64,000 nucleotides of DNA from an uncultured Gemmatimonadaceae bacterium (GTDB lineage Bacteria; Gemmatimonadota; Gemmatimonadetes; Gemmatimonadales; Gemmatimonadaceae): positions 422,886 through 486,885 of the forward strand of contig CAWAGQ010000007.1 of NCBI GenBank assembly GCA_963781585.1. The letters are read 5' to 3'. Below, in pieces: positions 1 to 64,000 of the stretch (position 1 is the first letter of the stretch; every line of letters starts with the position of its first letter). The translations under genes were made by a program, and so were the position numbers. The notes beneath the pieces were generated by a model. It saw only the letters and a list, made by a program, of their open reading frames with translations, did not search any database and was not told the DNA's origin.

Positions 1-411
1 CGCGCGTTCGTCACGCATTCCAGTGCCCTTCTGTTATTGAGTCTGGCCGCCGCCTGCTCGTCGAAGGATTCGTCGTCGCCGGGTGCGGATCCCTGGGTGG
101 GAACGTGGCACGTCACCAGCTTCGTGATCACAGGCTTGGGCGATGTGATTGCCGGCGGGATGACCCTGACGGGCACCCTCAACAGCAATGGCACGTACTC
201 GTTTGCCTACACGAATGACGTCATCGGCGCCTGCAGCAGCGGGACCAGCTGCACGCGCACCGGGAACTACAGCCATTCTGGTAACACGCTCACCATCGAC
301 TCCGGTACGGCGGATGCCGTCACGTTCAACTACGCGATCTCGGGCTCGACGATGACGTGGACGGGAACCATCGATGGGACCCCGGTGACGATCACGCTGG
401 CCAAGGCCTGA
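1..411 (+). CDS. Lipoprotein with lipocalin-like beta domain (5' end probably outside window)
   Basis: Frame is open from base 1; hydrophobic stretch then LAAAC lipobox-like motif; VGTW and beta-rich C-terminus. Confidence 0.6.
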   Translation, partial: RAFVTHSSALLLLSLAAACSSKDSSSPGADPWVGTWHVTSFVITGLGDVIAGGMTLTGTLNSNGTYSFAYTNDVIGACSSGTSCTRTGNYSHSGNTLTIDSGTADAVTFNYAISGSTMTWTGTIDGTPVTITLAKA

Positions 412-787
412 CGCGCGTTCGGCGTCAAGTCGCCGAAGTTATCGAGCATCGGCAGGCGTTTGATCCGGGACGTCAGGTGGACTCGGAAGGCACGCCGCGT
501 CGGGGTCCTCGGTGAAGACGTCGATGGCGGGTCGCAAGCTGCCCTTTCGGAACCGGATAAACCATCCCAGGTCCTCCCAGATACTGGGATGGGTCGACCA
601 CGTCTATCCGCATAACCTGAACCCGGGAACCCACGAGCCTTCGTCAGGATTCACCAGCATTCGCACGGCTACCCGCGCCTGACGGGTCGACGAGCTGGTA
701 GCGTCGGCGCTACGCCATTGGCGGGATGACGCCCGTGCGGCTCGCGCGCCAGGAGGGCGCGCGCCGAACCATTGACGGAGGCACGGT

Positions 788-1342
788 ATGTCAGCCAGCA
801 GCACTGCAGGTATCGACGTGACCACCCGCGGAGGGGCCCCCTCGTGGTCCGAAGGCAGAGAGAAGCAGCGTGCCGAAGCCCTAGCGGTTCGCCTCGAACA
901 GGGGGCCCGCGCACTGGCCGCGTTCGCGAGCGGGCTCAACGACGCGGACTGGCAGACTCGCGTTCCCAAGGACGGTCGCAAGATCGGGGTTCTGGTCCAC
1001 CATGTGGCCACCATGTACCCCTTGGAGATCACCCTCGCGCAGACGCTCGCCGACGGCAAGCCGATAACGGGCGTGACCTGGGACGACGTCCACGCGTTGA
1101 ACGCGCAGCACGCGAAGGACTTCGACGCGGTCACGAAGGAGGTGGCCCTCGACCTGCTCGAGCGCAACAGCGCGGCCGCGGCCGCGGCGGTGAGGGCGCT
1201 GAGCGACGAGCAGCTCGATCTTGCCGCGCCGGTGTCGCTCAACTCCGGCGCACCGCTCACTTGTCAGTTCTTCGTCGAAGATCACGCACTGCGGCACAGC
1301 TATCACCACTTCGCGAGCATCCGGAGGGTGTTGAATCGGTAG
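788..1342 (+). CDS. DinB/YfiT-like four-helix protein
   Basis: DGRKIGVLVHHVA and C-terminal HSYHH His motifs typical of the DinB superfamily. Confidence 0.7.
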   Translation: MSASSTAGIDVTTRGGAPSWSEGREKQRAEALAVRLEQGARALAAFASGLNDADWQTRVPKDGRKIGVLVHHVATMYPLEITLAQTLADGKPITGVTWDDVHALNAQHAKDFDAVTKEVALDLLERNSAAAAAAVRALSDEQLDLAAPVSLNSGAPLTCQFFVEDHALRHSYHHFASIRRVLNR

Positions 1343-1418
1343 GGCCGGGTGCCTGACGACAGCATGAGGCCGCGGCGCGCGCGGGCAGCGCAGCTCGGCC
1401 CATGCAGCGCTGGGACGT

Positions 1419-1811
1419 CTATTTCGCCGGCTGCGCGAAAACGACCAGGTGCCCACCCGCTTCGGTGACACCGACTTCCTCCATACCATAGAACGTGCGA
1501 CGCCGCGGCAACGCGAGCGGGAGGCCGGCGATGCGGCGTTCGATGTCGGTGATGTCGGGCACCTCGATGAACAGGGCTGCGGACGCATCCTTCGAGCGAG
1601 CCCGCGGACCCAGGTCTTTCTCGACACTGGCCCACGTCTGGTACATCAACTCGGCGCCGTCCTTGGCGAGAATGACGAAGCCGAGCTGGTCTCCATCCGG
1701 CACTTCCACCGTCTTCGCCCAGCCCAGCCGATCGGTCCAGAGCGGCAGGCATGGCTCGATGGCCTCGACCATCAGGACCGGGGTGAGCTTCTGGCGGGGG
1801 GCTTCAGGCAT
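1419..1811 (-). CDS. VOC/glyoxalase family protein
   Basis: KLTPVLMVE, LFIEVPDI, TFYGMEEVGVTEAGGH motifs; start placed at ATG 1811 after GGAG. Confidence 0.8.
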   Translation of the reverse strand: MPEAPRQKLTPVLMVEAIEPCLPLWTDRLGWAKTVEVPDGDQLGFVILAKDGAELMYQTWASVEKDLGPRARSKDASAALFIEVPDITDIERRIAGLPLALPRRRTFYGMEEVGVTEAGGHLVVFAQPAK

Positions 1812-1902
1812 TATCGTCTCCTGCTGAGGTCGTGGCATGCGGGGCTTCGCGCCGCGAGGCTGACCGAGATGTAGCACCTGCGACACCGGGAGTCTTGGAA
1901 AA

Positions 1903-2763
1903 ATGGAACAGGCACGGGCCCGGCGCAGCGCGACGGCGATCCCATCCGGGTACGCTGAGCACGCGCCTCCGGTGGACCTTCGGCACTGCGTCGAGTGCTT
2001 CTGGACCCGGCTGAGCGACCCGGCCCGGGGGCCGGCGGCGCAGGAGCACCGGGTGCTCCCCGACGGTGCGACCGACATCCTGTTCGTGTTCGACGGCGGC
2101 GGGAGCGCCGCCACGCGCGCTACCGCCTCGGCGGTTGGCACGATGACCCGTCCCCTGGTGGTGGCCGACGCCGGTGAGTCGCTGTACGTCGGGGCACGCT
2201 TCCGTCAGGGGTATGCGCGGATGGCGTTAGGCGTGCCGGCGATCGAAGTGACCGACGACAGCGTACCGCTGGACGACCTCGCTCCCGTTGGCGCCGAGGA
2301 GATAGAGCGGGTGGCGCGCGAGCCCACGCCGGCCCGCAAGCTCGATGCGCTGGTCGCATTCGTCAGGCGCCGTATCTTGCGAGCCGAGCCTCCGCCCAGC
2401 TGCGTGCGGGCGGCGCTGCACCGCATCGCGCTGGCGAACGGCAACCTGCGGGTTGACGCGCTGACGCATGAGATCGGGGTGAGCCGGCAGCATCTGGCGC
2501 GGCAGTTCGCCGATCATGCCGGCGTGTCACCCAAGGTGATGGCGCGGGTGTCGCGGGTCCGCGCGGCGATCGCGCGCGCGACAGCGACGCCGGGCCGTGT
2601 GGATTGGGGCCGGATCTGCCACGGTCTCGGCTACTACGACCAGTCGCACTTTATCGGCGAGTTCAGGTCGATCGTGGGCATGACACCGGGGCAGTGGCTG
2701 GGCGGGGCTGAGGCAAGGAACGCATGGCCCGCGGCCTGTACAACAGCGCCAGCGTCATCCTGA
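1903..2763 (+). CDS. AraC family transcriptional regulator (DUF6597-type N-terminus)
   Basis: RVLPDG N-terminal motif; C-terminal HTH with GYYDQSHFIGEF; divergent from the VOC gene. Confidence 0.85.
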   Translation: MEQARARRSATAIPSGYAEHAPPVDLRHCVECFWTRLSDPARGPAAQEHRVLPDGATDILFVFDGGGSAATRATASAVGTMTRPLVVADAGESLYVGARFRQGYARMALGVPAIEVTDDSVPLDDLAPVGAEEIERVAREPTPARKLDALVAFVRRRILRAEPPPSCVRAALHRIALANGNLRVDALTHEIGVSRQHLARQFADHAGVSPKVMARVSRVRAAIARATATPGRVDWGRICHGLGYYDQSHFIGEFRSIVGMTPGQWLGGAEARNAWPAACTTAPASS

Positions 2764-2796
2764 ATATCCCTGCTGCCTTCCCCCGGATTTCCCTGA

Positions 2797-4326
<1,530 letters not shown>

Positions 4327-4432
4327 CGCGCGCGACCCCTGCGGTCGCGAGCAATGGGCGCGGGGTGGGTCGGATCCACTCCGCGCCCATATCTTCAGGA
4401 GACAGCAGAGGAGTCGGCCGAACGTGATCGAG

Positions 4433-7385
4433 ATGCCCGGCATGGCCCATCAGGACGAGTCCGGCCCGTTCCGCGGATTCGAGGACCTGATGCCCTATCG
4501 TGTGCAGGACATCCTGCTTGTCTCGAGCCTGTACGATGCCTTCACGCTGCAGGAGGACGGCCGGCTCAACGAGCTGGTGATGACGGAGTTCATCGATCTC
4601 GACACGCACCACACGCCACGCCTCACGCACGTGTCGAGCGGTGCCGAGGCGGTGACGATGGCGCGCGAACAGCGGCGCTTCAACCTCATCATCACCGCCA
4701 TCAATCCGGGCGACATGGACGCGACGCGGCTGGCGCGCGAGCTGCACGAGGCCGGGCTCGACGTACCGGTCGTGGTCCTGGCCTACGACCACCGCGAGCT
4801 GAGCGACTTCCTTGCGCGTGCCGACACCTCACGGATCGAGCGCTGTTTCCTCTGGCAGGGCGACGCGCGAATCCTGCTGGCGATCGTCAGCTACGTGGAG
4901 GACCAGCGCAACGTCGCCCACGACACGGCGAGCACCGGAGTGCGCGTGATCCTTCTGGTGGAGGACAGCATCCGCTCCTACTCCTCGCTCCTCCCCACGC
5001 TGTACACGGAAATCATCCGCCAGTCGGCCAACGCGTCTGGGCGAGGAGAGCAACCTCTCGCACAAGCTCGTGCGCCTCCGCGCACGGCCAAAGATCCTGC
5101 TCTGCACGACGTTCGAGGAGGCGTGGCTGCGATTCACGGCGTACCGCGAGTACGCGTTGGGGATCATCTCCGACGTCGAGTTCCCGCGCGGCGGTGAAGT
5201 GGCGCGCGACGCAGGCTTCGCGCTGGCGCGCGCGGTGCGCGAGCGTTCACCCGACGTGCCGATCCTCCTCCAGTCCGGCCGCGCCGAGCATGCGGCTCGC
5301 GCGATGGCGGAGGGACTTCCGTTCGTGCTCAAGCGCTCGCCGACGATGCTGCACGAGCTCCACGGGTTCGTGGTCGAGCACTTCGCCTTCGGCGATTTCG
5401 TGTTCCGTCTCCCCGACGGCCGTGAAGTGGGACGTGCGAGCGACCTGCGGAGCCTCGAGGCGAAGCTCGCGACGGTGCCGGCGGAGAGCATCGGCCACCA
5501 CGGCGAGCGCAACCACTTCTCCACCTGGCTCGCGGCACGGGCGGAGTTCGCGCTCGCCCATCGGTTACGCCCCCGCCGCGTCTCCGACTTCCGGTCGCTC
5601 GAGGAGCTGCGCGCGCAGCTCATCGACTCGATCGCCGAGTACCGACGCGAGCAGTCGCAGGCGCTGGTGGGCGACTTCGACCGCGCCGCATTCGACGCGG
5701 CGGCGCCCTTCTTCGCGCGCATCGGCGGCGGGTCGATCGGCGGCAAGGCGAGAGGGCTGGCGTTCGTGCGGCGCCTGCTCGGCCTGCACCGCGTGAGCCG
5801 CCGCTTCCCCGGCGTCCGGGTAAGCGTGCCCCCAGCCGTGGTGCTCGGCACCGACGTGTTCGACCGATTCCTGGCCGACAACGAACTGCTCGACTTCGCC
5901 ATTCGCGCGACCGATGACAAGGCAATCGTGCACCGGTTCCTCGACGCGCAGTTACCCGACGACGTCCTCGCTGACCTTGCGGTGTTCCTCCACCACGTGC
6001 ACTGGCCGCTCGCCGTGCGTTCGTCGAGCCTGCTGGAGGACTCGCAGTACCAGCCGTTCACCGGCGTCTACGACACCTTCATGCTGCCCAACCGGCACCC
6101 CGACCCGGGAGTGCGGCTCGAACGACTCGTCGCGGCGGTGAAGCGAGTGTACGCCTCGACCTTCACACGACACGCCAAGGACTTCCTCCGCGCAACGCCG
6201 TACCGGCTCGAGGAGGAGAAGATGGCAGTCATCCTCCAGAAGGTGGTCGGGACCGAGCACGGATCGCGCTTCTATCCGGACTTCGCCGGAGTCGCCCGCT
6301 CCCACAACTTCTATCCTCCGGCGCCGCTCAAGTCCGAGGACGGGGTCGCCGCCGTCGCACTGGGGCTGGGACGGTCGGTAGTCGAGGGCGAACGGGTGCT
6401 CACCTTCTGCCCGCGAGCACCGCGCCACCCGATGCAGTTCTCGTCGGTCCCGGACATCCTCGCCAATTCGCAGCGCCGTTTCTGGGCGCTTGCCTTCGAC
6501 GGCGACGGTGACGCCGGGTACGGCCTGCGTGAGACGTCCTATCAGCTCGATGCCGCCGAGGCCGACGGCACGCTGTACGCTCTGGGATCGACCTATTCGG
6601 CCGAGAACGACGCGGTGTACGACGGACTGTCGCGGCCCGGTGTGCGGCTCGTGAGCTTCGCGCCGATCCTCAAGCACAACCTCTTCCCCCTCGCGGAGGT
6701 CCTCTCGCTGCTCCTCGACATCGGCAAGGGCGGGATGAACCGGTCCACCGAGATCGAGTTCGCGGTGCGCCTCCGCACGCGCGACGAGGAACAGCACGAA
6801 TTCGGCCTCCTGCAGCTCCGCCCGCTGGTGCTGTCGCGCGAGACCGAGGAGATGGAGATCGGCGACGTGGAGCCGGCGGGGCTGGTGTGCAGGAGTCCGC
6901 GGGTGCTCGGCAACGGCGTCGTGAGCAACCTGCGACACGTCGTGGTCGTCGACTTCCATCGCTTCGACCGGGCCCAGAGCCGCGACGCAGCGCGTGCCAT
7001 CGCGCGCTTCAACGCCCGACTCGTCGCCCGGGGCGTGCCGTACCTGCTGATCGGAGTGGGACGGTGGGGCTCGGCCGACCCGTGGCTCGGAATTCCGGTG
7101 ACCTGGGTTGAGATTTCGGGCGCGCGGGTGATCGTCGAGGCCGGCTTCCACGATTACAGCGTGGCGCCGTCACAGGGAAGCCATTTCTTCCAGAACCTCG
7201 TCTCGTTCCAGGTCGGCTACTTCACCACCAACCCGCAGCTCGGCGATGGATTCGTGGACTGGGACTGGCTCGCGGCGCAACCTGCCGTCGCCGAGGAGAG
7301 CCACGTCAGGCTTCTGGAATTCGACCGGCCGCTGGTGGTCCGGATGAACGGGCGCCGGAACGAGGGAGTGATCCACAAGCCGTGA
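4433..7385 (+). CDS. Receiver-like domains fused to PEP/pyruvate-binding (PPDK N-terminal ATP-grasp) domain; one frameshift near 5030
   Basis: ORFs 4274..5197 and 5070..7385 join across about 5025-5040; GSIGGKARGLAF, AVRSSSLLEDS, EEEKMAV, SQGSHFFQN motifs. The frameshift may be an assembly error. Confidence 0.85.
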
Positions 7386-7394
7386 TGCGGGCCC

Positions 7395-8810
7395 TCACGC
7401 GAGTTGGCCTCCGGTGACTCGCTTCGTGCCGGCTATCGGCAGCCGCACGCGAAAGACCGTCCGTCCCGGCTGAGTGACGAAGTCGACGTCTCCGTTGTGG
7501 AGGTGGACGAGCCGGCGGGCCATGTCGAGGCCGAGTCCCGACCCCTTGCCAATGGGCTTGGTGGTGAAGAACGGGTCAAAGACCCGTGCCTGAATCTCTT
7601 CGGGAATCCCCGGACCATCGTCCGATACCCTGACGACCACTGCGTCGCCGCGGGACGAGGCGGTAATGGTCACGGTTCCCTCGCTGCTCGCCGCGTCGAT
7701 GGCGTTGTCGATCAGCTTCTCCCATATCTGATTGAGCTCGCTGCCGAGGCCGTGGACGCGCGGCAGGTCAGCCGCGGTCTCGAGTCGGACCGCAACCGCC
7801 TTCGCGCTCGACTTGCTCTCCAGCATCGCAATCGTGTCGGCGAGGCCCTTCGCCACGTTGACCTCCTCCGGGATCCCCTCACGGTCCATGAACGTGAATC
7901 CCTTGACGGCACCAACCAGGTCGTGGATTCGTCCGGTAGCCGACTCGATCTGCCGTGCTACCGCGCGCGCGGCCGCGCCGCTCACGATCCAGCGTATCGC
8001 GGCGCCCAGCGACTCGTTTGGGAGTGCCTCGGCCAGCCGGTCCAGCGCCGCGAGGCTCACATCGGATGTCGCGAGCGCTTGCGCCGCGACCGGATCGATG
8101 GCGTGACGACCCAGCCAGTCCGCGACATCGTCCTCTCGATCGGCTGCTTCGAGCGCGCTTCGTGTCGGCGCACCTTCCGCGCATTGCGCCCGGATCGCGT
8201 CCACCGCCTCGAGCTGCGCGTCGCTCAGGCGGGCCGCTGCCAAGGCGCGCGACGACACCTCGGCGTCGTCCAGCAGGGCCGCCAGCGTCTGCGCGCCGCG
8301 TGTCGCCGCCGAGGCCGGGTTGTTCAGTTCGTGCGCCAGCCCGGACGCCAGGCGGCCGAGTGACTGCATCCGCTCGTCCTGCAGCTGGGCGGTGCGGTAG
8401 TCGCGTGCGCGGTCGAGCATCTGGTGCACGAGTGCCGTAGTGAGCTCCGGGCACTCGCGAATCAGGTCGGGGAGGTGACTGCGATGCAGGGCAAGCGCGG
8501 GCACGTCCTCCTCCACGACCAACCTCCCGGGCGCGCCCTGGTAGCGCGAGTAGGGGACGATGCCCGCCACGAACCCGGTGCCACCTTCGAAGATCTTGCG
8601 CCACCCACCTTCCTTCGGCATGTACACCGCCATGCGGCCGGCGAGCAGAACGAGCATCTCATCGACGGGATCTCCCGGCTCGCGGACGGTCGTTCCGGCG
8701 CGGTAGTCCCGCACCTCACTGCGCGCGGCCAACCACTCGAGCTCCGCGCGTGGAACCGTCGCGAAGAGCGGCAGCGCGGCGAGACGATCGACGACCTCGT
8801 CAGGATGCAT
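7395..8810 (-). CDS. Cyclic-nucleotide-binding-domain sensor histidine kinase
   Basis: N-terminal cNMP-binding fold; H-box LAHELNNP; NAIDA, DDGPG, FDPFFTTK, GSGLGL boxes. Confidence 0.9.
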   Translation of the reverse strand: MHPDEVVDRLAALPLFATVPRAELEWLAARSEVRDYRAGTTVREPGDPVDEMLVLLAGRMAVYMPKEGGWRKIFEGGTGFVAGIVPYSRYQGAPGRLVVEEDVPALALHRSHLPDLIRECPELTTALVHQMLDRARDYRTAQLQDERMQSLGRLASGLAHELNNPASAATRGAQTLAALLDDAEVSSRALAAARLSDAQLEAVDAIRAQCAEGAPTRSALEAADREDDVADWLGRHAIDPVAAQALATSDVSLAALDRLAEALPNESLGAAIRWIVSGAAARAVARQIESATGRIHDLVGAVKGFTFMDREGIPEEVNVAKGLADTIAMLESKSSAKAVAVRLETAADLPRVHGLGSELNQIWEKLIDNAIDAASSEGTVTITASSRGDAVVVRVSDDGPGIPEEIQARVFDPFFTTKPIGKGSGLGLDMARRLVHLHNGDVDFVTQPGRTVFRVRLPIAGTKRVTGGQLA

Positions 8811-8876
8811 GCGCGCACGGTAGCATCGGGAAGGGACCAGGCACCAGTGCCCGCCTTCGCCTGCCACGGGGGAGAC

Positions 8877-11312
8877 CTACTCCACGCGCAACGCCCCGGC
8901 CGGCTCCGCCCCGGCCGCACGGCGCCCCGGGAGCAGGCACGCGGCCAATGCCACGGCGCACACCACGCCCACCACCGCCAGCACCGTGAGCGGGTCCCAT
9001 GGCGCCACGCCGTACAGAAATCCGCGGAGCGCGCCCGACGCGAAGAACGCCGCCACCGCACCGACCGCGCAGCCGGCGACGGCCAGCAGCAGCCCTTCGC
9101 GCATCACCATGGCGAGGAGTGCTCCGGGCGCGGCGCCCAGGGCCAGGCGGATCCCCATCTCCCGCCGCCGCTGGTTCACCGTGTAGGTCAGGATGCCGTA
9201 GATGCCGACGGCTGCCAGCACGAGGGCGAGCAGCGCGAACATCCCGAGCACCAGCATGATGAAGCGCGGCGGATCCGCTTCGGTCGCGAGCACGCGGTCC
9301 ATGGTCCGCACGTCGGTAACCGGAAGACCCGGGTCGAGCCGATGCACGTCGTCGCGCAACAGCCCTACGAGCTGCGCGCTCGCGCCTGGCCCGCGCAGCA
9401 CGATGTGCATCTCCCGGAACGGGAACTGGTGCGCCGAGAAGTAGGCCGCGGGCTCAGCGGCGTTCCGGATGGAGTTGTTCTTCACGTCGTGCACCACGCC
9501 CACCACCTCGTGGGCGTTGCCGATGGCCATGCGATAGCCGAGCGGGCCGATGTACCGCACGTCGGTGAGGAGCCGCCGGCCGATCGCGCCGCCGTCGGGA
9601 AAGAGCTGGCGGGCGAGCGCTTCGTTCACGATGACCACCGCCATGCCTGACGAGTCGTCGTGGGCATCGAAGTCCCGCCCGCGCAGCATCGGGACGTGGA
9701 GCGTGCGGAAGTACCCTTCGTCCACCATGTGGAACTGCACCGTCGGCTCGTCGCCCGCTGGCACGGACGCTGCCCCCTCCACAACCAGCGGCAGCCGCCA
9801 CGACGGCACCAGCGGCAGGAAATGCGTCGCCCCCGCCGACTGGACCTCGGCGTGCGAACGTAGCGACGAAAGGAGGGTGGCGTAGAATCGGTCCACGCGT
9901 CCCCAGTCGGCATACGCCACGTCAGGCAGCTGGATGTCGGCGCTCACGACCGATGACGGGTCCACGCCGGCGGGCGCGCGCAGCAGCCGGTCCACGCTCC
10001 GCACCAGCAGCCCCGCACCGACCAGAAGCACGACCGCGAGCGCGACCTCGCTCACCACGAGCAGACCGCGAGCTCCGCGCTCACGCGCACTCGCACCGCG
10101 GGCGCCATCGCGCAGCGCGTCGCTCAGCCGCGTCCGTGACATCATCAGCGCGGGCACCAGGCCGAAGACGACCGCCGTGATGGCGGTGAGCAGTGTGGTG
10201 AAGACCAGCACCAGTGCGTTCACGTGCACGTCGCTGGCGCGCGGAATGGCGATCGGCGACCATGCGAGGAGTCCCTTCACGCCGGCAACCGCCACGACCA
10301 GTCCGAGTAGCGAGCCGAGGAGGGCGAGGACGAGGCTCTCGGTGAGGAACTGGCGAACCAGCCGGCCACGGCTCGCGCCGATCGCGGCGCGGACCGCGAC
10401 TTCGCGCCGGCGCGCGGTGGCGCGGGCCAGCAGCAGATTCGCGACGTTGAGGCAGGCGATGAACAGCAGGAAGCCCGACGCGCCGATCAGGGCCAACAGG
10501 GCAGGGCGGAACACGCCCGCGATCTCGCGGTCGAGGGCGATGGCGCGCATGCCCCAGCCGATGTTGGTGGCGCGGAACTCGCTGGCCAGCCGGCCGCCTA
10601 ACGCGGCGAGCTCGCGATTGGCGCCGTCGAGCGCCACCCCCGGCCGGAGTCGCGCCACACCTTCCATGAAGTGGGCGCCGCGACTGTGCTGGGTGAGGTC
10701 CCACTGCAGGCGCTGCCAGACGTCGGTCCCGGCGGGGAAGTCGAAGTCGGGCGGCATGATGCCGGTAACGGTGTAGAGGTAGCCGTTGAGCCGGACGGCT
10801 CGGCCCACCAGGGCGGTGTCGCCGCGGAATCGCGATTCCCAGAGGCGGTGGCTGATCACGACCTCGTGCTCGTGACCGAACAGGCCCGTGTCGACCGCGA
10901 AGCCGTGGCCAATGAGCGGCCGCGTGCCGAGGAGGGAGAAGAGGTTCTGGCTCGTCTCGACAGCCGCCACGCGGATCGGATCGGCGTTGGCGTCGTCGGT
11001 GAGGTTGAGCTCGGGGCGCCACCAGGCGGCGGCGTCGGTGAAGACGCCATGCAGCGACCGGTAGTCGACGAAATTGACGGGCGAGAGGGGCTCGTGGTCG
11101 AGCGACTTGTCGCGGTTGGTCGCCCAGAGCATCACGAGCTGCTGCGGACGTGCGAACGGCAGCGGTCGCAGGACGACGCCGTCCAGCAGGCTGAAGACCG
11201 CGGCGGCCGCGCCGGTCCCCAGGCCGAGGGCGAGGATCGCGGTGACGGCGAAGCTGCGCGAGCGGAAGAGGCTGCGGAAGGCGAAGCGGATGTCGCGGGC
11301 GAGGCCATCCAT
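8877..11312 (-). CDS. ABC transporter permease, duplicated MacB/FtsX (ADOP-type)
   Basis: DIRFAFRSL start, LFIACLNVANLLLAR, second FtsX repeat RRREMGIRLALGA. Confidence 0.92.
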   Translation of the reverse strand: MDGLARDIRFAFRSLFRSRSFAVTAILALGLGTGAAAAVFSLLDGVVLRPLPFARPQQLVMLWATNRDKSLDHEPLSPVNFVDYRSLHGVFTDAAAWWRPELNLTDDANADPIRVAAVETSQNLFSLLGTRPLIGHGFAVDTGLFGHEHEVVISHRLWESRFRGDTALVGRAVRLNGYLYTVTGIMPPDFDFPAGTDVWQRLQWDLTQHSRGAHFMEGVARLRPGVALDGANRELAALGGRLASEFRATNIGWGMRAIALDREIAGVFRPALLALIGASGFLLFIACLNVANLLLARATARRREVAVRAAIGASRGRLVRQFLTESLVLALLGSLLGLVVAVAGVKGLLAWSPIAIPRASDVHVNALVLVFTTLLTAITAVVFGLVPALMMSRTRLSDALRDGARGASARERGARGLLVVSEVALAVVLLVGAGLLVRSVDRLLRAPAGVDPSSVVSADIQLPDVAYADWGRVDRFYATLLSSLRSHAEVQSAGATHFLPLVPSWRLPLVVEGAASVPAGDEPTVQFHMVDEGYFRTLHVPMLRGRDFDAHDDSSGMAVVIVNEALARQLFPDGGAIGRRLLTDVRYIGPLGYRMAIGNAHEVVGVVHDVKNNSIRNAAEPAAYFSAHQFPFREMHIVLRGPGASAQLVGLLRDDVHRLDPGLPVTDVRTMDRVLATEADPPRFIMLVLGMFALLALVLAAVGIYGILTYTVNQRRREMGIRLALGAAPGALLAMVMREGLLLAVAGCAVGAVAAFFASGALRGFLYGVAPWDPLTVLAVVGVVCAVALAACLLPGRRAAGAEPAGALRVE

Positions 11313-11505
11313 CAGGCGAGTCCTCGGCTGGGCGTTGTGCGGGTCAATTTGGAGGACGTTGGTTGGACATGGGGAGCGGAAGAAGGGTTGAGGGATGGGG
11401 CGGATCGCGGTGGGGGTGGATGGTTCAAGGGCGAGTCATGCCCCGACGGTCGAGGCGTGCGGGGAATCGGCGTGAATTTCTCTCCCACCACGCTGATTCC
11501 TGGTT

Positions 11506-12162
11506 TCAGACCGGGCCCCGCGTCTTCGCTTTCCACGTCTCGCGGTACCCCGTCCACAGGTGCCAGACCGTGATGCCCAGCACCCCTCCGGCGAAGATGC
11601 CCATGAGCGCCGTGCCCCAGTTGGGCCACGAGTGGGTCGTGAAGTTGGCGACCTGCTTGGTGCCGACGATGCCCGGCATGAATGGGACAATTGTTACGGG
11701 CGCATGAGGGTCGAGATCGTGGCCGAAAACATACAGCTTGTACACGAAGCGCACGAAAGCAAAGAGCGTGATGTATCCGGTGATCACCGAAAGATCGATC
11801 AGCGTGCGCACGTTGCCGATCGCGGCGGCGCGCAGCGTCAGGATCACCAGCAGCCCGAACGCAAACGGGATCCAGTCCAGGTCCGCGAACTGACTGCGCT
11901 CGATGCGTCGCATGCCGATGTAGTGGTTCAGCTCGTTGATCTCCTCGATGTCGTGGCCGGCGTGGCCGGCACCGAGCTTGTACGCATAGACATCCATGTA
12001 GAGGCCTTGCGGGTACTGGGGCGCTTCCATGCTGATGCGCCAGAGGGGGCGCGTGAAGCTCAGCGCCAACGGGATCACCAGCAATGCCAGCGCGATCCGA
12101 CTTCCGAACCGGATCGGCTGATTCAGGAACTCCTCAAACCGGTCCACCAGCGGGTGTGTCAT
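11506..12162 (-). CDS. nosB: Clade II nos-cluster membrane protein (NosB-like)
   Basis: PLWRISMEAPQYPQGL and INELNHYIGM motifs, about 4 TM helices, last gene of the nos operon. Confidence 0.7.
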   Translation of the reverse strand: MTHPLVDRFEEFLNQPIRFGSRIALALLVIPLALSFTRPLWRISMEAPQYPQGLYMDVYAYKLGAGHAGHDIEEINELNHYIGMRRIERSQFADLDWIPFAFGLLVILTLRAAAIGNVRTLIDLSVITGYITLFAFVRFVYKLYVFGHDLDPHAPVTIVPFMPGIVGTKQVANFTTHSWPNWGTALMGIFAGGVLGITVWHLWTGYRETWKAKTRGPV

Positions 12163-12229
12163 CCTCGCAACCTCTCGCGGTTTGCGTGTTCGCGCCGGTC
12201 GGCAGCTCGTAACAGCCCACGCACCGCCG

Positions 12230-13063
12230 TCATACCAGGTCTCCGCCGCGCAAGGCGCGGCGGCCGGTCAGCCAGCCAAGCGTGCCCACGACCGCCGGCC
12301 ACAGCACGCCGGCGGCGAACAGCCAGCCGCCGCCGAGCCGTGTGGCCAGGAAGAAGCCCACAGGGCCCAGCGTGCCCAGCGACGGGTCGGTGCCCGACAG
12401 CAGCGCCAGTCGGGCCATCTCCACCGGGTTCAAAGCGGCCAGCGCGAAGACCGCCACGTCGGGCAACCGCCACTCCAACATGAGGCCCACCAGACCGAAG
12501 TCCAGCAGCGCCACGCCCAGAACCCAAACCAGCAGCAGGTACATCATGGCGCGCGGTGGCTCCCGCACCAGAGTGGAGATTGCGAGGCCGAGACCGACGA
12601 AGCTCCAGAGCAGGGCCGCGCTCACAGCCAGCATCTGACCCAGAAACACCCACGGAACCGGCTGGCCGAAGACAATCCATCCGCCTAACGCCAATGCCGG
12701 CAGGAGCACCAGGAGCGGCAGGAGGAGCGCGCCGTAGCGGACTGCGGTGACGGCGGTGTAGTAGTCCGCACGCGTCACCGGGAGGCTGAACACCAGCTCG
12801 AGCGTGCCATCCTCCCGCGCCCGGTTCACCACCGTCGCCGTCCCCGTCAGTGCCAGCAGCGGAAGCAGCAGCACCAGCGCGTGCGACAGCGAAAGCAGCA
12901 CACGACTCATGCCCGTGAAGCCGAGCACTGCGGACTCCCGCATTCCCACTACCAGAAACAGCCCGGCCAGCGCGGCGTACAGCCCGACGCAGAGTGCCAG
13001 CCAGCGCGACCTCCGCACGTCGCCCAGATCGAGCCGCGCCATCGCTGCGACCGTCACACGCAC
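12230..13063 (-). CDS. nosY: NosY ABC transporter permease
   Basis: Multi-TM ABC-2-like permease (EDGTLELVFSLP, LNPVEMAR) following nosF. Confidence 0.85.
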   Translation of the reverse strand: MRVTVAAMARLDLGDVRRSRWLALCVGLYAALAGLFLVVGMRESAVLGFTGMSRVLLSLSHALVLLLPLLALTGTATVVNRAREDGTLELVFSLPVTRADYYTAVTAVRYGALLLPLLVLLPALALGGWIVFGQPVPWVFLGQMLAVSAALLWSFVGLGLAISTLVREPPRAMMYLLLVWVLGVALLDFGLVGLMLEWRLPDVAVFALAALNPVEMARLALLSGTDPSLGTLGPVGFFLATRLGGGWLFAAGVLWPAVVGTLGWLTGRRALRGGDLV

Positions 13064-13782
13064 TCCTCCTCCCGTGTCGCGTTCCAGGGCTCCTCCGTCC
13101 CTGCGAGCGCCCCGCCGTTCAGCCGGGCTGCCACCTCCGGCGAATCCACGGCCGCGTCAAGCGCGACGCGACCGTCCTCCAGCACCACCACCCGGTTCAC
13201 CAGCCGCCGAACTTCCTCCAGCCGGTGTGAGCTGAGCAGCAGCGTCGCCCCGACGGAGCGCTCACGGAACTGACGGAAGAAGGCCTGCCGCGTACGCGCG
13301 TCGAGGCTCGCGGTGGGCTCGTCCATGATCAGCAACGCGGCCGGCGCGGCCAGCGCCAGTGTGATGAGCAGCTTCTGTTTCGTGCCGCCGGACAGCGCCC
13401 GCACCGGACGTCGCGCGATCTCGTCGAGCTCCAGCGCCATCCCGCTGGCGACGCGGCGGATCTCCGCCGGCTCCAGTCCGCGAATCTCGGCGACCGCCCG
13501 CACCACCTCGCCAACGCTCGCGCCGAGTTGTGGCGCCGCCTGCGGCACATAGGCCATGCCTGACGCCAACCGCGCCCGATGCGCAAACGCGTCCTCGCCG
13601 TCCAGCAGCACCAGGCCGTCGCAGCGCAGCATGCCCATCACCGCCCGCACAAGAGTGGACTTGCCCGATCCGTTCGGCCCGACCAGCGCGACCTTTGCGC
13701 CGGATGGCACCTCCAGTGTCAGGTGATCCAACGCGGTCACGCTGCCGAAACGCTTGCTCACGTCTCTCAGTTCGATCTTCAC
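13054..13782 (-). CDS. nosF: NosF ABC transporter ATP-binding protein
   Basis: Walker A GPNGSGKS, LSGG signature, MDEP Walker B; GTG start inferred at 13782. Confidence 0.88.
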   Translation of the reverse strand: MKIELRDVSKRFGSVTALDHLTLEVPSGAKVALVGPNGSGKSTLVRAVMGMLRCDGLVLLDGEDAFAHRARLASGMAYVPQAAPQLGASVGEVVRAVAEIRGLEPAEIRRVASGMALELDEIARRPVRALSGGTKQKLLITLALAAPAALLIMDEPTASLDARTRQAFFRQFRERSVGATLLLSSHRLEEVRRLVNRVVVLEDGRVALDAAVDSPEVAARLNGGALAGTEEPWNATREEECV

Positions 13783-13825
13783 GGCGATGCCGCCACTCGG
13801 CTCGGTTCGTAACCCAGGTGCCCGG

Positions 13826-15277
13826 TCATCCCGCACCGGCCGGCCGCGTCATGCGCGGGTGCGGATCCGCCATGAGGGTCTCTGGCTGCAGAACCGGCAG
13901 CACTTGAGCGGCGACGTCCACCAGCGCCAGCGCCATGGTGCCACGGAAGAACGCCAGGGCCGGATGTTCCGATACCAGCCGCTCCGACAGGCTTCGCAGC
14001 TCGTAGGCGACATCCCCGAAGCCGTCGCCGTCGAGGTCGTAACCTCGGTAGTCGTCGAAGTAGTTTCCCGCCCACGAGACCCCTCGCGCGTTGCCACGTC
14101 CCTCTACCACCACCTGACTCTGATTTCCCTGGAATGCATTGGCGGCGAATGTGTTGTGCGTCTCACTGCTGTGGAACGTCACCGCCGCGTTGCAGAGCGC
14201 GAAGGTGTTCAACCGCACCAGCATGGAGTCGCCCTCCCGAAATGGCGACGTGTCCAGATAGACGCACTGGTTGTCGCGCACGAAGCGGTTCCGCTCCACG
14301 GTGATGTTGCCCGACTCCTTCACGCCCAGCCCCATGCCATCGGCCACGGTATTGTCGGTAATCACGTTGCCCCGCAGCACGATGTCGCGGGAATACATGA
14401 TGAATACTCCCACGATATTGCCGCTGTAGTGGTTGTCTTCCACCACGCAGTCGCTCGAATACATGAAGTGCGTGGCATATCGGCTGCGCACCACCGTATT
14501 CCCCGCGATGCGATTGCCCGGCGAATACCAGATGACGATGTCGCGGGAGTCCTCGAGCCGGTTGCCCAGTACGGCGGAACCGCGTACTTCCCAGAACCGG
14601 ATGCCGTCGCCCCGAATGCCGACCGCCAGGTCCGGGTCGCCCACCACGTGGTTCTCCGCGAACGTAACGCCTCGCGACTGCTCGGCCACCAGGCCGAAGA
14701 GCGCGTGCTGGATCGTCAGGCCGCGAACCTCGACGCTGTCGCCCCTCACGTACACGGCCGCGTCCATCTTGTCGTAGCGCTTCCCGCTGCCATCAACGGT
14801 AAAGCCGCGGAGCACGGCGTGGCTGGCCAGCACGCGCACCGTCGTGCCCTGTCCATCGGAGCGGATCACCGCCGACCCCGGCCCCAGCAGGGTCAGCGGC
14901 GAGTGGATCACCAGAGGCCCGTCGTGATCCCCCGGCAAGAGGCACAGCACCGCGCCCGCTGGGAGCGCGTCGAGCAGTGGCTGCAGCGCAACGCCCGCCG
15001 GCGCCGTGCGCGCCGTTGCAGGACATGCCGGCACGCTGTCCGTGGATGCACCGCGTGCCGCGGGCGCCGCCGCGGGTAGTGCAGGTTGGCGCAACACCGA
15101 AGCCGTCGCGGCCCCGACGATCAGCGTCAGGCCCGCACTCAGCCCCAGCGGTCTCGGGCCGATCCGGCGCCTGGCCGCCCATCGAGCCATGTCTCGACCT
15201 CGCGTCGCGTTGGGAGCGCCTTGGGCCCGGGGCGACGTATCGACGACGCCCCGGGCTCCACGGCTACCGGCCGTCAC
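13826..15277 (-). CDS. nosD: Nitrous oxide reductase maturation protein NosD
   Basis: Beta-helix repeats, RGDGIRFWE, RYATHFMYS, GNYFDDYRGYDLDGDGFGD; GTG start overlaps nosZ stop (alternative ATG at 15190). Confidence 0.92.
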   Translation of the reverse strand: MTAGSRGARGVVDTSPRAQGAPNATRGRDMARWAARRRIGPRPLGLSAGLTLIVGAATASVLRQPALPAAAPAARGASTDSVPACPATARTAPAGVALQPLLDALPAGAVLCLLPGDHDGPLVIHSPLTLLGPGSAVIRSDGQGTTVRVLASHAVLRGFTVDGSGKRYDKMDAAVYVRGDSVEVRGLTIQHALFGLVAEQSRGVTFAENHVVGDPDLAVGIRGDGIRFWEVRGSAVLGNRLEDSRDIVIWYSPGNRIAGNTVVRSRYATHFMYSSDCVVEDNHYSGNIVGVFIMYSRDIVLRGNVITDNTVADGMGLGVKESGNITVERNRFVRDNQCVYLDTSPFREGDSMLVRLNTFALCNAAVTFHSSETHNTFAANAFQGNQSQVVVEGRGNARGVSWAGNYFDDYRGYDLDGDGFGDVAYELRSLSERLVSEHPALAFFRGTMALALVDVAAQVLPVLQPETLMADPHPRMTRPAGAG

Positions 15278-17241
15278 CGCGCCGGCTTCACCAGCATGTA
15301 GCCCATCATCTCCAGATGCAACGCCGAGCAGAACTCCGTGCAGTAGTACGGGAACACGCCACTCCGGTCCACCACGATGGTGAAGTTCGCCGTCTTGCCC
15401 GGCTCGACGCTCAGATTCACGTCGTACTCTCCCAGGCCGAAACCGTGGGTCGCGTCCGGCGTCTGCTCCAGGTTCGTAATGTGGAAGTGCACGGTATCCC
15501 CTTGCTCGACTTCCACCAGGTCCGGCTTCATGTGGCTGCGCACCTCGGTCATGAAGACGCTCACGACCTTGCCATGCCGCTCGATGCGCGCGTTCGCTTC
15601 TGATGTGACGGCGTTGGGATCGGCCTGGTGCGACACGGCGTTCTCGCCCACCGGCGTGTACATCTGCACCGGCTGCAGCTTGTCCGCGCTGATGATCTGT
15701 GCATAGTGCGGCTCGCCGAGTCCAATAGGCATGTCGTACAGGAGCTGCATCTCGGGAGTAGACGTGTCGATGAGCTGCAGGTTCTGTGGCAGCAACGGGC
15801 CGACGTTGTTGAACCGGTCGATGGACCACTTGTCCAGCGCCAGCACGTAGTGCCCCTTCGGATGCTCCGTGTCACCCTCGGGGGTGGCCAGGTGACCGAT
15901 GTTATAGTGCACGGAGATCTTCCCGAGCAGCTTCATGTCCTTCAGCGACCACTTGGCGATCTTCGACTCGATGAACAACGACGTGTAGCCGTTGCCCTGG
16001 TCGTCCCACTGTGTGTGCAGCGGGCCCAGGCCCACTTCGACCTGCCCGTGGAGCGCTGTCCGGAACCCGATGATCGGCACGCCGTACGGATCGTTGCCCT
16101 CAAAATTCCTGGCGTCGATGGCCTGCTTGATCTGTTCGAAGTCGTAGACGGTCTCGTGGGTGTCGAGCTTGCCCGACACCGCCAGGTACCTGCCGTCGGG
16201 GGTGACGTCCACACCATGCGGGCTTTTGGGCTCAGGAACGAAGAACAGCAGTCCCTCGGATATGGATGTGCTGAGCGGGATGACTCGCACGCCCTGGATC
16301 GTGCGTGTTCCGCCGGCCTGCTGCGCCACCTCCGCCGCACGGCGCCAGTTGATGACGTGCAGGTAGTCCATGTCGTTCTGCGACGCACCGGACTCCAGTG
16401 GCGGCCGTCCCTCCATGGTCCCACCGTGCGCCCGCTCCGTGTCGAACGAGTTGATGAAGGCCCAACCGTCGCTCACCAGCTTGCCCGCGTCCGACAGGTC
16501 CTGCATGTATGGTGGCAGCTCCATGGCGAAGGACTGCGACGGGTCGATCCTGCCCCGCGCCCGGTCGAACTTCCAGAACATGACCGCGCCCCGATAAGCG
16601 TCATTGTAGTCGGAGATCGACGCATAGCTGCCGTTCAGCGGGATGGGGTACTGGCCCCCCTCGATGATGTAGTCCGTGTTGGGGGTGACGAACGTGCCAC
16701 CGTGATCCGTGCCCAGGAGAGGTGAGTGAACGATCTGCGTGGTCACGAAGTCCTTCAGGCTGATCACGGCCACGCGGGCGTTCGCCTTGTCGTTGATGAA
16801 CAGGAACTGGCCGTCGTAGTCGCCGTTGGTCTCGCTCAGCGCCGGGTGGTGACTGTCGCCCCACGTCAGGGTCCTCCCCTTCGGGGAACTCGACACCATC
16901 AGCTCCTGGCTCTGCTCGTCGAATCCGTACCCCTGCCAGGGCTCCGGTGTGAAGACGCCGATGTACTTCAGGATTCGCATGGACGGCACACCGACCACCA
17001 CCACCTGACCGCTGTGCCCGCCTGACGCGAACATGATGAACGGGTCCGTCCGACCCGTGGGCGTGTACGTCTTCAACGCCGCCACCACATCCGCCTCGGT
17101 CAGGTTGCGCGCTCTCATCAGCGTTTGCACCGATTCGGCGCCCGGAGCGCGTGGTCCACCACACGCCCACAGAGCCGCCACCGTTGCCAGGACCGCCGTG
17201 CGCGCCAGCCCCGGCCTCTTCGCTGATCTCGTCCTATCCAT
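15274..17241 (-). CDS. nosZ: Nitrous oxide reductase, clade II (Sec-type, lipobox)
   Basis: SGGHSG, CuZ motifs DSHH/DHGG/PHG/PLHT/EPH, CuA HGF...CTEFCSALHLEM; no twin-arginine motif, LWAC lipobox. Confidence 0.97.
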   Translation of the reverse strand: MDRTRSAKRPGLARTAVLATVAALWACGGPRAPGAESVQTLMRARNLTEADVVAALKTYTPTGRTDPFIMFASGGHSGQVVVVGVPSMRILKYIGVFTPEPWQGYGFDEQSQELMVSSSPKGRTLTWGDSHHPALSETNGDYDGQFLFINDKANARVAVISLKDFVTTQIVHSPLLGTDHGGTFVTPNTDYIIEGGQYPIPLNGSYASISDYNDAYRGAVMFWKFDRARGRIDPSQSFAMELPPYMQDLSDAGKLVSDGWAFINSFDTERAHGGTMEGRPPLESGASQNDMDYLHVINWRRAAEVAQQAGGTRTIQGVRVIPLSTSISEGLLFFVPEPKSPHGVDVTPDGRYLAVSGKLDTHETVYDFEQIKQAIDARNFEGNDPYGVPIIGFRTALHGQVEVGLGPLHTQWDDQGNGYTSLFIESKIAKWSLKDMKLLGKISVHYNIGHLATPEGDTEHPKGHYVLALDKWSIDRFNNVGPLLPQNLQLIDTSTPEMQLLYDMPIGLGEPHYAQIISADKLQPVQMYTPVGENAVSHQADPNAVTSEANARIERHGKVVSVFMTEVRSHMKPDLVEVEQGDTVHFHITNLEQTPDATHGFGLGEYDVNLSVEPGKTANFTIVVDRSGVFPYYCTEFCSALHLEMMGYMLVKPAR

Positions 17242-17361
17242 TCCTGCCTCCCGCTCTCGCCCTGGTCTATGTGGACGCCGCGCCGGGGCAATCGCCTGGT
17301 CCCCGGGCCTCCTGCGCGCTCTCCGCGGCCGCGGGCCATACCGCCGCGGCGTGCGACGGCG

Positions 17362-17814
17362 CTATTTCTCTTTCCCGAAATTCCGCACGATTTCTCTGAG
17401 TGCACCGATTACGGCCGGCTTGCTGCCCAGGTCCGGATTTGCCACCATGGCCGGGCTTCGACCCACGGCCGCACCCCCATACAGGATTGCCGTCTCGATC
17501 TCCTTGTCCGTCACGCTGTCCTGCCACGCGGGGTTGTGGTAGTTGCGCGGCTTCGGATCCAGCGCCACCCCGCCGGGTCCATCGCCGCGGCCCTCGGGAC
17601 CATGACAGACGCTGCAGCGGGTGGCGAAGATCTGTTTGGCTTCCTGACGCGCCGCATCCGTGATCTGGACGTCACCACTTCCTGTCGATTCCGCGCCCGC
17701 CGTTGTGGCCGCGCTGTCGCCGCTCGCCGCTTCCTTCGAGCCGCCGCAGGCCGCCAGCACACCTGCCACGAACAACAGGGTGACCATCGTCAGCACCCGA
17801 TCCGCTGCAGTCAT
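17362..17814 (-). CDS. Monoheme cytochrome c lipoprotein upstream of nosZ
   Basis: LAAC lipobox, CSVCH, candidate distal Met in SPAM. Confidence 0.88.
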   Translation of the reverse strand: MTAADRVLTMVTLLFVAGVLAACGGSKEAASGDSAATTAGAESTGSGDVQITDAARQEAKQIFATRCSVCHGPEGRGDGPGGVALDPKPRNYHNPAWQDSVTDKEIETAILYGGAAVGRSPAMVANPDLGSKPAVIGALREIVRNFGKEK

Positions 17815-17994
17815 CTCCGTTCCCTCCGGTCTGGGTCACTCGGCCATCAACTGCGGCGGCAGGGGCAACGTGCCTCTCGCCGGAACCATCGGCTGCAGGA
17901 TTCTCCTTGAATTCAGCGAAGTATTTCATCCGGCTCTCCCTACCGGTTCATAGGGATTCTCCTGACAGCGGTGAAAACGCGTGCAGCCGCCGCG

Positions 17995-18190
17995 GCCTTC
18001 CCCGACGCGGCGGTGTTTCGCATCGAGGCGATGACGGATGGCGTGGCGCAGTCTGCCGCCGAACGCCGCTTTCAGTTGCTCGTGCCGGGAGCGTTCGGCG
18101 TCATCGCGCTCGTGCTCACGAGCGCCGCCACCACGGTGGCCGCGACCCGAGCGATGCGGATCAATCCGGTGGATGCGATGCGGGTGCAGG
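17995..18190 (+). pseudogene. Internally deleted remnant of an ADOP-type ABC permease C-terminus
   Basis: AERRFQLLVPGAFGVIALVL joined directly to ATRAMRINPVDAMRVQ, matching two separated parts of the intact permeases in this window. Confidence 0.6.
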
Positions 18191-18287
18191 GGGCGGAGCC
18201 GGCGGGGTCAGGTTGGCGGGTCCTGGCCCGAAACTGCGTTCAATGGCGGAGAATCGACCGAGCCCGAGCCAACACAGGAGGTCCTCC

Positions 18288-18806
18288 ATGAATCGGAAAT
18301 TCTCCTCCCTGCTGGGTAGTGCGCTGATCCCCGGCTTTCTTATCAGCGTCCCGCCTGGCGCTCCGCATCGTGCCACGCCCGATATGCAGACAAGGGCTGC
18401 TGTGGATCGACCTTCGCCTGCCGCCGCGGAGGCGGTTCGGGTCACCATGACCGGCGAGGACTCGAACTTCGGCTGCAAGATCAGCGTGTCGGCCACCAAC
18501 AAGGGCAGCCTGAGGGCCGCGATATCGCGCGACAGCCAGGTCAGGTCGTATGCGGGCTCGCTCGCCGGACCCTGGAAGAAGCTGGATCAATCGGTGTGGA
18601 TCAATCCGGGTCAGACGGCGCATTGGGTCTATGATCTGACCTTCGGATGCAATGCTCACCGACAGTACCGGTTCGTTGTCAAGCAATTCGACGCGAACAC
18701 CAACCTGACCGGTACGGTCACGTTCTACTATCCAGACAAAGATCAAGGCGGCATCGCGACGCTCGCGGAGTCCTTCAGTCTCGGTGATCTGAACCGCTTC
18801 TTCTGA
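18288..18806 (+). CDS. Putative secreted protein of unknown function (paralog 1)
   Basis: GGAGG RBS, hydrophobic N-terminus, two Cys, clear paralog of 18970..19482. Confidence 0.8.
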   Translation: MNRKFSSLLGSALIPGFLISVPPGAPHRATPDMQTRAAVDRPSPAAAEAVRVTMTGEDSNFGCKISVSATNKGSLRAAISRDSQVRSYAGSLAGPWKKLDQSVWINPGQTAHWVYDLTFGCNAHRQYRFVVKQFDANTNLTGTVTFYYPDKDQGGIATLAESFSLGDLNRFF

Positions 18807-18969
18807 TCCGGAATCCACGGCGGCCGCGACTCCAGCGATGCGTCAATCCGCTCCATGCGGAGTGGAGGTGTGGAGCGGACACGCTGAGCGCCACGCTGGC
18901 GGCTCTCGCCGCGCAGCTGCGCTGTAGTGCGAGAACCGACCAAACCCGTCCCAACCGAAGAGGTCCATC

Positions 18970-19482
18970 ATGCACCGGGCAATCCTCTTGCTGTTAGGCA
19001 GCGCGTTCATCCCGGGCGTTCTCATCAGCGCCCCGCTTGGCGCGCCGCATCCCGTGAATGCCGGCTCGCGGTCCACCGCGGGCGTGGATCGGCTTGCGCT
19101 CCCCACGGCGGAGGGGCTTCGGGTTACCATGACCACCGAGGATGCGAACCCGGGTTGCACGGTCAACGTCTCGGCCGTCAACCACGGCGACCAGCGGACC
19201 GCGATATCACGCGACAGCGAGGTCAGGTCGTATGTGGGCGTTTTCGCAGGTCCCTGGAAGAAGCTGGGTCAATCGGTGTGGATCAATCCCGGTCAGACGG
19301 CCCGCTGGCACTACGATCTGACCTTCGGATGCAATGACCCGCGAGAGTACCGTTTTGTTGTCAAGAAGTTCGACTCGAAGGATACGGTACTCGGTGAGCA
19401 CACCTATCGTTACCCCGCCAATCCGCAACAGGCGACCGTGAGCGTTTCGTTCAGCCTCGGTGATCTGAACCGTTTCTTCTGA
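18970..19482 (+). CDS. Putative secreted protein of unknown function (paralog 2)
   Basis: Shares GPWKKL, QSVWINPGQTA, YDLTFGCN and SLGDLNRFF with paralog 1. Confidence 0.8.
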   Translation: MHRAILLLLGSAFIPGVLISAPLGAPHPVNAGSRSTAGVDRLALPTAEGLRVTMTTEDANPGCTVNVSAVNHGDQRTAISRDSEVRSYVGVFAGPWKKLGQSVWINPGQTARWHYDLTFGCNDPREYRFVVKKFDSKDTVLGEHTYRYPANPQQATVSVSFSLGDLNRFF

Positions 19483-19578
19483 TCTGGCATGCGATGGGGC
19501 CGGAATGGGGTTGTGGTACGCCCCGCCGATGAGCAACGCCGCGGGGAGATACGCCACGAGTTGGCCTCGGCGTTCGGG

Positions 19579-20082
19579 TCATTCACGCACTCCCGAATTG
19601 CCGGTGGGTGCCCCGGGCGGTGGCCCGATCATCTCGTACCCATACTCGGCGCCGAGGGCCCGGATTTGCTGCGGATCCGGGGGACCGAGGGCAAAGAGCG
19701 CCGATGCCCGCGCATAGAACTCCTCGAAGCCGCTCGGTGTGTTCAGAACGATGTGGCGACTTGGACCGGCACCTGTATTCCGGAAAGTGTGGGCGACTCC
19801 GCGGGGCAGGTACACCACGGTGCCGGGTGTCGTCGCGACCCAGCGCCCCTCGAGCAGAAAACTGATCTCCCCTTCGAGCACCACGAATAGTTCGTCGTCC
19901 CGCCGGTGGACGTGTGGCGGGGGACCCGCACCGGGAGGCGTCTTGGCGACGGCGAGACAGAGGCGTCCCCCAGTCTCTGCGCCTCCCAACTTGAACAGCC
20001 CCGCGCTTCCGAATGCCGCGACGGCGTGGCCACCATCGGGCGGGACGATCAGGGCGGCGGGTGCATCTGGCTCGGGTGTCAT
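19579..20082 (-). CDS. Cupin domain protein (quercetinase-like)
   Basis: PPPHVHRRDDELFVVLEG and PRGVAHTFRN cupin motifs. Confidence 0.88.
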   Translation of the reverse strand: MTPEPDAPAALIVPPDGGHAVAAFGSAGLFKLGGAETGGRLCLAVAKTPPGAGPPPHVHRRDDELFVVLEGEISFLLEGRWVATTPGTVVYLPRGVAHTFRNTGAGPSRHIVLNTPSGFEEFYARASALFALGPPDPQQIRALGAEYGYEMIGPPPGAPTGNSGVRE

Positions 20083-20195
20083 CGGCGGTACTCCGTTCAA
20101 TGGGGAACGCGTACGTGGCCATCAGGACGGCCGCGGCCTAACAAGTCGTGGCCCTGAGCTGCGGGCCGAGGCAGGCGTGAGTTGGCACAGGCGGC

Positions 20196-20410
20196 TCACC
20201 GGCAGGCTGGCGCAACCCAGGTTCGGAACGCTCGCTCGAATGCCTCGAGTGATGCGCCGGTCAGCTCCTCGAAAGTCCGGCGGTTCTTCTCCACCGGCAC
20301 CCCTTCGACGCCAGATTCCAGCCGGCGATAGACGTCTCGGCACCGAGCCGCTCGGAGACGTATGTCGCGAGGCCCTCGTCGAGCCAGGAAGGTGGACCGC
20401 TGAGGCGCGC
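20196..20410 (-). pseudogene. Remnant of a gluzincin (peptidase MA-like) gene
   Basis: PPSWLDEGLATYVSERLG in one frame, then FEELTGASLEAFERAFRTWV in another; no HExxH or start. Confidence 0.5.
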
Positions 20411-20413
20411 GCA

Positions 20414-21733
20414 TCATGATCGCGGCGTCCACCCGTACACCCGCAGCGCATTGCCGCGGAGCACCATGCGCGCAATGGCCAGTGCCCGCGCCCGCGTGAT
20501 CTCGCCGTCGTTCATCATCCCGGTGAGCGCGATCGCCAGGGCCTCGCGCGCCGACGTCGTCGTTTGCCAGCCGATTTCCTCCCACTCGATCGGCGGCGTC
20601 CCCGGCGAGAGATCCGTACCGAACAGCACCTTCTCGGGATACCACTCCAGCCAGTAGCGTATCACTTTCGCCAACTCCTGCGTCGGCAGGAGCCACGTCT
20701 GCTCGGAAAAATCCGTATAGACGTTCGGCTTCATGAGCAGCGGCGCGATCGACTGCGCGAACGGGCCGGCGCCACCGTGCAGCAGTACGAAGGTCGTGCC
20801 GCGCAGCGACGCGTCGTTCAGCACCTCCTCGAGCAGCAACGGATTCGCTCCCGAAAGCTCGAAGTAGCCGCCGCACCCGTAGCCGGTATGAATGTGCACG
20901 GGGAGGCCGAGCCGGCCCGCCTCGGCCGCTACGTAATGGAAGAGGAAGTCCTGCAGCGCAGTGTACTCCTCGTCGCCCGGTGCGCCGCCGTTGACGTAGC
21001 GCGAGTAGGCCCGCTCGGCTGCGGCGCGATCGCCCCGCGTGAAGTCGAGAGGCCGCAGGTACGCCGCCTCGAACTTCACGGCTACGGCGCCACTTTGCTT
21101 CTCGCGTTCCAGCAGGGCTGTCACGACCTGCGTGAGGTAGCCGTCGAGCGTCGCCGGAAGGCGACTCAGGCCGAGCTCCTTCAGGTAACGCTGCAACAGC
21201 GCGTCCTCGCGCGCGAAGAAAATCTTCCGGTCGGGTGTGCGCGCCGCGACGCGGCTGTTGTCCAGCGGAAAGAGCAACGCATCGTCGAACGGCACCCACC
21301 GAAACCGGGGAGCATCGAGGCCCCGTCCGATCGCCACGCGGTTGGCCAGTTCGGTCTCGATCCCCAGTCGATCGAGCACCCACGCCGGGTAGTTATCCCC
21401 CTGGGCGGCCTTCACACGCGCCTTGGCCGCGAGCAACTCACGCACGTGCGTCGAATCGGTGTCGTTGTACCGGTACCCGAACATCGCCTTCCACGCGGCG
21501 AGAAATTGCGGATTCTGCGGACGACTGGTGAGCGTGGGATCGGTGGGCTCCAGGGGATCGCAGGGCAGGGCGTCGAAGTCGTCGTCCTTCTCGCCTGGCG
21601 CCGTGAGCGCCGGGGGATGCGAGTGGTTGTCGATCGCTCTGATGCCGCGGATAGCGGCGAGCAGCGCCGAATCGGGGCGCTGCCCGAGCGCGACCTGCGA
21701 CACGATGAGCAGAAGCGCGGCTGCGGTTTTCAT
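20414..21733 (-). CDS. Amidohydrolase family protein (secreted)
   Basis: Signal peptide, IDNHSH, VHIHTG, LLHGG, VLFGTD; AAGGAG RBS. Confidence 0.9.
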   Translation of the reverse strand: MKTAAALLLIVSQVALGQRPDSALLAAIRGIRAIDNHSHPPALTAPGEKDDDFDALPCDPLEPTDPTLTSRPQNPQFLAAWKAMFGYRYNDTDSTHVRELLAAKARVKAAQGDNYPAWVLDRLGIETELANRVAIGRGLDAPRFRWVPFDDALLFPLDNSRVAARTPDRKIFFAREDALLQRYLKELGLSRLPATLDGYLTQVVTALLEREKQSGAVAVKFEAAYLRPLDFTRGDRAAAERAYSRYVNGGAPGDEEYTALQDFLFHYVAAEAGRLGLPVHIHTGYGCGGYFELSGANPLLLEEVLNDASLRGTTFVLLHGGAGPFAQSIAPLLMKPNVYTDFSEQTWLLPTQELAKVIRYWLEWYPEKVLFGTDLSPGTPPIEWEEIGWQTTTSAREALAIALTGMMNDGEITRARALAIARMVLRGNALRVYGWTPRS

Positions 21734-21951
21734 TCTCCTTGAATGCGGCGTGATGCCATCGATGTCAATGAATCCGGGTCCTGGCGCGGGATCACCGGCA
21801 GGACCACGTGCGACGGATGCGCGGCGTCGTGCACCAGCCGCTGATGCGCCACCACGAACGTACGGTCGCGCTCGTCGTTCCCTCCGGTGTTCAGGTTGCG
21901 ATCGTACTTGGGGAGGAACGCCGACGACATCGTGACCCGGATCCGATGCCC
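21730..21951 (-). pseudogene. Duplicated 3' end of the CocE/NonD hydrolase gene (31664..33745)
   Basis: 21785-21951 aligns ungapped to 31668-31834 (about 19 mismatches in 167 bp by manual count); encodes PKYDRNLNTG...HPSHVVLPV. Confidence 0.85.
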
Positions 21952-22165
21952 CTACCGGGACTGTGCCCGCTGGACTGCGCTCGGACCGATCTCCCGTTCC
22001 TCCAATCCCCGACAGCGGGTAAGGAATCCCTATGGACACGGAGACCAGCATCGGCGATTTTGCGGCTTTGGCCGGCTAAATTGCCGCCGACGCGACGTAC
22101 CGGCCAACTCACTGGCGAGGTGATCAATCAACGTGATGCGCATCGGCGAGATCGGGGGCTGATCG

Positions 22166-22636
22166 GTGGCGATACGCGACACGACGGAGCCGATCAGCGG
22201 GCCTCGAGCCTGGGCCCCGAGCTTCGGTGAGTACCTGCTCGGCGGCCTGCTGGTCCTCATGGCGGCGATCGCGCTGCTGGTGGTCTTTCTCTACTGGCTG
22301 CCACCGGAACAGCTCCAGCTCCCCGAGCTGCAACCGGCGTTGCGTGTCGGGTCCGTCGGCTCATTCCCGGTGGGCGCCGGACGCAGCGTGCGCTGGGGCG
22401 ATCAGGTGATCCTCGTCGTGCGACCGGACACGGGCCGGTTTACCGCGCTCGAGGGCGTCGCCTCGACCGATGGGTGCCTCCTCGAGTGGTCGCCGACGGC
22501 CCTCCGCATCGAATCGCCGTGCAGCTACATCGTCTACGACCTGCACGGCAACGTCGTGCGTGGGCTCACCACCGTGCCGCTCAGACGCTACCCAACGTTC
22601 GTGCGTGACGACGTCCTCTACGTCGGGAGGCCATGA
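22166..22636 (+). CDS. Rieske-fold membrane-anchored protein lacking [2Fe-2S] ligands
   Basis: N-terminal TM; ASTDGC and SPCSYIVYDLHG align to CTHLGC and CPCHGSxYD; lies directly before cytochrome b. Confidence 0.8.
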   Translation: MAIRDTTEPISGPRAWAPSFGEYLLGGLLVLMAAIALLVVFLYWLPPEQLQLPELQPALRVGSVGSFPVGAGRSVRWGDQVILVVRPDTGRFTALEGVASTDGCLLEWSPTALRIESPCSYIVYDLHGNVVRGLTTVPLRRYPTFVRDDVLYVGRP

Positions 22637-22637
22637 C

Positions 22638-23882
22638 ATGTCGACCTCCGCAGGTGGGCGTGGGCCTTCGTGGACGCAACGCCTGTGGGCCGACGTCGCC
22701 GCGAGCACCGATGCGAGCGTGCTCGCTGTTCTCCGCTTCCTCGGCCTCCTTTACGGCCCCATCGACACCAGGCTTCCGATTGATCAGGCCTTCCGCAAGG
22801 CATTGCACAATCGTGTCCCACGTCACGTCAGCTGGCGCCACGCCTTCGGCGGCATCACCTATCTCCTCTTCGTAATCCTCGTTGGCACAGGGGTCCTGCT
22901 CTCGCTCTACTACCGCCCGTCGGCCCAGGAAGCGTACCAGAGCGTACAGCATATCGTCTCGGGGATCTCGTTCGGCTGGCTGATGCGCGATCTCCACAGC
23001 TGGAGCGCCAACCTCGTTGTTCTCGCGGCGCTCGTGCACATGGCGCGCGTGTTCTTCAGCGGCGCCTACAAGCCGCCGCGCGAGACGAACTGGCTGGTCG
23101 GCCTGCTGCTGTTGTTCGTGATCTTCGCGTTCGGCGCCACCGGCTACCTGCTTCCCTGGGACCAGTGGGCCTACTGGACGACCACGCAGGGTCTCCTGGT
23201 CGTCGGCCATCTCCCGGTCATCGGCGGCTGGGCGACCAGCGTGCTGCGCGGCGATCCACTCGTTTCCGGAGCGACGCTGAGCCGCTTCTTCGCGCTGCAC
23301 GTGATCGTGCTGCCGTGGATCGCACTCGGCCTGCTCGTGCTGCACTTCCAACTGCTTCGCAAGCACGGCGTCGCCGGGCCGCACGACGAGGACAGGCTCG
23401 TCGTGTCGCCGAGCGATTCCAGCACACGGGACGGTGTGCCGTTTTTCCCCGTCCATCTCCTCCGCTCAATCAGCGTCGCCGTGCTCGTCGTCGCGGTCGC
23501 GGTCACCGCCGCTGTACTGCATCCGCGCGATGTGGCGCCGCCGGCCGACGCGAGCCATCCGCCCGCTGAGCTGTACGCCACGTGGGTCGTCGCGGATGTC
23601 TCGCGCGCGCTCTTCTACTACCTCGGCCCGTGGGGCTTCGGCGCCTTCCTGCTCCTTGGCATCGTGCTGATGACGCTGCCGCTGTTCGATCGGGCCCCCG
23701 AACGGCGCTTGCGCCGCCGTCCGCTCGTCGCAGGACTCGGCATCGCATTCTTCCTCGGGTTCGCGGTGGCGTGGGGCGCAGGATGGCGTCTGCGGACGGC
23801 GCCGAGCTCCGGCGAGCTCGGGTCTCTGGTCCTTCCCGCGGGCCCCGTGGATTCGCTGCCCACCGCTCGCACACCGAAATGA
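22638..23882 (+). CDS. Cytochrome b (b6 plus subunit-IV-like fused) of a Rieske/cytb-type complex
   Basis: RDLHSW...VHMARVF, GAYKPPRETNW, TGYLLPWDQ, RFFALH...LH heme ligands; PEWY replaced by ATWV. Confidence 0.92.
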   Translation: MSTSAGGRGPSWTQRLWADVAASTDASVLAVLRFLGLLYGPIDTRLPIDQAFRKALHNRVPRHVSWRHAFGGITYLLFVILVGTGVLLSLYYRPSAQEAYQSVQHIVSGISFGWLMRDLHSWSANLVVLAALVHMARVFFSGAYKPPRETNWLVGLLLLFVIFAFGATGYLLPWDQWAYWTTTQGLLVVGHLPVIGGWATSVLRGDPLVSGATLSRFFALHVIVLPWIALGLLVLHFQLLRKHGVAGPHDEDRLVVSPSDSSTRDGVPFFPVHLLRSISVAVLVVAVAVTAAVLHPRDVAPPADASHPPAELYATWVVADVSRALFYYLGPWGFGAFLLLGIVLMTLPLFDRAPERRLRRRPLVAGLGIAFFLGFAVAWGAGWRLRTAPSSGELGSLVLPAGPVDSLPTARTPK

Positions 23883-25132
23883 GCCGCCCCACGACGCTCG
23901 GCCCCCTGCTGCTCGCGAGCGCCATCGCACTCGGCCTCGCGGTGCAATCGAGCGCGCTCACCGCGCAGCAGTCCCCCACGTCCGCGCCGAATCGCTGCCT
24001 CACCTGCCATGCCGCAGAGCGCGAGGCCGCGACGGTCGGCGTGCACTCCGACAACGGCGTGCAGTGCGTCGAATGCCACGGCGGCAACGCCGCGGCGTCC
24101 CAGCTTCCCGCGGCCCACGGCAACGGCTTTACGGGGCACCTCGACAAGATCGCGACGGCGCGGCTCTGCGGGTCGTGCCACTCCGATCCGAACAAGATGC
24201 GCGAGTACGGCCTGAACACCGCCGAACTCGCGGAGTATCGCACCAGCCGGCATGGGCAGCTCCTGTTCGACCGGCACGATGCGAACGCGCCGACGTGCAC
24301 CGACTGCCATGGCACGCACGTCATCTATCCGCCCTACGATGCGCGCAGCAAGGTGTACCCGACGAACATCCCCGGCACTTGCGCGCACTGTCATGCCGAC
24401 GCGAAGCTGATGGCGAAGTACCAGATCCGCACGGACCAGCTCGAGCAGTTCACCGCCAGCGCCCACGGCCTGGCGCTTTTCCAGAAGCGGGATTTCGCGG
24501 CGCCGACGTGCGTGTCCTGTCATGGCGCGCATTCCGCGCTCCCGCCTACGCATACCCAGGTGGCGAGCGTGTGTGGAAACTGTCATCAGCTCGTGGCGAC
24601 CGCGTTCAATACGGGGCCGCATGGCGCCGCCACGCGGTCGGGACGGCTCAAGGGCTGCCTCGGCTGCCACACCAACCACGGTACGCAGCGCGTGGCCGAC
24701 GACAGCATCGCGCGTACGTGCGATCGCTGCCACGCGGGCGACTCGCGACTGCACCAGACCGCGGTCGATCTCCAGCACCGGATGACCCAGGCGACGCTCG
24801 ACCTGCGGTCGGCGCGCCGTGCCGTCGACCGCCTGACGGTAACCGGCCACCCTGCGACCGACGCGCGGTTCCGGTATCAATCCACGCTGACCGACTACCT
24901 GCAGATTGCGCAGATACAGCACGGGCTCGACCTCGACGGAGTGGAGCGGCTCGAGGGGCGCGTGAGCGCCGGCTCGATCGAGCTCGATCGCATGGCGACG
25001 GCGAGTGAGGAATCGCGCTGGGAACACAAGCTTATCCTCCTGCCCGTCTGGTTCCTGTCGCTCTCCGCCGTCGCGCTCGCGTGGCTTGCGCTGCGGTCGC
25101 TGCGCAGCGACACGCGGGACGCAGAGTCGTAG
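23879..25132 (+). CDS. Nonaheme cytochrome c with C-terminal membrane anchor
   Basis: Signal peptide, 9 CxxCH, helical region, C-terminal TM; ATGA overlap with cytochrome b. Confidence 0.92.
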   Translation: MSRPTTLGPLLLASAIALGLAVQSSALTAQQSPTSAPNRCLTCHAAEREAATVGVHSDNGVQCVECHGGNAAASQLPAAHGNGFTGHLDKIATARLCGSCHSDPNKMREYGLNTAELAEYRTSRHGQLLFDRHDANAPTCTDCHGTHVIYPPYDARSKVYPTNIPGTCAHCHADAKLMAKYQIRTDQLEQFTASAHGLALFQKRDFAAPTCVSCHGAHSALPPTHTQVASVCGNCHQLVATAFNTGPHGAATRSGRLKGCLGCHTNHGTQRVADDSIARTCDRCHAGDSRLHQTAVDLQHRMTQATLDLRSARRAVDRLTVTGHPATDARFRYQSTLTDYLQIAQIQHGLDLDGVERLEGRVSAGSIELDRMATASEESRWEHKLILLPVWFLSLSAVALAWLALRSLRSDTRDAES

Positions 25133-25135
25133 GAC

Positions 25136-27190
25136 ATGTCACCGACGGCCCGCCGCCGGCTCTCGCGCACCGCGAAGGTCGCGGTGCCAATCGCCATCCT
25201 CGGCATCGTTCTGCTCGTTGTCGGGACGGCGGGCTTCGTAGAAGTCTCGAGCCAGCCGTGGTTCTGCGGCAGTTGCCACATCATGCAGCCGTACCACGCG
25301 TCCTGGGAGAAGTCGACGCACCGCGACGTGCCGTGCATCAAGTGCCACATCGCACCCGGCATCAAAGCCGAGGCGATGACCAAGATCCAGGCCGCCAACA
25401 TGGTGGTGAAGGACCTCACCGGGGCGGTGAACGGGCGTCCGTGGGCCAAGATCGAGGACGCGTCGTGCCTGCGTTCGGGCTGCCACTCGACACGGCTCAT
25501 CCAGGGAGAGGTCGAGTACAAGGGCGTACGCTTCGACCACGCGGCGCACCTCGGCCAGGTCCGCCGCGGCATCCAGCTTCATTGCACGAGTTGTCATTCG
25601 CAGATCGTGCAGGGCTCGCACATCGCGGTCACCGAGGGCACCTGCGTGCTCTGCCACTTCAAGGGACGTCCGGTCGACAAGCCGGTGGCGACGTGCACTG
25701 GCTGTCACCCGTCGCCGCCGCGCGTGACGTCAAAAGAAGGGTTTGTCGTCGACCATCCGTCGTTCGTGAAGGACAGGATCGACTGTCTGTCGTGCCACAG
25801 CGAGGTGACGCAGGGCGCGGGCGAGGCCGACCCCGAGCGGTGCGTGAGCTGCCACAACGAGCCGCAGAAGCTGGCGCAGATGAACGATGCGTCGATGCTG
25901 CACCGCGTGCACGTGGGCCAGGAAACCATCGCGTGCGTGCAGTGCCACACCACGATGCAGCACCGCATCGTGGCGCTCACCACCACGCCGCAGCTCGATT
26001 GCAAGGCGTGTCACAGCAACGTGCACCTCGCCCAGCAGAAGCTCTACGCCGGGGTGGGCGGGTATCTGTCGCGGCTGCAAGCCGGCACGTCCACCGAGCT
26101 GGAAGCGGCGCACGCGGCGACGATACCCAGCTCCATGTTCCAGGCACGCGTCTCGTGCGTTGGGTGTCACAACGACGCGTCACGCTTGCCCGGCCACGAC
26201 ACCGTGCAGGTCGCCAACGGCGCATCCTGCATGTCGTGCCACGGCGTGCGCTACGCGAACGTGCTCCCGAGCTGGCAGCGAGGCATGGAGCGCAAGGTGG
26301 CGCTCGTCGATCCGGTCGTGCAGGATGCGATGGCGGCTGCCAGGTCGCTGCCGGTGGGCCGACGGGCGCGCGCCGACAGCCTGCTGGGTCAGGCCGCCGA
26401 CAATGTTGCGCTCGTGCGTGCCGGCAAGGGCGTGCACAACATCATCTACGCCGATCAGCTGCTCCGCAGTGCACTCGATCTCGTGCGGCAGGCGACGAGG
26501 GACGCGCAGGTCCCGTATCGCGCGCCAGGCGTGGATCTCGGACCGCCGGTGACCGAGAACCAGTGCCTCCAGTGCCACATGGGCGTCGAGGCGCAGCAGG
26601 CCCCGTTTGCCGACCGCACGTTCAGCCACGAGCCGCACGTGGTCCGGGCTGGACTCCAGTGCGGCATGTGTCACACGTCATTCGCGAACCATGGCGGCAC
26701 GCTGCTCACGTCCGCGGCGAGCTGCGACAACTGTCATCACAACCCGGTACCGTCGCCGACGCGCAACTGCGCGCAGTGCCACCCGGGCCCGGGCGGGGCG
26801 CCGACCGACACGCTGCGTCGCTCGCAAGGCGATTTTACGCACGCGCGGCACGTCGCGGCGAATGTGCAGTGTGCCGCGTGCCACGAAGCGCCGACGATGA
26901 CGGCCAAGGCGCTCAATTGCGATGGATGTCACGCGCAGCACCATCAAGTGCAGGACGCGTGTCTCTCCTGTCATCGCGGGGGCGCGCTCGCGAAGCACAG
27001 TCTCTCGACGGCGCACGCAGCCTGCTCCGGGTGCCACAAGACGGTGCCGGCGATCAACCAGTGGACGCGGCAGGTGTGCACAGCGTGCCACGCGGCACAG
27101 ACCACGCACAAGCCCGGCGGCGCGTGCGAAACGTGCCACCGTGTGCCGCCCATGGCCGCGGCCGCCAGACGCCCGGGCAACCTGCATTAG
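25136..27190 (+). CDS. Large multiheme cytochrome c with NapC/NirT-like N-terminus (21 CxxCH plus 1 CxxxxCH)
   Basis: N-terminal TM, FCGSCHIM, SWEKSTH, CIKCH; 22 heme-binding motifs counted. Confidence 0.92.
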   Translation: MSPTARRRLSRTAKVAVPIAILGIVLLVVGTAGFVEVSSQPWFCGSCHIMQPYHASWEKSTHRDVPCIKCHIAPGIKAEAMTKIQAANMVVKDLTGAVNGRPWAKIEDASCLRSGCHSTRLIQGEVEYKGVRFDHAAHLGQVRRGIQLHCTSCHSQIVQGSHIAVTEGTCVLCHFKGRPVDKPVATCTGCHPSPPRVTSKEGFVVDHPSFVKDRIDCLSCHSEVTQGAGEADPERCVSCHNEPQKLAQMNDASMLHRVHVGQETIACVQCHTTMQHRIVALTTTPQLDCKACHSNVHLAQQKLYAGVGGYLSRLQAGTSTELEAAHAATIPSSMFQARVSCVGCHNDASRLPGHDTVQVANGASCMSCHGVRYANVLPSWQRGMERKVALVDPVVQDAMAAARSLPVGRRARADSLLGQAADNVALVRAGKGVHNIIYADQLLRSALDLVRQATRDAQVPYRAPGVDLGPPVTENQCLQCHMGVEAQQAPFADRTFSHEPHVVRAGLQCGMCHTSFANHGGTLLTSAASCDNCHHNPVPSPTRNCAQCHPGPGGAPTDTLRRSQGDFTHARHVAANVQCAACHEAPTMTAKALNCDGCHAQHHQVQDACLSCHRGGALAKHSLSTAHAACSGCHKTVPAINQWTRQVCTACHAAQTTHKPGGACETCHRVPPMAAAARRPGNLH

Positions 27191-27282
27191 CGAACGCGCG
27201 AGCCGGGAGTGCAGGCGCCGGTCAGAGATCGCCGGCGGAGTTCGAGGACGAGATCCCCCGAAGAGGCCTGAACGGCCGACCC

Positions 27283-28644
27283 TCAGCGAATTCCGAGAAT
27301 CTTCTTCTGCAGCTCGGCCGGGGTGCTCTGCATGTGGCAGGTGGAGCACTCGCGGCCGCGCATGTGATCGGCCTGCGCGGCGTGGCAGAGAACGCAGAAG
27401 CTCCGATCCGGCATGAGCAGCGACAGCGTTGCCCGCGCGTGGCAGTCCGTGCAGGTCAGATGGTTGCTGAGCAGGTGCGATCCGCGAACGTCCGGGCCAT
27501 GGCAGCGGGCACAGTCGGCCGCCTGCTGGTGGTGCTGGGCGTGACAGTCGTTGCACGCCACGACACTTGCCACGTTCGTCCCGGGCGCATGACAGTCGGC
27601 GCATTGGAGCGAGCCATGCTGCGCATGCTCGAATGCCACGGCGCGCGCGGCCGGCGCGTCCGGCGGCGTTAGGCGCATGGTGAGCGTCAGGCGGATCGGT
27701 CCGGCGAGCCGGGCATCGTTGCCGTGACACGTCGCACAGCTCGCCCGCGGGGTGGCCGCGTGGTGACACGCCGAGCACGACGACGACGTCACCATGGTCC
27801 GCCCGTGCCGCGGATCGACCGTGAGCTCTCCGGCCCGGGCGGTAGGGGTCCCGCGTCCCACGCCCCGTCCCTGCCTCACGAAGTAGTCCACCGCGCCATG
27901 GCACTCGGTGCACTGCACCTCGCCCCGCACCACGTGCAGGCCGTGGGCGAACGACTGCCCGAATACGGAGTCGCGGCGGCCCTCGATGCCGTAGTGACAC
28001 GTGAGACACGACACATTCGCCACACTCGGACCCAGCGCTGGCCGCGGTGGTGCCGTCACGCGCGCCGCGGTGTAGGCCGCGGTGGCGCTATCGAGGGCGG
28101 CACGCAGCAAGCCATCGGCGCCGTGGATGTTGTGCAAGCCGTTCGCCGCCGCGATCGCCGCCAGCGTCCGCTGCGCGGCACGGATCTCGCCACGTGCCAC
28201 GGACGATCCCGCCAGACGCGAATCGCCTGCCGCGCCCTGCACGTAGTCGGCCACGACGCGGGAGCGCCATTCGAGGCCGGAATTCCACCGGGTCAGCATG
28301 CCGGCGAACCGGGTCCCGTGACAGGTCGTGCATACGCGATCCATCGCCGCGATCCGCCTCGAGGCCGGTGCGCTGTCGACCGCCGGAGTGTGGCACTCGG
28401 CGCACCGAACTCTCGCCGTGAACATCGGATCGGGGGAGAGCCGGAGATTCGCCGTCGTGCCGGCATAGAACGCGCCCGAGACGCTGTCGCGCGCTGCGGT
28501 CTGGCCGCGCGCCTGCCCAGTTCCGCCCTGCGCTGCCAGCGTGCTCCCCGCAACGCCGAGCAGCACGCTGCTACCGAGCAACATGAGACCGCGGGCGATC
28601 CGACGTGCGGGATCGTCGAAACGCCGACGCCCGCGCGCGTTCAT
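27283..28644 (-). CDS. Dodecaheme periplasmic cytochrome c
   Basis: Signal peptide, 12 CxxCH; paralogous to the C-terminal half of 25136..27190. Confidence 0.9.
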   Translation of the reverse strand: MNARGRRRFDDPARRIARGLMLLGSSVLLGVAGSTLAAQGGTGQARGQTAARDSVSGAFYAGTTANLRLSPDPMFTARVRCAECHTPAVDSAPASRRIAAMDRVCTTCHGTRFAGMLTRWNSGLEWRSRVVADYVQGAAGDSRLAGSSVARGEIRAAQRTLAAIAAANGLHNIHGADGLLRAALDSATAAYTAARVTAPPRPALGPSVANVSCLTCHYGIEGRRDSVFGQSFAHGLHVVRGEVQCTECHGAVDYFVRQGRGVGRGTPTARAGELTVDPRHGRTMVTSSSCSACHHAATPRASCATCHGNDARLAGPIRLTLTMRLTPPDAPAARAVAFEHAQHGSLQCADCHAPGTNVASVVACNDCHAQHHQQAADCARCHGPDVRGSHLLSNHLTCTDCHARATLSLLMPDRSFCVLCHAAQADHMRGRECSTCHMQSTPAELQKKILGIR

Positions 28645-29552
28645 CCCGTCAGTACCGCGTAGACGACCAGGCCGATAACACTCAGCCCCACCAGCAACGC
28701 CGCAAACCCGAGCCACACCGCCGTCAGATACGCCGTGCGCGACGGTGCCGGAACGTACAGCTGCTCGAGCCGGCCCTCCTTCACGTTGCGCTCGTACTCG
28801 AGTGGATGCTCCTCCTCGACGTACTCGGCGCGTGCGCGGCCCGTGAAGATCACCAGATCGATGGGAAACTTCTCCGGCCGCAGATGGACGTTGAAGAAGT
28901 GGACCGTGAAGATGAACCCGAGCGCGAGCAGTGCCTCATCGCCGTGCACAACGGTCGCGACGTTGAACATCCATCCAGGCAGGAAGCGCGAGAAGAACGT
29001 CGGGAGCCAGAGCAGCAGCCCCGAGCCGCCGATGATGGCAACGCCCCAGAACACGCCGAAGTAGTCGAACTTCTCCATGTAGCTGAAGCGGTCGAACCTG
29101 GGCCTCGGACCCACGCCGAGGAACCACTTGAACTGCGCGATGACGTCCTTGATGTCTTTCGGCTGCGGCACCATCGATTCGGGACCCCAGAAGATCGACG
29201 ACTTCTTCTCGGCCCGCATGAGCTTTCTGACGAGGGTCACGAGATGCAGGCCGAAGTAGCCGAACGTGATCATTGCACAGAAGCGGTGCACCGCGCCTGC
29301 CACCTGGGCACCGCCGAGCATGCGCATGAGTGGCGCCGCCCACGGCGCCGCGGAGAAACGCAGGGGCACACCGGTGATTACCAGGACCATGAAAGACACT
29401 ATCACGAGCGCATGCGTGATGCGCTGTATTGGACTGAACCGACGGATGTACGGGCCGGTCCCCCGATCTGACACCGAGAGCGGCTTGCCCTCGGGAACCG
29501 GGCCCGGAACCGGAATGGCCTCACCGGCGGAGTGAACCGATTCGTTCGTCAT
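28641..29552 (-). CDS. FdnI/HydC-type diheme cytochrome b (CbcL C-terminal-like)
   Basis: RRFSPIQRITH, VHRFCA, RFSYMEKFDY.GVFWG, VHGDEALLA, VHFFNVHLRP; ATGA overlaps at both ends. Confidence 0.88.
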   Translation of the reverse strand: MTNESVHSAGEAIPVPGPVPEGKPLSVSDRGTGPYIRRFSPIQRITHALVIVSFMVLVITGVPLRFSAAPWAAPLMRMLGGAQVAGAVHRFCAMITFGYFGLHLVTLVRKLMRAEKKSSIFWGPESMVPQPKDIKDVIAQFKWFLGVGPRPRFDRFSYMEKFDYFGVFWGVAIIGGSGLLLWLPTFFSRFLPGWMFNVATVVHGDEALLALGFIFTVHFFNVHLRPEKFPIDLVIFTGRARAEYVEEEHPLEYERNVKEGRLEQLYVPAPSRTAYLTAVWLGFAALLVGLSVIGLVVYAVLTG

Positions 29553-31006
29553 GACTGATCTCCATCGCCGGCGCGTGACAGTGCCCCTTCGTCGGCCGGC
29601 GAACCTGGCGTGCTGCCACCGCCACTCGGTCCGCCATCGTCGCCATGATCGCCGCGGTCCTCGCGCCCGGCTCCGCGCACGCGATCGATTGCCAGACGCA
29701 CCAGCCAGAGCGCGGTGTGCAATCCGAAGAAACTGAAGATGCTGACGAGCAGCGTCGTCATGAACAGCCAGACCCAGAAGAGCCCCGGGTTCTTCGCGTG
29801 GTCCTGCGGGTCGGCGTGCGGCATGTACTGCACGAACTTCGCGTTTGCGCTGGCGTGACACCTGCCGCAGGTTTCGACGAGGTTTGCCTTGTTCACCGAC
29901 GAGTGCGGGTCGCTGGGCGGCAGCATCGCGTGCGCCGTATGGCAGTCGCTGCACTTGGCGGTGATCCCGAACCCGAGGGCTGTGACCTGTCCGTGATAAG
30001 TCTCGAAATACGTCTTCGTGACTCGCTCGTGGCACGAGCCGCATTCCCAGACCACACCGCGGAACCAGGCGGAGTCCCTGGCGGACACGATCTTGTGGCC
30101 GGCATGGCAGTCGGTGCACACCGGCGCTTCGTGTCCGGTGTCCGTCTTCTTGCCGGAGATGAGCGCCATGCCGTGCGACGACGAGTCGAATGTGGTGACC
30201 ACACCGGCATGACACGCGCCGCACGTCTTCGGCACGTTGGCGCGGCTGAGCCTTGATCCCGCGGAATCGGCCGGCAGGATCAGATGCGCCCCATGGCAGT
30301 CGCTGCACGTGGCGGCCACGACGAGCCCCGATTTGGTCGCCGCGAGGCCATGCACCGTCTGGTAATACTCGGCGACCGCGGTCCGCGCCTGCGCCTCCTG
30401 CGGGTTGTCCGGGTTCTTGAAGTACGTGCCGATGATCCGCTTGTCGCCGTGACACGTCGCGCACGTCTTCGCCACGTTGAGCGGATACGTCGGCGAACGG
30501 GGGTCGTCGGATCCCAGGACATGGTGCTGCGTGTGGCACGTCACGCATGTCGGCGCGTCGCCAACGGTCTGGGCGTTCCTGGCATGGATCGACGCGGCCC
30601 AGTCCGCGCCCTCCTGCTGGTGACACTTCTGGCAGGGCACGGCCACGATCGAGGTGTTGTGCGGGTAGCCCTGGTCGTAGCCGGGGTGGCAGTCGGCGCA
30701 GGCGAGCCTGGCGTGCTTCGAGTCGCGGAGCACCGAGTCGGGAACGAGGAGCGCGGAGTCGGAGTGCGTCGGCGTGCCTTTGCCAACCAGGAAATCGTGA
30801 CTGGCGTGACACTTCTCGCACTGCACGACCCTCTGCGCCGCCGTGTGAGCCGGAATGGGCGGTGCGACGGCGGGAGTGGGTCGGGCCCGCCCTGGTCGCT
30901 GGGCGCCGAGTGGCGATGGCATCAGTCCGGCAACCACAATCGCGAGCCACGCGACGGCGGCGCTCGAGGCCGCGATTGCCCAGCGTGGCCGCGGAACGCA
31001 TCTCAT
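29549..31006 (-). CDS. Undecaheme cytochrome c with C-terminal TM (CbcL N-terminal-like)
   Basis: Signal peptide, 11 CxxCH, C-terminal FFGLHTALWLVR helix. Confidence 0.9.
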   Translation of the reverse strand: MRCVPRPRWAIAASSAAVAWLAIVVAGLMPSPLGAQRPGRARPTPAVAPPIPAHTAAQRVVQCEKCHASHDFLVGKGTPTHSDSALLVPDSVLRDSKHARLACADCHPGYDQGYPHNTSIVAVPCQKCHQQEGADWAASIHARNAQTVGDAPTCVTCHTQHHVLGSDDPRSPTYPLNVAKTCATCHGDKRIIGTYFKNPDNPQEAQARTAVAEYYQTVHGLAATKSGLVVAATCSDCHGAHLILPADSAGSRLSRANVPKTCGACHAGVVTTFDSSSHGMALISGKKTDTGHEAPVCTDCHAGHKIVSARDSAWFRGVVWECGSCHERVTKTYFETYHGQVTALGFGITAKCSDCHTAHAMLPPSDPHSSVNKANLVETCGRCHASANAKFVQYMPHADPQDHAKNPGLFWVWLFMTTLLVSIFSFFGLHTALWLVRLAIDRVRGAGREDRGDHGDDGGPSGGGSTPGSPADEGALSRAGDGDQS

Positions 31007-31663
31007 GGTAATCACCTGTCCGTCGGGTGACGAGTTCCGGCGCCCTGTCGCGGTCGCTTCTCGCGGCTCATCGACACCAGCGCCCGCGCCGCAGTGACGC
31101 ACCCAGAACTGTCATGTGCGAACGAAGGAACAGCCGGTCGTAATGATATGCGGGCATGGCCGGTGTCCACGGCGAGGGCTCGTGGCAGGCCGAACCAGGA
31201 CGGGCATCCGCCTGCTCCGCTGCAGCGGACATGCCGTCACGGGCTCGGGAGCCACCGCGTGGTTTGTGGTCAGCGCATCCCGCGCCGCCGCGACGCGGGC
31301 CTTGCCGAATCGGACTTCGGGCTGGCGGTCCGTCCGCCAGTTCGCAGCGAGCATGACCGGCGCGCAGAGAGGGAACGGCGGGGGACGTCGAAACAATGCC
31401 GACAATCATGACCTCGCGGTCGGAGCCGTCTGTCTAAAGCATTAACGAGTTCACTTGTGGCGACCGTCGGGACAAGGCGCCGAACACCCTGCGAGCCGTC
31501 AGCCAATCCCGCACAGCGTCAGTGGCCGAAGTCTACAGGAAAACCGGACCGGCGCCATGGAAGCGGCCCGTATGCGAGTTGCAGTCCACAGCCGCCGGCG
31601 CGCGCGGCCCCGGGATGGCCCTTGATGGGACGTCGCTCGATCGGCGTCAATGCAACCTGCGCC

Positions 31664-33745
31664 CTACCGCGGTACCACCGGCAGGACCACGTGCGACGGA
31701 TGCGCCGCATCATGCACCAGCCGCTGATGCGCGACCACGAACGTGCTGTCGCGCTCGTTGTTCGCTCCGGTATTCAGATTGCGATCGTACTTGGGGAACA
31801 GCGCCGACGACACCGTGACGCGGATGCGATGGCCGGGCTCGAACACGCGTGACGTGAACCAGAGGTCCACGTCGTAGCGCTCGACCTGTCCGGGGGTGAG
31901 CGGCACCTCACGGCCGTACCCCTTCCGGAACCGCGCCCGCACCAGGCCGTCCTGCACCCGTTGGGCATGGCCATCGGGGAAGACGTCGAGCAGCATCAGA
32001 TCCCAGTCGGTGTCCCTTGCATCGGTTGCCGCCCACAGTGTGGCGGACATCTGGCCGGTCACCTCGATTGCGTTCGTCAGCGGCTTCGACGTGAAGACCA
32101 GCTCGTCGTGTCGCGCCGCGTTCACGGTCGTGTAATCCTCATTCAGCGACGTCTCGAGCTCGCGCGAGTCGATCAGGAACGGCGTGGGATTCGCCGGATC
32201 GTAGGTGAACGTGTCCACCGCGGCGCCAGTCGGCGGAATCGTGTCCAGCACACCGTCGCCGCCGCTGCTGTTCGCGAGGCCACCGGACGCCAGATACCAG
32301 TTGGTGGGAACCGCCCGCGCCAGCGGCCAGCCGGTCTCCTTGCGCCACGCGTTGTCGCCGATGACGAAGATGTCCAGCGGCGGCTCCCGGTCCACGCCGT
32401 TGTCCCTGCCCAGCAGATAGTGATCGAACCAGCGGAGCTGGAGGCGCCGCGTGTCCACGCGAGCTTGCGGTCCGAACTCGCCGGCCACGTAGTCGATGCC
32501 CCGATGCGCTCCGGGTCCCATCACGAGCCGGATGAACGGATGCCCCGGCACCTTGTTGAGCGCGTTGGTGTAGTCGATCGGCCCGCGCGAATCGTCGTAC
32601 CACCCCGAGATCTGCAGCACCGGCGCTCGCACTCTCGCGATGTTCGTCGTCACCGCATGCGCGCGCCAGTACGCGTCGAGACTGGGGTGCGCGATCCATC
32701 GATCCCACAGCTTTACGTTGCCGCATTGCAGTCGTTGCGGCAGGTCGCTCAGCGGCAGGTGTGCAAGCTCGGCGCCGATGTCGAGGTCGCTGATGTTCTG
32801 CATCGTGCGCGCGCGCATCAGGCACGCCCAGGCGACGTTGATCGGCGAGAAGACCATGTCCTCGTACGGCACGATGCGCCACGGGTCGCCGGTCGCGGCC
32901 GAGGGGGCGATCGCGGCGAGATGGGGCGGCGCGCTCACCGCGGCATACCACGCCAGCCGTCCTTCGTCGGAGTGTCCGATGAGGCCGACCTTCCCGTTCG
33001 CGTCAGGCAGGCGCGCCGCCCACTCGACGGCGTCGTAGCTGTCCTGCACGTCGGTGTCGTAGTCGCCGAAGTCGTTCCCGTCCGACACGTCGCGGCCGCG
33101 CACGTGCTGCGCCACGAAGATGTATCCGCGCGACGCCCAGTACCGGCCCGCCGGATGCAGGATACGCGTGTACGGCGTGCGCTGGAGGACCACACCGAAC
33201 GGTCCCGTGCCAACGGGGCGCGCGATGTAGCTGGCCAGGCGCGCGCCGTCGCGCGTGGTCATGAACACCAGCGTGTCTTCGGTGATCGCGTATGCCGAGT
33301 CGGACACCGGTCCCGGCCACGGCGTGTAGGGCTGTTCCACGACGAACGGCGTGAGGCGCGGCTCGAGCCGGATGCGGCGGCCGGACGGCTTGCCTCCCGA
33401 CAGCATCACGCCGACAAGTGTGTCGCCGCGCCAGGCGGCGGCGATGGCCTGATCGTCAGGGCCGCTCAAGGTCACCGAGTCAGCGTTCGACGCGACACGT
33501 GTGACATCGAGGATCGGTTCACCGGTACGCCGGCGAATCGCGCCCACAACACCGGAGTCGCTTTCCGCGAACTGCGCAAACCCCATACGCCGCCACCCCT
33601 CGAATCCGGCATTCGGAGTCGACCCGTTCACCAGATAGGCGTCCCAGTCGCCGGCGAGCGTCGGCGCACTGTTGGTCCGGCTGCAGGCGGCGACGTTGGC
33701 GGCAGCGAGCACGGCGCACACCTGCGGGAGGACGGAGCGCATCAT
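31664..33745 (-). CDS. CocE/NonD family hydrolase (lipoprotein)
   Basis: TRDGARLA, QRTPY, RGR..SDG, SGWYD, PepX_C-like C-terminus FPKYDRNLNTG; VAAC lipobox. Confidence 0.92.
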   Translation of the reverse strand: MMRSVLPQVCAVLAAANVAACSRTNSAPTLAGDWDAYLVNGSTPNAGFEGWRRMGFAQFAESDSGVVGAIRRRTGEPILDVTRVASNADSVTLSGPDDQAIAAAWRGDTLVGVMLSGGKPSGRRIRLEPRLTPFVVEQPYTPWPGPVSDSAYAITEDTLVFMTTRDGARLASYIARPVGTGPFGVVLQRTPYTRILHPAGRYWASRGYIFVAQHVRGRDVSDGNDFGDYDTDVQDSYDAVEWAARLPDANGKVGLIGHSDEGRLAWYAAVSAPPHLAAIAPSAATGDPWRIVPYEDMVFSPINVAWACLMRARTMQNISDLDIGAELAHLPLSDLPQRLQCGNVKLWDRWIAHPSLDAYWRAHAVTTNIARVRAPVLQISGWYDDSRGPIDYTNALNKVPGHPFIRLVMGPGAHRGIDYVAGEFGPQARVDTRRLQLRWFDHYLLGRDNGVDREPPLDIFVIGDNAWRKETGWPLARAVPTNWYLASGGLANSSGGDGVLDTIPPTGAAVDTFTYDPANPTPFLIDSRELETSLNEDYTTVNAARHDELVFTSKPLTNAIEVTGQMSATLWAATDARDTDWDLMLLDVFPDGHAQRVQDGLVRARFRKGYGREVPLTPGQVERYDVDLWFTSRVFEPGHRIRVTVSSALFPKYDRNLNTGANNERDSTFVVAHQRLVHDAAHPSHVVLPVVPR

Positions 33746-34125
33746 TGCTGTACCTGGGGGCGCTTCTTCCACGCCACTGCGAACAGAATCACGAAGACCG
33801 CCTCACAGACAAGAGATGCGACGCCTGCCGGCTCGAGCCAGGCGTCCGGTTCAGCGGGAAGCCCCGGCAAGCCGATGGTGCGACTTGCTACATACGCCAG
33901 GAAGGCACCGCCTGCTACCAGGAGGCCCAACAGCCATCCCAGCGTGCGCTGATTGCGATGAATGCCGATCGCCGCGATGAGCGCAGCGACAGCATTGCCG
34001 ACAAAGAGCAGACCCTTGTACGTAGCCTCGCCGAAGGAGTCTTGCGCTTCCAGGGCGTGGATAAGGCCCGTCCCGAGGATTGCCGCGATGGCAAGCCACT
34101 TCACGGCCGGGGCAGTCGTCGACAT
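33742..34125 (-). CDS. Small integral membrane protein
   Basis: About 4 hydrophobic segments, SRTIGLPG motif; overlaps the cocE start. Confidence 0.75.
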   Translation of the reverse strand: MSTTAPAVKWLAIAAILGTGLIHALEAQDSFGEATYKGLLFVGNAVAALIAAIGIHRNQRTLGWLLGLLVAGGAFLAYVASRTIGLPGLPAEPDAWLEPAGVASLVCEAVFVILFAVAWKKRPQVQQ

Positions 34126-34376
34126 GTGACAGTCCTCAAGGTCCAGGTGAAGCGGAAGTGCCCTCGCGCTCTCGAGGGAGCGACCGACCTTCCGCTGCCG
34201 GTCGGCGTACGATAGCACACTTTGGGGGTCGGTGTCTCCAGGAGCCTGGCTCGGCAATCGCGATAGACCGGCCACGGGACGGAGTAGTGGCAGCCTCGGT
34301 CGCGCTGAATCCATTCTTTCGGCGCAGGGGATTCCCTTATGCCGCTCCAGGCTGAACGCGGATACCGTCCACAACC

Positions 34377-35855
34377 ATGCGCGTCCTCCTCGTCTCACCC
34401 GAGTTCCCCGATACCTTCTGGAGTTTCCGGCACGCGCTGCCCTTCATCCGGCGCAAGGCGTCGTTTCCACCGCTCGGGCTGCTGACAGTGGCCGCGCTGC
34501 TCCCGGCCGAATGGGAGAAGCGGCTCGCGGACCTCAACGTTTCGGCGCTGTCGCAGGACGATCTGGCGTGGGCGGACTACGTCTTTGTCGGTGCCATGGT
34601 CGCGCAGCGGACGTCGGCGCGCGAGGTGATCGCGCGCAGCCGGGCCGCCGGTGTGCCAATCGTCGCCGGTGGCCCGCTCTTCACCGGTGAGCCTGAGGCG
34701 TTTCCCGACGTCGATCACCTCGTGCTCGGCGAGGCCGAGGTGACGTTGCCGCGGTTTCTCGAGGACCTGGCGCGCGGCACCCCGCAGCGCGTCTACACCT
34801 CCACAGAGTTCGCCGACCTGCAGAGCACGCCGATACCGCTCTGGGAGCTTGCGGACCTCAGACGCTACGCGTCGGTCAGTCTGCAGTTCTGCCGCGGCTG
34901 TCCCTATGACTGCGAGTTCTGCAACGTCACCGCGATGCTGGGACACCGGCCGCGCACCAAGCCGATCGCCGCGGTGATCGCGGAACTGGACCGGCTCGAA
35001 TCGTTAGGCTGGCGTGGCTCGGTGTTCTTCGTCGACGACAACCTGATCGGCAACAAGCGCCTGGTGAAGGAGCGCCTCCTGCCGGCGCTGGTCGACTGGC
35101 GACGGGACAAGCAGCTGGGGCCGTTCTACAGCCAGGTCTCGCTGAACGTGGCCGACGATCCCTCGCTGCTCGCCCTGATGTCGAAGGCCGGTTTCGACTC
35201 CGTCTTTGTGGGTATCGAGACTCCCGACGAGGATGCGCTCGCGGAGTGCAACAAGAAGCAGAACCTGGGTCGGGACCTGGTCGCCGACGTCAAGCGCGTG
35301 CAACGAGCGGGGATCGAGGTCACCGCGGGATTCATCGTCGGCTTCGACAACGACACGGCGGCCACCTTTCAGCGGCAGTTCGACTTCATTCAGCGGAGCG
35401 GCATCGTCACGGCGATGATCGGCCTGCTGCAGGCGCCGGCCGGTACGCGGCTCCACGCGCGGATGGAGCGCGAGGGGCGGTTGCTCGGCGCCATGACCGG
35501 CGACAACTCGGATGGAACGACTAACATCGTGCCGGCCATGACCCTCGAGATTCTCCGGGAGCGCTACCGGGCGCTCATTCGCGGGATCTATTCGCCGCGC
35601 CAGTACTATCGCCGCGTGCGCACCTTTCTGCGCGAGTACAAGCCGCCGGTGGTGGCGCCGTCGATGGAGTGGCAGCGCGTGTTCGCGGGCGCACGATCGG
35701 CCGTTCGGCTCGGCATCGTGGGCCGGGAGCGCATGCACTACTGGGGTCTGATGCTCTGGACGCTGGTGAGGCGGCCGCGGCACCTGCCGCGTGCGATCAC
35801 CCTCGCGATCTACGGCTATCATTTCCGCCGCGTGAGCGAGCTGCACATTCAGTAG
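34377..35855 (+). CDS. B12-binding radical SAM protein (DUF4070-type C-terminus)
   Basis: PPLGLLTVA and IVAGGP B12-binding region; CPYDCEFC; FFVDDN, FVGIET. Confidence 0.92.
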   Translation: MRVLLVSPEFPDTFWSFRHALPFIRRKASFPPLGLLTVAALLPAEWEKRLADLNVSALSQDDLAWADYVFVGAMVAQRTSAREVIARSRAAGVPIVAGGPLFTGEPEAFPDVDHLVLGEAEVTLPRFLEDLARGTPQRVYTSTEFADLQSTPIPLWELADLRRYASVSLQFCRGCPYDCEFCNVTAMLGHRPRTKPIAAVIAELDRLESLGWRGSVFFVDDNLIGNKRLVKERLLPALVDWRRDKQLGPFYSQVSLNVADDPSLLALMSKAGFDSVFVGIETPDEDALAECNKKQNLGRDLVADVKRVQRAGIEVTAGFIVGFDNDTAATFQRQFDFIQRSGIVTAMIGLLQAPAGTRLHARMEREGRLLGAMTGDNSDGTTNIVPAMTLEILRERYRALIRGIYSPRQYYRRVRTFLREYKPPVVAPSMEWQRVFAGARSAVRLGIVGRERMHYWGLMLWTLVRRPRHLPRAITLAIYGYHFRRVSELHIQ

Positions 35856-35929
35856 AGAGCAGGTGGCTCTCGCGCTTGCTTCCTGGTGGCCGGGAATGTC
35901 GAGCCGGGGCCAGAGAATCCTGGCGGTCA

Positions 35930-36688
35930 TCATCCGGCAGGGTGCGCCGGCGCGTAGTGGAACACGACGTACTGAGACCGCCAGAGCGCGTTTTCGCTCT
36001 GCGCAGCGCGCACCCGGCGCATGCCCGCCGCGTGCACCTCGGCGGGAAGCAGCCGCATCGCCGAAGAACATCTTGCCTCGAGGCGCGCCACGAACTGGTC
36101 CGAGAGGGGAATGTCGCCAACGGACGGCTCCTCCCCGACGAGATGGAGGCCTGCCCCACCGGCGGCGGCATGCAGCCGTTGGGGATCGGGGTAGCGCTGT
36201 TGCTCGATGCTCAGGATTTCCGGGAAGTACTTCGTGAGACTGCGGTCGCGCATCGTCTCCGGCGAATCGGTGACGATCACGACGCGACCATGTGGCGACA
36301 GCACGCGCCGCGACTCGTGAAAGAACCGCCGCAGATCGACCAGGTGGTGTACGACGTCGACGGCAAACACGAGGGCACACTGCCGGTCGTGGCAAGGGAA
36401 GGCCTGGCAGGCATTGGCCTGCACGAAGGCTACCGGCGTGGAGCGCGCGCGTGCCTGTTCCAGCATGGGCTGGGAGAGGTCGAATCCGACATACGTGAGC
36501 TCCGGTCGGAGGGCGGCAAGGGCACAGATGTAGTTGCCGGTTCCGCATCCCGCCTCGAGGATCGTCGATCCGGCGGGAGCCTGATTCACAATCCGCGCCA
36601 ATGGCGCCACGACCCATGGCACGGCCCACCGCGCCCACGCGTAGGTGGGAGCGTACTGGTCGTAGTCGGTGGGGAAGTGGACAGTCAT
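35930..36688 (-). CDS. Class I SAM-dependent methyltransferase
   Basis: ILEAGCGTG, GFDLSQPML, RVLSPHG. Confidence 0.88.
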   Translation of the reverse strand: MTVHFPTDYDQYAPTYAWARWAVPWVVAPLARIVNQAPAGSTILEAGCGTGNYICALAALRPELTYVGFDLSQPMLEQARARSTPVAFVQANACQAFPCHDRQCALVFAVDVVHHLVDLRRFFHESRRVLSPHGRVVIVTDSPETMRDRSLTKYFPEILSIEQQRYPDPQRLHAAAGGAGLHLVGEEPSVGDIPLSDQFVARLEARCSSAMRLLPAEVHAAGMRRVRAAQSENALWRSQYVVFHYAPAHPAG

Positions 36689-36753
36689 CGGTGCATCACG
36701 GCAAAGTTGACACGTCACGAATCAGCGCTGCATCTACGGTTGCGCCCGCGTCG

Positions 36754-36936
36754 TTACGGCGGGCGGCGCAGGGCGCGCCAGGCGAAACCGAGCCCGATCA
36801 GGGCGAACCCGGCCGCCTGAAGCGGGCGCAGGTTGCCCGTGAGCCAACCGGCCACGCCGACGATCAGCAGTGCCGACCCAACTACGGTCATCACAAGGGC
36901 GGCCGGTGCCCGACGCCCTGGAATCGGGTTGTTCAT
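36754..36936 (-). CDS. Small two-TM hypothetical protein
   Basis: 60 aa with two hydrophobic segments, fills the gap between co-oriented genes. Confidence 0.5.
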   Translation of the reverse strand: MNNPIPGRRAPAALVMTVVGSALLIVGVAGWLTGNLRPLQAAGFALIGLGFAWRALRRPP

Positions 36937-36968
36937 GGACTCTAACTCGCGCTGGCGGAGATAGCGGA

Positions 36969-37337
36969 CTAGGGGATGCTGCGCCCGGAGATTGCCGACT
37001 GCAGCAACGCGACCGCGGCGTCGGGATGCTCCACTTCAATGATCAGCCGCCGGTAGTGCTCATGGTCGAGGTCGATCACGATCGTCCGCTCGGGATCATG
37101 GACATCGTAGAATGCCGCACCGTCGGAGGTGTAGAACGTTCCCGCCGTCAGGATGCCGGGAATCTGGGTACCCGGCAAGCGGAAGCCGTGCCACCACCCG
37201 CGCGCAGGCTCGGGATCCGCCCGCACGGCCCGGATGTGCGCGACGGGGATCTCCAGTTGACTCTTGAGCGCCCAGAGTTGGTCCCAGCCCTCCACGTCGA
37301 ACCGGACGCGATCGCCTTCCACGGATACGCGAACCAT
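36969..37337 (-). CDS. Conserved-looking hypothetical protein (PH-like)
   Basis: AGGAGG RBS; LWALKSQLEIP, RLPGT.IPG, YRRLIIEV. Confidence 0.75.
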   Translation of the reverse strand: MVRVSVEGDRVRFDVEGWDQLWALKSQLEIPVAHIRAVRADPEPARGWWHGFRLPGTQIPGILTAGTFYTSDGAAFYDVHDPERTIVIDLDHEHYRRLIIEVEHPDAAVALLQSAISGRSIP

Positions 37338-37421
37338 CAAATCCTCCTGTGCACTGTCGTTGTGCGACCTCCCGCCGCAGTGCTGATCGAGAGACGCCAC
37401 CACATCCGAACCTGCCTGACG

Positions 37422-38840
37422 CTACGACGCCTTCACCGCCGCCCGGATCGCGCGCCCTGGCCTCGCCGCTGTCACCTTGCCGCTGTCGACCACCACCTGC
37501 CCCCCAATGATCACATAGGGAATCCCGGCGGCGGGAATCGTCGCGTCTTCGTACGTCGACCGATCGATCACGGTCGCCGGGTCGAATAGCGTCAGGTCCG
37601 CATCCGCGCCGACCTTCACGCGCCCCTTCTGCGCCATGGACGGTACACGCGCCTCGAGCCGCTGCGCCGGCATCAGCGTCATCTTGCGCAGCGCGTCCAT
37701 GAGCGTGAGCCCGTGCTCCTCGCGCACGTACTTGCCGAGCACCTTGGAAAACGACCCCGACGCCCGTGGATGCCCGCGGCCGTTCTCGATGAATCCATCG
37801 CTCGCGATCATGGTGAGCGGACTCAGAATTGCCTGGCGCGTCTGTTCCTCGGTGCGGGTATGCATGATCACGGTGCCGCCGTTCTTCCGCGCCTCGCCGA
37901 AAGTCTTCCGCGTCAGGCGCTGGCCGCTGGAGACGAGCTGGATCTGCGCGAACTGCGGGTCGGACCAGCTCTTCCAGTCATCGAACAGCGCCGACGTGAT
38001 CTCGGTCATCGACGCCGCGTACGGATACGCTTCGGTCGTGACGTCCTGGCCCCGATCGCGGGCGGCCTGGATGTGGGCCAGGAATTCCGTGAGGGCGCTG
38101 TCGCCGCTCGAGTTTACGTGCACGATGTGGAGCCTGGCCCCGGCCGCGGCGGCCGCCGCGATCGTCGAGTCGAGGCCGGCCACGCCATTCCTCATATGGA
38201 TGTGCACCGACGCGCCCCCCTCCGCCGCCACGCGAAATACGCGCTCCATCTCCTGCATCGTCGCGCCCGGCGTGTACGCGCTCCCGGCACCTACGGCCAG
38301 CGCGCCCTCGGCCAGCCCCTTGCGCAGCAGCGACTCCATTTCTGCGATCTGTTTCTCGGTAGCCGTGCCGCTACCGCCGATGCCGGCCGGGACGAGACCG
38401 GTGCCGGGATCGCCGAGCACGCGCATGCGCACCGGGATGTGTCCGATGCTCACGCCGTAGTTCACGATCTGGCCGCCGTCGCGAGCCGCGTACCACTTCG
38501 CGACATCGTCGGTGCCGACCTCGAGCTCGAAGCCGGAGGTCACGCCGTCGCGGACCATCAGGGAATACGCCAGTTCCTGCTGGCCGTGCTCGTGCAGGTC
38601 GATGAATCCGGGCGCGACCACGAGTCCCGACGCGTCGATCGTACGCACGCCCTGGAGACGCGCCTCCGAGAGCGCAACGATGCGCCCGCCCGAGATGCCG
38701 ACCTGGCGCACCCCGTCGAGGCCTGACTCCGGATCCATGACGCGGCCGTTGGCGATGACGAGATCGTACGTCGTCGATGGTCCGCAGGCAGAAGCGGCCA
38801 GCAGCAGGGCAGGCAGCGCGGAGTGCGTGAGGTGTCTCAA
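37422..38840 (-). CDS. Amidohydrolase, D-aminoacylase-like lipoprotein
   Basis: NGRVMDPESG, PGFIDLHEH, ASDG, HPR, GADADLTLFD; start uncertain (TTG). Confidence 0.88.
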   Translation of the reverse strand: MRHLTHSALPALLLAASACGPSTTYDLVIANGRVMDPESGLDGVRQVGISGGRIVALSEARLQGVRTIDASGLVVAPGFIDLHEHGQQELAYSLMVRDGVTSGFELEVGTDDVAKWYAARDGGQIVNYGVSIGHIPVRMRVLGDPGTGLVPAGIGGSGTATEKQIAEMESLLRKGLAEGALAVGAGSAYTPGATMQEMERVFRVAAEGGASVHIHMRNGVAGLDSTIAAAAAAGARLHIVHVNSSGDSALTEFLAHIQAARDRGQDVTTEAYPYAASMTEITSALFDDWKSWSDPQFAQIQLVSSGQRLTRKTFGEARKNGGTVIMHTRTEEQTRQAILSPLTMIASDGFIENGRGHPRASGSFSKVLGKYVREEHGLTLMDALRKMTLMPAQRLEARVPSMAQKGRVKVGADADLTLFDPATVIDRSTYEDATIPAAGIPYVIIGGQVVVDSGKVTAARPGRAIRAAVKAS

Positions 38841-39210
38841 GGTGTCTCTCGCTGATGGTGGGCCACGCCGAACGACGAGGATGGTGCCGCGTCTGCGCGG
38901 CTCAAGATACGGTGGCGGGGGCGGTCGGGAAACGACTGCGACGGGTCGCACCTCACCTGGCGGATCCCCGGGCAAGAATGCGTTCAAACTGGTGAAAGAC
39001 GCCCGTACGAACCGCGGGAGTCCCGAGTTCGTCGCACCCAGAGCGGTCGCGCCGGTCGCGCCGGTCATGCCGGACGCAACCCTCCGGTCCGATCACGTCC
39101 AGCCGAGGATGACCGCGATGCTCAATCGAACCGTTTCTGGAATCCTGCCCGGCAGCGCCATGCTGGGCATCGGCGTCGTGCTGGCATCCACTATCCTCGC
39201 CGCCTCGCCA

Positions 39211-39480
39211 CTACGCTGGGATCGATAGTTGGTCGGGCCGACGAAGAAAGACCACGCGGGGAACGAACCGGAACGCGTGTTCCAGCATCAGCCGCTTCAT
39301 TTCGCCGTTGTAGCGGCCGCCCCAATACGAGCGTGCGAGAAACGTCCACCCGATCTCCACCTCGCCCTCCTCCTCGCTGTAGCCGAAGTAGCGCGACGAT
39401 CCGATGATGCGGCCGTCCCGCCGATCGAGCGCGACCAAGGCACCACCGGAAGCGAGCGACTCCTGAAAGAGGGTCTGGCG
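39211..39480 (-). pseudogene. Truncated GNAT (RimJ/RimL-like) acetyltransferase
   Basis: IIGSSRY, VEIGWTFLARSYWGG, EMKRLMLEHAF; both ends missing. Confidence 0.7.
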
Positions 39481-39485
39481 CGGCT

Positions 39486-40934
39486 CTACGGCCGCCACGC
39501 CGGCGTCTGACCGGTCCCCGCCGCAATGCGGGTCAGCATGGATCCGTCAGGTGCCATGGTGTGCACGCCGTCACTCCCGCAACCGCTCGGCGTGCAGATC
39601 AGCGCCTCGAAAGCCAGAAGGGTCCCGTCGGGGGACCAGGCCGGAGAGCGTCCCATTCGGAGTGCCGCGATGCCGGAACCGTCGATCCTCATGGTCGTGA
39701 TCGCGGTTTCGCTCGTGCCGCTGAATCGGTCGGTCGTGAACGCCAGGAGCTGCCCGTCCGGCCGCCACGTCGGATCGGCGTCCAGTCCGGGTTCGCCGGT
39801 GAGCCGCACCAGGCCCGAGCCGTCCGGATTGACGAGACACACATCGAGGTTCCCGGCGTCGATCTCGCAACTGAACGCGATCCTTGAGCCGTCAGGAGAC
39901 CACGCGGCTTGCGTTGCGTCCCTCACCGGCAGCGTCAAGTCTGTCACAGAGGACCCATCCGCGTGCATCACGTGCAGCTGGCGCGCGCCCTCGGGCCCTC
40001 GGCTGAATACGATCTTCGTGCCGTCTGGACTCGATGCGGGGTCCGCATCCGTCGTGTCGGTAGTAAGCAGCCGGGCGGTCGTCAGGTCCAGCGGTTCGAC
40101 CACCTGGAGGCCTGCCGGTGTGCATACATCGAGGTGGTCGCACCTGATGGATGGGTAGATGATGCGCCTACCATCGTTGGACCAGGCGGGACCGAGGCCG
40201 CCTCCGACATAGGTCGCCCCATCGACAAGCCCATCGGTGACCACCACGCTGGAGAAGCGCGTGAACGCAAGAACGAGGCGCCGGCAATCGAGCGCGAACT
40301 GCACCGCCGACAGCGCGCGTGAGACCACCGTCTGCAGGCCCGGTGACTCCGCGGATCCCGCGTTCAGCCGGCAGTTCCGATAGTGGTTGTCCAGACGTAC
40401 TTCATATTGGCCGGCCGGAAGACGCGTGATCAGCGCCTCGCCGTTGGCGCCGACTTGCGACAACACCGCCGGCCCGGAAGCCAGGCATTGTGAGGGCTCG
40501 GAGCAGGTCACGGGGGTCGCGTTTACAGCGTAGCCCAACGGCGGGATGTCAAAGCCGGTACTTGCGGTCGTGATCCGCAGCCCCGTCTCGTAGCAGGTCA
40601 CGTGCAACGGGACATGCGTCGAGTCGCCTACGGGGGTGGTCAGCTGGCGTTCGGTCGGACCATCCAGCAGACAGTTGTCGGCGATATCCTCGAGCGCGAT
40701 CGTGTGGTCGCGCGTGGTCGGGTGGAATTTCAGGTTCCAATCCGTCGCGATGTGGTAGGTTGCGCTGTCGAGGCGAAAGACATAGCCGTTGAGGTCCAGA
40801 TCGCCACCGCTCGTGCTGATGGCCACGAACAGGACGCCCGATTTCGGACCGGCGGCATCCTGACAGGCCACCAGCGACAGCAGGACAACGAGGACCGTTG
40901 CACACCTGGGCAAGACAGAGGCGTCACGACGCAT
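39486..40934 (-). CDS. TolB-like (PD40 repeat) lipoprotein
   Basis: LVAC lipobox; repeated PAWSPDG-type motifs. Confidence 0.88.
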   Translation of the reverse strand: MRRDASVLPRCATVLVVLLSLVACQDAAGPKSGVLFVAISTSGGDLDLNGYVFRLDSATYHIATDWNLKFHPTTRDHTIALEDIADNCLLDGPTERQLTTPVGDSTHVPLHVTCYETGLRITTASTGFDIPPLGYAVNATPVTCSEPSQCLASGPAVLSQVGANGEALITRLPAGQYEVRLDNHYRNCRLNAGSAESPGLQTVVSRALSAVQFALDCRRLVLAFTRFSSVVVTDGLVDGATYVGGGLGPAWSNDGRRIIYPSIRCDHLDVCTPAGLQVVEPLDLTTARLLTTDTTDADPASSPDGTKIVFSRGPEGARQLHVMHADGSSVTDLTLPVRDATQAAWSPDGSRIAFSCEIDAGNLDVCLVNPDGSGLVRLTGEPGLDADPTWRPDGQLLAFTTDRFSGTSETAITTMRIDGSGIAALRMGRSPAWSPDGTLLAFEALICTPSGCGSDGVHTMAPDGSMLTRIAAGTGQTPAWRP

Positions 40935-41236
40935 AGGAACCGTCCGTGGTGCGTTGTGAACCGGCGCCTGCTGAGCCGCATTGGGAAATGCTGCACGGAC
41001 ACCGGGCTGGTCGGCAGGAATCCGAAGAGTATATTTGCAGCGCCAGCCGATGCCGGCAAGCGGCCTCCGCCGCACGGATCGCGTCGACGAGGCATCGCCT
41101 GCGCGAAGCGCGGCCTGAGAAAGGGGTCCGGGCGCCTCCCGCTGGTGGCGATGCAGCTGCTTCGTGCCGCGCTCCCGCTCGTCCCCCAGCCGATGCCCTC
41201 GCGACGCCACCTAACGATTCACTGTAGCGTGCGTGC

Positions 41237-43056
41237 TCACGGTGAGCGCGGGAACACGAACTCGCCGCTCGGATCCCGTTGCCGCATCGCCGTCACGCGT
41301 CCGCCCTCGACCGTAAAGGAGATCACGACATCGGGGAATTCCTTCACCCGGAACTGGTTCGGCCGCCACGGCTGCAGGTCCGGCCCGCCTCGAATCGCGA
41401 TGCCCTTTCCCGGAGGAACGTCACCGCCACCTTGCCGCCGCTTGGCGACGTGTACGTGCCGGCGTACCGCCGAGCGTGGCGTCGGCCGTCAGCGCCGCCG
41501 GTACCTGCCGCGTGAACGTGACCGCCGCCTCGTCCAGGCTCACCTCCAGACTCTCCACGTCACCCATCGGGTTCGTCCCGAAGTTGAGCGAGAACTTCCC
41601 ATCCTCCTCGTCGTCAGGCGTGTCGAACCGGTCGTAGTGAAAGTGGGTGAGCGGCATCCTGATGCCGTGGAAGTCGAAGGTGAGCCCGGTGTCGCCGCGC
41701 GCGATGGTGATCACACCGTACGCGGGATGCACAAACTCGCCCACGTAGTCTTCCAGCGGATGCGACGGCTTCGTGCCCGGCACGCGGCCGACCGCGGCCA
41801 CCGTGCGGGACGTCGTGGCCGCCGCCTTGTTCTTGAGCCGGATTCCGTTGAGCCGCTCCGACCAGGGCGTGAGCGACATGCCGAGGAGCCGCTCGTAGAT
41901 ATCGAACGTGAGCCCGTTGTAGAACGATGCCACGTGGTCGCCGATGACCAGCACGATCACGCCGATCGAATCGTTGGGCATGATCGAGATCTGCGAGTGG
42001 AACCCCGGGAGGTCGCCGCCGTGGAGCGCCCGCAGGTGACCGCGGTACGATGACACCCAGCGTCCCATGCCATAGTACTGGTTGAGGTTCTCCCCCCAGC
42101 CGCGCGTCTCGAGCGCCGCATTTGGCATCGCGATCGACGGCGCCATCGTCCACGAAGTACCGTCGCGGGGATCACCTGCCTGCCGCCCACGCGACCGCCG
42201 TTGAGGAGGGCGGTGACCCAGCGCGACAGGTCGAGCGCGTTCGAGTTGATCGCGCCGGCCGGCGCGATCGCCACTTCCGCCGTGTAGTACGGCTGCCGGT
42301 AGAGCACCGAGCTGTCACGCCGCTCCGAGTAGGGTACGGCCGGCTCCGGCCCCTGCAGGTTGTCCGCGATCGTGAGCGGGACCGCGACATCCCGAGCGGG
42401 TCGAAGATGCGGCGCTGGACGAATTGCTCCCACGTCTGCCCGCTGAGCTCCTGGATCACCTGCCCCGCCGCCGTGAACATCAGATTGTTGTAGAGGAAGG
42501 TCGTGCGGATCGGCGCCGAAGGCTCGAGATAGCGCAGCCGGTCCCAGAGCTCGCGCCGGGTGAATGACGACTTGTACCAGATGAAGTCGTGCCTCGTGAC
42601 GCCCGTACGGTGCGACAGCATGTCGCGGATGGTCACCGACCGGTCCAGATCGTCGTTGTAGAAGCGGATCGACGGCACGAACTGCTTGATCGGCTCGTCC
42701 CAGCGCAGCTTACCCTCCTCGACCAGCATCCCCACCGCGACGGCCGTGAAGAGCTTCGTGTTCGACGCGATGGGCTGCGTCGTCGTCGGCGTGTATGGAA
42801 GCTTCTTGCCGTAGTCGCGATAGCCATACCCCTTCGCGAAGACGAGCGAATCCTTCACCACGATCCCGACTCCGATCCCCGGCGCATCCCAGTCTTTCAT
42901 CAGCTGTGCCATGTACTCGTCGAGCCCCTTGAGGCGCGCCTTGACGTCGGGCGCCTGTTGCGCGATGGATCAGCGAGGTGCGCACAGCACAGTGAGCGCC
43001 ACGGTGAGCGCCGCACGGGCGACGCGACGGGGAAGGGGAGCCCACGTGTCCGTCAT
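41237..43056 (-). CDS. Serine hydrolase, beta-lactamase family with DUF3471; several frameshifts
   Basis: SNTK, YNN, HGG motifs spread over ORFs 42172..42912, 41957..42433 and 41421..42146; frameshifts may be sequencing errors. Confidence 0.8.
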
Positions 43057-43147
43057 ACGCACCTCGCGAAGGGGACCGTTGGAATAACCGTCCCAAAGAT
43101 ACGCCCGGCCGTCGCGGCGGCCACGGGGACGGTGAGGCCGCGCGTCG

Positions 43148-43440
43148 CTACGGTCGTGCGACGTGCTGGCGCACCTCGGCCAGTGCGGGCACCGTTACGT
43201 CGGCAGCGGACCAGTTGCCGGCCAGCTGGCGGTACGCCTGCTTGGCCTCGGCGGCGCGCCCGCGCGTCCCTTCTGTACGGGCGCTGCCCAGCAGCGCCGC
43301 CGAGCGCCCCGGTTGCAGCTGCAGCGCCTTCGCGTATTCCCCGGCCGCGGCGTTCGGGTCACCTAACGAGAGCAGCATCGCTCCCAGCAGCTCATGACCT
43401 GGCGCGACGACGGCAGGCGGTCCGAACTCCGGCGGCATGC
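43148..43440 (-). pseudogene. C-terminal fragment of a TPR protein
   Basis: GPP...HELLG, ALQLQPGRSAALLG; no intact N-terminus. Confidence 0.55.
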
Positions 43441-43589
43441 ATCCTGTCATCCATGCGTCGAAGGGGCGAGTACCCAGTCGGCTGGTCCAATCTACCGCGG
43501 AAGACAGTCGAGGACACCGGAAAAGGGAGCGGCGGACGGTGCGTGCGTGGCGCCGTGCGGCCGCAGCCGCGAGAACGGGGCGGCGACTC

Positions 43590-44416
43590 ACACCCCACCG
43601 GCGGCGCCGCCGCCTGCCCCGCCTCCCACTCGGAGACGTCCACCCGCCCGTCGCGACGAGCAGCCAGACCATCGAATGCCATGCCCCGAGACATACGCGC
43701 CGGAGTGGGCAGCAGCAGCGGAAGGTCGAGGCATGGGCAGGAGAGGGAGGAGGGGGGGGGGGGAGGGGGGGGGGGGCGGGCCAGGACGATCAGGATGTTC
43801 TGCGCGAATGAATCCCAGGCCAGCGAGTGCGGCGAGGCACGCCCAGCACCCGAGGAAGATAGCCGGAGCGAAAGATGAGATACCCGCGGAGCACCCAGCC
43901 CAGGGCCCGTAGAACCCCAGGAAGATTCGCGGCGGGGATTCGGTTGAACACGCCTGAACGACAGGAGCGCGAGCGCGTTCAGGTTGCTCAGGCGAGAACG
44001 CCCAGGAAGTCAGCCCGCCGGATGAGCGAGGGGGCAAAGTAGAAGGCCTCGGCCACGCGCGTAGAGGGTGGTGGAAATGAGCCCGAGCGAACGCTGTGAG
44101 CAGCGCCAGCGTCCGTCCCACGGGGCGGAGCAACACGTAGAAGATGGGATCGCCAGCGTGACGTCGCACACCGCTTCCACCAGGTAGCTGGCGAACCCCA
44201 GGCGGAACAGGAAGTCAAAGGGCGGTGACATTCGCGGCGGTAGCCGCGGCATCGGTCGGCACGATGATCTTCGAGGGGATAGGCTTCCCCCACGACGCCG
44301 AACACCGTCGAGAGCAGTATCAGCACGCCGGCCGTCCGTGCATAACGCTGGACCGACGGCTGGCGCAGCCAGTGCGAAGGCCAGCGAGCGACGCTGGCAA
44401 CCGGAACGGCAGTCAT
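43590..44416 (-). pseudogene. DUF4386-like membrane protein, heavily frameshifted
   Basis: Fragments YARTAGVLILLS, FRLGFASYLVE, FYVLLRPV, SGYLPRVLG, VDVSEWEA in different frames; G-rich tract inside. Confidence 0.6.
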
Positions 44417-44752
44417 GATGGGTGTCCTCTGTGTTCGCCGGCTGGCTCTCCCCTCGCACATGGCCATCCGGGAATAGCACCGGGAGTGCCGGGCGGCAGT
44501 CAGCGAGGGGGCAGTCAGCCCTACGCGTCGCGTCGTGGCGAGTTACATCGCCCCGGCACCGCGTGGCAACTCCTCATCAACCCTGTGAACGGCCGATACC
44601 AGAGAACATGATGCCGCATATCCAAAGGATGATCGTACGTTGCTCGGAGGGCCGACTGGCCTGGCCCAGTAGTGCATTCAAGGCTGTTGCGCAGTTCGTC
44701 CTGCCCATGTAGTCTCACGGCTTCGTCCCCTGCAATCTTCCTTGGAGAACGC

Positions 44753-45337
44753 ATGAAGACTCTTCCTGCCTTTATCCTGGTGCTGGCCTTGCCGGTGGGC
44801 CTTGCCGCCCAGCAGGCTTCCGCCGCCGCCGGCCAATCCGATCACTACGGCATTCCGCGGCCGTACCATGGCCCTCCACCGCAACATCGCGCAGGCATTC
44901 GATTCGATTCCCGAGTCCAAGTTCAGCTACAAGCCGACGCCCGCGCAGCTCACCATCGGCTACATCGCGCAGCACGTGGCGAGCGACAACTACTTCTTCT
45001 GCAGCACCTTTGGCGACATGAAGGCGACGCTGTCCGCGGAGGACACCGCGACGGCGGATTCCGTCAAGGCGACATGGCCAAAGGATAAACTGGTGGCCAA
45101 GCTCAAGGCGTCGTTCACGTTCTGTGAGAACGCGTTTGCGCAGCTCGATGATGCGAAGCTCGGCCGAGCAGGTGGCGCTGACATTCAATGGCAACACGCG
45201 CAACATTGCCGCGCGAACATGGTGCTCGGCCACGCGTCGACCTGGCGGATCATTACAGCCAGCTGGCGAATTACATGCGCCTGAACGGCATCCTGCCGCC
45301 AACGGCATTGCCGCGGCCGGGTCGAGGGGGGGAGTAG
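44753..45337 (+). CDS. DinB family secreted protein, frameshifted
   Basis: Signal peptide; IPESKFSYKPTP, QHVA, DHYSQLANYMRLNGILPP across frames. Confidence 0.7.
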
Positions 45338-45620
45338 GAGCGCAGGCGCCGCTACGCCTGGTGTCGGGCGGGGCAGGGACCCTAACCTGTCGGGACCGCA
45401 AGCTGTCGAGTCCGCGTCATGGTACGCATCGTCGACCCTCCGGGGTGTGTTGAGAAAGTGACGCCTCGGCGTCACGCTCGCCAGAGGTCCTGCCCGCAAT
45501 GGCTGAGTCCGTCCTTTTTACCGTTACGCAGGCGTGTGGACCGGTCGCGTTTCCCCGGTGTCGATTTCGGGCCCCCTCGATCGACGCCATGGTGTAACCA
45601 CCACAAAAGGGAGACCGACA

Positions 45621-45983
45621 ATGAAGTACCTCATGCTCATCAAGCACGCCGAAGACTACTGGAACCGTACTCCGCCGCCGGGCCTCTTCGAGGCGATGGG
45701 CGAATTCGTCCAGGCGTCGTTCAAGGACGGCACCCTCGTTGACACCGCCGGCCTCAAGCCGACGAAGGACGGCGCACGCGTCCGCCTCGCCGGCGGCAAG
45801 ATCAAGACGATCGACGGCCCATTCACCGAAGCCAAGGAGATCATCGGCGGCTACGCGATCGTCAATGCGAAGTCGCGCGAGCACGCGCTCGAGATCGGTG
45901 AACGCTTCATGGAGCTGCACCGGGTGCACTGGCCGGAGTTCGAGGGCGAGTGCGAGATCCGGCCGTTAGAGGACATGGGCTGA
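45621..45983 (+). CDS. YciI family (DGPF) protein
   Basis: DGPFTEAKEIIGGY, EIRP; GGAG RBS. Confidence 0.92.
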   Translation: MKYLMLIKHAEDYWNRTPPPGLFEAMGEFVQASFKDGTLVDTAGLKPTKDGARVRLAGGKIKTIDGPFTEAKEIIGGYAIVNAKSREHALEIGERFMELHRVHWPEFEGECEIRPLEDMG

Positions 45984-46188
45984 TCGGCGGGACCAGCGCC
46001 CGTCGGTCGCCGTTTCGATGCTTCTCAAGGAAGGCACGGAGGAGAGGGCCGTCCAGAATCGACCAACAGCTCTGATCGCGGCGTGCCGGACGCAGGCACA
46101 GGATCTCGATATCGCCGACACGTGATACAGGTCACCCGGCTCGCACCGCTTCTAGCGCGTGCGAGGGGAGATGTGCCCTGCCGCATGC

Positions 46189-46563
46189 CTATTTCTTCGG
46201 TGGCGTCATGAGGATCACGCCCTTCCCGCCATCGGGATCCAGGCAGTCCCCCTGGTAGCTCCGGTCCTTGCGCAGCATGAGCGTGCAGTTCACGACAGGA
46301 CCCGGCGTGAACTTGAACGTGATCCGGTCTGCCAGGACTTGGATTTCGGTGAGCGGCTGCGCCCCCATCGGTCCGGCGTTCATGGTGATCTTCGTGGTGT
46401 CACCGCTGGCGGTCACGTCGAACGTCACCTGGAGCACGTCGCCGCCTGGCGGCGTCACCGTGCCGGTCCACTGGCCGGCTTCGAGCTGCTGCGCCGCGAG
46501 TGCTGCGGGCGCGAGCAGCAGGATCGCGCACGACAGCAGGAACGACTTCGATCGACGAGTCAT
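46189..46563 (-). CDS. Secreted hypothetical protein
   Basis: Signal peptide, GQWTG, two Cys. Confidence 0.7.
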   Translation of the reverse strand: MTRRSKSFLLSCAILLLAPAALAAQQLEAGQWTGTVTPPGGDVLQVTFDVTASGDTTKITMNAGPMGAQPLTEIQVLADRITFKFTPGPVVNCTLMLRKDRSYQGDCLDPDGGKGVILMTPPKK

Positions 46564-46753
46564 CTCGGCCTCGGGCAAGGGGGGAAGGAGGGGAGGGGAT
46601 TGTCCAGCGTACGTGCCGTATTGTCCCGGAGTTCCCGGTTGCCGGAATGACAAATGCGTCCCAAGGGCAGGTGCGGCCGTTCGATCTCAGTGCCCACGGA
46701 CGTGACATCGCAAAGCGATAGGGCGAGCCCGTACCCACCGTTGTCATGGTGTG

Positions 46754-47569
46754 TTACGGGAACAGATCGGTGAGCGCTGCGGTCGGGAACGCGGGACTGA
46801 GCGGAATGGCGCCGTTCCAGAACTGCGCAGTAGCTGCCTGAACGCGCCGCACGTCTTCGGCCGTGAACTGCGACTTGTGACACGCCATGGAGCGCCCCGC
46901 CGCCTGCAGATCCTCCGGGGTGAACGGCACCCGGACCGACAGATACCGCGGGTCCGGCACCAGGAAGGGCGGCACACCACGCTGCGGATTCATGTCGCGA
47001 ATTGCGTCGGCGGGCAAATACATGTAGAAGACGCGATCGGGAACCCCAGGCGCTCCGGCGCGCTGGAGCTGCGTCACCATGCTGCTCACCATTCGATGGT
47101 CCGGGTGCCCCATCCCTCCCTCCGGCCCCCAGGTGACGATCGCATCGGGATGCAAACGCTGGAGCTCCTCGGCGATGCGCTGCGTCAATCGGTACGCGAG
47201 CGCGCGATCGCCGACGTAGTCACCGAGCTTGCCGTCCGGAAAGGCCAGCAGAATGGGCGGTTTCACCCCGAGGGCCTGGGTGGCGCAGCGCGCCTCCTCG
47301 GTACGCGCACGCACGAGGTCCTGGCCGCGCGGCGCCGTGTCCCCGCGCGCGGCGGCGAAGCCGGTGCCCTGTCCGCCATCGGTTGCGATCAGCAGATAGA
47401 CCTGGACGCCCTCGCGCGCGTACCGGGCGAGTATCGGCGCAGCCGGCCCCTCGTCATCGGCGTGCGCCAGCACGGCGACCAGTGTCCGCGGCGACGCCGT
47501 TTGCGAGAGCGACCTGCGTGGGGAGACGAACAGCAGGGTCGCGAGGATGACGGGAATCAGCGAGTACAT
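46754..47569 (-). CDS. PIG-L family deacetylase
   Basis: AHADDE, ATDG, R.EEA, GHPDH, CHKSQ. Confidence 0.9.
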   Translation of the reverse strand: MYSLIPVILATLLFVSPRRSLSQTASPRTLVAVLAHADDEGPAAPILARYAREGVQVYLLIATDGGQGTGFAAARGDTAPRGQDLVRARTEEARCATQALGVKPPILLAFPDGKLGDYVGDRALAYRLTQRIAEELQRLHPDAIVTWGPEGGMGHPDHRMVSSMVTQLQRAGAPGVPDRVFYMYLPADAIRDMNPQRGVPPFLVPDPRYLSVRVPFTPEDLQAAGRSMACHKSQFTAEDVRRVQAATAQFWNGAIPLSPAFPTAALTDLFP

Positions 47570-47689
47570 CGTGGGCGCGGGGCCTGGCCCCGCGCCACTC
47601 CTCGGATCTGGCAACGGCATTGGTCGTTAGGTGGCGGTCACGCGCCAGGCGGCGGTCGCGATGCCGAGGCGGTGTAGACCCGAGACCGC

Positions 47690-47980
47690 TCAGGGAAACA
47701 GACGAGAAAGGAACACGGCACCGACAAGCCCAAGGAGAACGAGCACTCCAAGGTGGCGAGCTGGCCACGAGCGTATTCCGGGGGCTGGCGGCTGCAACCG
47801 CTCACGGATCGCCTGGTCGACCGCGGCCGGCGAGATACCGGCTTCGGTAGCGATGGCGCGCAACGCGGCGGCGTCAAGGCGCTCGCTGCGTTGGGCATCG
47901 AGCGCTGCAGCGCGCGCCATGATGTGCTTCGCGTCAGAGTCGTCGAAGCCCGGATCGGGACTGACTGGATCGGAACTCAT
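47690..47980 (-). CDS. Small hypothetical membrane protein
   Basis: IMARAAALD...AIATEAGISPAAV plus C-terminal TM. Confidence 0.65.
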   Translation of the reverse strand: MSSDPVSPDPGFDDSDAKHIMARAAALDAQRSERLDAAALRAIATEAGISPAAVDQAIRERLQPPAPGIRSWPARHLGVLVLLGLVGAVFLSRLFP

Positions 47981-48275
47981 ACGAAACCTCCAGAGTATCG
48001 CGTGCGCCGCCGCCGCTCCCATCGAAGGCACAACGACCCGCGCGTGAGTAGTTCGTAAGCGGGCCTTGTTCTGCATACGGTAGCTGCTGCGATGGCAGAG
48101 CGCTACGGCGGCGGTAACTCGGCCAGGTGGGCCGGTCCCCGGTATCGACCAGTCGCGCTTTGAGCGAGCGGCGTGCGGCGCGTCGAGGCGACTTCATCGC
48201 GGTGCGGCAAAGCTCGAGATGTGGCGCGCGCGAGCACGTCTCGGAGAGCGCGCCCCGCGTGCACACGCGCGTATT

Positions 48276-49718
48276 TCAATGCACGCGGTGGAATAATCGG
48301 TGGGGTTTCCCGCGCGCATTGTCGTTCCCTGCTGATTGACGCGACGTAATTACTCGCCCGGCGGACTCGGAAGCACGTGCATCACCTTGTGGAGGTCGGC
48401 GTTCACGATGCGGATGTCCCCCACCGACCCGGCTGCCCCTGCGCGGGCGGGTATCCCTCGACACTGAAGCTCCCCGTGGACCGTTGCCGCTGAAGGGGAG
48501 TGTCAAGGTGAGGGTGACGCCCTCGACTCCCGGGAGCGCGGCGAGGCGCGGCACCGCAGTGTTCCAGAAGCAGAGCCGCGTGGTGTCGTTCGTGTACCTT
48601 GCGGCGGGGAGCTGCATGCTGAATGTGAGGCGGTTGCTCGCGTCGAAGCCCGGGTCCACGCTGGAGAGGCGCGCGAAGCTCTTCACGCGCAGGACGGCGC
48701 CGGTGAGCAGGGTGAGGGCGAGCGCCATTTCGGCGACGGCCAGCCCCTTGCGCAGGCGGTGCCCCGAACGATCGACAGCAGAGCTGCGCCCGCCTTACTT
48801 CAGCCTGTGCTGCAGGTTCGTGCGCGACGCTTGGATCGCGGGGATCAACCCGAAGAGAAGCCCGGTCACGAGCGAAACGAGGAGCGCGAAGCCCAAGACC
48901 GTTGCATCGATCGCGAGCTGGTCGCCGCGCGGGATGTTGGCGGGGCGGAGGGCGATGACCGCGCGCATTCCGGCCAAGCGAGGCCGATGCCGAGGACGCC
49001 ACCCAGCAGGGCCAGGACGACCGACTCGACGAGGAGCTACCTGACAAGGGTGCGGCGCGACGCACCTAACGCCGACCGGATGGCAACTTCGTTCATGCGC
49101 GCCGCCACGCGGGCGAGGAGGAGATTGGCGACATTGGATGTCGGCCTGCGGGTTGAAGAGCTCTTGGAACCCCTGCGGCATGACGCCGACGACCTGATAC
49201 CTCTCGTTGTTGAGGATGACGGAGCGGCCGGTGGTGGAGGCCTCGCCGCCGAACTCGCGCTGCCAGAGTCTCCAGGACACGACGACCTCGTGGTTCCTGC
49301 CGAGGGCATCGTCGTCGGGTTGCAGCGCGCGGCCGCGGGCCCCGGGGACGCCCAGCGTGGAGAAGTACGGACCGGAGATGCGGCGTCCCTGGAGGCGTCG
49401 GGCTCGCCGGTGCCCGTGAGGGCGGGGGCCCAGCCGTTCTCGAGGAAGAGGCCGTCGAAGACTTGGCCTCTTTCGGTCAGTTCGCGGTCCGGGGCGGAGA
49501 GCCGGCCTCGAGTTATTGAGGGAGGGTTAGAAGTGGTCGATCGTGACGAGCCGATCGAGGCTTCTATGAGGAAAGGGGCGCAGGAGGACGGTGTTGACGA
49601 CCGAGAAGATGGCCGTATTGGCGCCGATGCCGAGGGTGAGGCGGACGACGGTGGAGAAGCCCGGGGATCTACGGAGGCGACGCAGGGCGTAACGGATGTC
49701 TTGGACGAGGGTGTCCAT
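48276..49718 (-). pseudogene. Degraded ADOP-type ABC permease
   Basis: [38 protein letters not shown] fragments with frameshifts and internal deletions. Confidence 0.8.
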
Positions 49719-50434
49719 GGGCGGCTCGTCTCCCAGCTGGGTTGTCGTGCGGACTATCGGCCGCTCCGGGGTCAGCCCTGGTCCCGGGTGTTCTGGGGGC
49801 CAAAGACGGTTACGGAATATGGACAGTCGGGTCTCGGGGAGGTTTGATGGGTGGGTGAGATGAGTAGTGAGCGGGGTGGGGCGTGGGGTACGGGGCGTAG
49901 AAGCGGCAGGCTGGAGCGCGCAGCCTGATCCGCTTTGAGCGTCGGTGCGTGCGGGAATTGGTCGGGCCCGGGCGCGAGAGTGCGGGCGCGCGCGTGAGCG
50001 GAGCCTCGGGGGTGTTCCGGATTCAAGAGCGTCCTGCCCAAGGTGTGCTCGGGGACCGGCGGGATCGGGATTGGGTCCGGGGAGTGCCGAGTTTGGAGGC
50101 GATGTTACGTCGTGTATCGTCAGTGCCCATGGCGGGTGTGTCGGGGCGCAGTTTCGCGTGGGATATTCCGCGGTGGATCGAAAGCGGGTCGGACGAACAA
50201 CGGCCGCAAGTTGGGATCATGCGGCTCGGTACAGATTTGCGACCGTTCGCTTGGATAGGAGGTTTTCGTGGGATGTCGCTGGCGCCCGTCGAAGAACGCT
50301 CAAGCCAAGAGGCGGTGCGTATCTATGGGTCGGAAGGCACGATGCCGTCGATAGCCACGTTTGGCCGCGTGTATCGGCGACTCGGGTAGGCGACGCGGCG
50401 GGAATGGGAGCTGACCGGAAAATAGACGGCCCAT

Positions 50435-52318
50435 GTGTCGGGAGAACTGATGAGGGCGACGTGGCATTTCCGTGAATTCATGCCTGGTGACAACGTCTCG
50501 GACCCGGAATTCACGAAGGCGCTGTTTACGCGTGGTAGTGATGGCGTGCTCGCTCGTGGAGTCGTCCGGGAATCGATCCAGAACTCACTCGATGCGCGCC
50601 GACCCAGAGACGGAACGGCCCGGGTAAGGTTCTGCCTGAGACGCGGCCGCATGGCCGCTCGCTTCTCCGGCGCCGAGGTATTCCTCGAAGGCATCTGGGA
50701 GCACATGGCCGCGAAGAACGCGGGCCTCCGGAGTCCTCCGGTGAGAAGTGCACCGATTCCGTTTCTGGTGGTCGAGGATTTCGGTACAAGCGGCTTGACC
50801 GGCGATCCTGCGCAGTGGCAGCCATTCGGTTCCGAGCGGAATCCATTCTTTCTCTTCTTCCGCGCCTTGGGGAGAAGCGGGAAAGAAGGTGAGGACCGCG
50901 GGCGATGGGGTGTGGGGAAGTTCGTGTTCCCGATGGCCAGCGATGGAAGCAGCTGGTTCGGCTACACAGTACCGTCCACAGGCGGCGGCCCGGCGCTCAT
51001 GGGCCGAGTCGTCCTGAAGACGCACGGCACGTCCGCGAAGTCATTCCACCCGGATGGCCACTGGGGTTTGCGAAGCGGTGACAGCTCTCTCGTAATGCCC
51101 GAGGTCGAGCGAAGCGTACTGGCCGCGTTTCGCACCTTGTTCGCATTGCAGCGTCAGGAAGAGCCGGGGCTGTCGGTCGTGGTTCCCTGGATCACCGAGG
51201 AGATCTCCGGCGAGTCCCTCCTCGAAGCTGCTATCCGCGAGTACTTCCTGCCCATTCTGCGCCGCGACCTGATAGTGGAGATCGACGACAACGGCCAGCG
51301 TACGGTGCTGGACGATGGCAGCCTGCGCGCCATGGTTGACGACATCCAGTCTGAATTGGACAGGGCGTACGTAAGCATCGGAATCGCGATTGCGGATTCT
51401 GACACAGGCCTTACGGAGCTCGGCTCGCGGATTCGCTACGACGAGATGGAGTGGCCTGAAACGCCATTTGGCGAAGGGGACGAACAGCGGCTCCTGCATC
51501 GCTTGGAAGAAGGGGAGCTGCTCAACGTGCGCGTGCCGATCGAGGTCAAGCCAAAAGACGAGAGACCGCGGCCGACTCACTTCGATGTGTACATGCAGCG
51601 CGTCGAAGGGCTCGGCCGGGCACGACCGCTGCTTGTACGCGAAGGCATAACGATTCCCGAGGACAGGACCACCGCCTTGCACGGGATTGCGTCCCTTGTC
51701 ACAATCGACGACCGTCCCATCGCAGTCTTGGTCGGCGACTCCGAGTCACCTGCACACACCGAGCTCCAGTACCAGCTGATCAAGGACAAGTACACCTACG
51801 CCGGCAAAGTCTTGCAGCTTCTGCGTGCTGCGTCCGCCAGCATCGTCAAGACCTTGGAGCACTCCTCGCAGGAGGATGACCCCTTTTTGCTTGCGCAGTT
51901 CTTTCCCGTATCGACGGACGATGAAACCCGCCGTGGCGAATTGGAGACCCGGAGGAAGAAGGGAGCCAGTAGAGAGCCGCCGCCGACCGGCATTCCGCCG
52001 GGGCGTGCTCCGAGGGTGCGTCTTGCAAGGATCGACGGAGGATTCAGGATCACAGAGGCAAGTGACGCTAGCGAGGTACTCGGCGAGGTGACAGTTCGCT
52101 GCGCCTATGACGTCCGTCGCGGCAATCCGTTCAAGCGCTATCGACCGTTCGACTTCACGTTCAGTCAGGCCGATTTGGGGGTTGATGTCGAGGGCGCCGA
52201 AATCACACTGCGCGAAGACAACCGTTTCGCCTTCAGACCTAGCGGATCGAAGTTCGAGTGCAGGGTGACAGGCTTCGATCCCAATCGCAACCTTATCGTC
52301 AAGTACGAGATCGAGTAA
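50435..52318 (+). CDS. GHKL (HATPase_c-like) ATPase with uncharacterised C-terminal region
   Basis: RESIQNSLDA (N box), EDFGTSG (G1), GRWGVGK (G2); probable start is ATG 50450 after GGAG. Confidence 0.8.
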   Translation: MSGELMRATWHFREFMPGDNVSDPEFTKALFTRGSDGVLARGVVRESIQNSLDARRPRDGTARVRFCLRRGRMAARFSGAEVFLEGIWEHMAAKNAGLRSPPVRSAPIPFLVVEDFGTSGLTGDPAQWQPFGSERNPFFLFFRALGRSGKEGEDRGRWGVGKFVFPMASDGSSWFGYTVPSTGGGPALMGRVVLKTHGTSAKSFHPDGHWGLRSGDSSLVMPEVERSVLAAFRTLFALQRQEEPGLSVVVPWITEEISGESLLEAAIREYFLPILRRDLIVEIDDNGQRTVLDDGSLRAMVDDIQSELDRAYVSIGIAIADSDTGLTELGSRIRYDEMEWPETPFGEGDEQRLLHRLEEGELLNVRVPIEVKPKDERPRPTHFDVYMQRVEGLGRARPLLVREGITIPEDRTTALHGIASLVTIDDRPIAVLVGDSESPAHTELQYQLIKDKYTYAGKVLQLLRAASASIVKTLEHSSQEDDPFLLAQFFPVSTDDETRRGELETRRKKGASREPPPTGIPPGRAPRVRLARIDGGFRITEASDASEVLGEVTVRCAYDVRRGNPFKRYRPFDFTFSQADLGVDVEGAEITLREDNRFAFRPSGSKFECRVTGFDPNRNLIVKYEIE

Positions 52319-52322
52319 CCCC

Positions 52323-53075
52323 ATGCCGACTCGCCGCTTCAACTATACGCATTGCAGGAGAATCCGTCGCGAACTGGTGGACGTTCGCATCGACACCAGC
52401 GCCGAACCAGCGACGATTAGCGCGGATTTCGACGTCACCCAACTTGATCTGCCGGAGGAGGCGGAAGTAGTTCTCGAAGCGTACGTCGACTGGACGATCA
52501 TGCGCTTTCCTTACGGAAAAGTCGCCGAACACCGCCCACCGTCATCGACGGCCCTTAGCGAGTTTGATTCGCTCGACGGAGTGAAGTGTCGCCTCAAGGT
52601 GCTGGGAACAGGAGAGCACTCCGGTCTGATTCTTGCCAAGGCCGACGGAATCCATCCGTCTGCCCCAGGCGCACCGCAGCATGCGCGATCGTTCGTTCTG
52701 GTACGTCCGGCGGACTTGGGTTCGGTGGTCTGGCAGGTCACCTTCGATGAAACGGAGCCAATCCTTCAGGTCAACGAGCGGCTTGCAGACTGGAAGAGTT
52801 TTCTGAACGCCCCGGGCATTCGTGCTCTGCTGCTTCCCGAGGTACTCAGGCAGTTGCTCAGGGAAGCCGTCCAACGGGGCCGGGATGAGGAGGCTGAGAG
52901 CGATTGGCCGAGACAATGTGACCGGCTCGTCGCCTCGCTCGGCTACGGTGCCCTTCCGGATTCCGACGACGACGACGAAGCCGAGAGCTGGGTCGATGAT
53001 GTCGTCCGGAAGTTCGCACAGCGGCATCGGCTCTGGGCGGGCGTTGCGGAGCTGTTCGATACGGGAGATTCCTGA
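52323..53075 (+). CDS. Hypothetical protein, second gene of the GHKL operon
   Basis: 250-aa ORF 4 bp after the ATPase stop; TGATG overlap with the next gene. Confidence 0.8.
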   Translation: MPTRRFNYTHCRRIRRELVDVRIDTSAEPATISADFDVTQLDLPEEAEVVLEAYVDWTIMRFPYGKVAEHRPPSSTALSEFDSLDGVKCRLKVLGTGEHSGLILAKADGIHPSAPGAPQHARSFVLVRPADLGSVVWQVTFDETEPILQVNERLADWKSFLNAPGIRALLLPEVLRQLLREAVQRGRDEEAESDWPRQCDRLVASLGYGALPDSDDDDEAESWVDDVVRKFAQRHRLWAGVAELFDTGDS

Positions 53076-53798
53076 TGCAACTGCGAACACTTAATGCCGG
53101 CGGTATGCAGGAGGCATCGCGCATCCTCGATTCAATACGCGAAGGCGACGAATCGAACGTTCCGCAGGATTTTCTCAGGAACGATCGCTATTCAACTGCC
53201 GTGGGAAAGCAGGTCACGCGGCCAAAGGTGGGAGAGCTCCCCACCAGATGGCACCTCGGGCTGTGGTTGTATAGTTTGCTCGAGGTTGCGATTCCGGAGC
53301 GTGATCTCTTCGGTGACCCGGGCATTGTGGTCTTGGCTAGCGTTCTTTCTGTTTGATACCATTTGTCCGGAGCGCGACGGCGCTCGCAAGCTCGCCGAGG
53401 ACGCTAAGTACATCCTGAGCAAGGGCGATTATCGCAAGGCGTACCGCCATCTTGGTGTCCGGACCCTACTACATGATCCGGGCGCACAACGAGTCTCCGG
53501 CGGACGTCCGCGCTCTGCTGAGCAACCCCCCGGAGTCGCCGGGTAACATGTACGAGCAGCTGGCATCCCGAAAGCAGATCGTGACAAGCGCCGCCGCCAT
53601 GCGAATTGCGAACGAGATGTACTGGGACGCGCGAGGAGGGCGGGTTCGTCGGGGAGCAGCCGGTGCCGGGGCCGGAAGCGCGCGCAGATACGCCAATGTT
53701 CTCATGCAGTACGATGTGACGCACGACATCTATGCCATCAGTGCGGCACACCTTCGGGAGCTCCTGCCACCCGAGTTCGACCACTTGTCCGGAGTTGA
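53075..53798 (+). CDS. Hypothetical protein, third gene of the GHKL operon (two frameshifts; end approximate)
   Basis: ORFs 53075, 53094 and 53452 join as ...[18 protein letters not shown]...YRHL/VSGPYY...LLPPEF. Confidence 0.6.
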
Positions 53799-54063
53799 GC
53801 CTTCGTGGGCTGCAGCTTGCTGCATGGACCCTGTCCAAGCGGGATTCCCAGCCGCGAGCAAAGCGGTCGGGCGATCACGCGATGGCCAGAGCGCACTGAG
53901 GTTTGCGCGAATCGGCGACGGTCCTTGGCTCGCAGGCCGTTGTGATCAACTATTGATGAGAAGACCCGGAGTCTGGGGTCGAGTGGAGTGCCCCGGTGGG
54001 GAGCGTCTCCAGCTCACCGTAAGTGGCCTTGCCGAAGGGACAAATCGGTGCCACATTGTCCCC

Positions 54064-55349
54064 ATGTCGTCCGTCCGAATAAATACCGGCAACGGAAGCG
54101 CTGCAGCTGAAGTCCGTGGCCTGCGGGCCCTTAGCGGGCTTTCGCAGCCTGCCTTCGCGGTGCTCGTTGACAGGTCGCTTCGCACGATCAAGCGCTGGGA
54201 AAGCGGTGAATGCGAGCCGGAACCGCTTGCACTACGGGAGCTTCGACGGCGATTCGTACGTGATGTCGACTCCATTTCGGAGCAGCCCTCCTTCCGTTTC
54301 GTCGACCTGTTTGCCGGCATAGGAGGCTTGCGACTGGGCTTCGAGGCGATCGGGGGGCAGTGCGTCTTCACTTCGGAGTGGGACGCCCACGCCCAGCGCA
54401 CGTATCGCGCGAACTTCGGCGATCACGACATTGCCGGCGACATCGTGGCGATCACCGCCTCTCGGATACCGGAACATGACGTGCTCCTGGCCGGGTTCCC
54501 CTGCCAGCCATTCAGCATCGCGGGTGTCTCGAAGAAGAACGCTTTGGGCAGGCCGCACGGATTTGAATGCGAGACCCAAGGAACGCTTTTCTTCGAGGTC
54601 GAGCGGATTCTTGCCGCGCATCGCCCGAAGGCGTTCCTTCTGGAGAACGTGAAGAACCTGCAGGGCCACGATGGCGGAAAGACCTTTGCCGTCATCATGC
54701 GCACTCTGCGAGAGAAGCTCGGATACAACGTATGGCATCGGGTGCTGAATGCACGCCCCTTCGTTCCCCAGCATCGCGAGCGGATCTTCATTGTCGGGTT
54801 CCGCGCGGACACCGACTTCAGCTGGGAGGACGTTGAACTTCCTCCTCGACCCGAGTGGCCAGTGCTGCGATCCGTCTTTCATCCGGAAGATGGGAGTGAG
54901 GCTGTCGAGGAGCGTTTCGTTGACGAGCATGGGCGGGTGCTGAAGAAGTATGTTCTCACAAAGCACCTCTGGACCTACCTCCAGAACTACTCGGCCAAGC
55001 ACCGCGCCAAGGGGAATGGCTTCGGTTTCGGTCTGGTCGGACCCGATGACATCGCGCGCACGCTCTCAGCACGCTACTACAAGGATGGCTCCGAGATTCT
55101 GGTGCGACGGCGGCGTGGCAACCCGCGCCGCCTCACTCCGCGCGAGTGCGCTCGACTGATGGGCTTCGATCGGGGCGTCCGCCACTGGCAGATCCCGGTT
55201 TCCGATACGCAGGCGTACAGGCAGTTCGGCAACTCGGTCGTCGTGCCGCTGGTGGAAGCGGTCGCGCGCGCGATGCGTCCCCATATCGTTGATGAAGTTG
55301 ACGGCCCGAAGCGGGAGCAACTGTCTCTGAGTTGGCCGCCGCGAACTGA
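54064..55349 (+). CDS. dcm: DNA (cytosine-5) methyltransferase, Dcm/M.EcoRII family, with N-terminal XRE-type HTH
   Basis: [50 protein letters not shown]; as assembled it reads in frame into vsr, so the end is inferred. Confidence 0.92.
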
Positions 55350-55350
55350 C

Positions 55351-55791
55351 GTGACGGACATCGTCGACCGCGCCACGCGCAGCCGGATGATGTCCGGCAT
55401 CGGCGGCAAGAACACCGCCCCGGAGCGTGCGGTGCGGAGCTCCCTGCATCGCCACGGACTGCGATTCAGGCTCCACCATTCGGATCTCCCGGGCAAACCG
55501 GATATCGTCCTGCCACGGTACAGGGCAGCCGTGTACGTGCACGGTTGCTTCTGGCATCGTCATCCGAGCTGCCGTCTGGCCTATATACCTTCATCCAATC
55601 GGACTTTCTGGATGCGCAAGTTCCGCGAGAACGTCGAGCGTGATCGACGGAATCTCCGTGACATCCGGAGGCTGGGCTGGAGGCCCTTCGTCGTCTGGGA
55701 ATGCAGCCTGACGCCCGGCCGGCTTAACAACTTGGCCCGGAGGATCACTTCAATCCGGCCAGCCGAGACAAGACGTGGCGGAAGACACTGA
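55351..55791 (+). CDS. vsr: Very short patch repair endonuclease
   Basis: RSRMMS, T.PE, LPGKPD, VHGCFWH, VWEC. Confidence 0.92.
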
Positions 55792-57007
55792 ACTCACCGA
55801 CTGGTTCGACCACGTAACGGGCACCGAGTGGTTCTGGTACGTCAAGTATCTCTCGGCGAACGACACGTACGCCAAGAAGAACGTGCATCAAGGCGGCCCC
55901 TACATCTCGAAGGACGCGCTCAGGCTGCTGTTTCCGCGGCTCGAAAAGAGGGCGAATCGGGTTTCGAATCCGGACCTCACGCTTCCGGCAGAAGTCGACT
56001 CCCATGGGGCGTGGGACCTGACCCTGCGCTTGGTCTGGTACAACTCGAAGCGCCTCGGCCAGAAGAACGGCCGCGACGAGGCACGACTCACGAGATGGGG
56101 CGGACTCGACGCGCCCGTGGTGTCAGCCGGGTCGACGGGCTCGCTGACCATCTTCGCCTTCCACCGTGCCGGGCAAGCCGACTCGGATGGCCTGCGCGTC
56201 TGGGTTGCCCGCGACGGGGATGATCATGATCGCATTATCGATCGCGTCGGACCGGTCGAACCCGGAGCGGGCATACTCCTCACCGCGACAGGAATTCTTC
56301 TGGCTGAAGCGCCTCGGCTCGTCGACCGGCCCTGTCACCTGACCGAGAAGACCCTGCCACCAGGATGGAGACGCACTTTCCCCCCAGGCGAGGAGCTGAT
56401 CGGCCTCGTCGTAGCGAGCCTGCCGTCAGTGATAACGAAGGTCGAGGATGAGCGACTGCTTCTTCGCCGCGCGTGCGAGTACGAGATGTTCCGGTCGGTT
56501 GAGGAGTACCACGTCCTCCCCCGGCTGCAGGAGAAGTTCGCCACCGTCGACCTGTTCGTCGAATTCGCGCACATCGTCACGAATCGCCGGAAGAGCCGGT
56601 CGGGCAGATCCCTCGAGTTGCATCTTGCGAGGATCTTCGACGAGGAGAGTCTGTCCTACTCAGCGGGCAAGCACACCGAAGGACATCGCAGGCCAGACTT
56701 CGTCTTTCCGTCCATGGAGAAGTACTGGGATGGGCACTGGCCTGACGAGCGACTGCGAATGCTCGGAGCGAAGACGACGGTGAAGGACCGCTGGCGCCAG
56801 ATACTCAACGAAGCGCGCCGTGTCCAGACCAAGCACCTGTTGACGCTCCAGGAGGGTGTCTCGGAGGAACAGTTCCGGGAAATGCGCGAGTCGGGCGTCG
56901 CTCTCGTCGCGCCGAAGGCCCTCCACAAATTCTATCCGCAGGAGGTGCGCTCGCGTCTCACGACGCTGGCGGCATTCGTGAAAGAGACCCGGGCTGTCTG
57001 CGGTTGA
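55775..57007 (+). CDS. Type II restriction endonuclease, EcoRII family
   Basis: N-terminal KYLSANDT effector domain; [23 protein letters not shown]. Confidence 0.92.
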
Positions 57008-57264
57008 TTGTGCTCTCATTTCTGAGCAGCTCGATGATCTTCGGTGATGCCGTAACCTCACGTACAGGCGGGAGGTGCGGCGGTCAGCCATTCACCGTGA
57101 TCGCTGGTGTCACGACTGGCTTCATCAGCACGCAATGCAGTTGAGGTAGACTTTCGGGGGTGCCTCGTGCCGCAACTGCTGCAAGGCGTCAATCGGCGCA
57201 GAGCCGCTCGGCGCCGCCCCGGACGGGCAGCGGCAGGACGGCGCTGATCAGCCTCGCGTCATCG

Positions 57265-58698
57265 TCATCTCGCCACGCCGACCGCTGGCGCGTCAGGCAG
57301 CGGCCCCAGCGGCGGCGCAAAGTCGAACCCGAAGAGCTTGGGATTCGCGCCGATCACCGCGGCGGCGACCACCCGTAACACGTAGTTGTACGTCTCATCC
57401 GGGATCTGGCGCCGGTGCTTCTCGAGCAGCGCCCAGAAGTTCCGTTCCGCCGGCGAGTCCGGCATCGACCGGATCAGGTTGCGGACCCGGGTCTCGCCCA
57501 TGTTGTACGAGGCCATCACGAGGAGCCCCGAGGCCTGCGCCTCGGTCGTGTACATGTCCTCGAGGTAGCGCGCTGCGGCCGCGGTGGACTTGGCCACGTC
57601 GTACCGCTCATCCGAGGGATCGTAGCTCGGCTCCCCTCGCAGGGGACCGAGCCGCAACCCGTACGATTCGGCCGTGGACGGGGTGAATTGCCACAGTCCC
57701 TTGGGGAATCCGAGACGCGTCGACGGCCCGACGGCCTTCGGATCGAACTTGCTCTCCTGCAAGGCAAGGTAGAAGAACTCGCGCGGCAGGTGGTGTTGCA
57801 GGAGGATACCGGATACCAGCGGGCCGAGCCTCTGCGTGTTGGCGCGCGCCAGGCTCGCCTCGAGATCCGCAGCCTTCCACCGGGCGATGTATTTGCGGAC
57901 TTCATTCACGAAGTCGCGAGGCACGGTGGCCTCGGATTCGCCCAGCCGGTGGACGATCCGGTAGATGAGCTGGACGTCCGCGGGGGTCCGGTCGCTGTAG
58001 ATGCCAAGCGTCTTGACGAGGTTCTCGTACTGCGTCTCGAGGCGCGCATGGCGCTCCTCGATCGACTTGTCGGGGCCGGATACCGCCTGCAGGCGCCGTA
58101 TGTCCAGCTCGAGCGACTTCATCGTGTTGAACACGGCGCCCGCGGTCTCGCGCAATTCGCGCACGCGGCGGGCCTGCACGACCGCGACGGCCGCCGCGCC
58201 GGCGGCGACAACCAGAAGCACCCCGACTGCCACGTGAAGGTGGCGTACGCGCCGCAACCACGACCTGATCTCCATCGCGCGGCTGCGCTGGACCGCCGCG
58301 CGGATCATCGCGGTGTACGACGACATTTGCTCCGGTGCCTCGGAGGCGAGAAACCGGTCCGCGATGTCCTTGGCAGAGACCCGGCGGGTCGGGGCCCGCC
58401 TGACGAACCCGGGAATGCTCACGCGCAGCTCGGGCCCGCCGGCTCCCAGGCGCACCATGTTCTCTGGGCCGAGCGCTGCGCGACTGACGTGTACGCCGTC
58501 GACGAACATCCCGTTCGTGCTGCCGAGGTCCACGACCTCCCACGCCTCGCCACTCTTCCGCAGTTCGAGGTGCTCGGCGCTCACCCGATCATCCTGCACC
58601 ACGACCCCGTTCGTGTCCGCGCGACCGACCCGAACGGTGTCCGTGAATCGAAGGACTTCAGTGTCACCGGGAACCAGAACGTGTATCTCGTTCGACAT
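57265..58698 (-). CDS. FHA domain - TM - lytic transglycosylase (SLT/MltD-like) protein
   Basis: VGR, VSAEH, DLGSTNG (FHA); TM; ALQES, GLWQF, ASYNMG, ET.NYV (SLT). Confidence 0.88.
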   Translation of the reverse strand: MSNEIHVLVPGDTEVLRFTDTVRVGRADTNGVVVQDDRVSAEHLELRKSGEAWEVVDLGSTNGMFVDGVHVSRAALGPENMVRLGAGGPELRVSIPGFVRRAPTRRVSAKDIADRFLASEAPEQMSSYTAMIRAAVQRSRAMEIRSWLRRVRHLHVAVGVLLVVAAGAAAVAVVQARRVRELRETAGAVFNTMKSLELDIRRLQAVSGPDKSIEERHARLETQYENLVKTLGIYSDRTPADVQLIYRIVHRLGESEATVPRDFVNEVRKYIARWKAADLEASLARANTQRLGPLVSGILLQHHLPREFFYLALQESKFDPKAVGPSTRLGFPKGLWQFTPSTAESYGLRLGPLRGEPSYDPSDERYDVAKSTAAAARYLEDMYTTEAQASGLLVMASYNMGETRVRNLIRSMPDSPAERNFWALLEKHRRQIPDETYNYVLRVVAAAVIGANPKLFGFDFAPPLGPLPDAPAVGVAR

Positions 58699-59011
58699 GT
58701 CATTCCCCGTCCGGGACTGGCGCGGGCGCCAGGTCGAGCACTGCGGGCACAGGTGCACGAATTGGGGTGTCCGCGCGGCCCGGCGAGCGACGCAGGCCGG
58801 CAGCCGACAGGGAGTTTGAGGACGAGGACGGCCGGAGACAACCCGAGCAGCCAGCCCCGTTGCCGGATTCGCCAGGTCAGGAGCTGCACGATAGAGCGCG
58901 TCTGCCTCCATTGGGCGGCGCACTCGCACAGGGCCGCCGTCCACGTCGCCGCCGCACCGTTGACGTTCCGGCATTGCGTGCGCCTGGGCCGCGATCGAAG
59001 TTCCGGCCGGG

Positions 59012-61408
59012 ATGACTTTTCGTGCGACGACTACTGTCAGGGCACAGCGATCGACGATTGCTCGTCCCGGTTCGGGTCATGGACTCCGGCGAGCCGCATG
59101 CCGGCCGCCTGTTCGACGCCTCACGATCGCGGTGGTCGTGGCCCTCGCATCGGCGCATCCGGCGCGCGCACAGGGCCCCATCATAGACGGTCCTGCTGCG
59201 CCGATTGCGCCCGAGGTGATCACGCGTAGCGCCGATGGCCGGGCCACGGTCCGCGCCATCAAGCTGACGACACCACTCAAGGTCGACGGCCGGTTCGACG
59301 AGGACGTCTACACGCGCGAAAAGCCCTTCGGGGGATTGATCCAGGTTGCGCCACACTACGGGGAGCCGCAGACGGAGCGCAGCGATGTGTGGATCACCTA
59401 CGACGACCACAATATCTACGTGTCGTGCCGGTGCTGGGACTCGGCGCCCCCCGACCAGTGGGTCGCGAACGAGCTCCGCCGCGACACGAACGGCTTGCGC
59501 CAGAACGACCACTTCGGCGTCATGTTCGACACCTTCTACGATCGCCGCAGCGGGTTCGCGTTCTACACCAACCCGTTAGGCGCGCGCGCCGACTACTCGG
59601 TCGTCGATGAAGGCGGCTCGAACTCCGACTGGAATCCGGTCTGGACCTCGAAGACCGGCCGGTTCGACGGGGGGTGGACCGTCGAGATGGCGATTCCCCT
59701 GAAGTCGATCCGCTATCACGCGGGCCCGAACCAGGTCTGGGGAATCCAGCTCCGACGCTCCATCAGGCGCAAGAATGAGTGGGCCTACCTGACCCCCGTG
59801 CCCCGGAGCCTCGCCGGGCCGCAGGCGTTGAACCGCATCTCGGCCGCCGGCACGCTGGTTGGCCTCGATCTCCCACCGGCCGGCAGGAACATCGAGCTCA
59901 AGCCGTATGTCGTGGGGCGGGTGACGACCGATCGGCTGCAGACCCCCGCCGTGACGAACGATGTTGGCGCCGAAGCCGGCGGCGACGCCAGATACGCCAT
60001 CACCCCAAACCTCACCGCCGACTTCACCGTCAACACCGACTTCGCGCAGGTGGAGATCGATGAACAGCAGGTCAACCTCACACGCTTCAGCCTCTTCTTT
60101 CCCGAGAAGCGCGACTTCTTTCTCGAGGGCCGGGGAATCTTCGACTTCGCGCGCGGCGGCACCGGCGCGACCGCCAGCGCCAATTCCACCGACACGCCCT
60201 ATCTCTTTTACACGCGGCGTATCGGTCTCGAAGGCGGGCGGGTGATCCCGATCAATGAGGGTGGTCGTCTCACCGGCAAGGTTGGCCCATACGCCATCGG
60301 GCTCATGAACATTCAGGCCGGACACGAGGCGGTGTCGCAAACCGACGCCACGAATTTCACGGTGGTGCGACTCAAGCGGGACGTGCTGCGGCGCAGTGCA
60401 ATCGGCGTGATGGCGACCAATCGGTCCCCATCGGACTCGGGTTCCGGTACGAACCAGGCATATGGAATCGATGGCAGCTTCTCGTTTTTCCAGAATCTGA
60501 GCTTGGGTACCTACTGGGCGCGCACCGCGACCACGGGATTGCATGGTGACGATCAGAGCTATCAGGGGCGGCTCGACTACAACGCCGATCGCTACGGGGC
60601 ACGGGCCGAGTTCCTGTCGGTCGGTCGGAATTTCAATCCGGAGATCGGCTTCACCCGCCGCACCGATTTCAGCCGATCGTATGCCCTGCTGCGCTTCAGC
60701 CCGCGGCCAGGCCGCATCAGCGGCATCCGCAAGTTCACGTGGACGGGATCGGCGGAGTACGTCGTGAACGGTGCGGGGTCCGTCGACGCGCGGGTGTGGG
60801 TTGGCCACTTCGGCACCGAGTTCGAGAGCAGCGATGAGTTGTCGTTCGACATCACGCGGGACTACGAGATGCTGCGCCAGCCGTTCACCCCCGCGGGCTC
60901 TTCCACACCCATCGCACCGGGCGGCTACACGGCCGACCACGCGTCCGCGACGTACGCCTTCGGCGCGCAGCGCCGCGTGTCCGGAACAATCTCCGTGCAG
61001 GGCGGAGAGTACTACGACGGCACGATCCGGAGCGTCACTATCGGTCCCGGTGGTGGGTTTCCGGGGCGGGTGTCGATCCTCAGGCAGTTGTCGCTCGAGC
61101 CGACGTTTTCGCTCACCCGTATCGTGCTGCCTGATGCGTCGTTCACTACGAGACTGGCGCGGGCGCGCGTTGACTACGCCTTCTCGCCGCTCATGTTCGC
61201 CAGCGCGCTGCTGCAGTACAACTCGGCCGACCACGCCTTCAGCACGAATCTGCGGTTTCGATGGGAATACGCGCCTGGCAGCGAGATCTTCCTCGTCTAC
61301 ACCGACGAGCGCGACATGACCAGCGACCGACTCGCCACGCCGACGACGATTCGCGGGCTCAAGAATCGGGCGTTCGTGGTGAAGGTCAATCGACTGCTGC
61401 GATTCTGA
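59012..61408 (+). CDS. DUF5916 / CBM9-like domain outer-membrane protein
   Basis: WTVEMAIP, NTDFAQVE.D, FPEKRDFFLEG, FYTRRIG; C-terminal Phe; start uncertain. Confidence 0.85.
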   Translation: MTFRATTTVRAQRSTIARPGSGHGLRRAACRPPVRRLTIAVVVALASAHPARAQGPIIDGPAAPIAPEVITRSADGRATVRAIKLTTPLKVDGRFDEDVYTREKPFGGLIQVAPHYGEPQTERSDVWITYDDHNIYVSCRCWDSAPPDQWVANELRRDTNGLRQNDHFGVMFDTFYDRRSGFAFYTNPLGARADYSVVDEGGSNSDWNPVWTSKTGRFDGGWTVEMAIPLKSIRYHAGPNQVWGIQLRRSIRRKNEWAYLTPVPRSLAGPQALNRISAAGTLVGLDLPPAGRNIELKPYVVGRVTTDRLQTPAVTNDVGAEAGGDARYAITPNLTADFTVNTDFAQVEIDEQQVNLTRFSLFFPEKRDFFLEGRGIFDFARGGTGATASANSTDTPYLFYTRRIGLEGGRVIPINEGGRLTGKVGPYAIGLMNIQAGHEAVSQTDATNFTVVRLKRDVLRRSAIGVMATNRSPSDSGSGTNQAYGIDGSFSFFQNLSLGTYWARTATTGLHGDDQSYQGRLDYNADRYGARAEFLSVGRNFNPEIGFTRRTDFSRSYALLRFSPRPGRISGIRKFTWTGSAEYVVNGAGSVDARVWVGHFGTEFESSDELSFDITRDYEMLRQPFTPAGSSTPIAPGGYTADHASATYAFGAQRRVSGTISVQGGEYYDGTIRSVTIGPGGGFPGRVSILRQLSLEPTFSLTRIVLPDASFTTRLARARVDYAFSPLMFASALLQYNSADHAFSTNLRFRWEYAPGSEIFLVYTDERDMTSDRLATPTTIRGLKNRAFVVKVNRLLRF

Positions 61409-61513
61409 GCCGTGATGCATCCCCGCCCGTGGACGCTTCGATGACCGCGAGGTACGGCCGGGTGAGCCGACGATTGAGTCCGAATGGAACGACCTGGCGA
61501 AGCGGTCGCGATA

Positions 61514-63946
61514 TCACTCCACCCGCAATGCCTCCGATGGCGCGATCTTCGCCGCGCGTCGCGCCGGCAGCAGCGAGGCAAGTACGGCGACGGCCAGGAA
61601 CACGATGGCGCCGCCGACGAAGGTGATTGGGTCGAATGCGCTCACACCGTACAGCAGGCTGGTCATCACCCTGCCCAGTGCGAGGGCCGCCGCGAGACCG
61701 AACACCATGCCCAACGCCGCGAGCGTGACCCCCTGACGCACGACCATCCCGCGAATGGCGCCTGCGGTGGCGCCCAGTGCCTGACGGATGCCCAGTTCCG
61801 CGGTGCGCTGCGTGACGGTGTACGAGATCACGCCGTAGATCCCGACCGACCCGAGGAACAGACCGACCAGCGCGGCGAGGGCGAGCAGCAACGTGGCGAA
61901 GCTGGTGCGGTTCATCGACCGGCTCACGAGCGCGCCCATCGTCTGTACGTCCGTGATCGGCAGCAGGGGATCGAGTTCGCGAATCTCGCGACGCACACCC
62001 GCGATGAGGGACTGCGGCGATCCGGTCGTGCGTACCGCGACCGACATCGCACGCACCCCGCCGCCGACCGAGTCCATCATCGGCATGTAGATGGTTGGTT
62101 CTGTCGCCAGCTCGAGCCCCAGCTGGTGCACGTCTCCGACCACACCGACGATCCTGGCCGGGGCGGAAGACGGCGCGACTCGTCGCCCGAGCGGACTCGA
62201 TTGGGGCCAGAACCGATTCTTCACGCCCTGGCTGATCACGGCCGTTCCAAGTCGCTGCTGGTGGTCGCGGTCTTCGAACGATCGACCCTCGATCAGCGGG
62301 ATCCGCAACGCTTCGAAATATCCGGGTGTGACGCGACGCACGTGGAACGTCGGCGGGAACTCGTCAGGCCCGGTCGGGTGGTCCTCGATCTCCGTGGCCA
62401 GGATCGTAGCGCCACCGCCGGACAGCGGCAGCTGGGTAACCGCGCCGGCAGCCTGCACGCCGGGGAGGGCGCGCAGGCGGCTGAGCAGCTGATCGTAGAA
62501 CTGCGACGTGGCCACTGGCGTGGCATAGCGACTGGGCGGTGGCGATAGCCGGAACGTCAGGAGCCCGTCGGGGGTGAATCCCGGCTTCACGGCCCGGAGC
62601 TCCTGAAAACTCCGCACCATCAAGCCGGCGCCGACGAGCAACAGCAGCGCCATCGCCACCTGCGTGACGACCAGCATCTGCCGGGCGCCGTGGCGTTCGC
62701 GACCGACCGTCGAACCGCGACCGCCATCACGCAGCGCGGTGACCATCCGGTACGAGAACGACCGGAGCGCCGGGAGCACGCCGAACAGCAGTCCCGACAA
62801 CAGACTGATGGCCAGCGTGAACAGCAGCACGCTGGGCGTGATGCCTATCTCGTGCAACCGCGGAATGGCCGCGGGGCCCAGCGACACCAGAAGCCGCGTG
62901 CCGAGGTACGCGAGCAGGGTCCCGGCCGCCCCGCCGGCGAGTGCCAGGACCAGACTCTCGACGACGACGTACCGCATCACCCGGCCGCGCCCCGCGCCGA
63001 GCGCGATCCGAACTGCCGTCTCGCGGGTGCGCCCTTCGGCCCGCAGCAGGAACAGATTGGCCACGTTGCTGCACGCGATGAGCAGCACGAACCCGACGGT
63101 GCCAAGCAGAACGAGCAGCGTCTGGCGGACGTCGCCGACGAGTTCCTCCCGGTACGAGCGCACGTACGCCCGGCCTGAAAATACGTTCTTCATCCACTGC
63201 GACGTGTAGCCGGCTTCGGGGAAACGCGCGACGAGGGCCTCGGTTTCCGCGAGGGCCGACCCCAGCGTGGCGCCCTTGGCCAGCCGCGCCACCGCGGAGA
63301 TGTGGTGGCCGCCGAAATTCGGACTGGCCGGGTCGAGCTGATAGGGGAGCCACACATCCACGTCGGGTGACGGAAAGTCGTATCCGTCGCGCATGATGCC
63401 GATCACCTCGCGGCGCCGGCCGTTCAGATCGATCGTCTTGCCGATGATTCCGGGTTCCGCACCAAATCGCGACTGCCAGAGCCGGTAGCTCACGAGCGCC
63501 ACCAGCGGCCCGTTCGGTGCGTCCTCCTCCGCTGACGGCAGGCGCCCCCGCAGGGGGGGGACCCCCAGCGCGTCGAACGCGCTCCGCGTCATCACGCCCG
63601 CGGTCACCTCCACCGGCGTTCCCTCGTCACCGACGAGCGGAATCTTCAGCGCGGTGTAGCCGCCGAACGGCTCGAAGCGCCGGCTCTTGTTCACGAAGTG
63701 CCAGTAGCCGCGGTCGGAAAAGGGGAGTTCGGGCACACCGCCGGGTGTCGCGTCGACGCTGATCGTCACGATGTTGTCCGCGTCCGGGTACGGCAGCGGC
63801 TGAATCAGCACCCCGTCGACCACCGAAAAGATGGCCGTGGTCGCGCCGATTGCGACCGCGAGCGTGAGGACGGTGACGATCGTGAACGCCGGGTTCTTCG
63901 CGAGGACGCGGAGGGCCATTCGGATGTCGCGCAGCAGCTCGGACAT
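61514..63946 (-). CDS. ABC transporter permease, duplicated MacB/FtsX (ADOP-type)
   Basis: DIRMALRVL, LLIACSNVANLFL, RTAELGIRQALGA, PSEALRVE. Confidence 0.92.
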   Translation of the reverse strand: MSELLRDIRMALRVLAKNPAFTIVTVLTLAVAIGATTAIFSVVDGVLIQPLPYPDADNIVTISVDATPGGVPELPFSDRGYWHFVNKSRRFEPFGGYTALKIPLVGDEGTPVEVTAGVMTRSAFDALGVPPLRGRLPSAEEDAPNGPLVALVSYRLWQSRFGAEPGIIGKTIDLNGRRREVIGIMRDGYDFPSPDVDVWLPYQLDPASPNFGGHHISAVARLAKGATLGSALAETEALVARFPEAGYTSQWMKNVFSGRAYVRSYREELVGDVRQTLLVLLGTVGFVLLIACSNVANLFLLRAEGRTRETAVRIALGAGRGRVMRYVVVESLVLALAGGAAGTLLAYLGTRLLVSLGPAAIPRLHEIGITPSVLLFTLAISLLSGLLFGVLPALRSFSYRMVTALRDGGRGSTVGRERHGARQMLVVTQVAMALLLLVGAGLMVRSFQELRAVKPGFTPDGLLTFRLSPPPSRYATPVATSQFYDQLLSRLRALPGVQAAGAVTQLPLSGGGATILATEIEDHPTGPDEFPPTFHVRRVTPGYFEALRIPLIEGRSFEDRDHQQRLGTAVISQGVKNRFWPQSSPLGRRVAPSSAPARIVGVVGDVHQLGLELATEPTIYMPMMDSVGGGVRAMSVAVRTTGSPQSLIAGVRREIRELDPLLPITDVQTMGALVSRSMNRTSFATLLLALAALVGLFLGSVGIYGVISYTVTQRTAELGIRQALGATAGAIRGMVVRQGVTLAALGMVFGLAAALALGRVMTSLLYGVSAFDPITFVGGAIVFLAVAVLASLLPARRAAKIAPSEALRVE

Positions 63947-64000
63947 GGGGCACCCGTGAGTCGGAGACGCGGACCATCCGCGCCAGGCGTGGTGGTACGG

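Follow-up and report, generated by a model that had tools for sequence, protein, structure and literature searches.

A Rieske-fold protein without cluster ligands

The locus described here raises the question of what a Rieske-fold protein does beside a cytochrome b when none of its cluster ligands is left. The Rieske cluster and the Qo site of cytochrome b, on which the Q cycle relies, are regarded as the functional core that no bc1/b6f-type complex lacks. In Rieske/cytochrome b complexes, the Cys and His residues of two sequence boxes ligate the [2Fe-2S] cluster. The window analyzed here is a stretch of 64,000 nucleotides from the genome of an uncultured Gemmatimonadaceae bacterium. It encodes a protein, termed pseudo-Rieske in the following, with these features:

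22166 (GTG) to 22636 (TGA), plus strand: pseudo-Rieske open reading frame, 156 amino acids
Residues 20-44: transmembrane helix serving as anchor (AlphaFold2 prediction)
Residues ~58-156: Rieske-fold head, preceded by the conserved linker ELQPA
22457..22477, plus strand: former box 1, residues 98-104, V-A-S-T-D-G-C (gtc gcc tcg acc gat ggg tgc); canonical CxHxGC
22514..22537, plus strand: former box 2, residues 117-124, S-P-C-S-Y-I-V-Y; canonical CPCHGSxY

The ligand positions were mapped by aligning a profile of the family with solved Rieske proteins. The best solved match was 8hn2_A (E 3.3e-12), and most of the listed matches among solved proteins are b6f-type Rieske subunits and not NirD. 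In box 1, the ligand Cys is replaced by Ala99 (GCC) and the ligand His by Thr101 (ACC). In box 2, which reads tcg ccg tgc agc tac atc gtc tac from 22514, Ser117 (TCG) and Ser120 (AGC) take the places of Cys and His, respectively, and Tyr124 is retained. A BLASTP alignment to the canonical Rieske protein of the same genome resulted in an identical mapping. Cys104 and Cys119 align in the profile with both disulfide cysteines of respiratory-type Rieske proteins, where the equivalent residues form a structural disulfide according to the figures of PMC12954380. By homology, a Cys104-Cys119 disulfide is thus expected in pseudo-Rieske. The stop codon (22634-22636) and the ATG of the cytochrome b gene (22638) are separated by one base. 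A preliminary description had stated that all four ligands are replaced, that the disulfide cysteines are kept, that the reading frame and its transmembrane anchor are intact and that the gene lies 1 bp before cytochrome b; codons, both alignments and the predicted helix bear out each of these points.

Curated family models do not recognize the protein. Pfam returned no family for the open reading frame at E<=1, a whole-genome search with PF00355 found six other genes but not this one, and the NCBIfam PetC models scored 24.7 bits, below their cut-offs of 154 and 250. Structure prediction yielded a Rieske fold with high confidence. The AlphaFold2 model has a mean pLDDT of 88, and the best Foldseek match is again 8hn2_A (E 2.1e-8), with an rmsd of 1.4 A over 98 columns and a target-normalised TM-score of 0.82. 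VIA-align gave a Z of 16.1 against this structure, of about 15 against Rieske ferredoxins (rmsd 1.5-1.6 A), and of 13.6 and 12.8 against the NirD structures 4aiv and 2jo6.

Ligand loss is conserved in a family under selection

Orthologs of pseudo-Rieske are present in 42 of the 401 sampled genomes and in 27 of 148 genera. Among 68 orthologs from Gemmatimonadota genomes, which reach down to 45% identity, none retains even one of the ligands, and canonical boxes occur in 0/120 among the metagenome matches listed, which come from several sources. Position 99 is occupied by Ser in 45 and by Ala in 23 of the orthologs, and position 101 is never His. Cys104, Ser117, Cys119 and Tyr124 are each found in 68/68, Asp125 in 67/68 and Asp102 in 66/68 (Glu in the remaining two); across the orthologs, Ser117 is encoded by all four TCN codons. 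A shifted or alternative set of [2Fe-2S] ligands was rejected because the head contains exactly two Cys in 67/68 orthologs and no His at all in 20/68. In a tree calculated without the ligand columns, the family forms one clade (SH-aLRT 89).

The substitution pattern indicates purifying selection. The dN/dS values of the closest pairs range from 0.06 to 0.23, and the median of 0.32 overall compares with 0.185 in the former cluster loops. These loops are the most conserved segment of the protein, with a mean top-residue frequency of 0.81 versus 0.69 in the basal sheets. The ligand loss is neither decay nor error. That a Rieske gene decayed recently here, or that the residues stem from faulty sequencing or assembly, has next to no probability and is refuted by identical replacements in all 68 orthologs and in 120/120 among the metagenome matches listed, by the intact frame, by dN/dS well below 1 and by the spread of the family over many genera. 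The earlier view that a single indel error does not explain these codons is borne out. From the sequence comparisons, pseudo-Rieske almost certainly carries no Rieske-type cluster.

The conserved loops, together with Asp102, Cys104, Ser117, Cys119 and Asp125, are also compatible with a newly acquired small cofactor or with redox activity of the Cys pair.

In a search of public reads, only two soil-metagenome runs, both from one study, shared 0.08 and 0.05 of the sampled operon words, with contigs that leave 22442-23467, and with it the ligand codons, uncovered; no RNA runs containing the operon were found in this search.

A further difference concerns export. Canonical relatives carry a pair of arginines at aligned positions 17-18 (Arg in 36/38 and 41/44 of the sequences with a residue there), whereas only 2/133 members of the pseudo-Rieske family do. 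The anchor helix is kept, but the twin-arginine (Tat) motif is gone.

The partner cytochrome b has a replaced Qo motif

Two features of the adjoining gene were analyzed for their relation to known cytochromes b:

22638..23882, plus strand: cytochrome b, 414 amino acids, a b6-like long form in which the b6 and subunit-IV parts are fused
23577..23588, plus strand: position of the Qo 'PEWY' motif, here A-T-W-V, cytochrome b residues 314-317

The protein matches Pfam PF00033 (5.3e-47) and b6 proteins in the PDB (about 1e-53). Its four haem-b ligands, H120, H134, H221 and H236, are present in 63/63 orthologs with spacings of 13 and 14 residues. It has Ala instead of Cys at the position equivalent to Cys35 of b6, which we take to be the attachment site of haem ci, and there is no Cys at residue 69. 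The PEWY position was located by aligning the protein with Aquifex cytochrome b and spinach subunit IV (HMMER) and with the canonical cytochrome b that this genome also encodes (MAFFT). The motif reads (S/T/A)(T/S)W(V/I) in all 63 orthologous cytochromes b. As a control, 30 other Gemmatimonadota cytochrome b loci were inspected, 28 of which cover the region. They comprise 25 with PEWY, one with PDWY and two of the family type; the latter are the pseudo-Rieske-linked cytochrome b genes of two other genomes. Known Qo variants in the part of Kao and Hunte (PMC4122944) available to us are PEWY, PDWY, PVWY, PPWF, APWY, GPWY, PAWY and PDWF. ATWV matches none of these, and the Pro and the aromatic residue retained by all of them are both lost here.

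The P side of the protein shows no degeneration: LPWDQxxYW is invariant, as is the AB loop, and a new conserved motif, P-x-x-L-x-S-T-W-V-V-x-D-V-S-R, with Asp320 in 59/63 and Arg323 in 48/63 orthologs, is found in the ef loop. Therefore a working, remodelled quinone site and a dead one appear equally probable. The cytochromes b of the family group in a single clade (SH-aLRT 100), the stem of which is long.

Multihaem cytochromes and a canonical paralogous complex

Downstream of cytochrome b, the window encodes several multihaem cytochromes:

23879..25132, plus strand: 9-haem c-type cytochrome, 417 amino acids, signal peptide, C-terminal transmembrane helix, 9 CxxCH motifs
25136..27190, plus strand: 21-haem c-type cytochrome, 684 amino acids, N-terminal transmembrane helix, 21 CxxCH motifs
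27283..31102, minus strand: convergent linked unit of three cytochrome genes, namely
31102-29549, minus strand: 11-haem cytochrome c
about 29540-28641, minus strand: FdnI/HydC-like dihaem cytochrome b
28716-27283, minus strand: 12-haem cytochrome c

The ATG of the 9-haem cytochrome gene overlaps the cytochrome b stop codon (ATGA). The 21-haem cytochrome begins with an NrfH/NapC-like quinol-dehydrogenase head that carries a CxxCHxM motif at Cys44 and is colinear with NrfH (2j7a_C, E 4.9e-6) over 13-116; TIGR03153 matches with 1.8e-13. No promoter-like sites were found in 21900-27400, and all terminator-like matches in this region are intragenic. The arrangement is conserved. Cytochrome b lies directly downstream of pseudo-Rieske in 67/67 loci, and the genes for the 9-haem and then the 21-haem cytochrome follow in every locus that reaches far enough (59 and 58 of 67, respectively). 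A homolog of the FdnI-like cytochrome b occurs within the examined flank of 41/67 loci, mostly directly downstream and on the same strand.

The same genome also encodes a canonical 9-haem cytochrome c/Rieske/cytochrome b complex about 404 kb upstream on the same contig (C7; loci L003 and L074). Its Rieske protein has the boxes CTHLGC and CACHNG and an RKKF N-terminus, and its cytochrome b has PEWY. Its genes are arranged as cytochrome c, Rieske, cytochrome b, without a 21-haem cytochrome. All three subunits are paralogous to those of the window, with 27% identity for the Rieske proteins (E 3e-14), 36% for cytochrome b (E 3e-48) and 32% over 407 amino acids for the 9-haem cytochromes (E 1e-63). 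The preliminary description had proposed a cofactor-less pseudo-Rieske in a repurposed complex. The computational checks that it had named turned out in favour of this view: the fold is predicted with high confidence, the homologs in the conserved neighbourhood all lack the ligands, and the gene is under purifying selection. This proposal is supported: repurposing by the loss of PEWY in 63/63 orthologs, the loss of the Tat motif and the presence of the canonical paralogous complex, and the missing cluster by the replaced ligands, whereas the absence of any other cofactor is what we infer.

Comparison with known systems

Pseudo-Rieske resembles b6f-type ('green clade') Rieske proteins in its fold, in 26-28% sequence identity, in the N-terminal transmembrane anchor, the disulfide Cys pair and the box 2 Tyr, and in the adjoining gene for a b6-like cytochrome b. 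The nearest solved Rieske proteins are the soluble domain from Chlorobaculum tepidum (8hn2), kuste4569 of Kuenenia (9rk4) and cyanobacterial PetC. It differs from b6f-type proteins in the four replaced ligands, the absent twin arginine and scores below every curated family cut-off.

Rieske-type folds without a cluster are known from other contexts. NirD, the small subunit of assimilatory nitrite reductase, has such a fold and is not known to carry the [2Fe-2S] cluster or its ligands; it is soluble and cytoplasmic, and its partner is NirB. PSB33/TEF5 is a plant and algal 'Rieske-like' protein that is not known to carry a [2Fe-2S] cluster and acts as a photosystem II factor. Neither is encoded with, or homologous in sequence to, a subunit of a cytochrome b complex. 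Unlike NirD and the Rieske_2 family (PF13806), pseudo-Rieske is membrane-anchored, has no Pfam match and has cytochrome genes instead of nirB as neighbours. A precomputed PF13806 mark was found on only 1/120 among the homologs listed. Database names of family members are 'ubiquinol-cytochrome c reductase iron-sulfur subunit', 'nitrite reductase small subunit' and 'hypothetical protein'. In the searchable literature, no paper was found that describes a Rieske subunit lacking its cluster within a cytochrome b complex.

In Geobacter as well, genes for a b6-like cytochrome b (GSU2932, ExtP) and for a Rieske-type protein (GSU2933) lie amid large multihaem cytochromes, namely the 10- and 12-haem cytochromes GSU2934/2935 (PMC2825233). 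GSU2933 belongs to a different phylum and is termed a Rieske Fe-S protein in that paper. The cytochrome b of the window scored 219 bits on the NCBIfam ExtP model and is not a member of this family, as the cut-off is 290.

Proposed function and alternatives

The paralogous complex has undergone three joint changes, as the cluster ligands were lost, the export motif for folded proteins (Tat) was lost and the Qo PEWY was replaced. Therefore quinol oxidation with electron bifurcation to a Rieske cluster, and thus a Q cycle, is probably impossible in this complex. Judged from sequence conservation and gene order, pseudo-Rieske has very probably been conserved as a functional subunit of the cytochrome b complex. 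Probably, if less surely, its role is purely structural and it has no new cofactor. Overall, we consider it likely that pseudo-Rieske binds no cofactor and serves as a structural subunit in an old paralog of the Gemmatimonadota Rieske/cytochrome b/9-haem complex, a paralog that operates without a Q cycle.

The head domain would be exported unfolded and gain its disulfide in the periplasm. There it would cover and brace cytochrome b from the P side in a fixed position, and the 9-haem cytochrome may dock on it as well. Cytochrome b, which has kept its two haems and has an N side like that of b6, may function as a two-haem transmembrane wire that connects a quinone site with the 9 + 21 haems of the periplasmic chain, and the NrfH-like head of the 21-haem cytochrome would provide a second, independent quinol site. 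This wire mechanism is tentative. Somewhat more speculative still is the wider suggestion that the bifurcating Qo reaction has been abandoned in favor of a b-haem wire to 30 c-haems, which would represent a new quinone-linked class exchanging electrons with extracytoplasmic donors or acceptors and retaining the cluster-less head as an immobile cover or docking element. At its boldest, this suggestion would have the Cys104/Cys119 pair or a docked c-haem perform the redox function that the cluster once had.

A docked haem also features in an alternative that we regard as unlikely, in which menaquinol is still oxidised in a remodelled pocket on the P side, and a c-haem of the 9- or 21-haem cytochrome, positioned by the pseudo-Rieske head, has become the first electron acceptor in place of the [2Fe-2S] cluster. 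The highly conserved P-side loops, the new ef motif with Asp320 and Arg323 and the strongly conserved tip of pseudo-Rieske would fit such an exchange of haem for cluster, as would the 9-haem cytochrome, an intact paralog of the electron-accepting cytochrome in the canonical complex. However, a haem near the pocket is conjectural, the Pro and the aromatic residue common to the Qo variants listed in PMC4122944 are both missing, and an NrfH-type quinol site is already present in the 21-haem cytochrome itself.

Pseudo-Rieske could also have remained an electron carrier with a different redox centre at the former cluster site, either a redox-active Cys104/Cys119 dithiol/disulfide beside the remodelled Qo pocket or a single metal ion bound by both Cys together with Asp102, Asp125 and Ser117. 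The near-invariance of these five residues and the strong constraint on the former cluster loops would agree with this reading. Against it stands that the same Cys pair is a structural disulfide in respiratory Rieske proteins (figures of PMC12954380). Asp125 and Tyr124 need no new role, because both are frequent in canonical Rieske boxes too. Moreover, there is no conserved His, and the loss of the Tat motif speaks against a cofactor inserted in the cytoplasm. Thus a different redox centre is improbable.

It is highly improbable that pseudo-Rieske acts outside the cytochrome b complex, be it as a periplasm-facing, chaperone-like factor for multihaem assembly or as a partner of some other enzyme in the manner of NirD. 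Rieske folds that lack a cluster and have different partners do exist, as the structural similarity to 4aiv and 2jo6 recalls, and some records name family members as a nitrite reductase subunit. These points are opposed by the predominance of b6f-type Rieske subunits among the listed profile matches, headed by 8hn2_A, by an N-terminal anchor like that of respiratory Rieske proteins, by the position directly upstream of cytochrome b in every locus and by the covariation of pseudo-Rieske with the loss of PEWY in the adjoining cytochrome b.

Significance for the Gemmatimonadota

Given the misleading names of its members, the family may lead metabolic reconstructions of soil Gemmatimonadota to count a false Q-cycle complex. 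A family that is kept under selection without the cluster and with a replaced Qo motif is a natural experiment on the remaining scaffold. It raises the questions of how large the structural share of the Rieske head is, whether cytochrome b can serve as a plain wire and how an ancestor of complex III was rewired to multihaem cytochromes. For the host, a soil Gemmatimonadota bacterium, it means that a second "complex III-like" gene set is kept under selection beside the canonical one.

Rieske fold and ligand positions

The preliminary description had read one open reading frame as a Rieske-fold subunit that has lost all four [2Fe-2S] ligands but kept its disulfide cysteines. The frame, its former cluster boxes and the adjoining genes are located as follows.

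22166 (GTG)-22636 (TGA), + strand: cluster-less Rieske-fold ORF (pRieske), 156 aa, from ORF reading
22457-22477, + strand: former box 1, codons 98-104, V-A-S-T-D-G-C
from 22514, + strand: former box 2, codons 117-124, S-P-C-S-Y-I-V-Y
22638-23882: cytochrome b, directly after the pRieske ORF, tight packing
23879-25132: 9-haem cytochrome, ATGA overlap with cytochrome b
25136-27190: 21-haem cytochrome, last of four tightly packed genes
27283-31102, - strand: convergent unit of an 11-haem cytochrome c, an FdnI/HydC-like dihaem cytochrome b and a 12-haem cytochrome c

The codons of both boxes were read identically to the preliminary description, and its 1-bp spacing was recovered, with the ORF stop ending at 22636 and the cytochrome b ATG at 22638. 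Model libraries did not return the Rieske assignment for the ORF itself: no Pfam family was found at E<=1, and the NCBIfam PetC matches were weak (24.7 bits against cut-offs of 154 and 250). The assignment was recovered with the profile of alignment A1 (the window protein and 33 of 120 listed homologs), which matched b6f-type Rieske proteins among solved structures, the top match being the soluble domain from Chlorobaculum tepidum (8hn2_A, E 3.3e-12). Structure prediction also agreed with the proposed fold. The AlphaFold2 model computed with A1 (mean pLDDT 88) shows residues 20-44 as a helix and a head rich in beta structure. Foldseek against the PDB placed 8hn2_A on top (E 2.1e-8, target-normalised TM-score 0.82, rmsd 1.4 A) and, among the matches listed, returned Rieske-type folds only. 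VIA-align gave a Z of 16.1 for 8hn2_A and about 15 for Rieske ferredoxins (rmsd 1.5-1.6 A over ~100 residues), above the 12.8-13.6 of NirD proteins, which we take to be cluster-less. Profile match, predicted structure and both structural comparisons point to the fold and homology of a respiratory Rieske subunit.

When the A1 profile is aligned to 8hn2_A, the Cys and His ligand positions are occupied by Ala99 and Thr101 in box 1 and by Ser117 and Ser120 in box 2. Cys104 and Cys119 align with the two disulfide cysteines, and Tyr124 with the conserved Tyr of box 2.

Rieske proteins receive their cluster before export and for this reason take the Tat route. Among 270 proteins aligned to the family profile, canonical relatives carry Arg-Arg just before the anchor (36/38 and 41/44 of those with a residue there), followed by x-F-L; the family has x-(P/A)-G-F at these positions, with RR in 2/133. 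Loss of the Tat motif fits a head that would carry no cofactor and could be exported unfolded. The window protein thus shares the scaffold of the b6f-type Rieske subunit but lacks three defining traits of that family, the ligands, scores above the curated thresholds and the Tat motif, on which grounds we do not class it as a Rieske iron-sulfur protein.

Conservation of the ligand loss

In a word-based search, 124 of 308 candidate proteins reached E<=0.001. In the best 120 of these 124, canonical boxes were absent (0/120), exactly two Cys lie beyond residue 60 (120/120), and organism names, where given, were all Gemmatimonadota. A one-genome-per-species scan yielded 67 loci, 66 labelled Gemmatimonad- and one Steroidobacteraceae. 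The latter (locus L026) lies on a 7.2-kb contig of low coverage with a full Gemmatimonadota-type operon, and its label is probably a binning error rather than a sign of transfer. Within the ortholog set formed by the window sequence and these loci (n=68), position 99 holds Ser in 45 and Ala in 23, position 117 is always Ser, position 120 is Ser, Thr or another residue, and His occurs at neither 101 nor 120 (0/68 each); Cys104 and Cys119 are both present in all 68.

Searched with the family profile, 1.84 billion representatives yielded 704 matches at E<=0.001, in which a ligand-less top group is separated by a score gap from ordinary CxH/CxCH Rieske proteins. In a tree of 150 head domains with the four ligand columns removed, the 39 family rows form one clade (SH-aLRT 89). 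A more divergent 143-aa branch of the family is also labelled Gemmatimonadota, under the NCBI names 'nitrite reductase small subunit' or 'ubiquinol-cytochrome c reductase iron-sulfur subunit'. Among 401 sampled Gemmatimonadota genomes the gene was present in 42, belonging to 27/148 genera and six of twelve family codes; it was not found in the other six, including f7 (0/70).

Partial ligand loss was also seen in other Rieske-like groups (P0140, P0146, P0149, P0166, P0193, P0208, P0210, P0163, P0200, P0234, P0238, P0204). Both His are replaced in one group (CPRTGC / CPCDY), and the first box-2 Cys is Ser in another (SPCH). In a 216-aa form, which has an additional N-terminal domain, Tyr, Phe, Thr or other residues replace the box-1 His while CPCH is retained. 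Hardly any of the ligands remain in a soluble protein of 106 aa. In the window's own genome, two adjacent Pfam-Rieske matches (L005 and L006; contig C4:1095522-1096303, -) lie ~400 bases apart on the same strand and do not adjoin a cytochrome b gene; they are possibly a tandem pair of Rieske-domain proteins.

Partner cytochrome b and multihaem cytochromes

Cytochrome b lies directly downstream of the pRieske gene in 67/67 loci, followed by the 9-haem cytochrome in 59 and the 21-haem cytochrome in 58; in loci without these genes the sequence ends at or just past cytochrome b. The 9-haem protein starts with a signal peptide and has its TM helix at the C-terminus; that of the 21-haem protein is N-terminal. 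The latter has CxxCHxM at Cys44, and its head aligns colinearly with NrfH, a quinol dehydrogenase (2j7a_C, E 4.9e-6). The convergent unit is presumably akin to a split form of Geobacter CbcL. A homolog of its FdnI-like cytochrome b occurs within the fetched flank in 41/67 loci, mostly in the same orientation and immediately downstream. Most other loci have the 11-haem gene and the FdnI-like cytochrome b directly after the 21-haem gene, which suggests a functional link between the two b-type modules. The island is flanked by an X-Pro dipeptidyl peptidase (31664-33772, -) and a B12-binding radical SAM protein with DUF4070 (34377-35855, +), neither with an evident link to it.

The partner cytochrome b is b6-like (E ~1e-53 to solved b6) with the subunit-IV part fused. 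All four haem His ligands are kept in 63/63 orthologs, and no Cys occurs at the position of b6 Cys35, presumably the attachment site of haem ci. The PEWY position of the Qo site reads A-T-W-V in HMMER alignments with Aquifex cytochrome b and spinach subunit IV; MAFFT, run with the genome's canonical cytochrome b, gives the same placement. Across the 63 orthologs the motif is (S/T/A)(T/S)W(V/I). Of 30 other Gemmatimonadota cytochrome b loci fetched as a control (L076-L105), 28 cover this region and show PEWY (25), PDWY (1) and TSWI/ATWI (2), the last two belonging to two further genomes, where they are linked to pRieske. The P side, however, has not degenerated: LPWDQxxYW and the AB loop are conserved, as is a new ef-loop motif with Asp320 and Arg323. 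Gemmatimonadota cytochromes b fall into three well-separated clades, namely short canonical (PEWY), ~490-aa (PEWY) and pRieske-linked, the last set off as a single clade by a long stem (0.92 changes per site, SH-aLRT 100). The Qo motifs listed in the survey by Kao and Hunte (PMC4122944) are PEWY, PDWY, PVWY, PPWF, APWY, GPWY, PAWY and PDWF; every one of them retains Pro or the final aromatic residue, whereas the pRieske-linked motif has neither.

The genome holds only two PF00033 cytochrome b genes. The second, ~404 kb upstream on the same contig, has PEWY and comes after both a Rieske gene (CTHLGC, CACHNG, N-terminal RKKF) and the gene of a 9-haem cytochrome anchored at its C-terminus. Identities between the two sets are 27% for Rieske (E 3e-14), 36% for cytochrome b (E 3e-48) and 32% for the 9-haem cytochrome (E 1e-63). 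As all three subunits are paralogous, sequence comparison argues for the window complex being an old, rewired copy of the Gemmatimonadota's own Rieske/cytochrome b/multihaem complex. In a 61-genome subsample, each of the 8 genomes with the pRieske gene has one or more further cytochrome b genes, in several of them within 7-22 kb of the pRieske-linked one.

NirD and PSB33/TEF5 are, as we understand them, cluster-less Rieske folds outside cytochrome b complexes. In the literature covered, mostly outside subscription journals, no report was found of such a fold inside one. Among described gene arrangements, the nearest is that of Geobacter, in which a Rieske/cytochrome b core lies amid multihaem cytochromes (PMC2825233); against the ExtP model the window's pRieske-linked cytochrome b scored 219 bits, below the cut-off of 290.

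Possible function of the complex

The in silico evidence shows a conserved and constrained Rieske fold without any possible Rieske cluster, always encoded with a PEWY-less two-haem cytochrome b and large multihaem cytochromes. Bifurcated quinol oxidation at Qo cannot do without the cluster, which is the first acceptor, or the cluster's His ligand, which provides the hydrogen bond; a canonical Q cycle is therefore excluded in this complex. A c-haem might serve as electron acceptor in place of the cluster; with the Qo motif replaced, we regard this as unlikely. A new redox centre at the former cluster site is more doubtful still. The head contains exactly two Cys in 67/68 orthologs and no His in 20/68, so no alternative Rieske-type ligand set is possible. 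That the protein is not a subunit of a cytochrome b complex is very improbable given the invariant gene pair, even though its names in the 143-aa branch include a nitrite reductase subunit. Gene decay or sequence error can practically be dismissed, as the purifying selection raised as a check in the preliminary description was found: Nei-Gojobori dN/dS over 68 coding sequences was 0.06-0.23 for the 25 closest pairs and had a median of 0.32 over 2105 pairs with dS 0.05-1.5, a ratio inflated by the many pairs near dS saturation. The head has a median of 0.28, and residues 95-135, the loops that once held the cluster, have one of 0.185. Residue conservation likewise peaks in these loops (0.81 against 0.69 in the basal sheets). 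Orthologs use all four TCN codons for Ser117 and both TGC and TGT for Cys104 and Cys119; thus the residues are kept while the codons drift.

Most probably the pRieske head instead has a structural role, sitting immobile on the P side of cytochrome b as a lid or brace, stabilised by the retained putative disulfide and possibly also serving as a dock for the 9-haem cytochrome. The partner cytochrome b might then conduct electrons across the membrane like a wire, connecting a quinone site with the haem chain in the periplasm.

Follow-up and report, generated by a model that had tools for sequence, protein, structure and literature searches.

A 2008 study predicted that GHKL ATPases associated with cytosine methylases make up systems resembling restriction-modification (R-M) systems (PMC2292703). 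In the families treated there, the prokaryotic MORC and paraMORC proteins join a GHKL domain to an S5/transducer-like domain and are encoded near cytosine methylases, Vsr and EcoRII-like nucleases, and paraMORC2 is described as carrying an ExxxH motif late in its transducer region (Iyer, Abhiman and Aravind 2008, PMC2292703). The mzaABCDE and related systems are described as bringing together a GHKL ATPase, a cytosine methylase and AIPR (PMC9523054). Tiamat and GHKL-Shedu (VcSduA/paraMORC3) are presented as single proteins in which a GHKL ATPase is fused to a PD-(D/E)xK nuclease, and ATPase mutants of the tested proteins lose defence (bioRxiv 10.64898/2026.09.30.754977, PMC12137116).

Here we describe a three-gene operon, g1-g2-g3 (the trio), in a 64,000-nucleotide stretch of DNA (the window) from an uncultured Gemmatimonadaceae bacterium. 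An earlier reading of the sequence alone had proposed it as an unrecognised anti-phage module. To our knowledge, very few methylase-linked GHKL ATPases have been tested, and the tested ones carry obvious nucleases or helicases. Why does the trio deserve attention? It has no obvious nuclease or helicase, yet its family is large and widespread, and over half of the complete copies are joined to Dcm, often together with Vsr.

Organization of the locus

ORF calls and Pfam searches confirmed the layout described in the sequence-only reading: three co-oriented, coupled ORFs upstream of genes for HTH-Dcm, Vsr and an EcoRII-type enzyme, which share their orientation (Table 1). The tight coupling noted there was borne out as well, with 4 bases between g1 and g2 and a TGATG overlap of the g2 stop with the g3 start. 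The database protein identical to g1 is 622 aa long (P0001), so the true start of g1 is probably ATG 50450.

Table 1. Coordinates of the trio and of the adjacent R-M genes in the window
Feature	Position	Strand	Length and basis
g1, predicted GHKL ATPase	50435-52318	+	627 aa, GTG start; ORF call
g2, partner protein	52323-53075	+	250 aa; ORF call
g3, partner protein, frameshifted	53075-53798	+	~240 aa; reading frames and alignment to intact L001:3312-4034
HTH + C5 cytosine methyltransferase, EcoRII-Dcm type	54064-55330	+	Pfam, NCBIfam; ATG 54064 start inferred
Vsr very-short-patch T:G mismatch endonuclease	55318-55791	+	Pfam Vsr 4.7e-26, TIGR00632 3.1e-38
EcoRII-type restriction endonuclease, N-terminal effector + C-terminal catalytic domains	55775-57007	+	Pfam, PADLOC

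The components of an EcoRII-type type II R-M system (C5 methylase, Vsr, and the N- and C-terminal domains of EcoRII) all score far above cut-offs. Dcm matches Pfam DNA_methylase (1.2e-80), HTH_31 (6.5e-4) and NCBIfam dcm (4.3e-93), and the restriction enzyme matches Pfam EcoRII-C (1.5e-62), Pfam EcoRII-N (1.4e-28) and PADLOC REase_II (1e-80).

The lower GC content that had been judged by eye is real, since values in 1-kb windows fall below those of both flanks: 0.598-0.627 for positions 50000-53500, versus 0.667-0.692 for 46500-49500 and 0.66-0.69 for 57000-59500. This dip is consistent with an acquired island. No tRNA gene was found in the 64,000-nt window, and therefore no integration site can be named. 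A scan for promoters and terminators between 49500 and 57400 gave counts at the level of shuffled sequence (1 versus 1.3 expected and 5 versus 5.4 expected).

A predicted GHKL ATPase

GHKL ATPases are marked by an N-box (motif I, ExxxNxxD), a G1 box (DxGxG) and a G2 box (GxxGxG). In g1, the N-box residues E46, N50 and D53 are invariant across 117 aligned homologues, while a G1-like box, E114-D115-F-G117-T118-x-G120, which is a DxGxxG variant, and a G2 box, G156-R157-W158-G159-V-G161-K162, which matches GxxGxG, are invariant or nearly so in the same alignment. E437, P439 and H441, forming an ExxxH motif within a D/E/H cluster at 435-441, are also invariant. The AF2 model (pLDDT 90.4, pTM 0.78) comprises a GHKL domain of Bergerat fold, a transducer-like middle and a C-terminal beta domain, with a basic disordered linker at model residues 495-512. 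Foldseek searches of the PDB with this model returned 230 matches at E<=0.001, the best of them Topo VI-B (1.2e-12), followed by ParE/GyrB, Topo II, Hsp90/TRAP1/GRP94 and MORC2 (2.6e-7); all of the 42 matches listed of the 230 are GHKL proteins. The GHKL call made for the 627-aa protein from its motifs holds because these motifs are invariant and the confident model matches Topo VI-B, GyrB/ParE, Hsp90 and MORC2. By prediction, g1 is a GHKL (Bergerat-fold) ATPase in which a transducer follows the ATP-binding domain.

Sequence profiles retrieve none of this. No Pfam or NCBIfam family was found for g1, no Pfam domain occurs among the 120 homologues listed of 564 detected at E<=1e-3, and a PDB sequence profile search gave no match at E<=10. 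ESM Atlas searches with g1 and g2 returned hypothetical clusters only, with an Atlas structure for neither.

How does g1 compare with the described GHKL proteins? It resembles MORC and paraMORC, as they are described in the 2008 survey, in its GHKL and transducer-like domains and in its R-M neighbourhoods with a cytosine methylase and Vsr, and its invariant E437-x3-H441 resembles the paraMORC2 motif as worded in that paper's motif description. Unlike those systems, as far as that survey describes them, the trio lacks a conserved superfamily II helicase or RE-fold nuclease partner; the 854 ORFs neighbouring members of this family in 79 related loci contain no recurrent helicase cluster, and a Cas3 helicase occurs only in one near-duplicate pair (L064/L065). 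Pfam HATPase_c and HATPase_c_3 also fail to detect g1, and none of 30 g1 homologues matches a HATPase model at E<=1. The g1 model aligns over its whole length with Topo VI-B of M. mazei and Sulfolobus (E 1.2e-12), with GHKL domain, transducer with a long helix and C-terminal domain in common, but the TM score is ~0.35, the rmsd large and the sequence identity ~10%. With so moderate a TM score and a large rmsd, the match speaks for common domains rather than one rigid arrangement. No Topo VI-A, Spo11 or Toprim partner was found, with g3 covered by fold and sequence and g2 by Pfam and PDB sequence searches. Some trio loci combine a GHKL ATPase, a cytosine methylase and AIPR, as mzaABCDE and related AIPR/MORC/cytosine-methylase systems are described to do, but the partner proteins differ, and none of the Z1, AIPR and HATPase_c_3 models detects g1, g2 or g3. 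With Tiamat and GHKL-Shedu, as reported, g1 has in common an N-terminal GHKL ATPase and membership in a defence or candidate defence system; in contrast to them, it has no recognisable nuclease domain, and its candidate partners are two separate proteins.

Conservation of the operon

Conservation of the trio as a unit, which the sequence-only reading had named as a check, is seen across 79 related loci. All three genes are present in 60 of them, or in 60 of the 75 with room for all three. The g2 gene directly follows g1 in 71 of the 79 and g3 is present in 62. Four of the 17 loci that lack g3 break off within 90 bp. These counts include three near-duplicate pairs (L003/L004, L018/L019 and L064/L065). 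Stops and starts overlap, with a median extrapolated gap of -7 nt both for g1-g2 (n=59) and for g2-g3 (n=58). Trio loci span many phyla, as tallied from record titles. A tblastn search with g1 gave five distant matches on plasmids, two of which were analysed further, and none in phage genomes. We conclude that g1-g2-g3 is one conserved, horizontally mobile operon. Compared with a related locus, L001, dN/dS is 0.20 for g1, 0.15 for g2 and 0.195 for g3, and the trio is under purifying selection. Roughly 13 loci with room for all three genes carry g1 alone or g1 and g2, mostly in Planctomycetota by record title; the ones we examined have ordinary metabolic surroundings and no Dcm.

The partner proteins and candidate system PDC-M33

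Searches with g2 gave no match in Pfam, NCBIfam, PADLOC or PDB sequences. In an alignment of its homologues N7, T9, E52, R61, L148 and W223 are invariant, and an RRLNxxG-type N-terminal motif is common to g2 and g3, whose N-termini align in hhalign with a probability of 65% (E 6e-5). Profile searches with g3 were likewise without a match in Pfam, NCBIfam, PADLOC or the PDB. Its family is nevertheless large, with 1,962 representatives at E<=1e-3 and ~2,000 clusters at 50% identity across many phyla. A model built on the intact L001 copy (pLDDT 97.1, pTM 0.92) found nothing in the PDB and BFVD by Foldseek at E<=0.001; g3 is thus predicted, with very high model confidence, to have a fold unlike any solved structure.

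Has this operon been seen before? Window g1 matches the PADLOC model PDC-M33A (PDLC04582) at 2.2e-12 over residues 41-306, a partial match mainly to the first 300 residues, and 15 of 15 g1 homologues match the same model (1e-10 to 3e-24). The PDC-M33 B model (PDLC04583) misses window g2 and 10 of 10 g2 homologues, and the C models (PDLC04584-87, DUF6339) miss the pieces of window g3 and 10 of 10 intact homologues. Comparison of g2 with the PDC-M33 B family by hhalign gives E 0.02 at a probability of 2.3%, which makes g2 no more than a possible relative of B. The g3 profile (A6, 149 sequences) aligns with a DUF6339 profile (A7, 33 proteins) at a probability of 71.7% (E 3.5e-5) over 221 colinear columns, that is, over the full length, with the LWxWL/LWTYL and RH motifs in register. 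None of 35 g3 homologues reaches the Pfam threshold for DUF6339 (PF19866), the best, a single protein, scoring E 0.11. Profile comparison suggests that g3 is probably a remote DUF6339 relative.

A true PDC-M33 operon is found on Arthrobacter agilis plasmid pAAG24-152 (NZ_CP117870.1, L081), next to dcm-vsr-REase and Shedu; there the PADLOC models score 3.5e-82 for A over its full length, 6.4e-30 for B and 1e-31 for C, the DUF6339 protein. On an E. faecalis plasmid (L080), AIPR adjoins a PDC-M33-type operon. PDC-M33 and the trio have the same gene order and similar sizes (an ATPase of ~630 aa, then ~250-295 aa and ~240-260 aa), homologous ATPases, a probably homologous third gene and locations near dcm-vsr-REase or AIPR; they differ in that the B and C models detect no g2 or g3 (0/10 each). 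On sequence comparison, the trio is a divergent sister branch of the three-gene PADLOC candidate PDC-M33 (ATPase, B protein, DUF6339 protein), which PADLOC's authors had chosen as a defence candidate. With g2 and g3 escaping its B and C models, PADLOC would probably leave the trio unreported. Existing tools for finding defence systems would overlook this branch; models for it could be built from the alignments of our analysis. Our literature search found neither PDC-M33 nor DUF6339 by name, and for GHKL/cytosine-methylase/Vsr defence, paraMORC and AIPR/Mza systems it yielded no description of the trio. The earlier label 'unrecognised' therefore stands with respect to curated families and validated systems, but not with respect to PADLOC candidates, given the weak match of g1 to PDC-M33A.

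Linkage to a C5 methyltransferase

Among 78 loci of the trio family, 36 have a C5 methyltransferase gene no more than 3.5 kb away; so do 28 of the 43 loci whose flanks are at least 3 kb long on each side. Within 3.5 kb it accompanies 34 of 59 complete trios versus 2 of 19 incomplete ones. The median distance from trio to Dcm is 156 bp, with 21 of the 36 within 200 bp; Dcm lies upstream in 11 loci and downstream in 25, on the same strand in 24 and on the opposite strand in 12. In one locus (L039) the two are united in a co-directional Dcm-g1-g2-g3-Vsr cassette with gaps of 18 bp and 5 bp, preceded by an ORF without a family match and followed by a methylmalonyl-CoA mutase gene. EcoRII is missing from 24 of the 36 loci that have Dcm. 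The partner conserved beside the trio is the C5 methyltransferase, whether or not Vsr is there too, rather than EcoRII; this suggests an independent system coupled to methylation.

The wider neighbourhoods also place the trio among restriction and defence genes, as the sequence-only reading had expected. AIPR adjoins the trio in two loci (L026, with DUF4420, and L035), and other members of the family neighbour McrBC (L078), Mrr_cat (L070), GmrSD_N (L075), HsdM (L056), Cas3 (L064/L065), AbiEii, DndB, SIR2/DUF4917 or HEPN-Hsp70.

Proposed mechanism and alternatives

The analysis shows that the operon is conserved, that g1 has a predicted GHKL fold and that the genes are physically linked to those of Dcm and Vsr; we infer that the three proteins form a complex, have nuclease activity, respond to methylation and protect against phages. 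Our candidate reading, for which we consider the balance even, is that the trio forms the ATP-dependent, restriction-like effector arm of a methylation-checked defence system. In such a system, g1 would dimerise on ATP and clamp DNA, g2 and g3 would dock on it, perhaps via their common N-terminal motif, and would read the target and/or cut it; or else the metal site could be the invariant D/E/H cluster at E437-H441 of g1. The linked C5 methyltransferase would mark host DNA so that the complex spares it, and Vsr would repair the T:G mismatches left by deamination of 5-methylcytosine. In the window, the trio and EcoRII would use a single EcoRII-type Dcm, giving two effector arms with one methylase. 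No nuclease or DNA-binding domain was recognised in g1, g2 or g3 by sequence searches, or in g3 by Foldseek. A more specific version, which we hold tentatively and would sooner doubt than accept, treats Dcm and g1-g2-g3, optionally with Vsr, as an ATP-dependent R-M system of a new class that has neither a helicase nor a classical nuclease fold, in which a Topo VI-B-like clamp carries or activates a cleavage site (435-441) and g3/DUF6339 reads C5 methylation. If the trio restricts DNA, it would represent a new effector mechanism, provide a function for DUF6339 and PDC-M33 and account for many apparently orphan Dcm-Vsr pairs in environmental bacteria.

Could the trio defend independently of methylation, as a sensor ATPase with effectors, possibly by abortive infection, and lie near Dcm through island clustering only? 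The 25 of 59 complete trios without a C5 methyltransferase within 3.5 kb would fit, and they mean that the coupling is not obligatory or that the methylase is encoded elsewhere; so would the variety of neighbours (AIPR, McrBC, Mrr, GmrSD, Cas3, AbiE, Shedu, HEPN-Hsp70). We nonetheless regard this as unlikely, given that Dcm recurs in 36 loci versus 6 for the next recurrent non-R-M cluster in a blastp clustering of neighbours, that most of these Dcm genes are close and most are co-directional, and that Dcm and Vsr bracket the trio in the L039 cassette. A different thought is that the trio has no effector of its own and serves the adjacent type II R-M system, by aiding site finding or bridging by EcoRII/MvaI-type enzymes or by controlling R-M expression. 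Since EcoRII requires at least two sites, help from a DNA-clamping ATPase is plausible. The enzyme adjoins the trio in the window as well as in 12 of 78 loci, and MvaI/BcnI-family enzymes do so in 4 more. Such an accessory role is quite improbable in the face of the Dcm-linked loci without EcoRII, 20 of the 36 having no ORF within 2.5 kb that Pfam recognises as a restriction enzyme, of the trio's occurrence with unrelated systems and on plasmids with AIPR, and of its synonymous divergence from L001 (0.15-0.18), which differs from that of Dcm and EcoRII (0.31-0.40). Between the stand-alone system and the R-M accessory offered by the sequence-only reading, a methylation-coupled system of its own is thus favoured over an EcoRII accessory. 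Unannotated ORFs beside some Dcm genes could, however, be unrecognised restriction enzymes, which would weaken the argument for the trio as the only effector.

Housekeeping was also considered, with the trio as a MutL-like helper of very-short-patch repair that would boost the action of Vsr on T:G mismatches. In E. coli, Vsr is stimulated by MutL; the GHKL and transducer architecture of g1 resembles MutL, and Vsr is nearby in 19 of the 36 Dcm-linked loci. Across all loci, though, Vsr is found in only 20 of 78 and most complete trios have none nearby, while plasmid occurrence, AIPR/Shedu/McrBC neighbours, a patchy distribution over phyla and an island of low GC are in keeping with a mobile defence module, and the sister family PDC-M33 is already a PADLOC defence candidate; we consider the helper role very improbable. 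As far as computation goes, the reading of the trio as a defence module is supported by its conservation as a unit, its defence neighbours and the lack of a match to any validated system.

The trio copy in the window

The earlier description of g3 as a frameshifted gene of roughly 240 aa ending at 53798 was right. It starts at ATG 53075, runs in that frame to 53356, continues in the frame of 53076-53546 and then in the frame open from 53419 on, and ends at TGA 53796-53798 after the last shift. Against the intact 240-aa copy (L001:3312-4034), to which it is 94% identical, it has an extra T at ~53325, an extra base at ~53454 and a missing T at ~53785. Because of these three single-base frameshifts, the window copy of the trio is probably inactive.

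Are the frameshifts real? The comparison with L001 spans 6,220 bp, of which g3 makes up 724; three of the four coding indels fall in g3 (binomial P=0.006), none falls in g1, g2 or EcoRII, and the other long ORFs of the window are intact. This concentration favours real, recent decay of g3 over assembly noise, although local sequencing error may instead be the cause, and the g3 dN/dS given above agrees with recent decay. Dcm reads on into Vsr in one frame in the window, with a one-base difference from L001 at ~55329.

Organization of the locus

The ATPase gene (g1), its two small partner genes (g2 and g3) and the restriction-modification (R-M) genes downstream all lie on the + strand. The sequence-only reading had described tightly coupled, co-oriented genes beside Dcm, Vsr and EcoRII in a region of reduced GC content, and every element of that description is borne out. 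The R-M genes have clear Pfam matches, and GC content is 0.60-0.63 across 50-56.5 kb versus 0.66-0.69 in both flanks.

Coordinates of the trio, its neighbours and related features in the window and in fetched loci (L numbers)
Sequence	Feature	Position	Strand	Remarks
Window	g1	50435-52318	+	ORF, 627 aa
Window	g2	52323-53075	+	ORF, 250 aa; 4 bases past g1
Window	g3	ATG at 53075, stop TGA at 53796-53798	+	start overlaps g2 stop; three reading frames
Window	HTH + C5 methylase and Vsr	53452-55791	+	stop-free ORF frame; Pfam DNA_methylase 1.2e-80, Vsr 4.7e-26
Window	EcoRII-type enzyme	55775-57007	+	Pfam EcoRII-C 1.5e-62, EcoRII-N 1.4e-28
Window, L001	Right-edge indel	window 56907-57205 vs L001:7142-9213		comparison with L001
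g1 protein	Long transducer helix	residues 456-480		predicted model
g1 protein	C-terminal beta domain	residues 528-626		predicted model
L039	Dcm	5337-6983		cassette
L039	g1	7001-8893		cassette
L039	g2			cassette
L039	g3	end 10357		cassette
L039	Vsr	10362-10772		cassette
L017	HEPN_Swt1-Hsp70 protein	6858-9830		overlaps g3 end
L020	HEPN_Swt1-Hsp70 protein	10391-13324		overlaps g3 end
L041, L051, L055, L057, L068, L069, L071	g1 + g2 without g3			mostly Planctomycetota titles
L050, L062, L063, L066, L074	g1 alone			mostly Planctomycetota titles

The trio is a conserved operon

In a pattern scan covering a single genome for each species, 397 relatives of g1 turned up; 79 loci were then retrieved. 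As scored by tblastn, g2 lies directly past g1 in 71 of the 79, g3 is present in 62 and the trio is complete in 60; since the sequence stops no more than 90 bp from g1 or g2 at four of the 17 loci lacking g3, complete trios occupy 60 of the 75 loci with room for one. Extrapolated gaps have a median of -7 nt both between g1 and g2 (n=59) and between g2 and g3 (n=58), so gene overlap is the rule. By a hand tally of record titles, the loci come from at least a dozen phyla, among them Gemmatimonadota, Verrucomicrobiota, Chloroflexota, Planctomycetota, Actinomycetota (cultured members include Paenarthrobacter nitroguajacolicus SM1928 at L024 and Arthrobacter sp. C9C5 at L026), Nitrospirota, Nitrospinota, Acidobacteriota, Bacteroidota, Sumerlaeota and Patescibacteria, together with Gammaproteobacteria, Betaproteobacteria and Deltaproteobacteria-type lineages (Syntrophales, Syntrophaceae). 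Compared with L001, a closely related locus with an intact g3, dN/dS is 0.20 for g1, 0.15 for g2 and 0.195 for g3. The trio is a translationally coupled, widely transferred operon under purifying selection.

Around 13 loci that could hold a full trio, most of them titled as Planctomycetota, carry g1 alone or g1 with g2, and several g3-less loci have a g1-g2 gap of ~30-370 bp. No Dcm gene was found in the tabulated g3-less loci, and the g1-alone and g1 + g2 loci examined lie in ordinary metabolic neighbourhoods. These loci may represent a branch with a different role.

A GHKL ATPase and two small partners

Neither g1 nor 30 of its homologues matched anything in sequence searches of Pfam, NCBIfam or the PDB. 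The family comprises 564 proteins at E<=1e-3 (of 7,995 scored candidates); among the 120 matches listed none had a Pfam domain, and those with names were hypothetical proteins. Across 117 aligned members, the N-box residues E46, N50 and D53, a G1-like box (E114-D115, T118, G120), the G2 box (G156-R-W-G159, G161-K162), R402 and the cluster G434/E437/P439/H441 are all invariant. An AlphaFold2 model built from this alignment scores pLDDT 90.4 and pTM 0.78, a confident prediction in which pLDDT drops below 50 only at residues 154-156 and 495-512. Searched with Foldseek, the model gave 230 PDB matches at E<=0.001, led by Topo VI-B (9o0g_B, 1.2e-12) in an alignment that spans the full chain and including ParE/GyrB ATPase fragments, Topo II, TRAP1/Hsp90/GRP94 and MORC2 (2.6e-7). 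The GHKL assignment first made from the sequence therefore holds on invariant motifs, predicted structure and structural matches to GHKL proteins. Model and matches together suggest a GHKL domain followed by a transducer, a basic disordered linker and a C-terminal beta domain. The C-terminal part is long, as was noted from the sequence; it was called unknown, and in the predicted model it is mostly transducer plus a small beta domain.

For g2, no sequence match was found in Pfam, NCBIfam, PADLOC or the PDB, and the ESM Atlas held only hypothetical clusters. The model of the intact L001 g3 (pLDDT 97.1, pTM 0.92) is largely helical with a small N-terminal sheet. Foldseek found no PDB match to it at E<=0.001 (best E 2.0) and nothing among viral models; as modelled, g3 appears to have no known fold. 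The g3 profile matched 1,962 representative clusters at E<=1e-3, 861 of them at E<=1e-30, and nearly all of the 150 matches listed are stand-alone proteins of ~240 aa. An N-terminal motif is common to g2 (consensus IRRLNYTGR) and g3 (LRRLNxxG), and the two N-termini align over 73 columns in hhalign (probability 65%, E 6e-5); this motif may serve both proteins for docking.

Rare fused forms of g3 occur in three database proteins. P0204 (758 aa) has g3 at residues 3-241, a Sigma70_r4-type HTH at 325-369 and then ~390 unassigned residues; P0234 (409 aa) ends in a zinc ribbon, and P0126 (368 aa) carries a 130-aa N-terminal extension.

Relation to PDC-M33 and other GHKL systems

The PADLOC model for component A of the phage-defence candidate PDC-M33 matches g1 of the window (2.2e-12, residues 41-306) and 15 of 15 g1 homologues tested (1e-10 to 3e-24). 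PADLOC models matched neither g2 nor g3, nor any of the ten homologues tried for each. On plasmid pAAG24-152 of Arthrobacter agilis, which carries a distant relative of g1, three consecutive genes (628, 295 and 252 aa) match PDC-M33A (3.5e-82), PDC-M33B (6.4e-30) and PDC-M33C (1e-31); the third encodes a DUF6339 protein (PF19866, 3.9e-34), and the operon has a dcm-vsr-restriction enzyme cluster on one side and a Shedu nuclease on the other. The same three-gene layout lies downstream of an AIPR gene on an Enterococcus faecalis plasmid. An hhalign comparison aligns 149 g3-family sequences end to end with 33 DUF6339 sequences over 221 columns (probability 71.7%, E 3.5e-5), and the LWxWL and RH motifs coincide; between g2 and the PDC-M33B family, 78 C-terminal columns align at E 0.02 and probability 2.3%, a signal too faint to be counted. 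Given the PDC-M33A matches and the g3/DUF6339 alignment, the trio is best classed as a divergent sister of PDC-M33, a branch that, judging from the PADLOC searches, current models would miss. Neither 'PDC-M33' nor 'DUF6339' is mentioned in the papers that were searched. What the trio adds is a divergent, currently undetected branch of this candidate family, including a protein of unseen fold.

Iyer, Abhiman and Aravind (PMC2292703) predicted R-M systems in which MORC/paraMORC GHKL ATPases act alongside cytosine methylases, Vsr, helicases and nucleases, and they described an ExxxH motif late in the S5 domain of paraMORC2. A similar motif is present in g1 (E437-H441), a likeness at motif level; unlike the systems described there, the trio has neither the helicase nor the nuclease partners among its neighbour clusters (854 ORFs, 79 loci). 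GHKL ATPases fused to nucleases defend against phage, according to a 2026 preprint on Tiamat and to PMC12137116 on a GHKL-Shedu protein.

Link to cytosine methylation

Neighbours were clustered from 854 ORFs of at least 90 aa at the 79 loci. L042 lacks a called g1 ORF and was therefore left out of the methylase, Vsr and EcoRII counts; the counts include three near-duplicate pairs (L003/L004, L018/L019, L064/L065). Trio genes aside, a Dcm-type methylase recurs most often (36 loci), ahead of Vsr (20) and EcoRII (12), with no other family at more than 6. Every one of the 36 methylase genes is no more than 3.5 kb from the trio (median 156 bp, 21 within 200 bp), 11 upstream and 25 downstream, 24 on the same strand and 12 on the opposite one. 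The methylase is present in 28 of the 43 loci having at least 3 kb on both sides, and beside 34 of 59 complete trios versus 2 of 19 incomplete ones. Complete trios are strongly linked to a C5 methylase, whose position is flexible, and in many cases to Vsr as well. The clearest case, and the cleanest minimal form of the system, is locus L039:5337-10772, a co-directional cassette Dcm-g1-g2-g3-Vsr with gaps of 18 bp and 5 bp, preceded by a 184-aa ORF without a family match and followed by a methylmalonyl-CoA mutase gene.

The upstream methylases of L010, L027, L038 and L039 (541-587 aa) have their C5-methylase domain in the first ~400 residues only, followed by a C-terminal extension of ~160-180 aa without a family match.

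The setting is a defence island. Neighbours include AIPR (L026, with DUF4420; L035), McrBC (L078), Mrr_cat (L070), GmrSD_N with an AAA_15 ATPase (L075), HsdM (L056), an N6/N4 methylase (L058), Cas3 (L064/65), AbiEii, DndB, SIR2/DUF4917, HEPN_Swt1-Hsp70, PIN and transposases. With the conservation of the operon, these neighbours strengthen the earlier interpretation of the genes as a candidate anti-phage module.

At two loci with Dcm and the trio, g3 overlaps at its end with the gene for a ~980-aa protein that has an N-terminal HEPN_Swt1 domain and an Hsp70-like region; this could be an additional component linked to the trio or simply an adjacent defence gene. Upstream of the trio at L023:353-2551, a 732-aa protein with HATPase_c_3 and HATPase_c is a second GHKL-type protein in the island.

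What would the trio do beside a methylase? Like its structural relatives, g1 would dimerise on ATP and clamp DNA. Recognition and/or cleavage would come from g2 and g3 bound to g1 or, alternatively, from the D/E/H cluster of g1 itself. The methylase would protect host DNA, Vsr would offset the mutational cost of 5-methylcytosine, and in the window a single Dcm would serve two effector arms, the trio and EcoRII. To this reading as a whole, a methylation-coupled defence by the trio with a window copy that is probably dead, we give an even chance. A defence system independent of methylation would be rather unlikely.

That the trio is an accessory of the type II system seems less probable again. 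EcoRII occurs at 12 of the 36 methylase-linked loci and an MvaI/BcnI-family enzyme at four (L022, L024, L044, L045); at 20 of the 36, ORFs within 2.5 kb include no Pfam-recognised restriction enzyme, and unannotated ORFs may be such enzymes. The trio's conserved neighbour is the C5 methylase, not EcoRII. The proposed R-M link thus survives as a coupling to cytosine methylation and falls away for EcoRII as conserved partner. We regard a MutL-like helper of Vsr repair as the most improbable of these alternatives; Vsr is present at just 20 of 78 loci.

Probable decay of g3 in the window

L001 (CAVXFN010000004.1, from an uncultured Gemmatimonadaceae MAG) is 91.4% identical to the window in DNA across 7.1 kb, and its g3 is a single 240-aa ORF (L001:3312-4034). 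Relative to it, g3 of the window has an extra T at ~53325 and an extra base at ~53454 and lacks a T at ~53785; no indels were found in g1, g2 or EcoRII. A fourth coding indel, one base at ~55329, puts Dcm and Vsr of the window in one frame, where L001 has two overlapping ORFs in different frames; a genuine fusion, decay and an assembly error are all possible explanations of this junction. Of the four coding indels, three fall in g3, a gene that accounts for 724 of the 6,220 coding bases in the comparison (binomial P=0.006), and the remaining long ORFs of the window are intact. The frameshifts in g3 may be a local assembly error; from the sequence comparison, the simplest reading is a recent inactivation. 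The trio copy in the window is likely a recent pseudogene and, because g3 is broken, probably dead.

At synonymous sites the trio is less diverged from L001 (dS 0.15-0.18) than are Dcm (0.31), Vsr (0.22) and EcoRII (0.40), which hints at separate histories of the trio and the R-M genes in the two genomes.

About 1 kb upstream of the left edge of the low-GC island, MacB/FtsX-type permease fragments on the minus strand (48276-49309) match residues 170-236, 367-414 and 462-530 of an intact paralogue at 61514-64000 (BLASTP; E 6e-11, 1e-10 and 3e-12); split over several frames and with pieces missing, this is a decayed gene. At the right edge, EcoRII is separated from the next stretch common to both by ~2 kb in L001 and by ~300 bp in the window.
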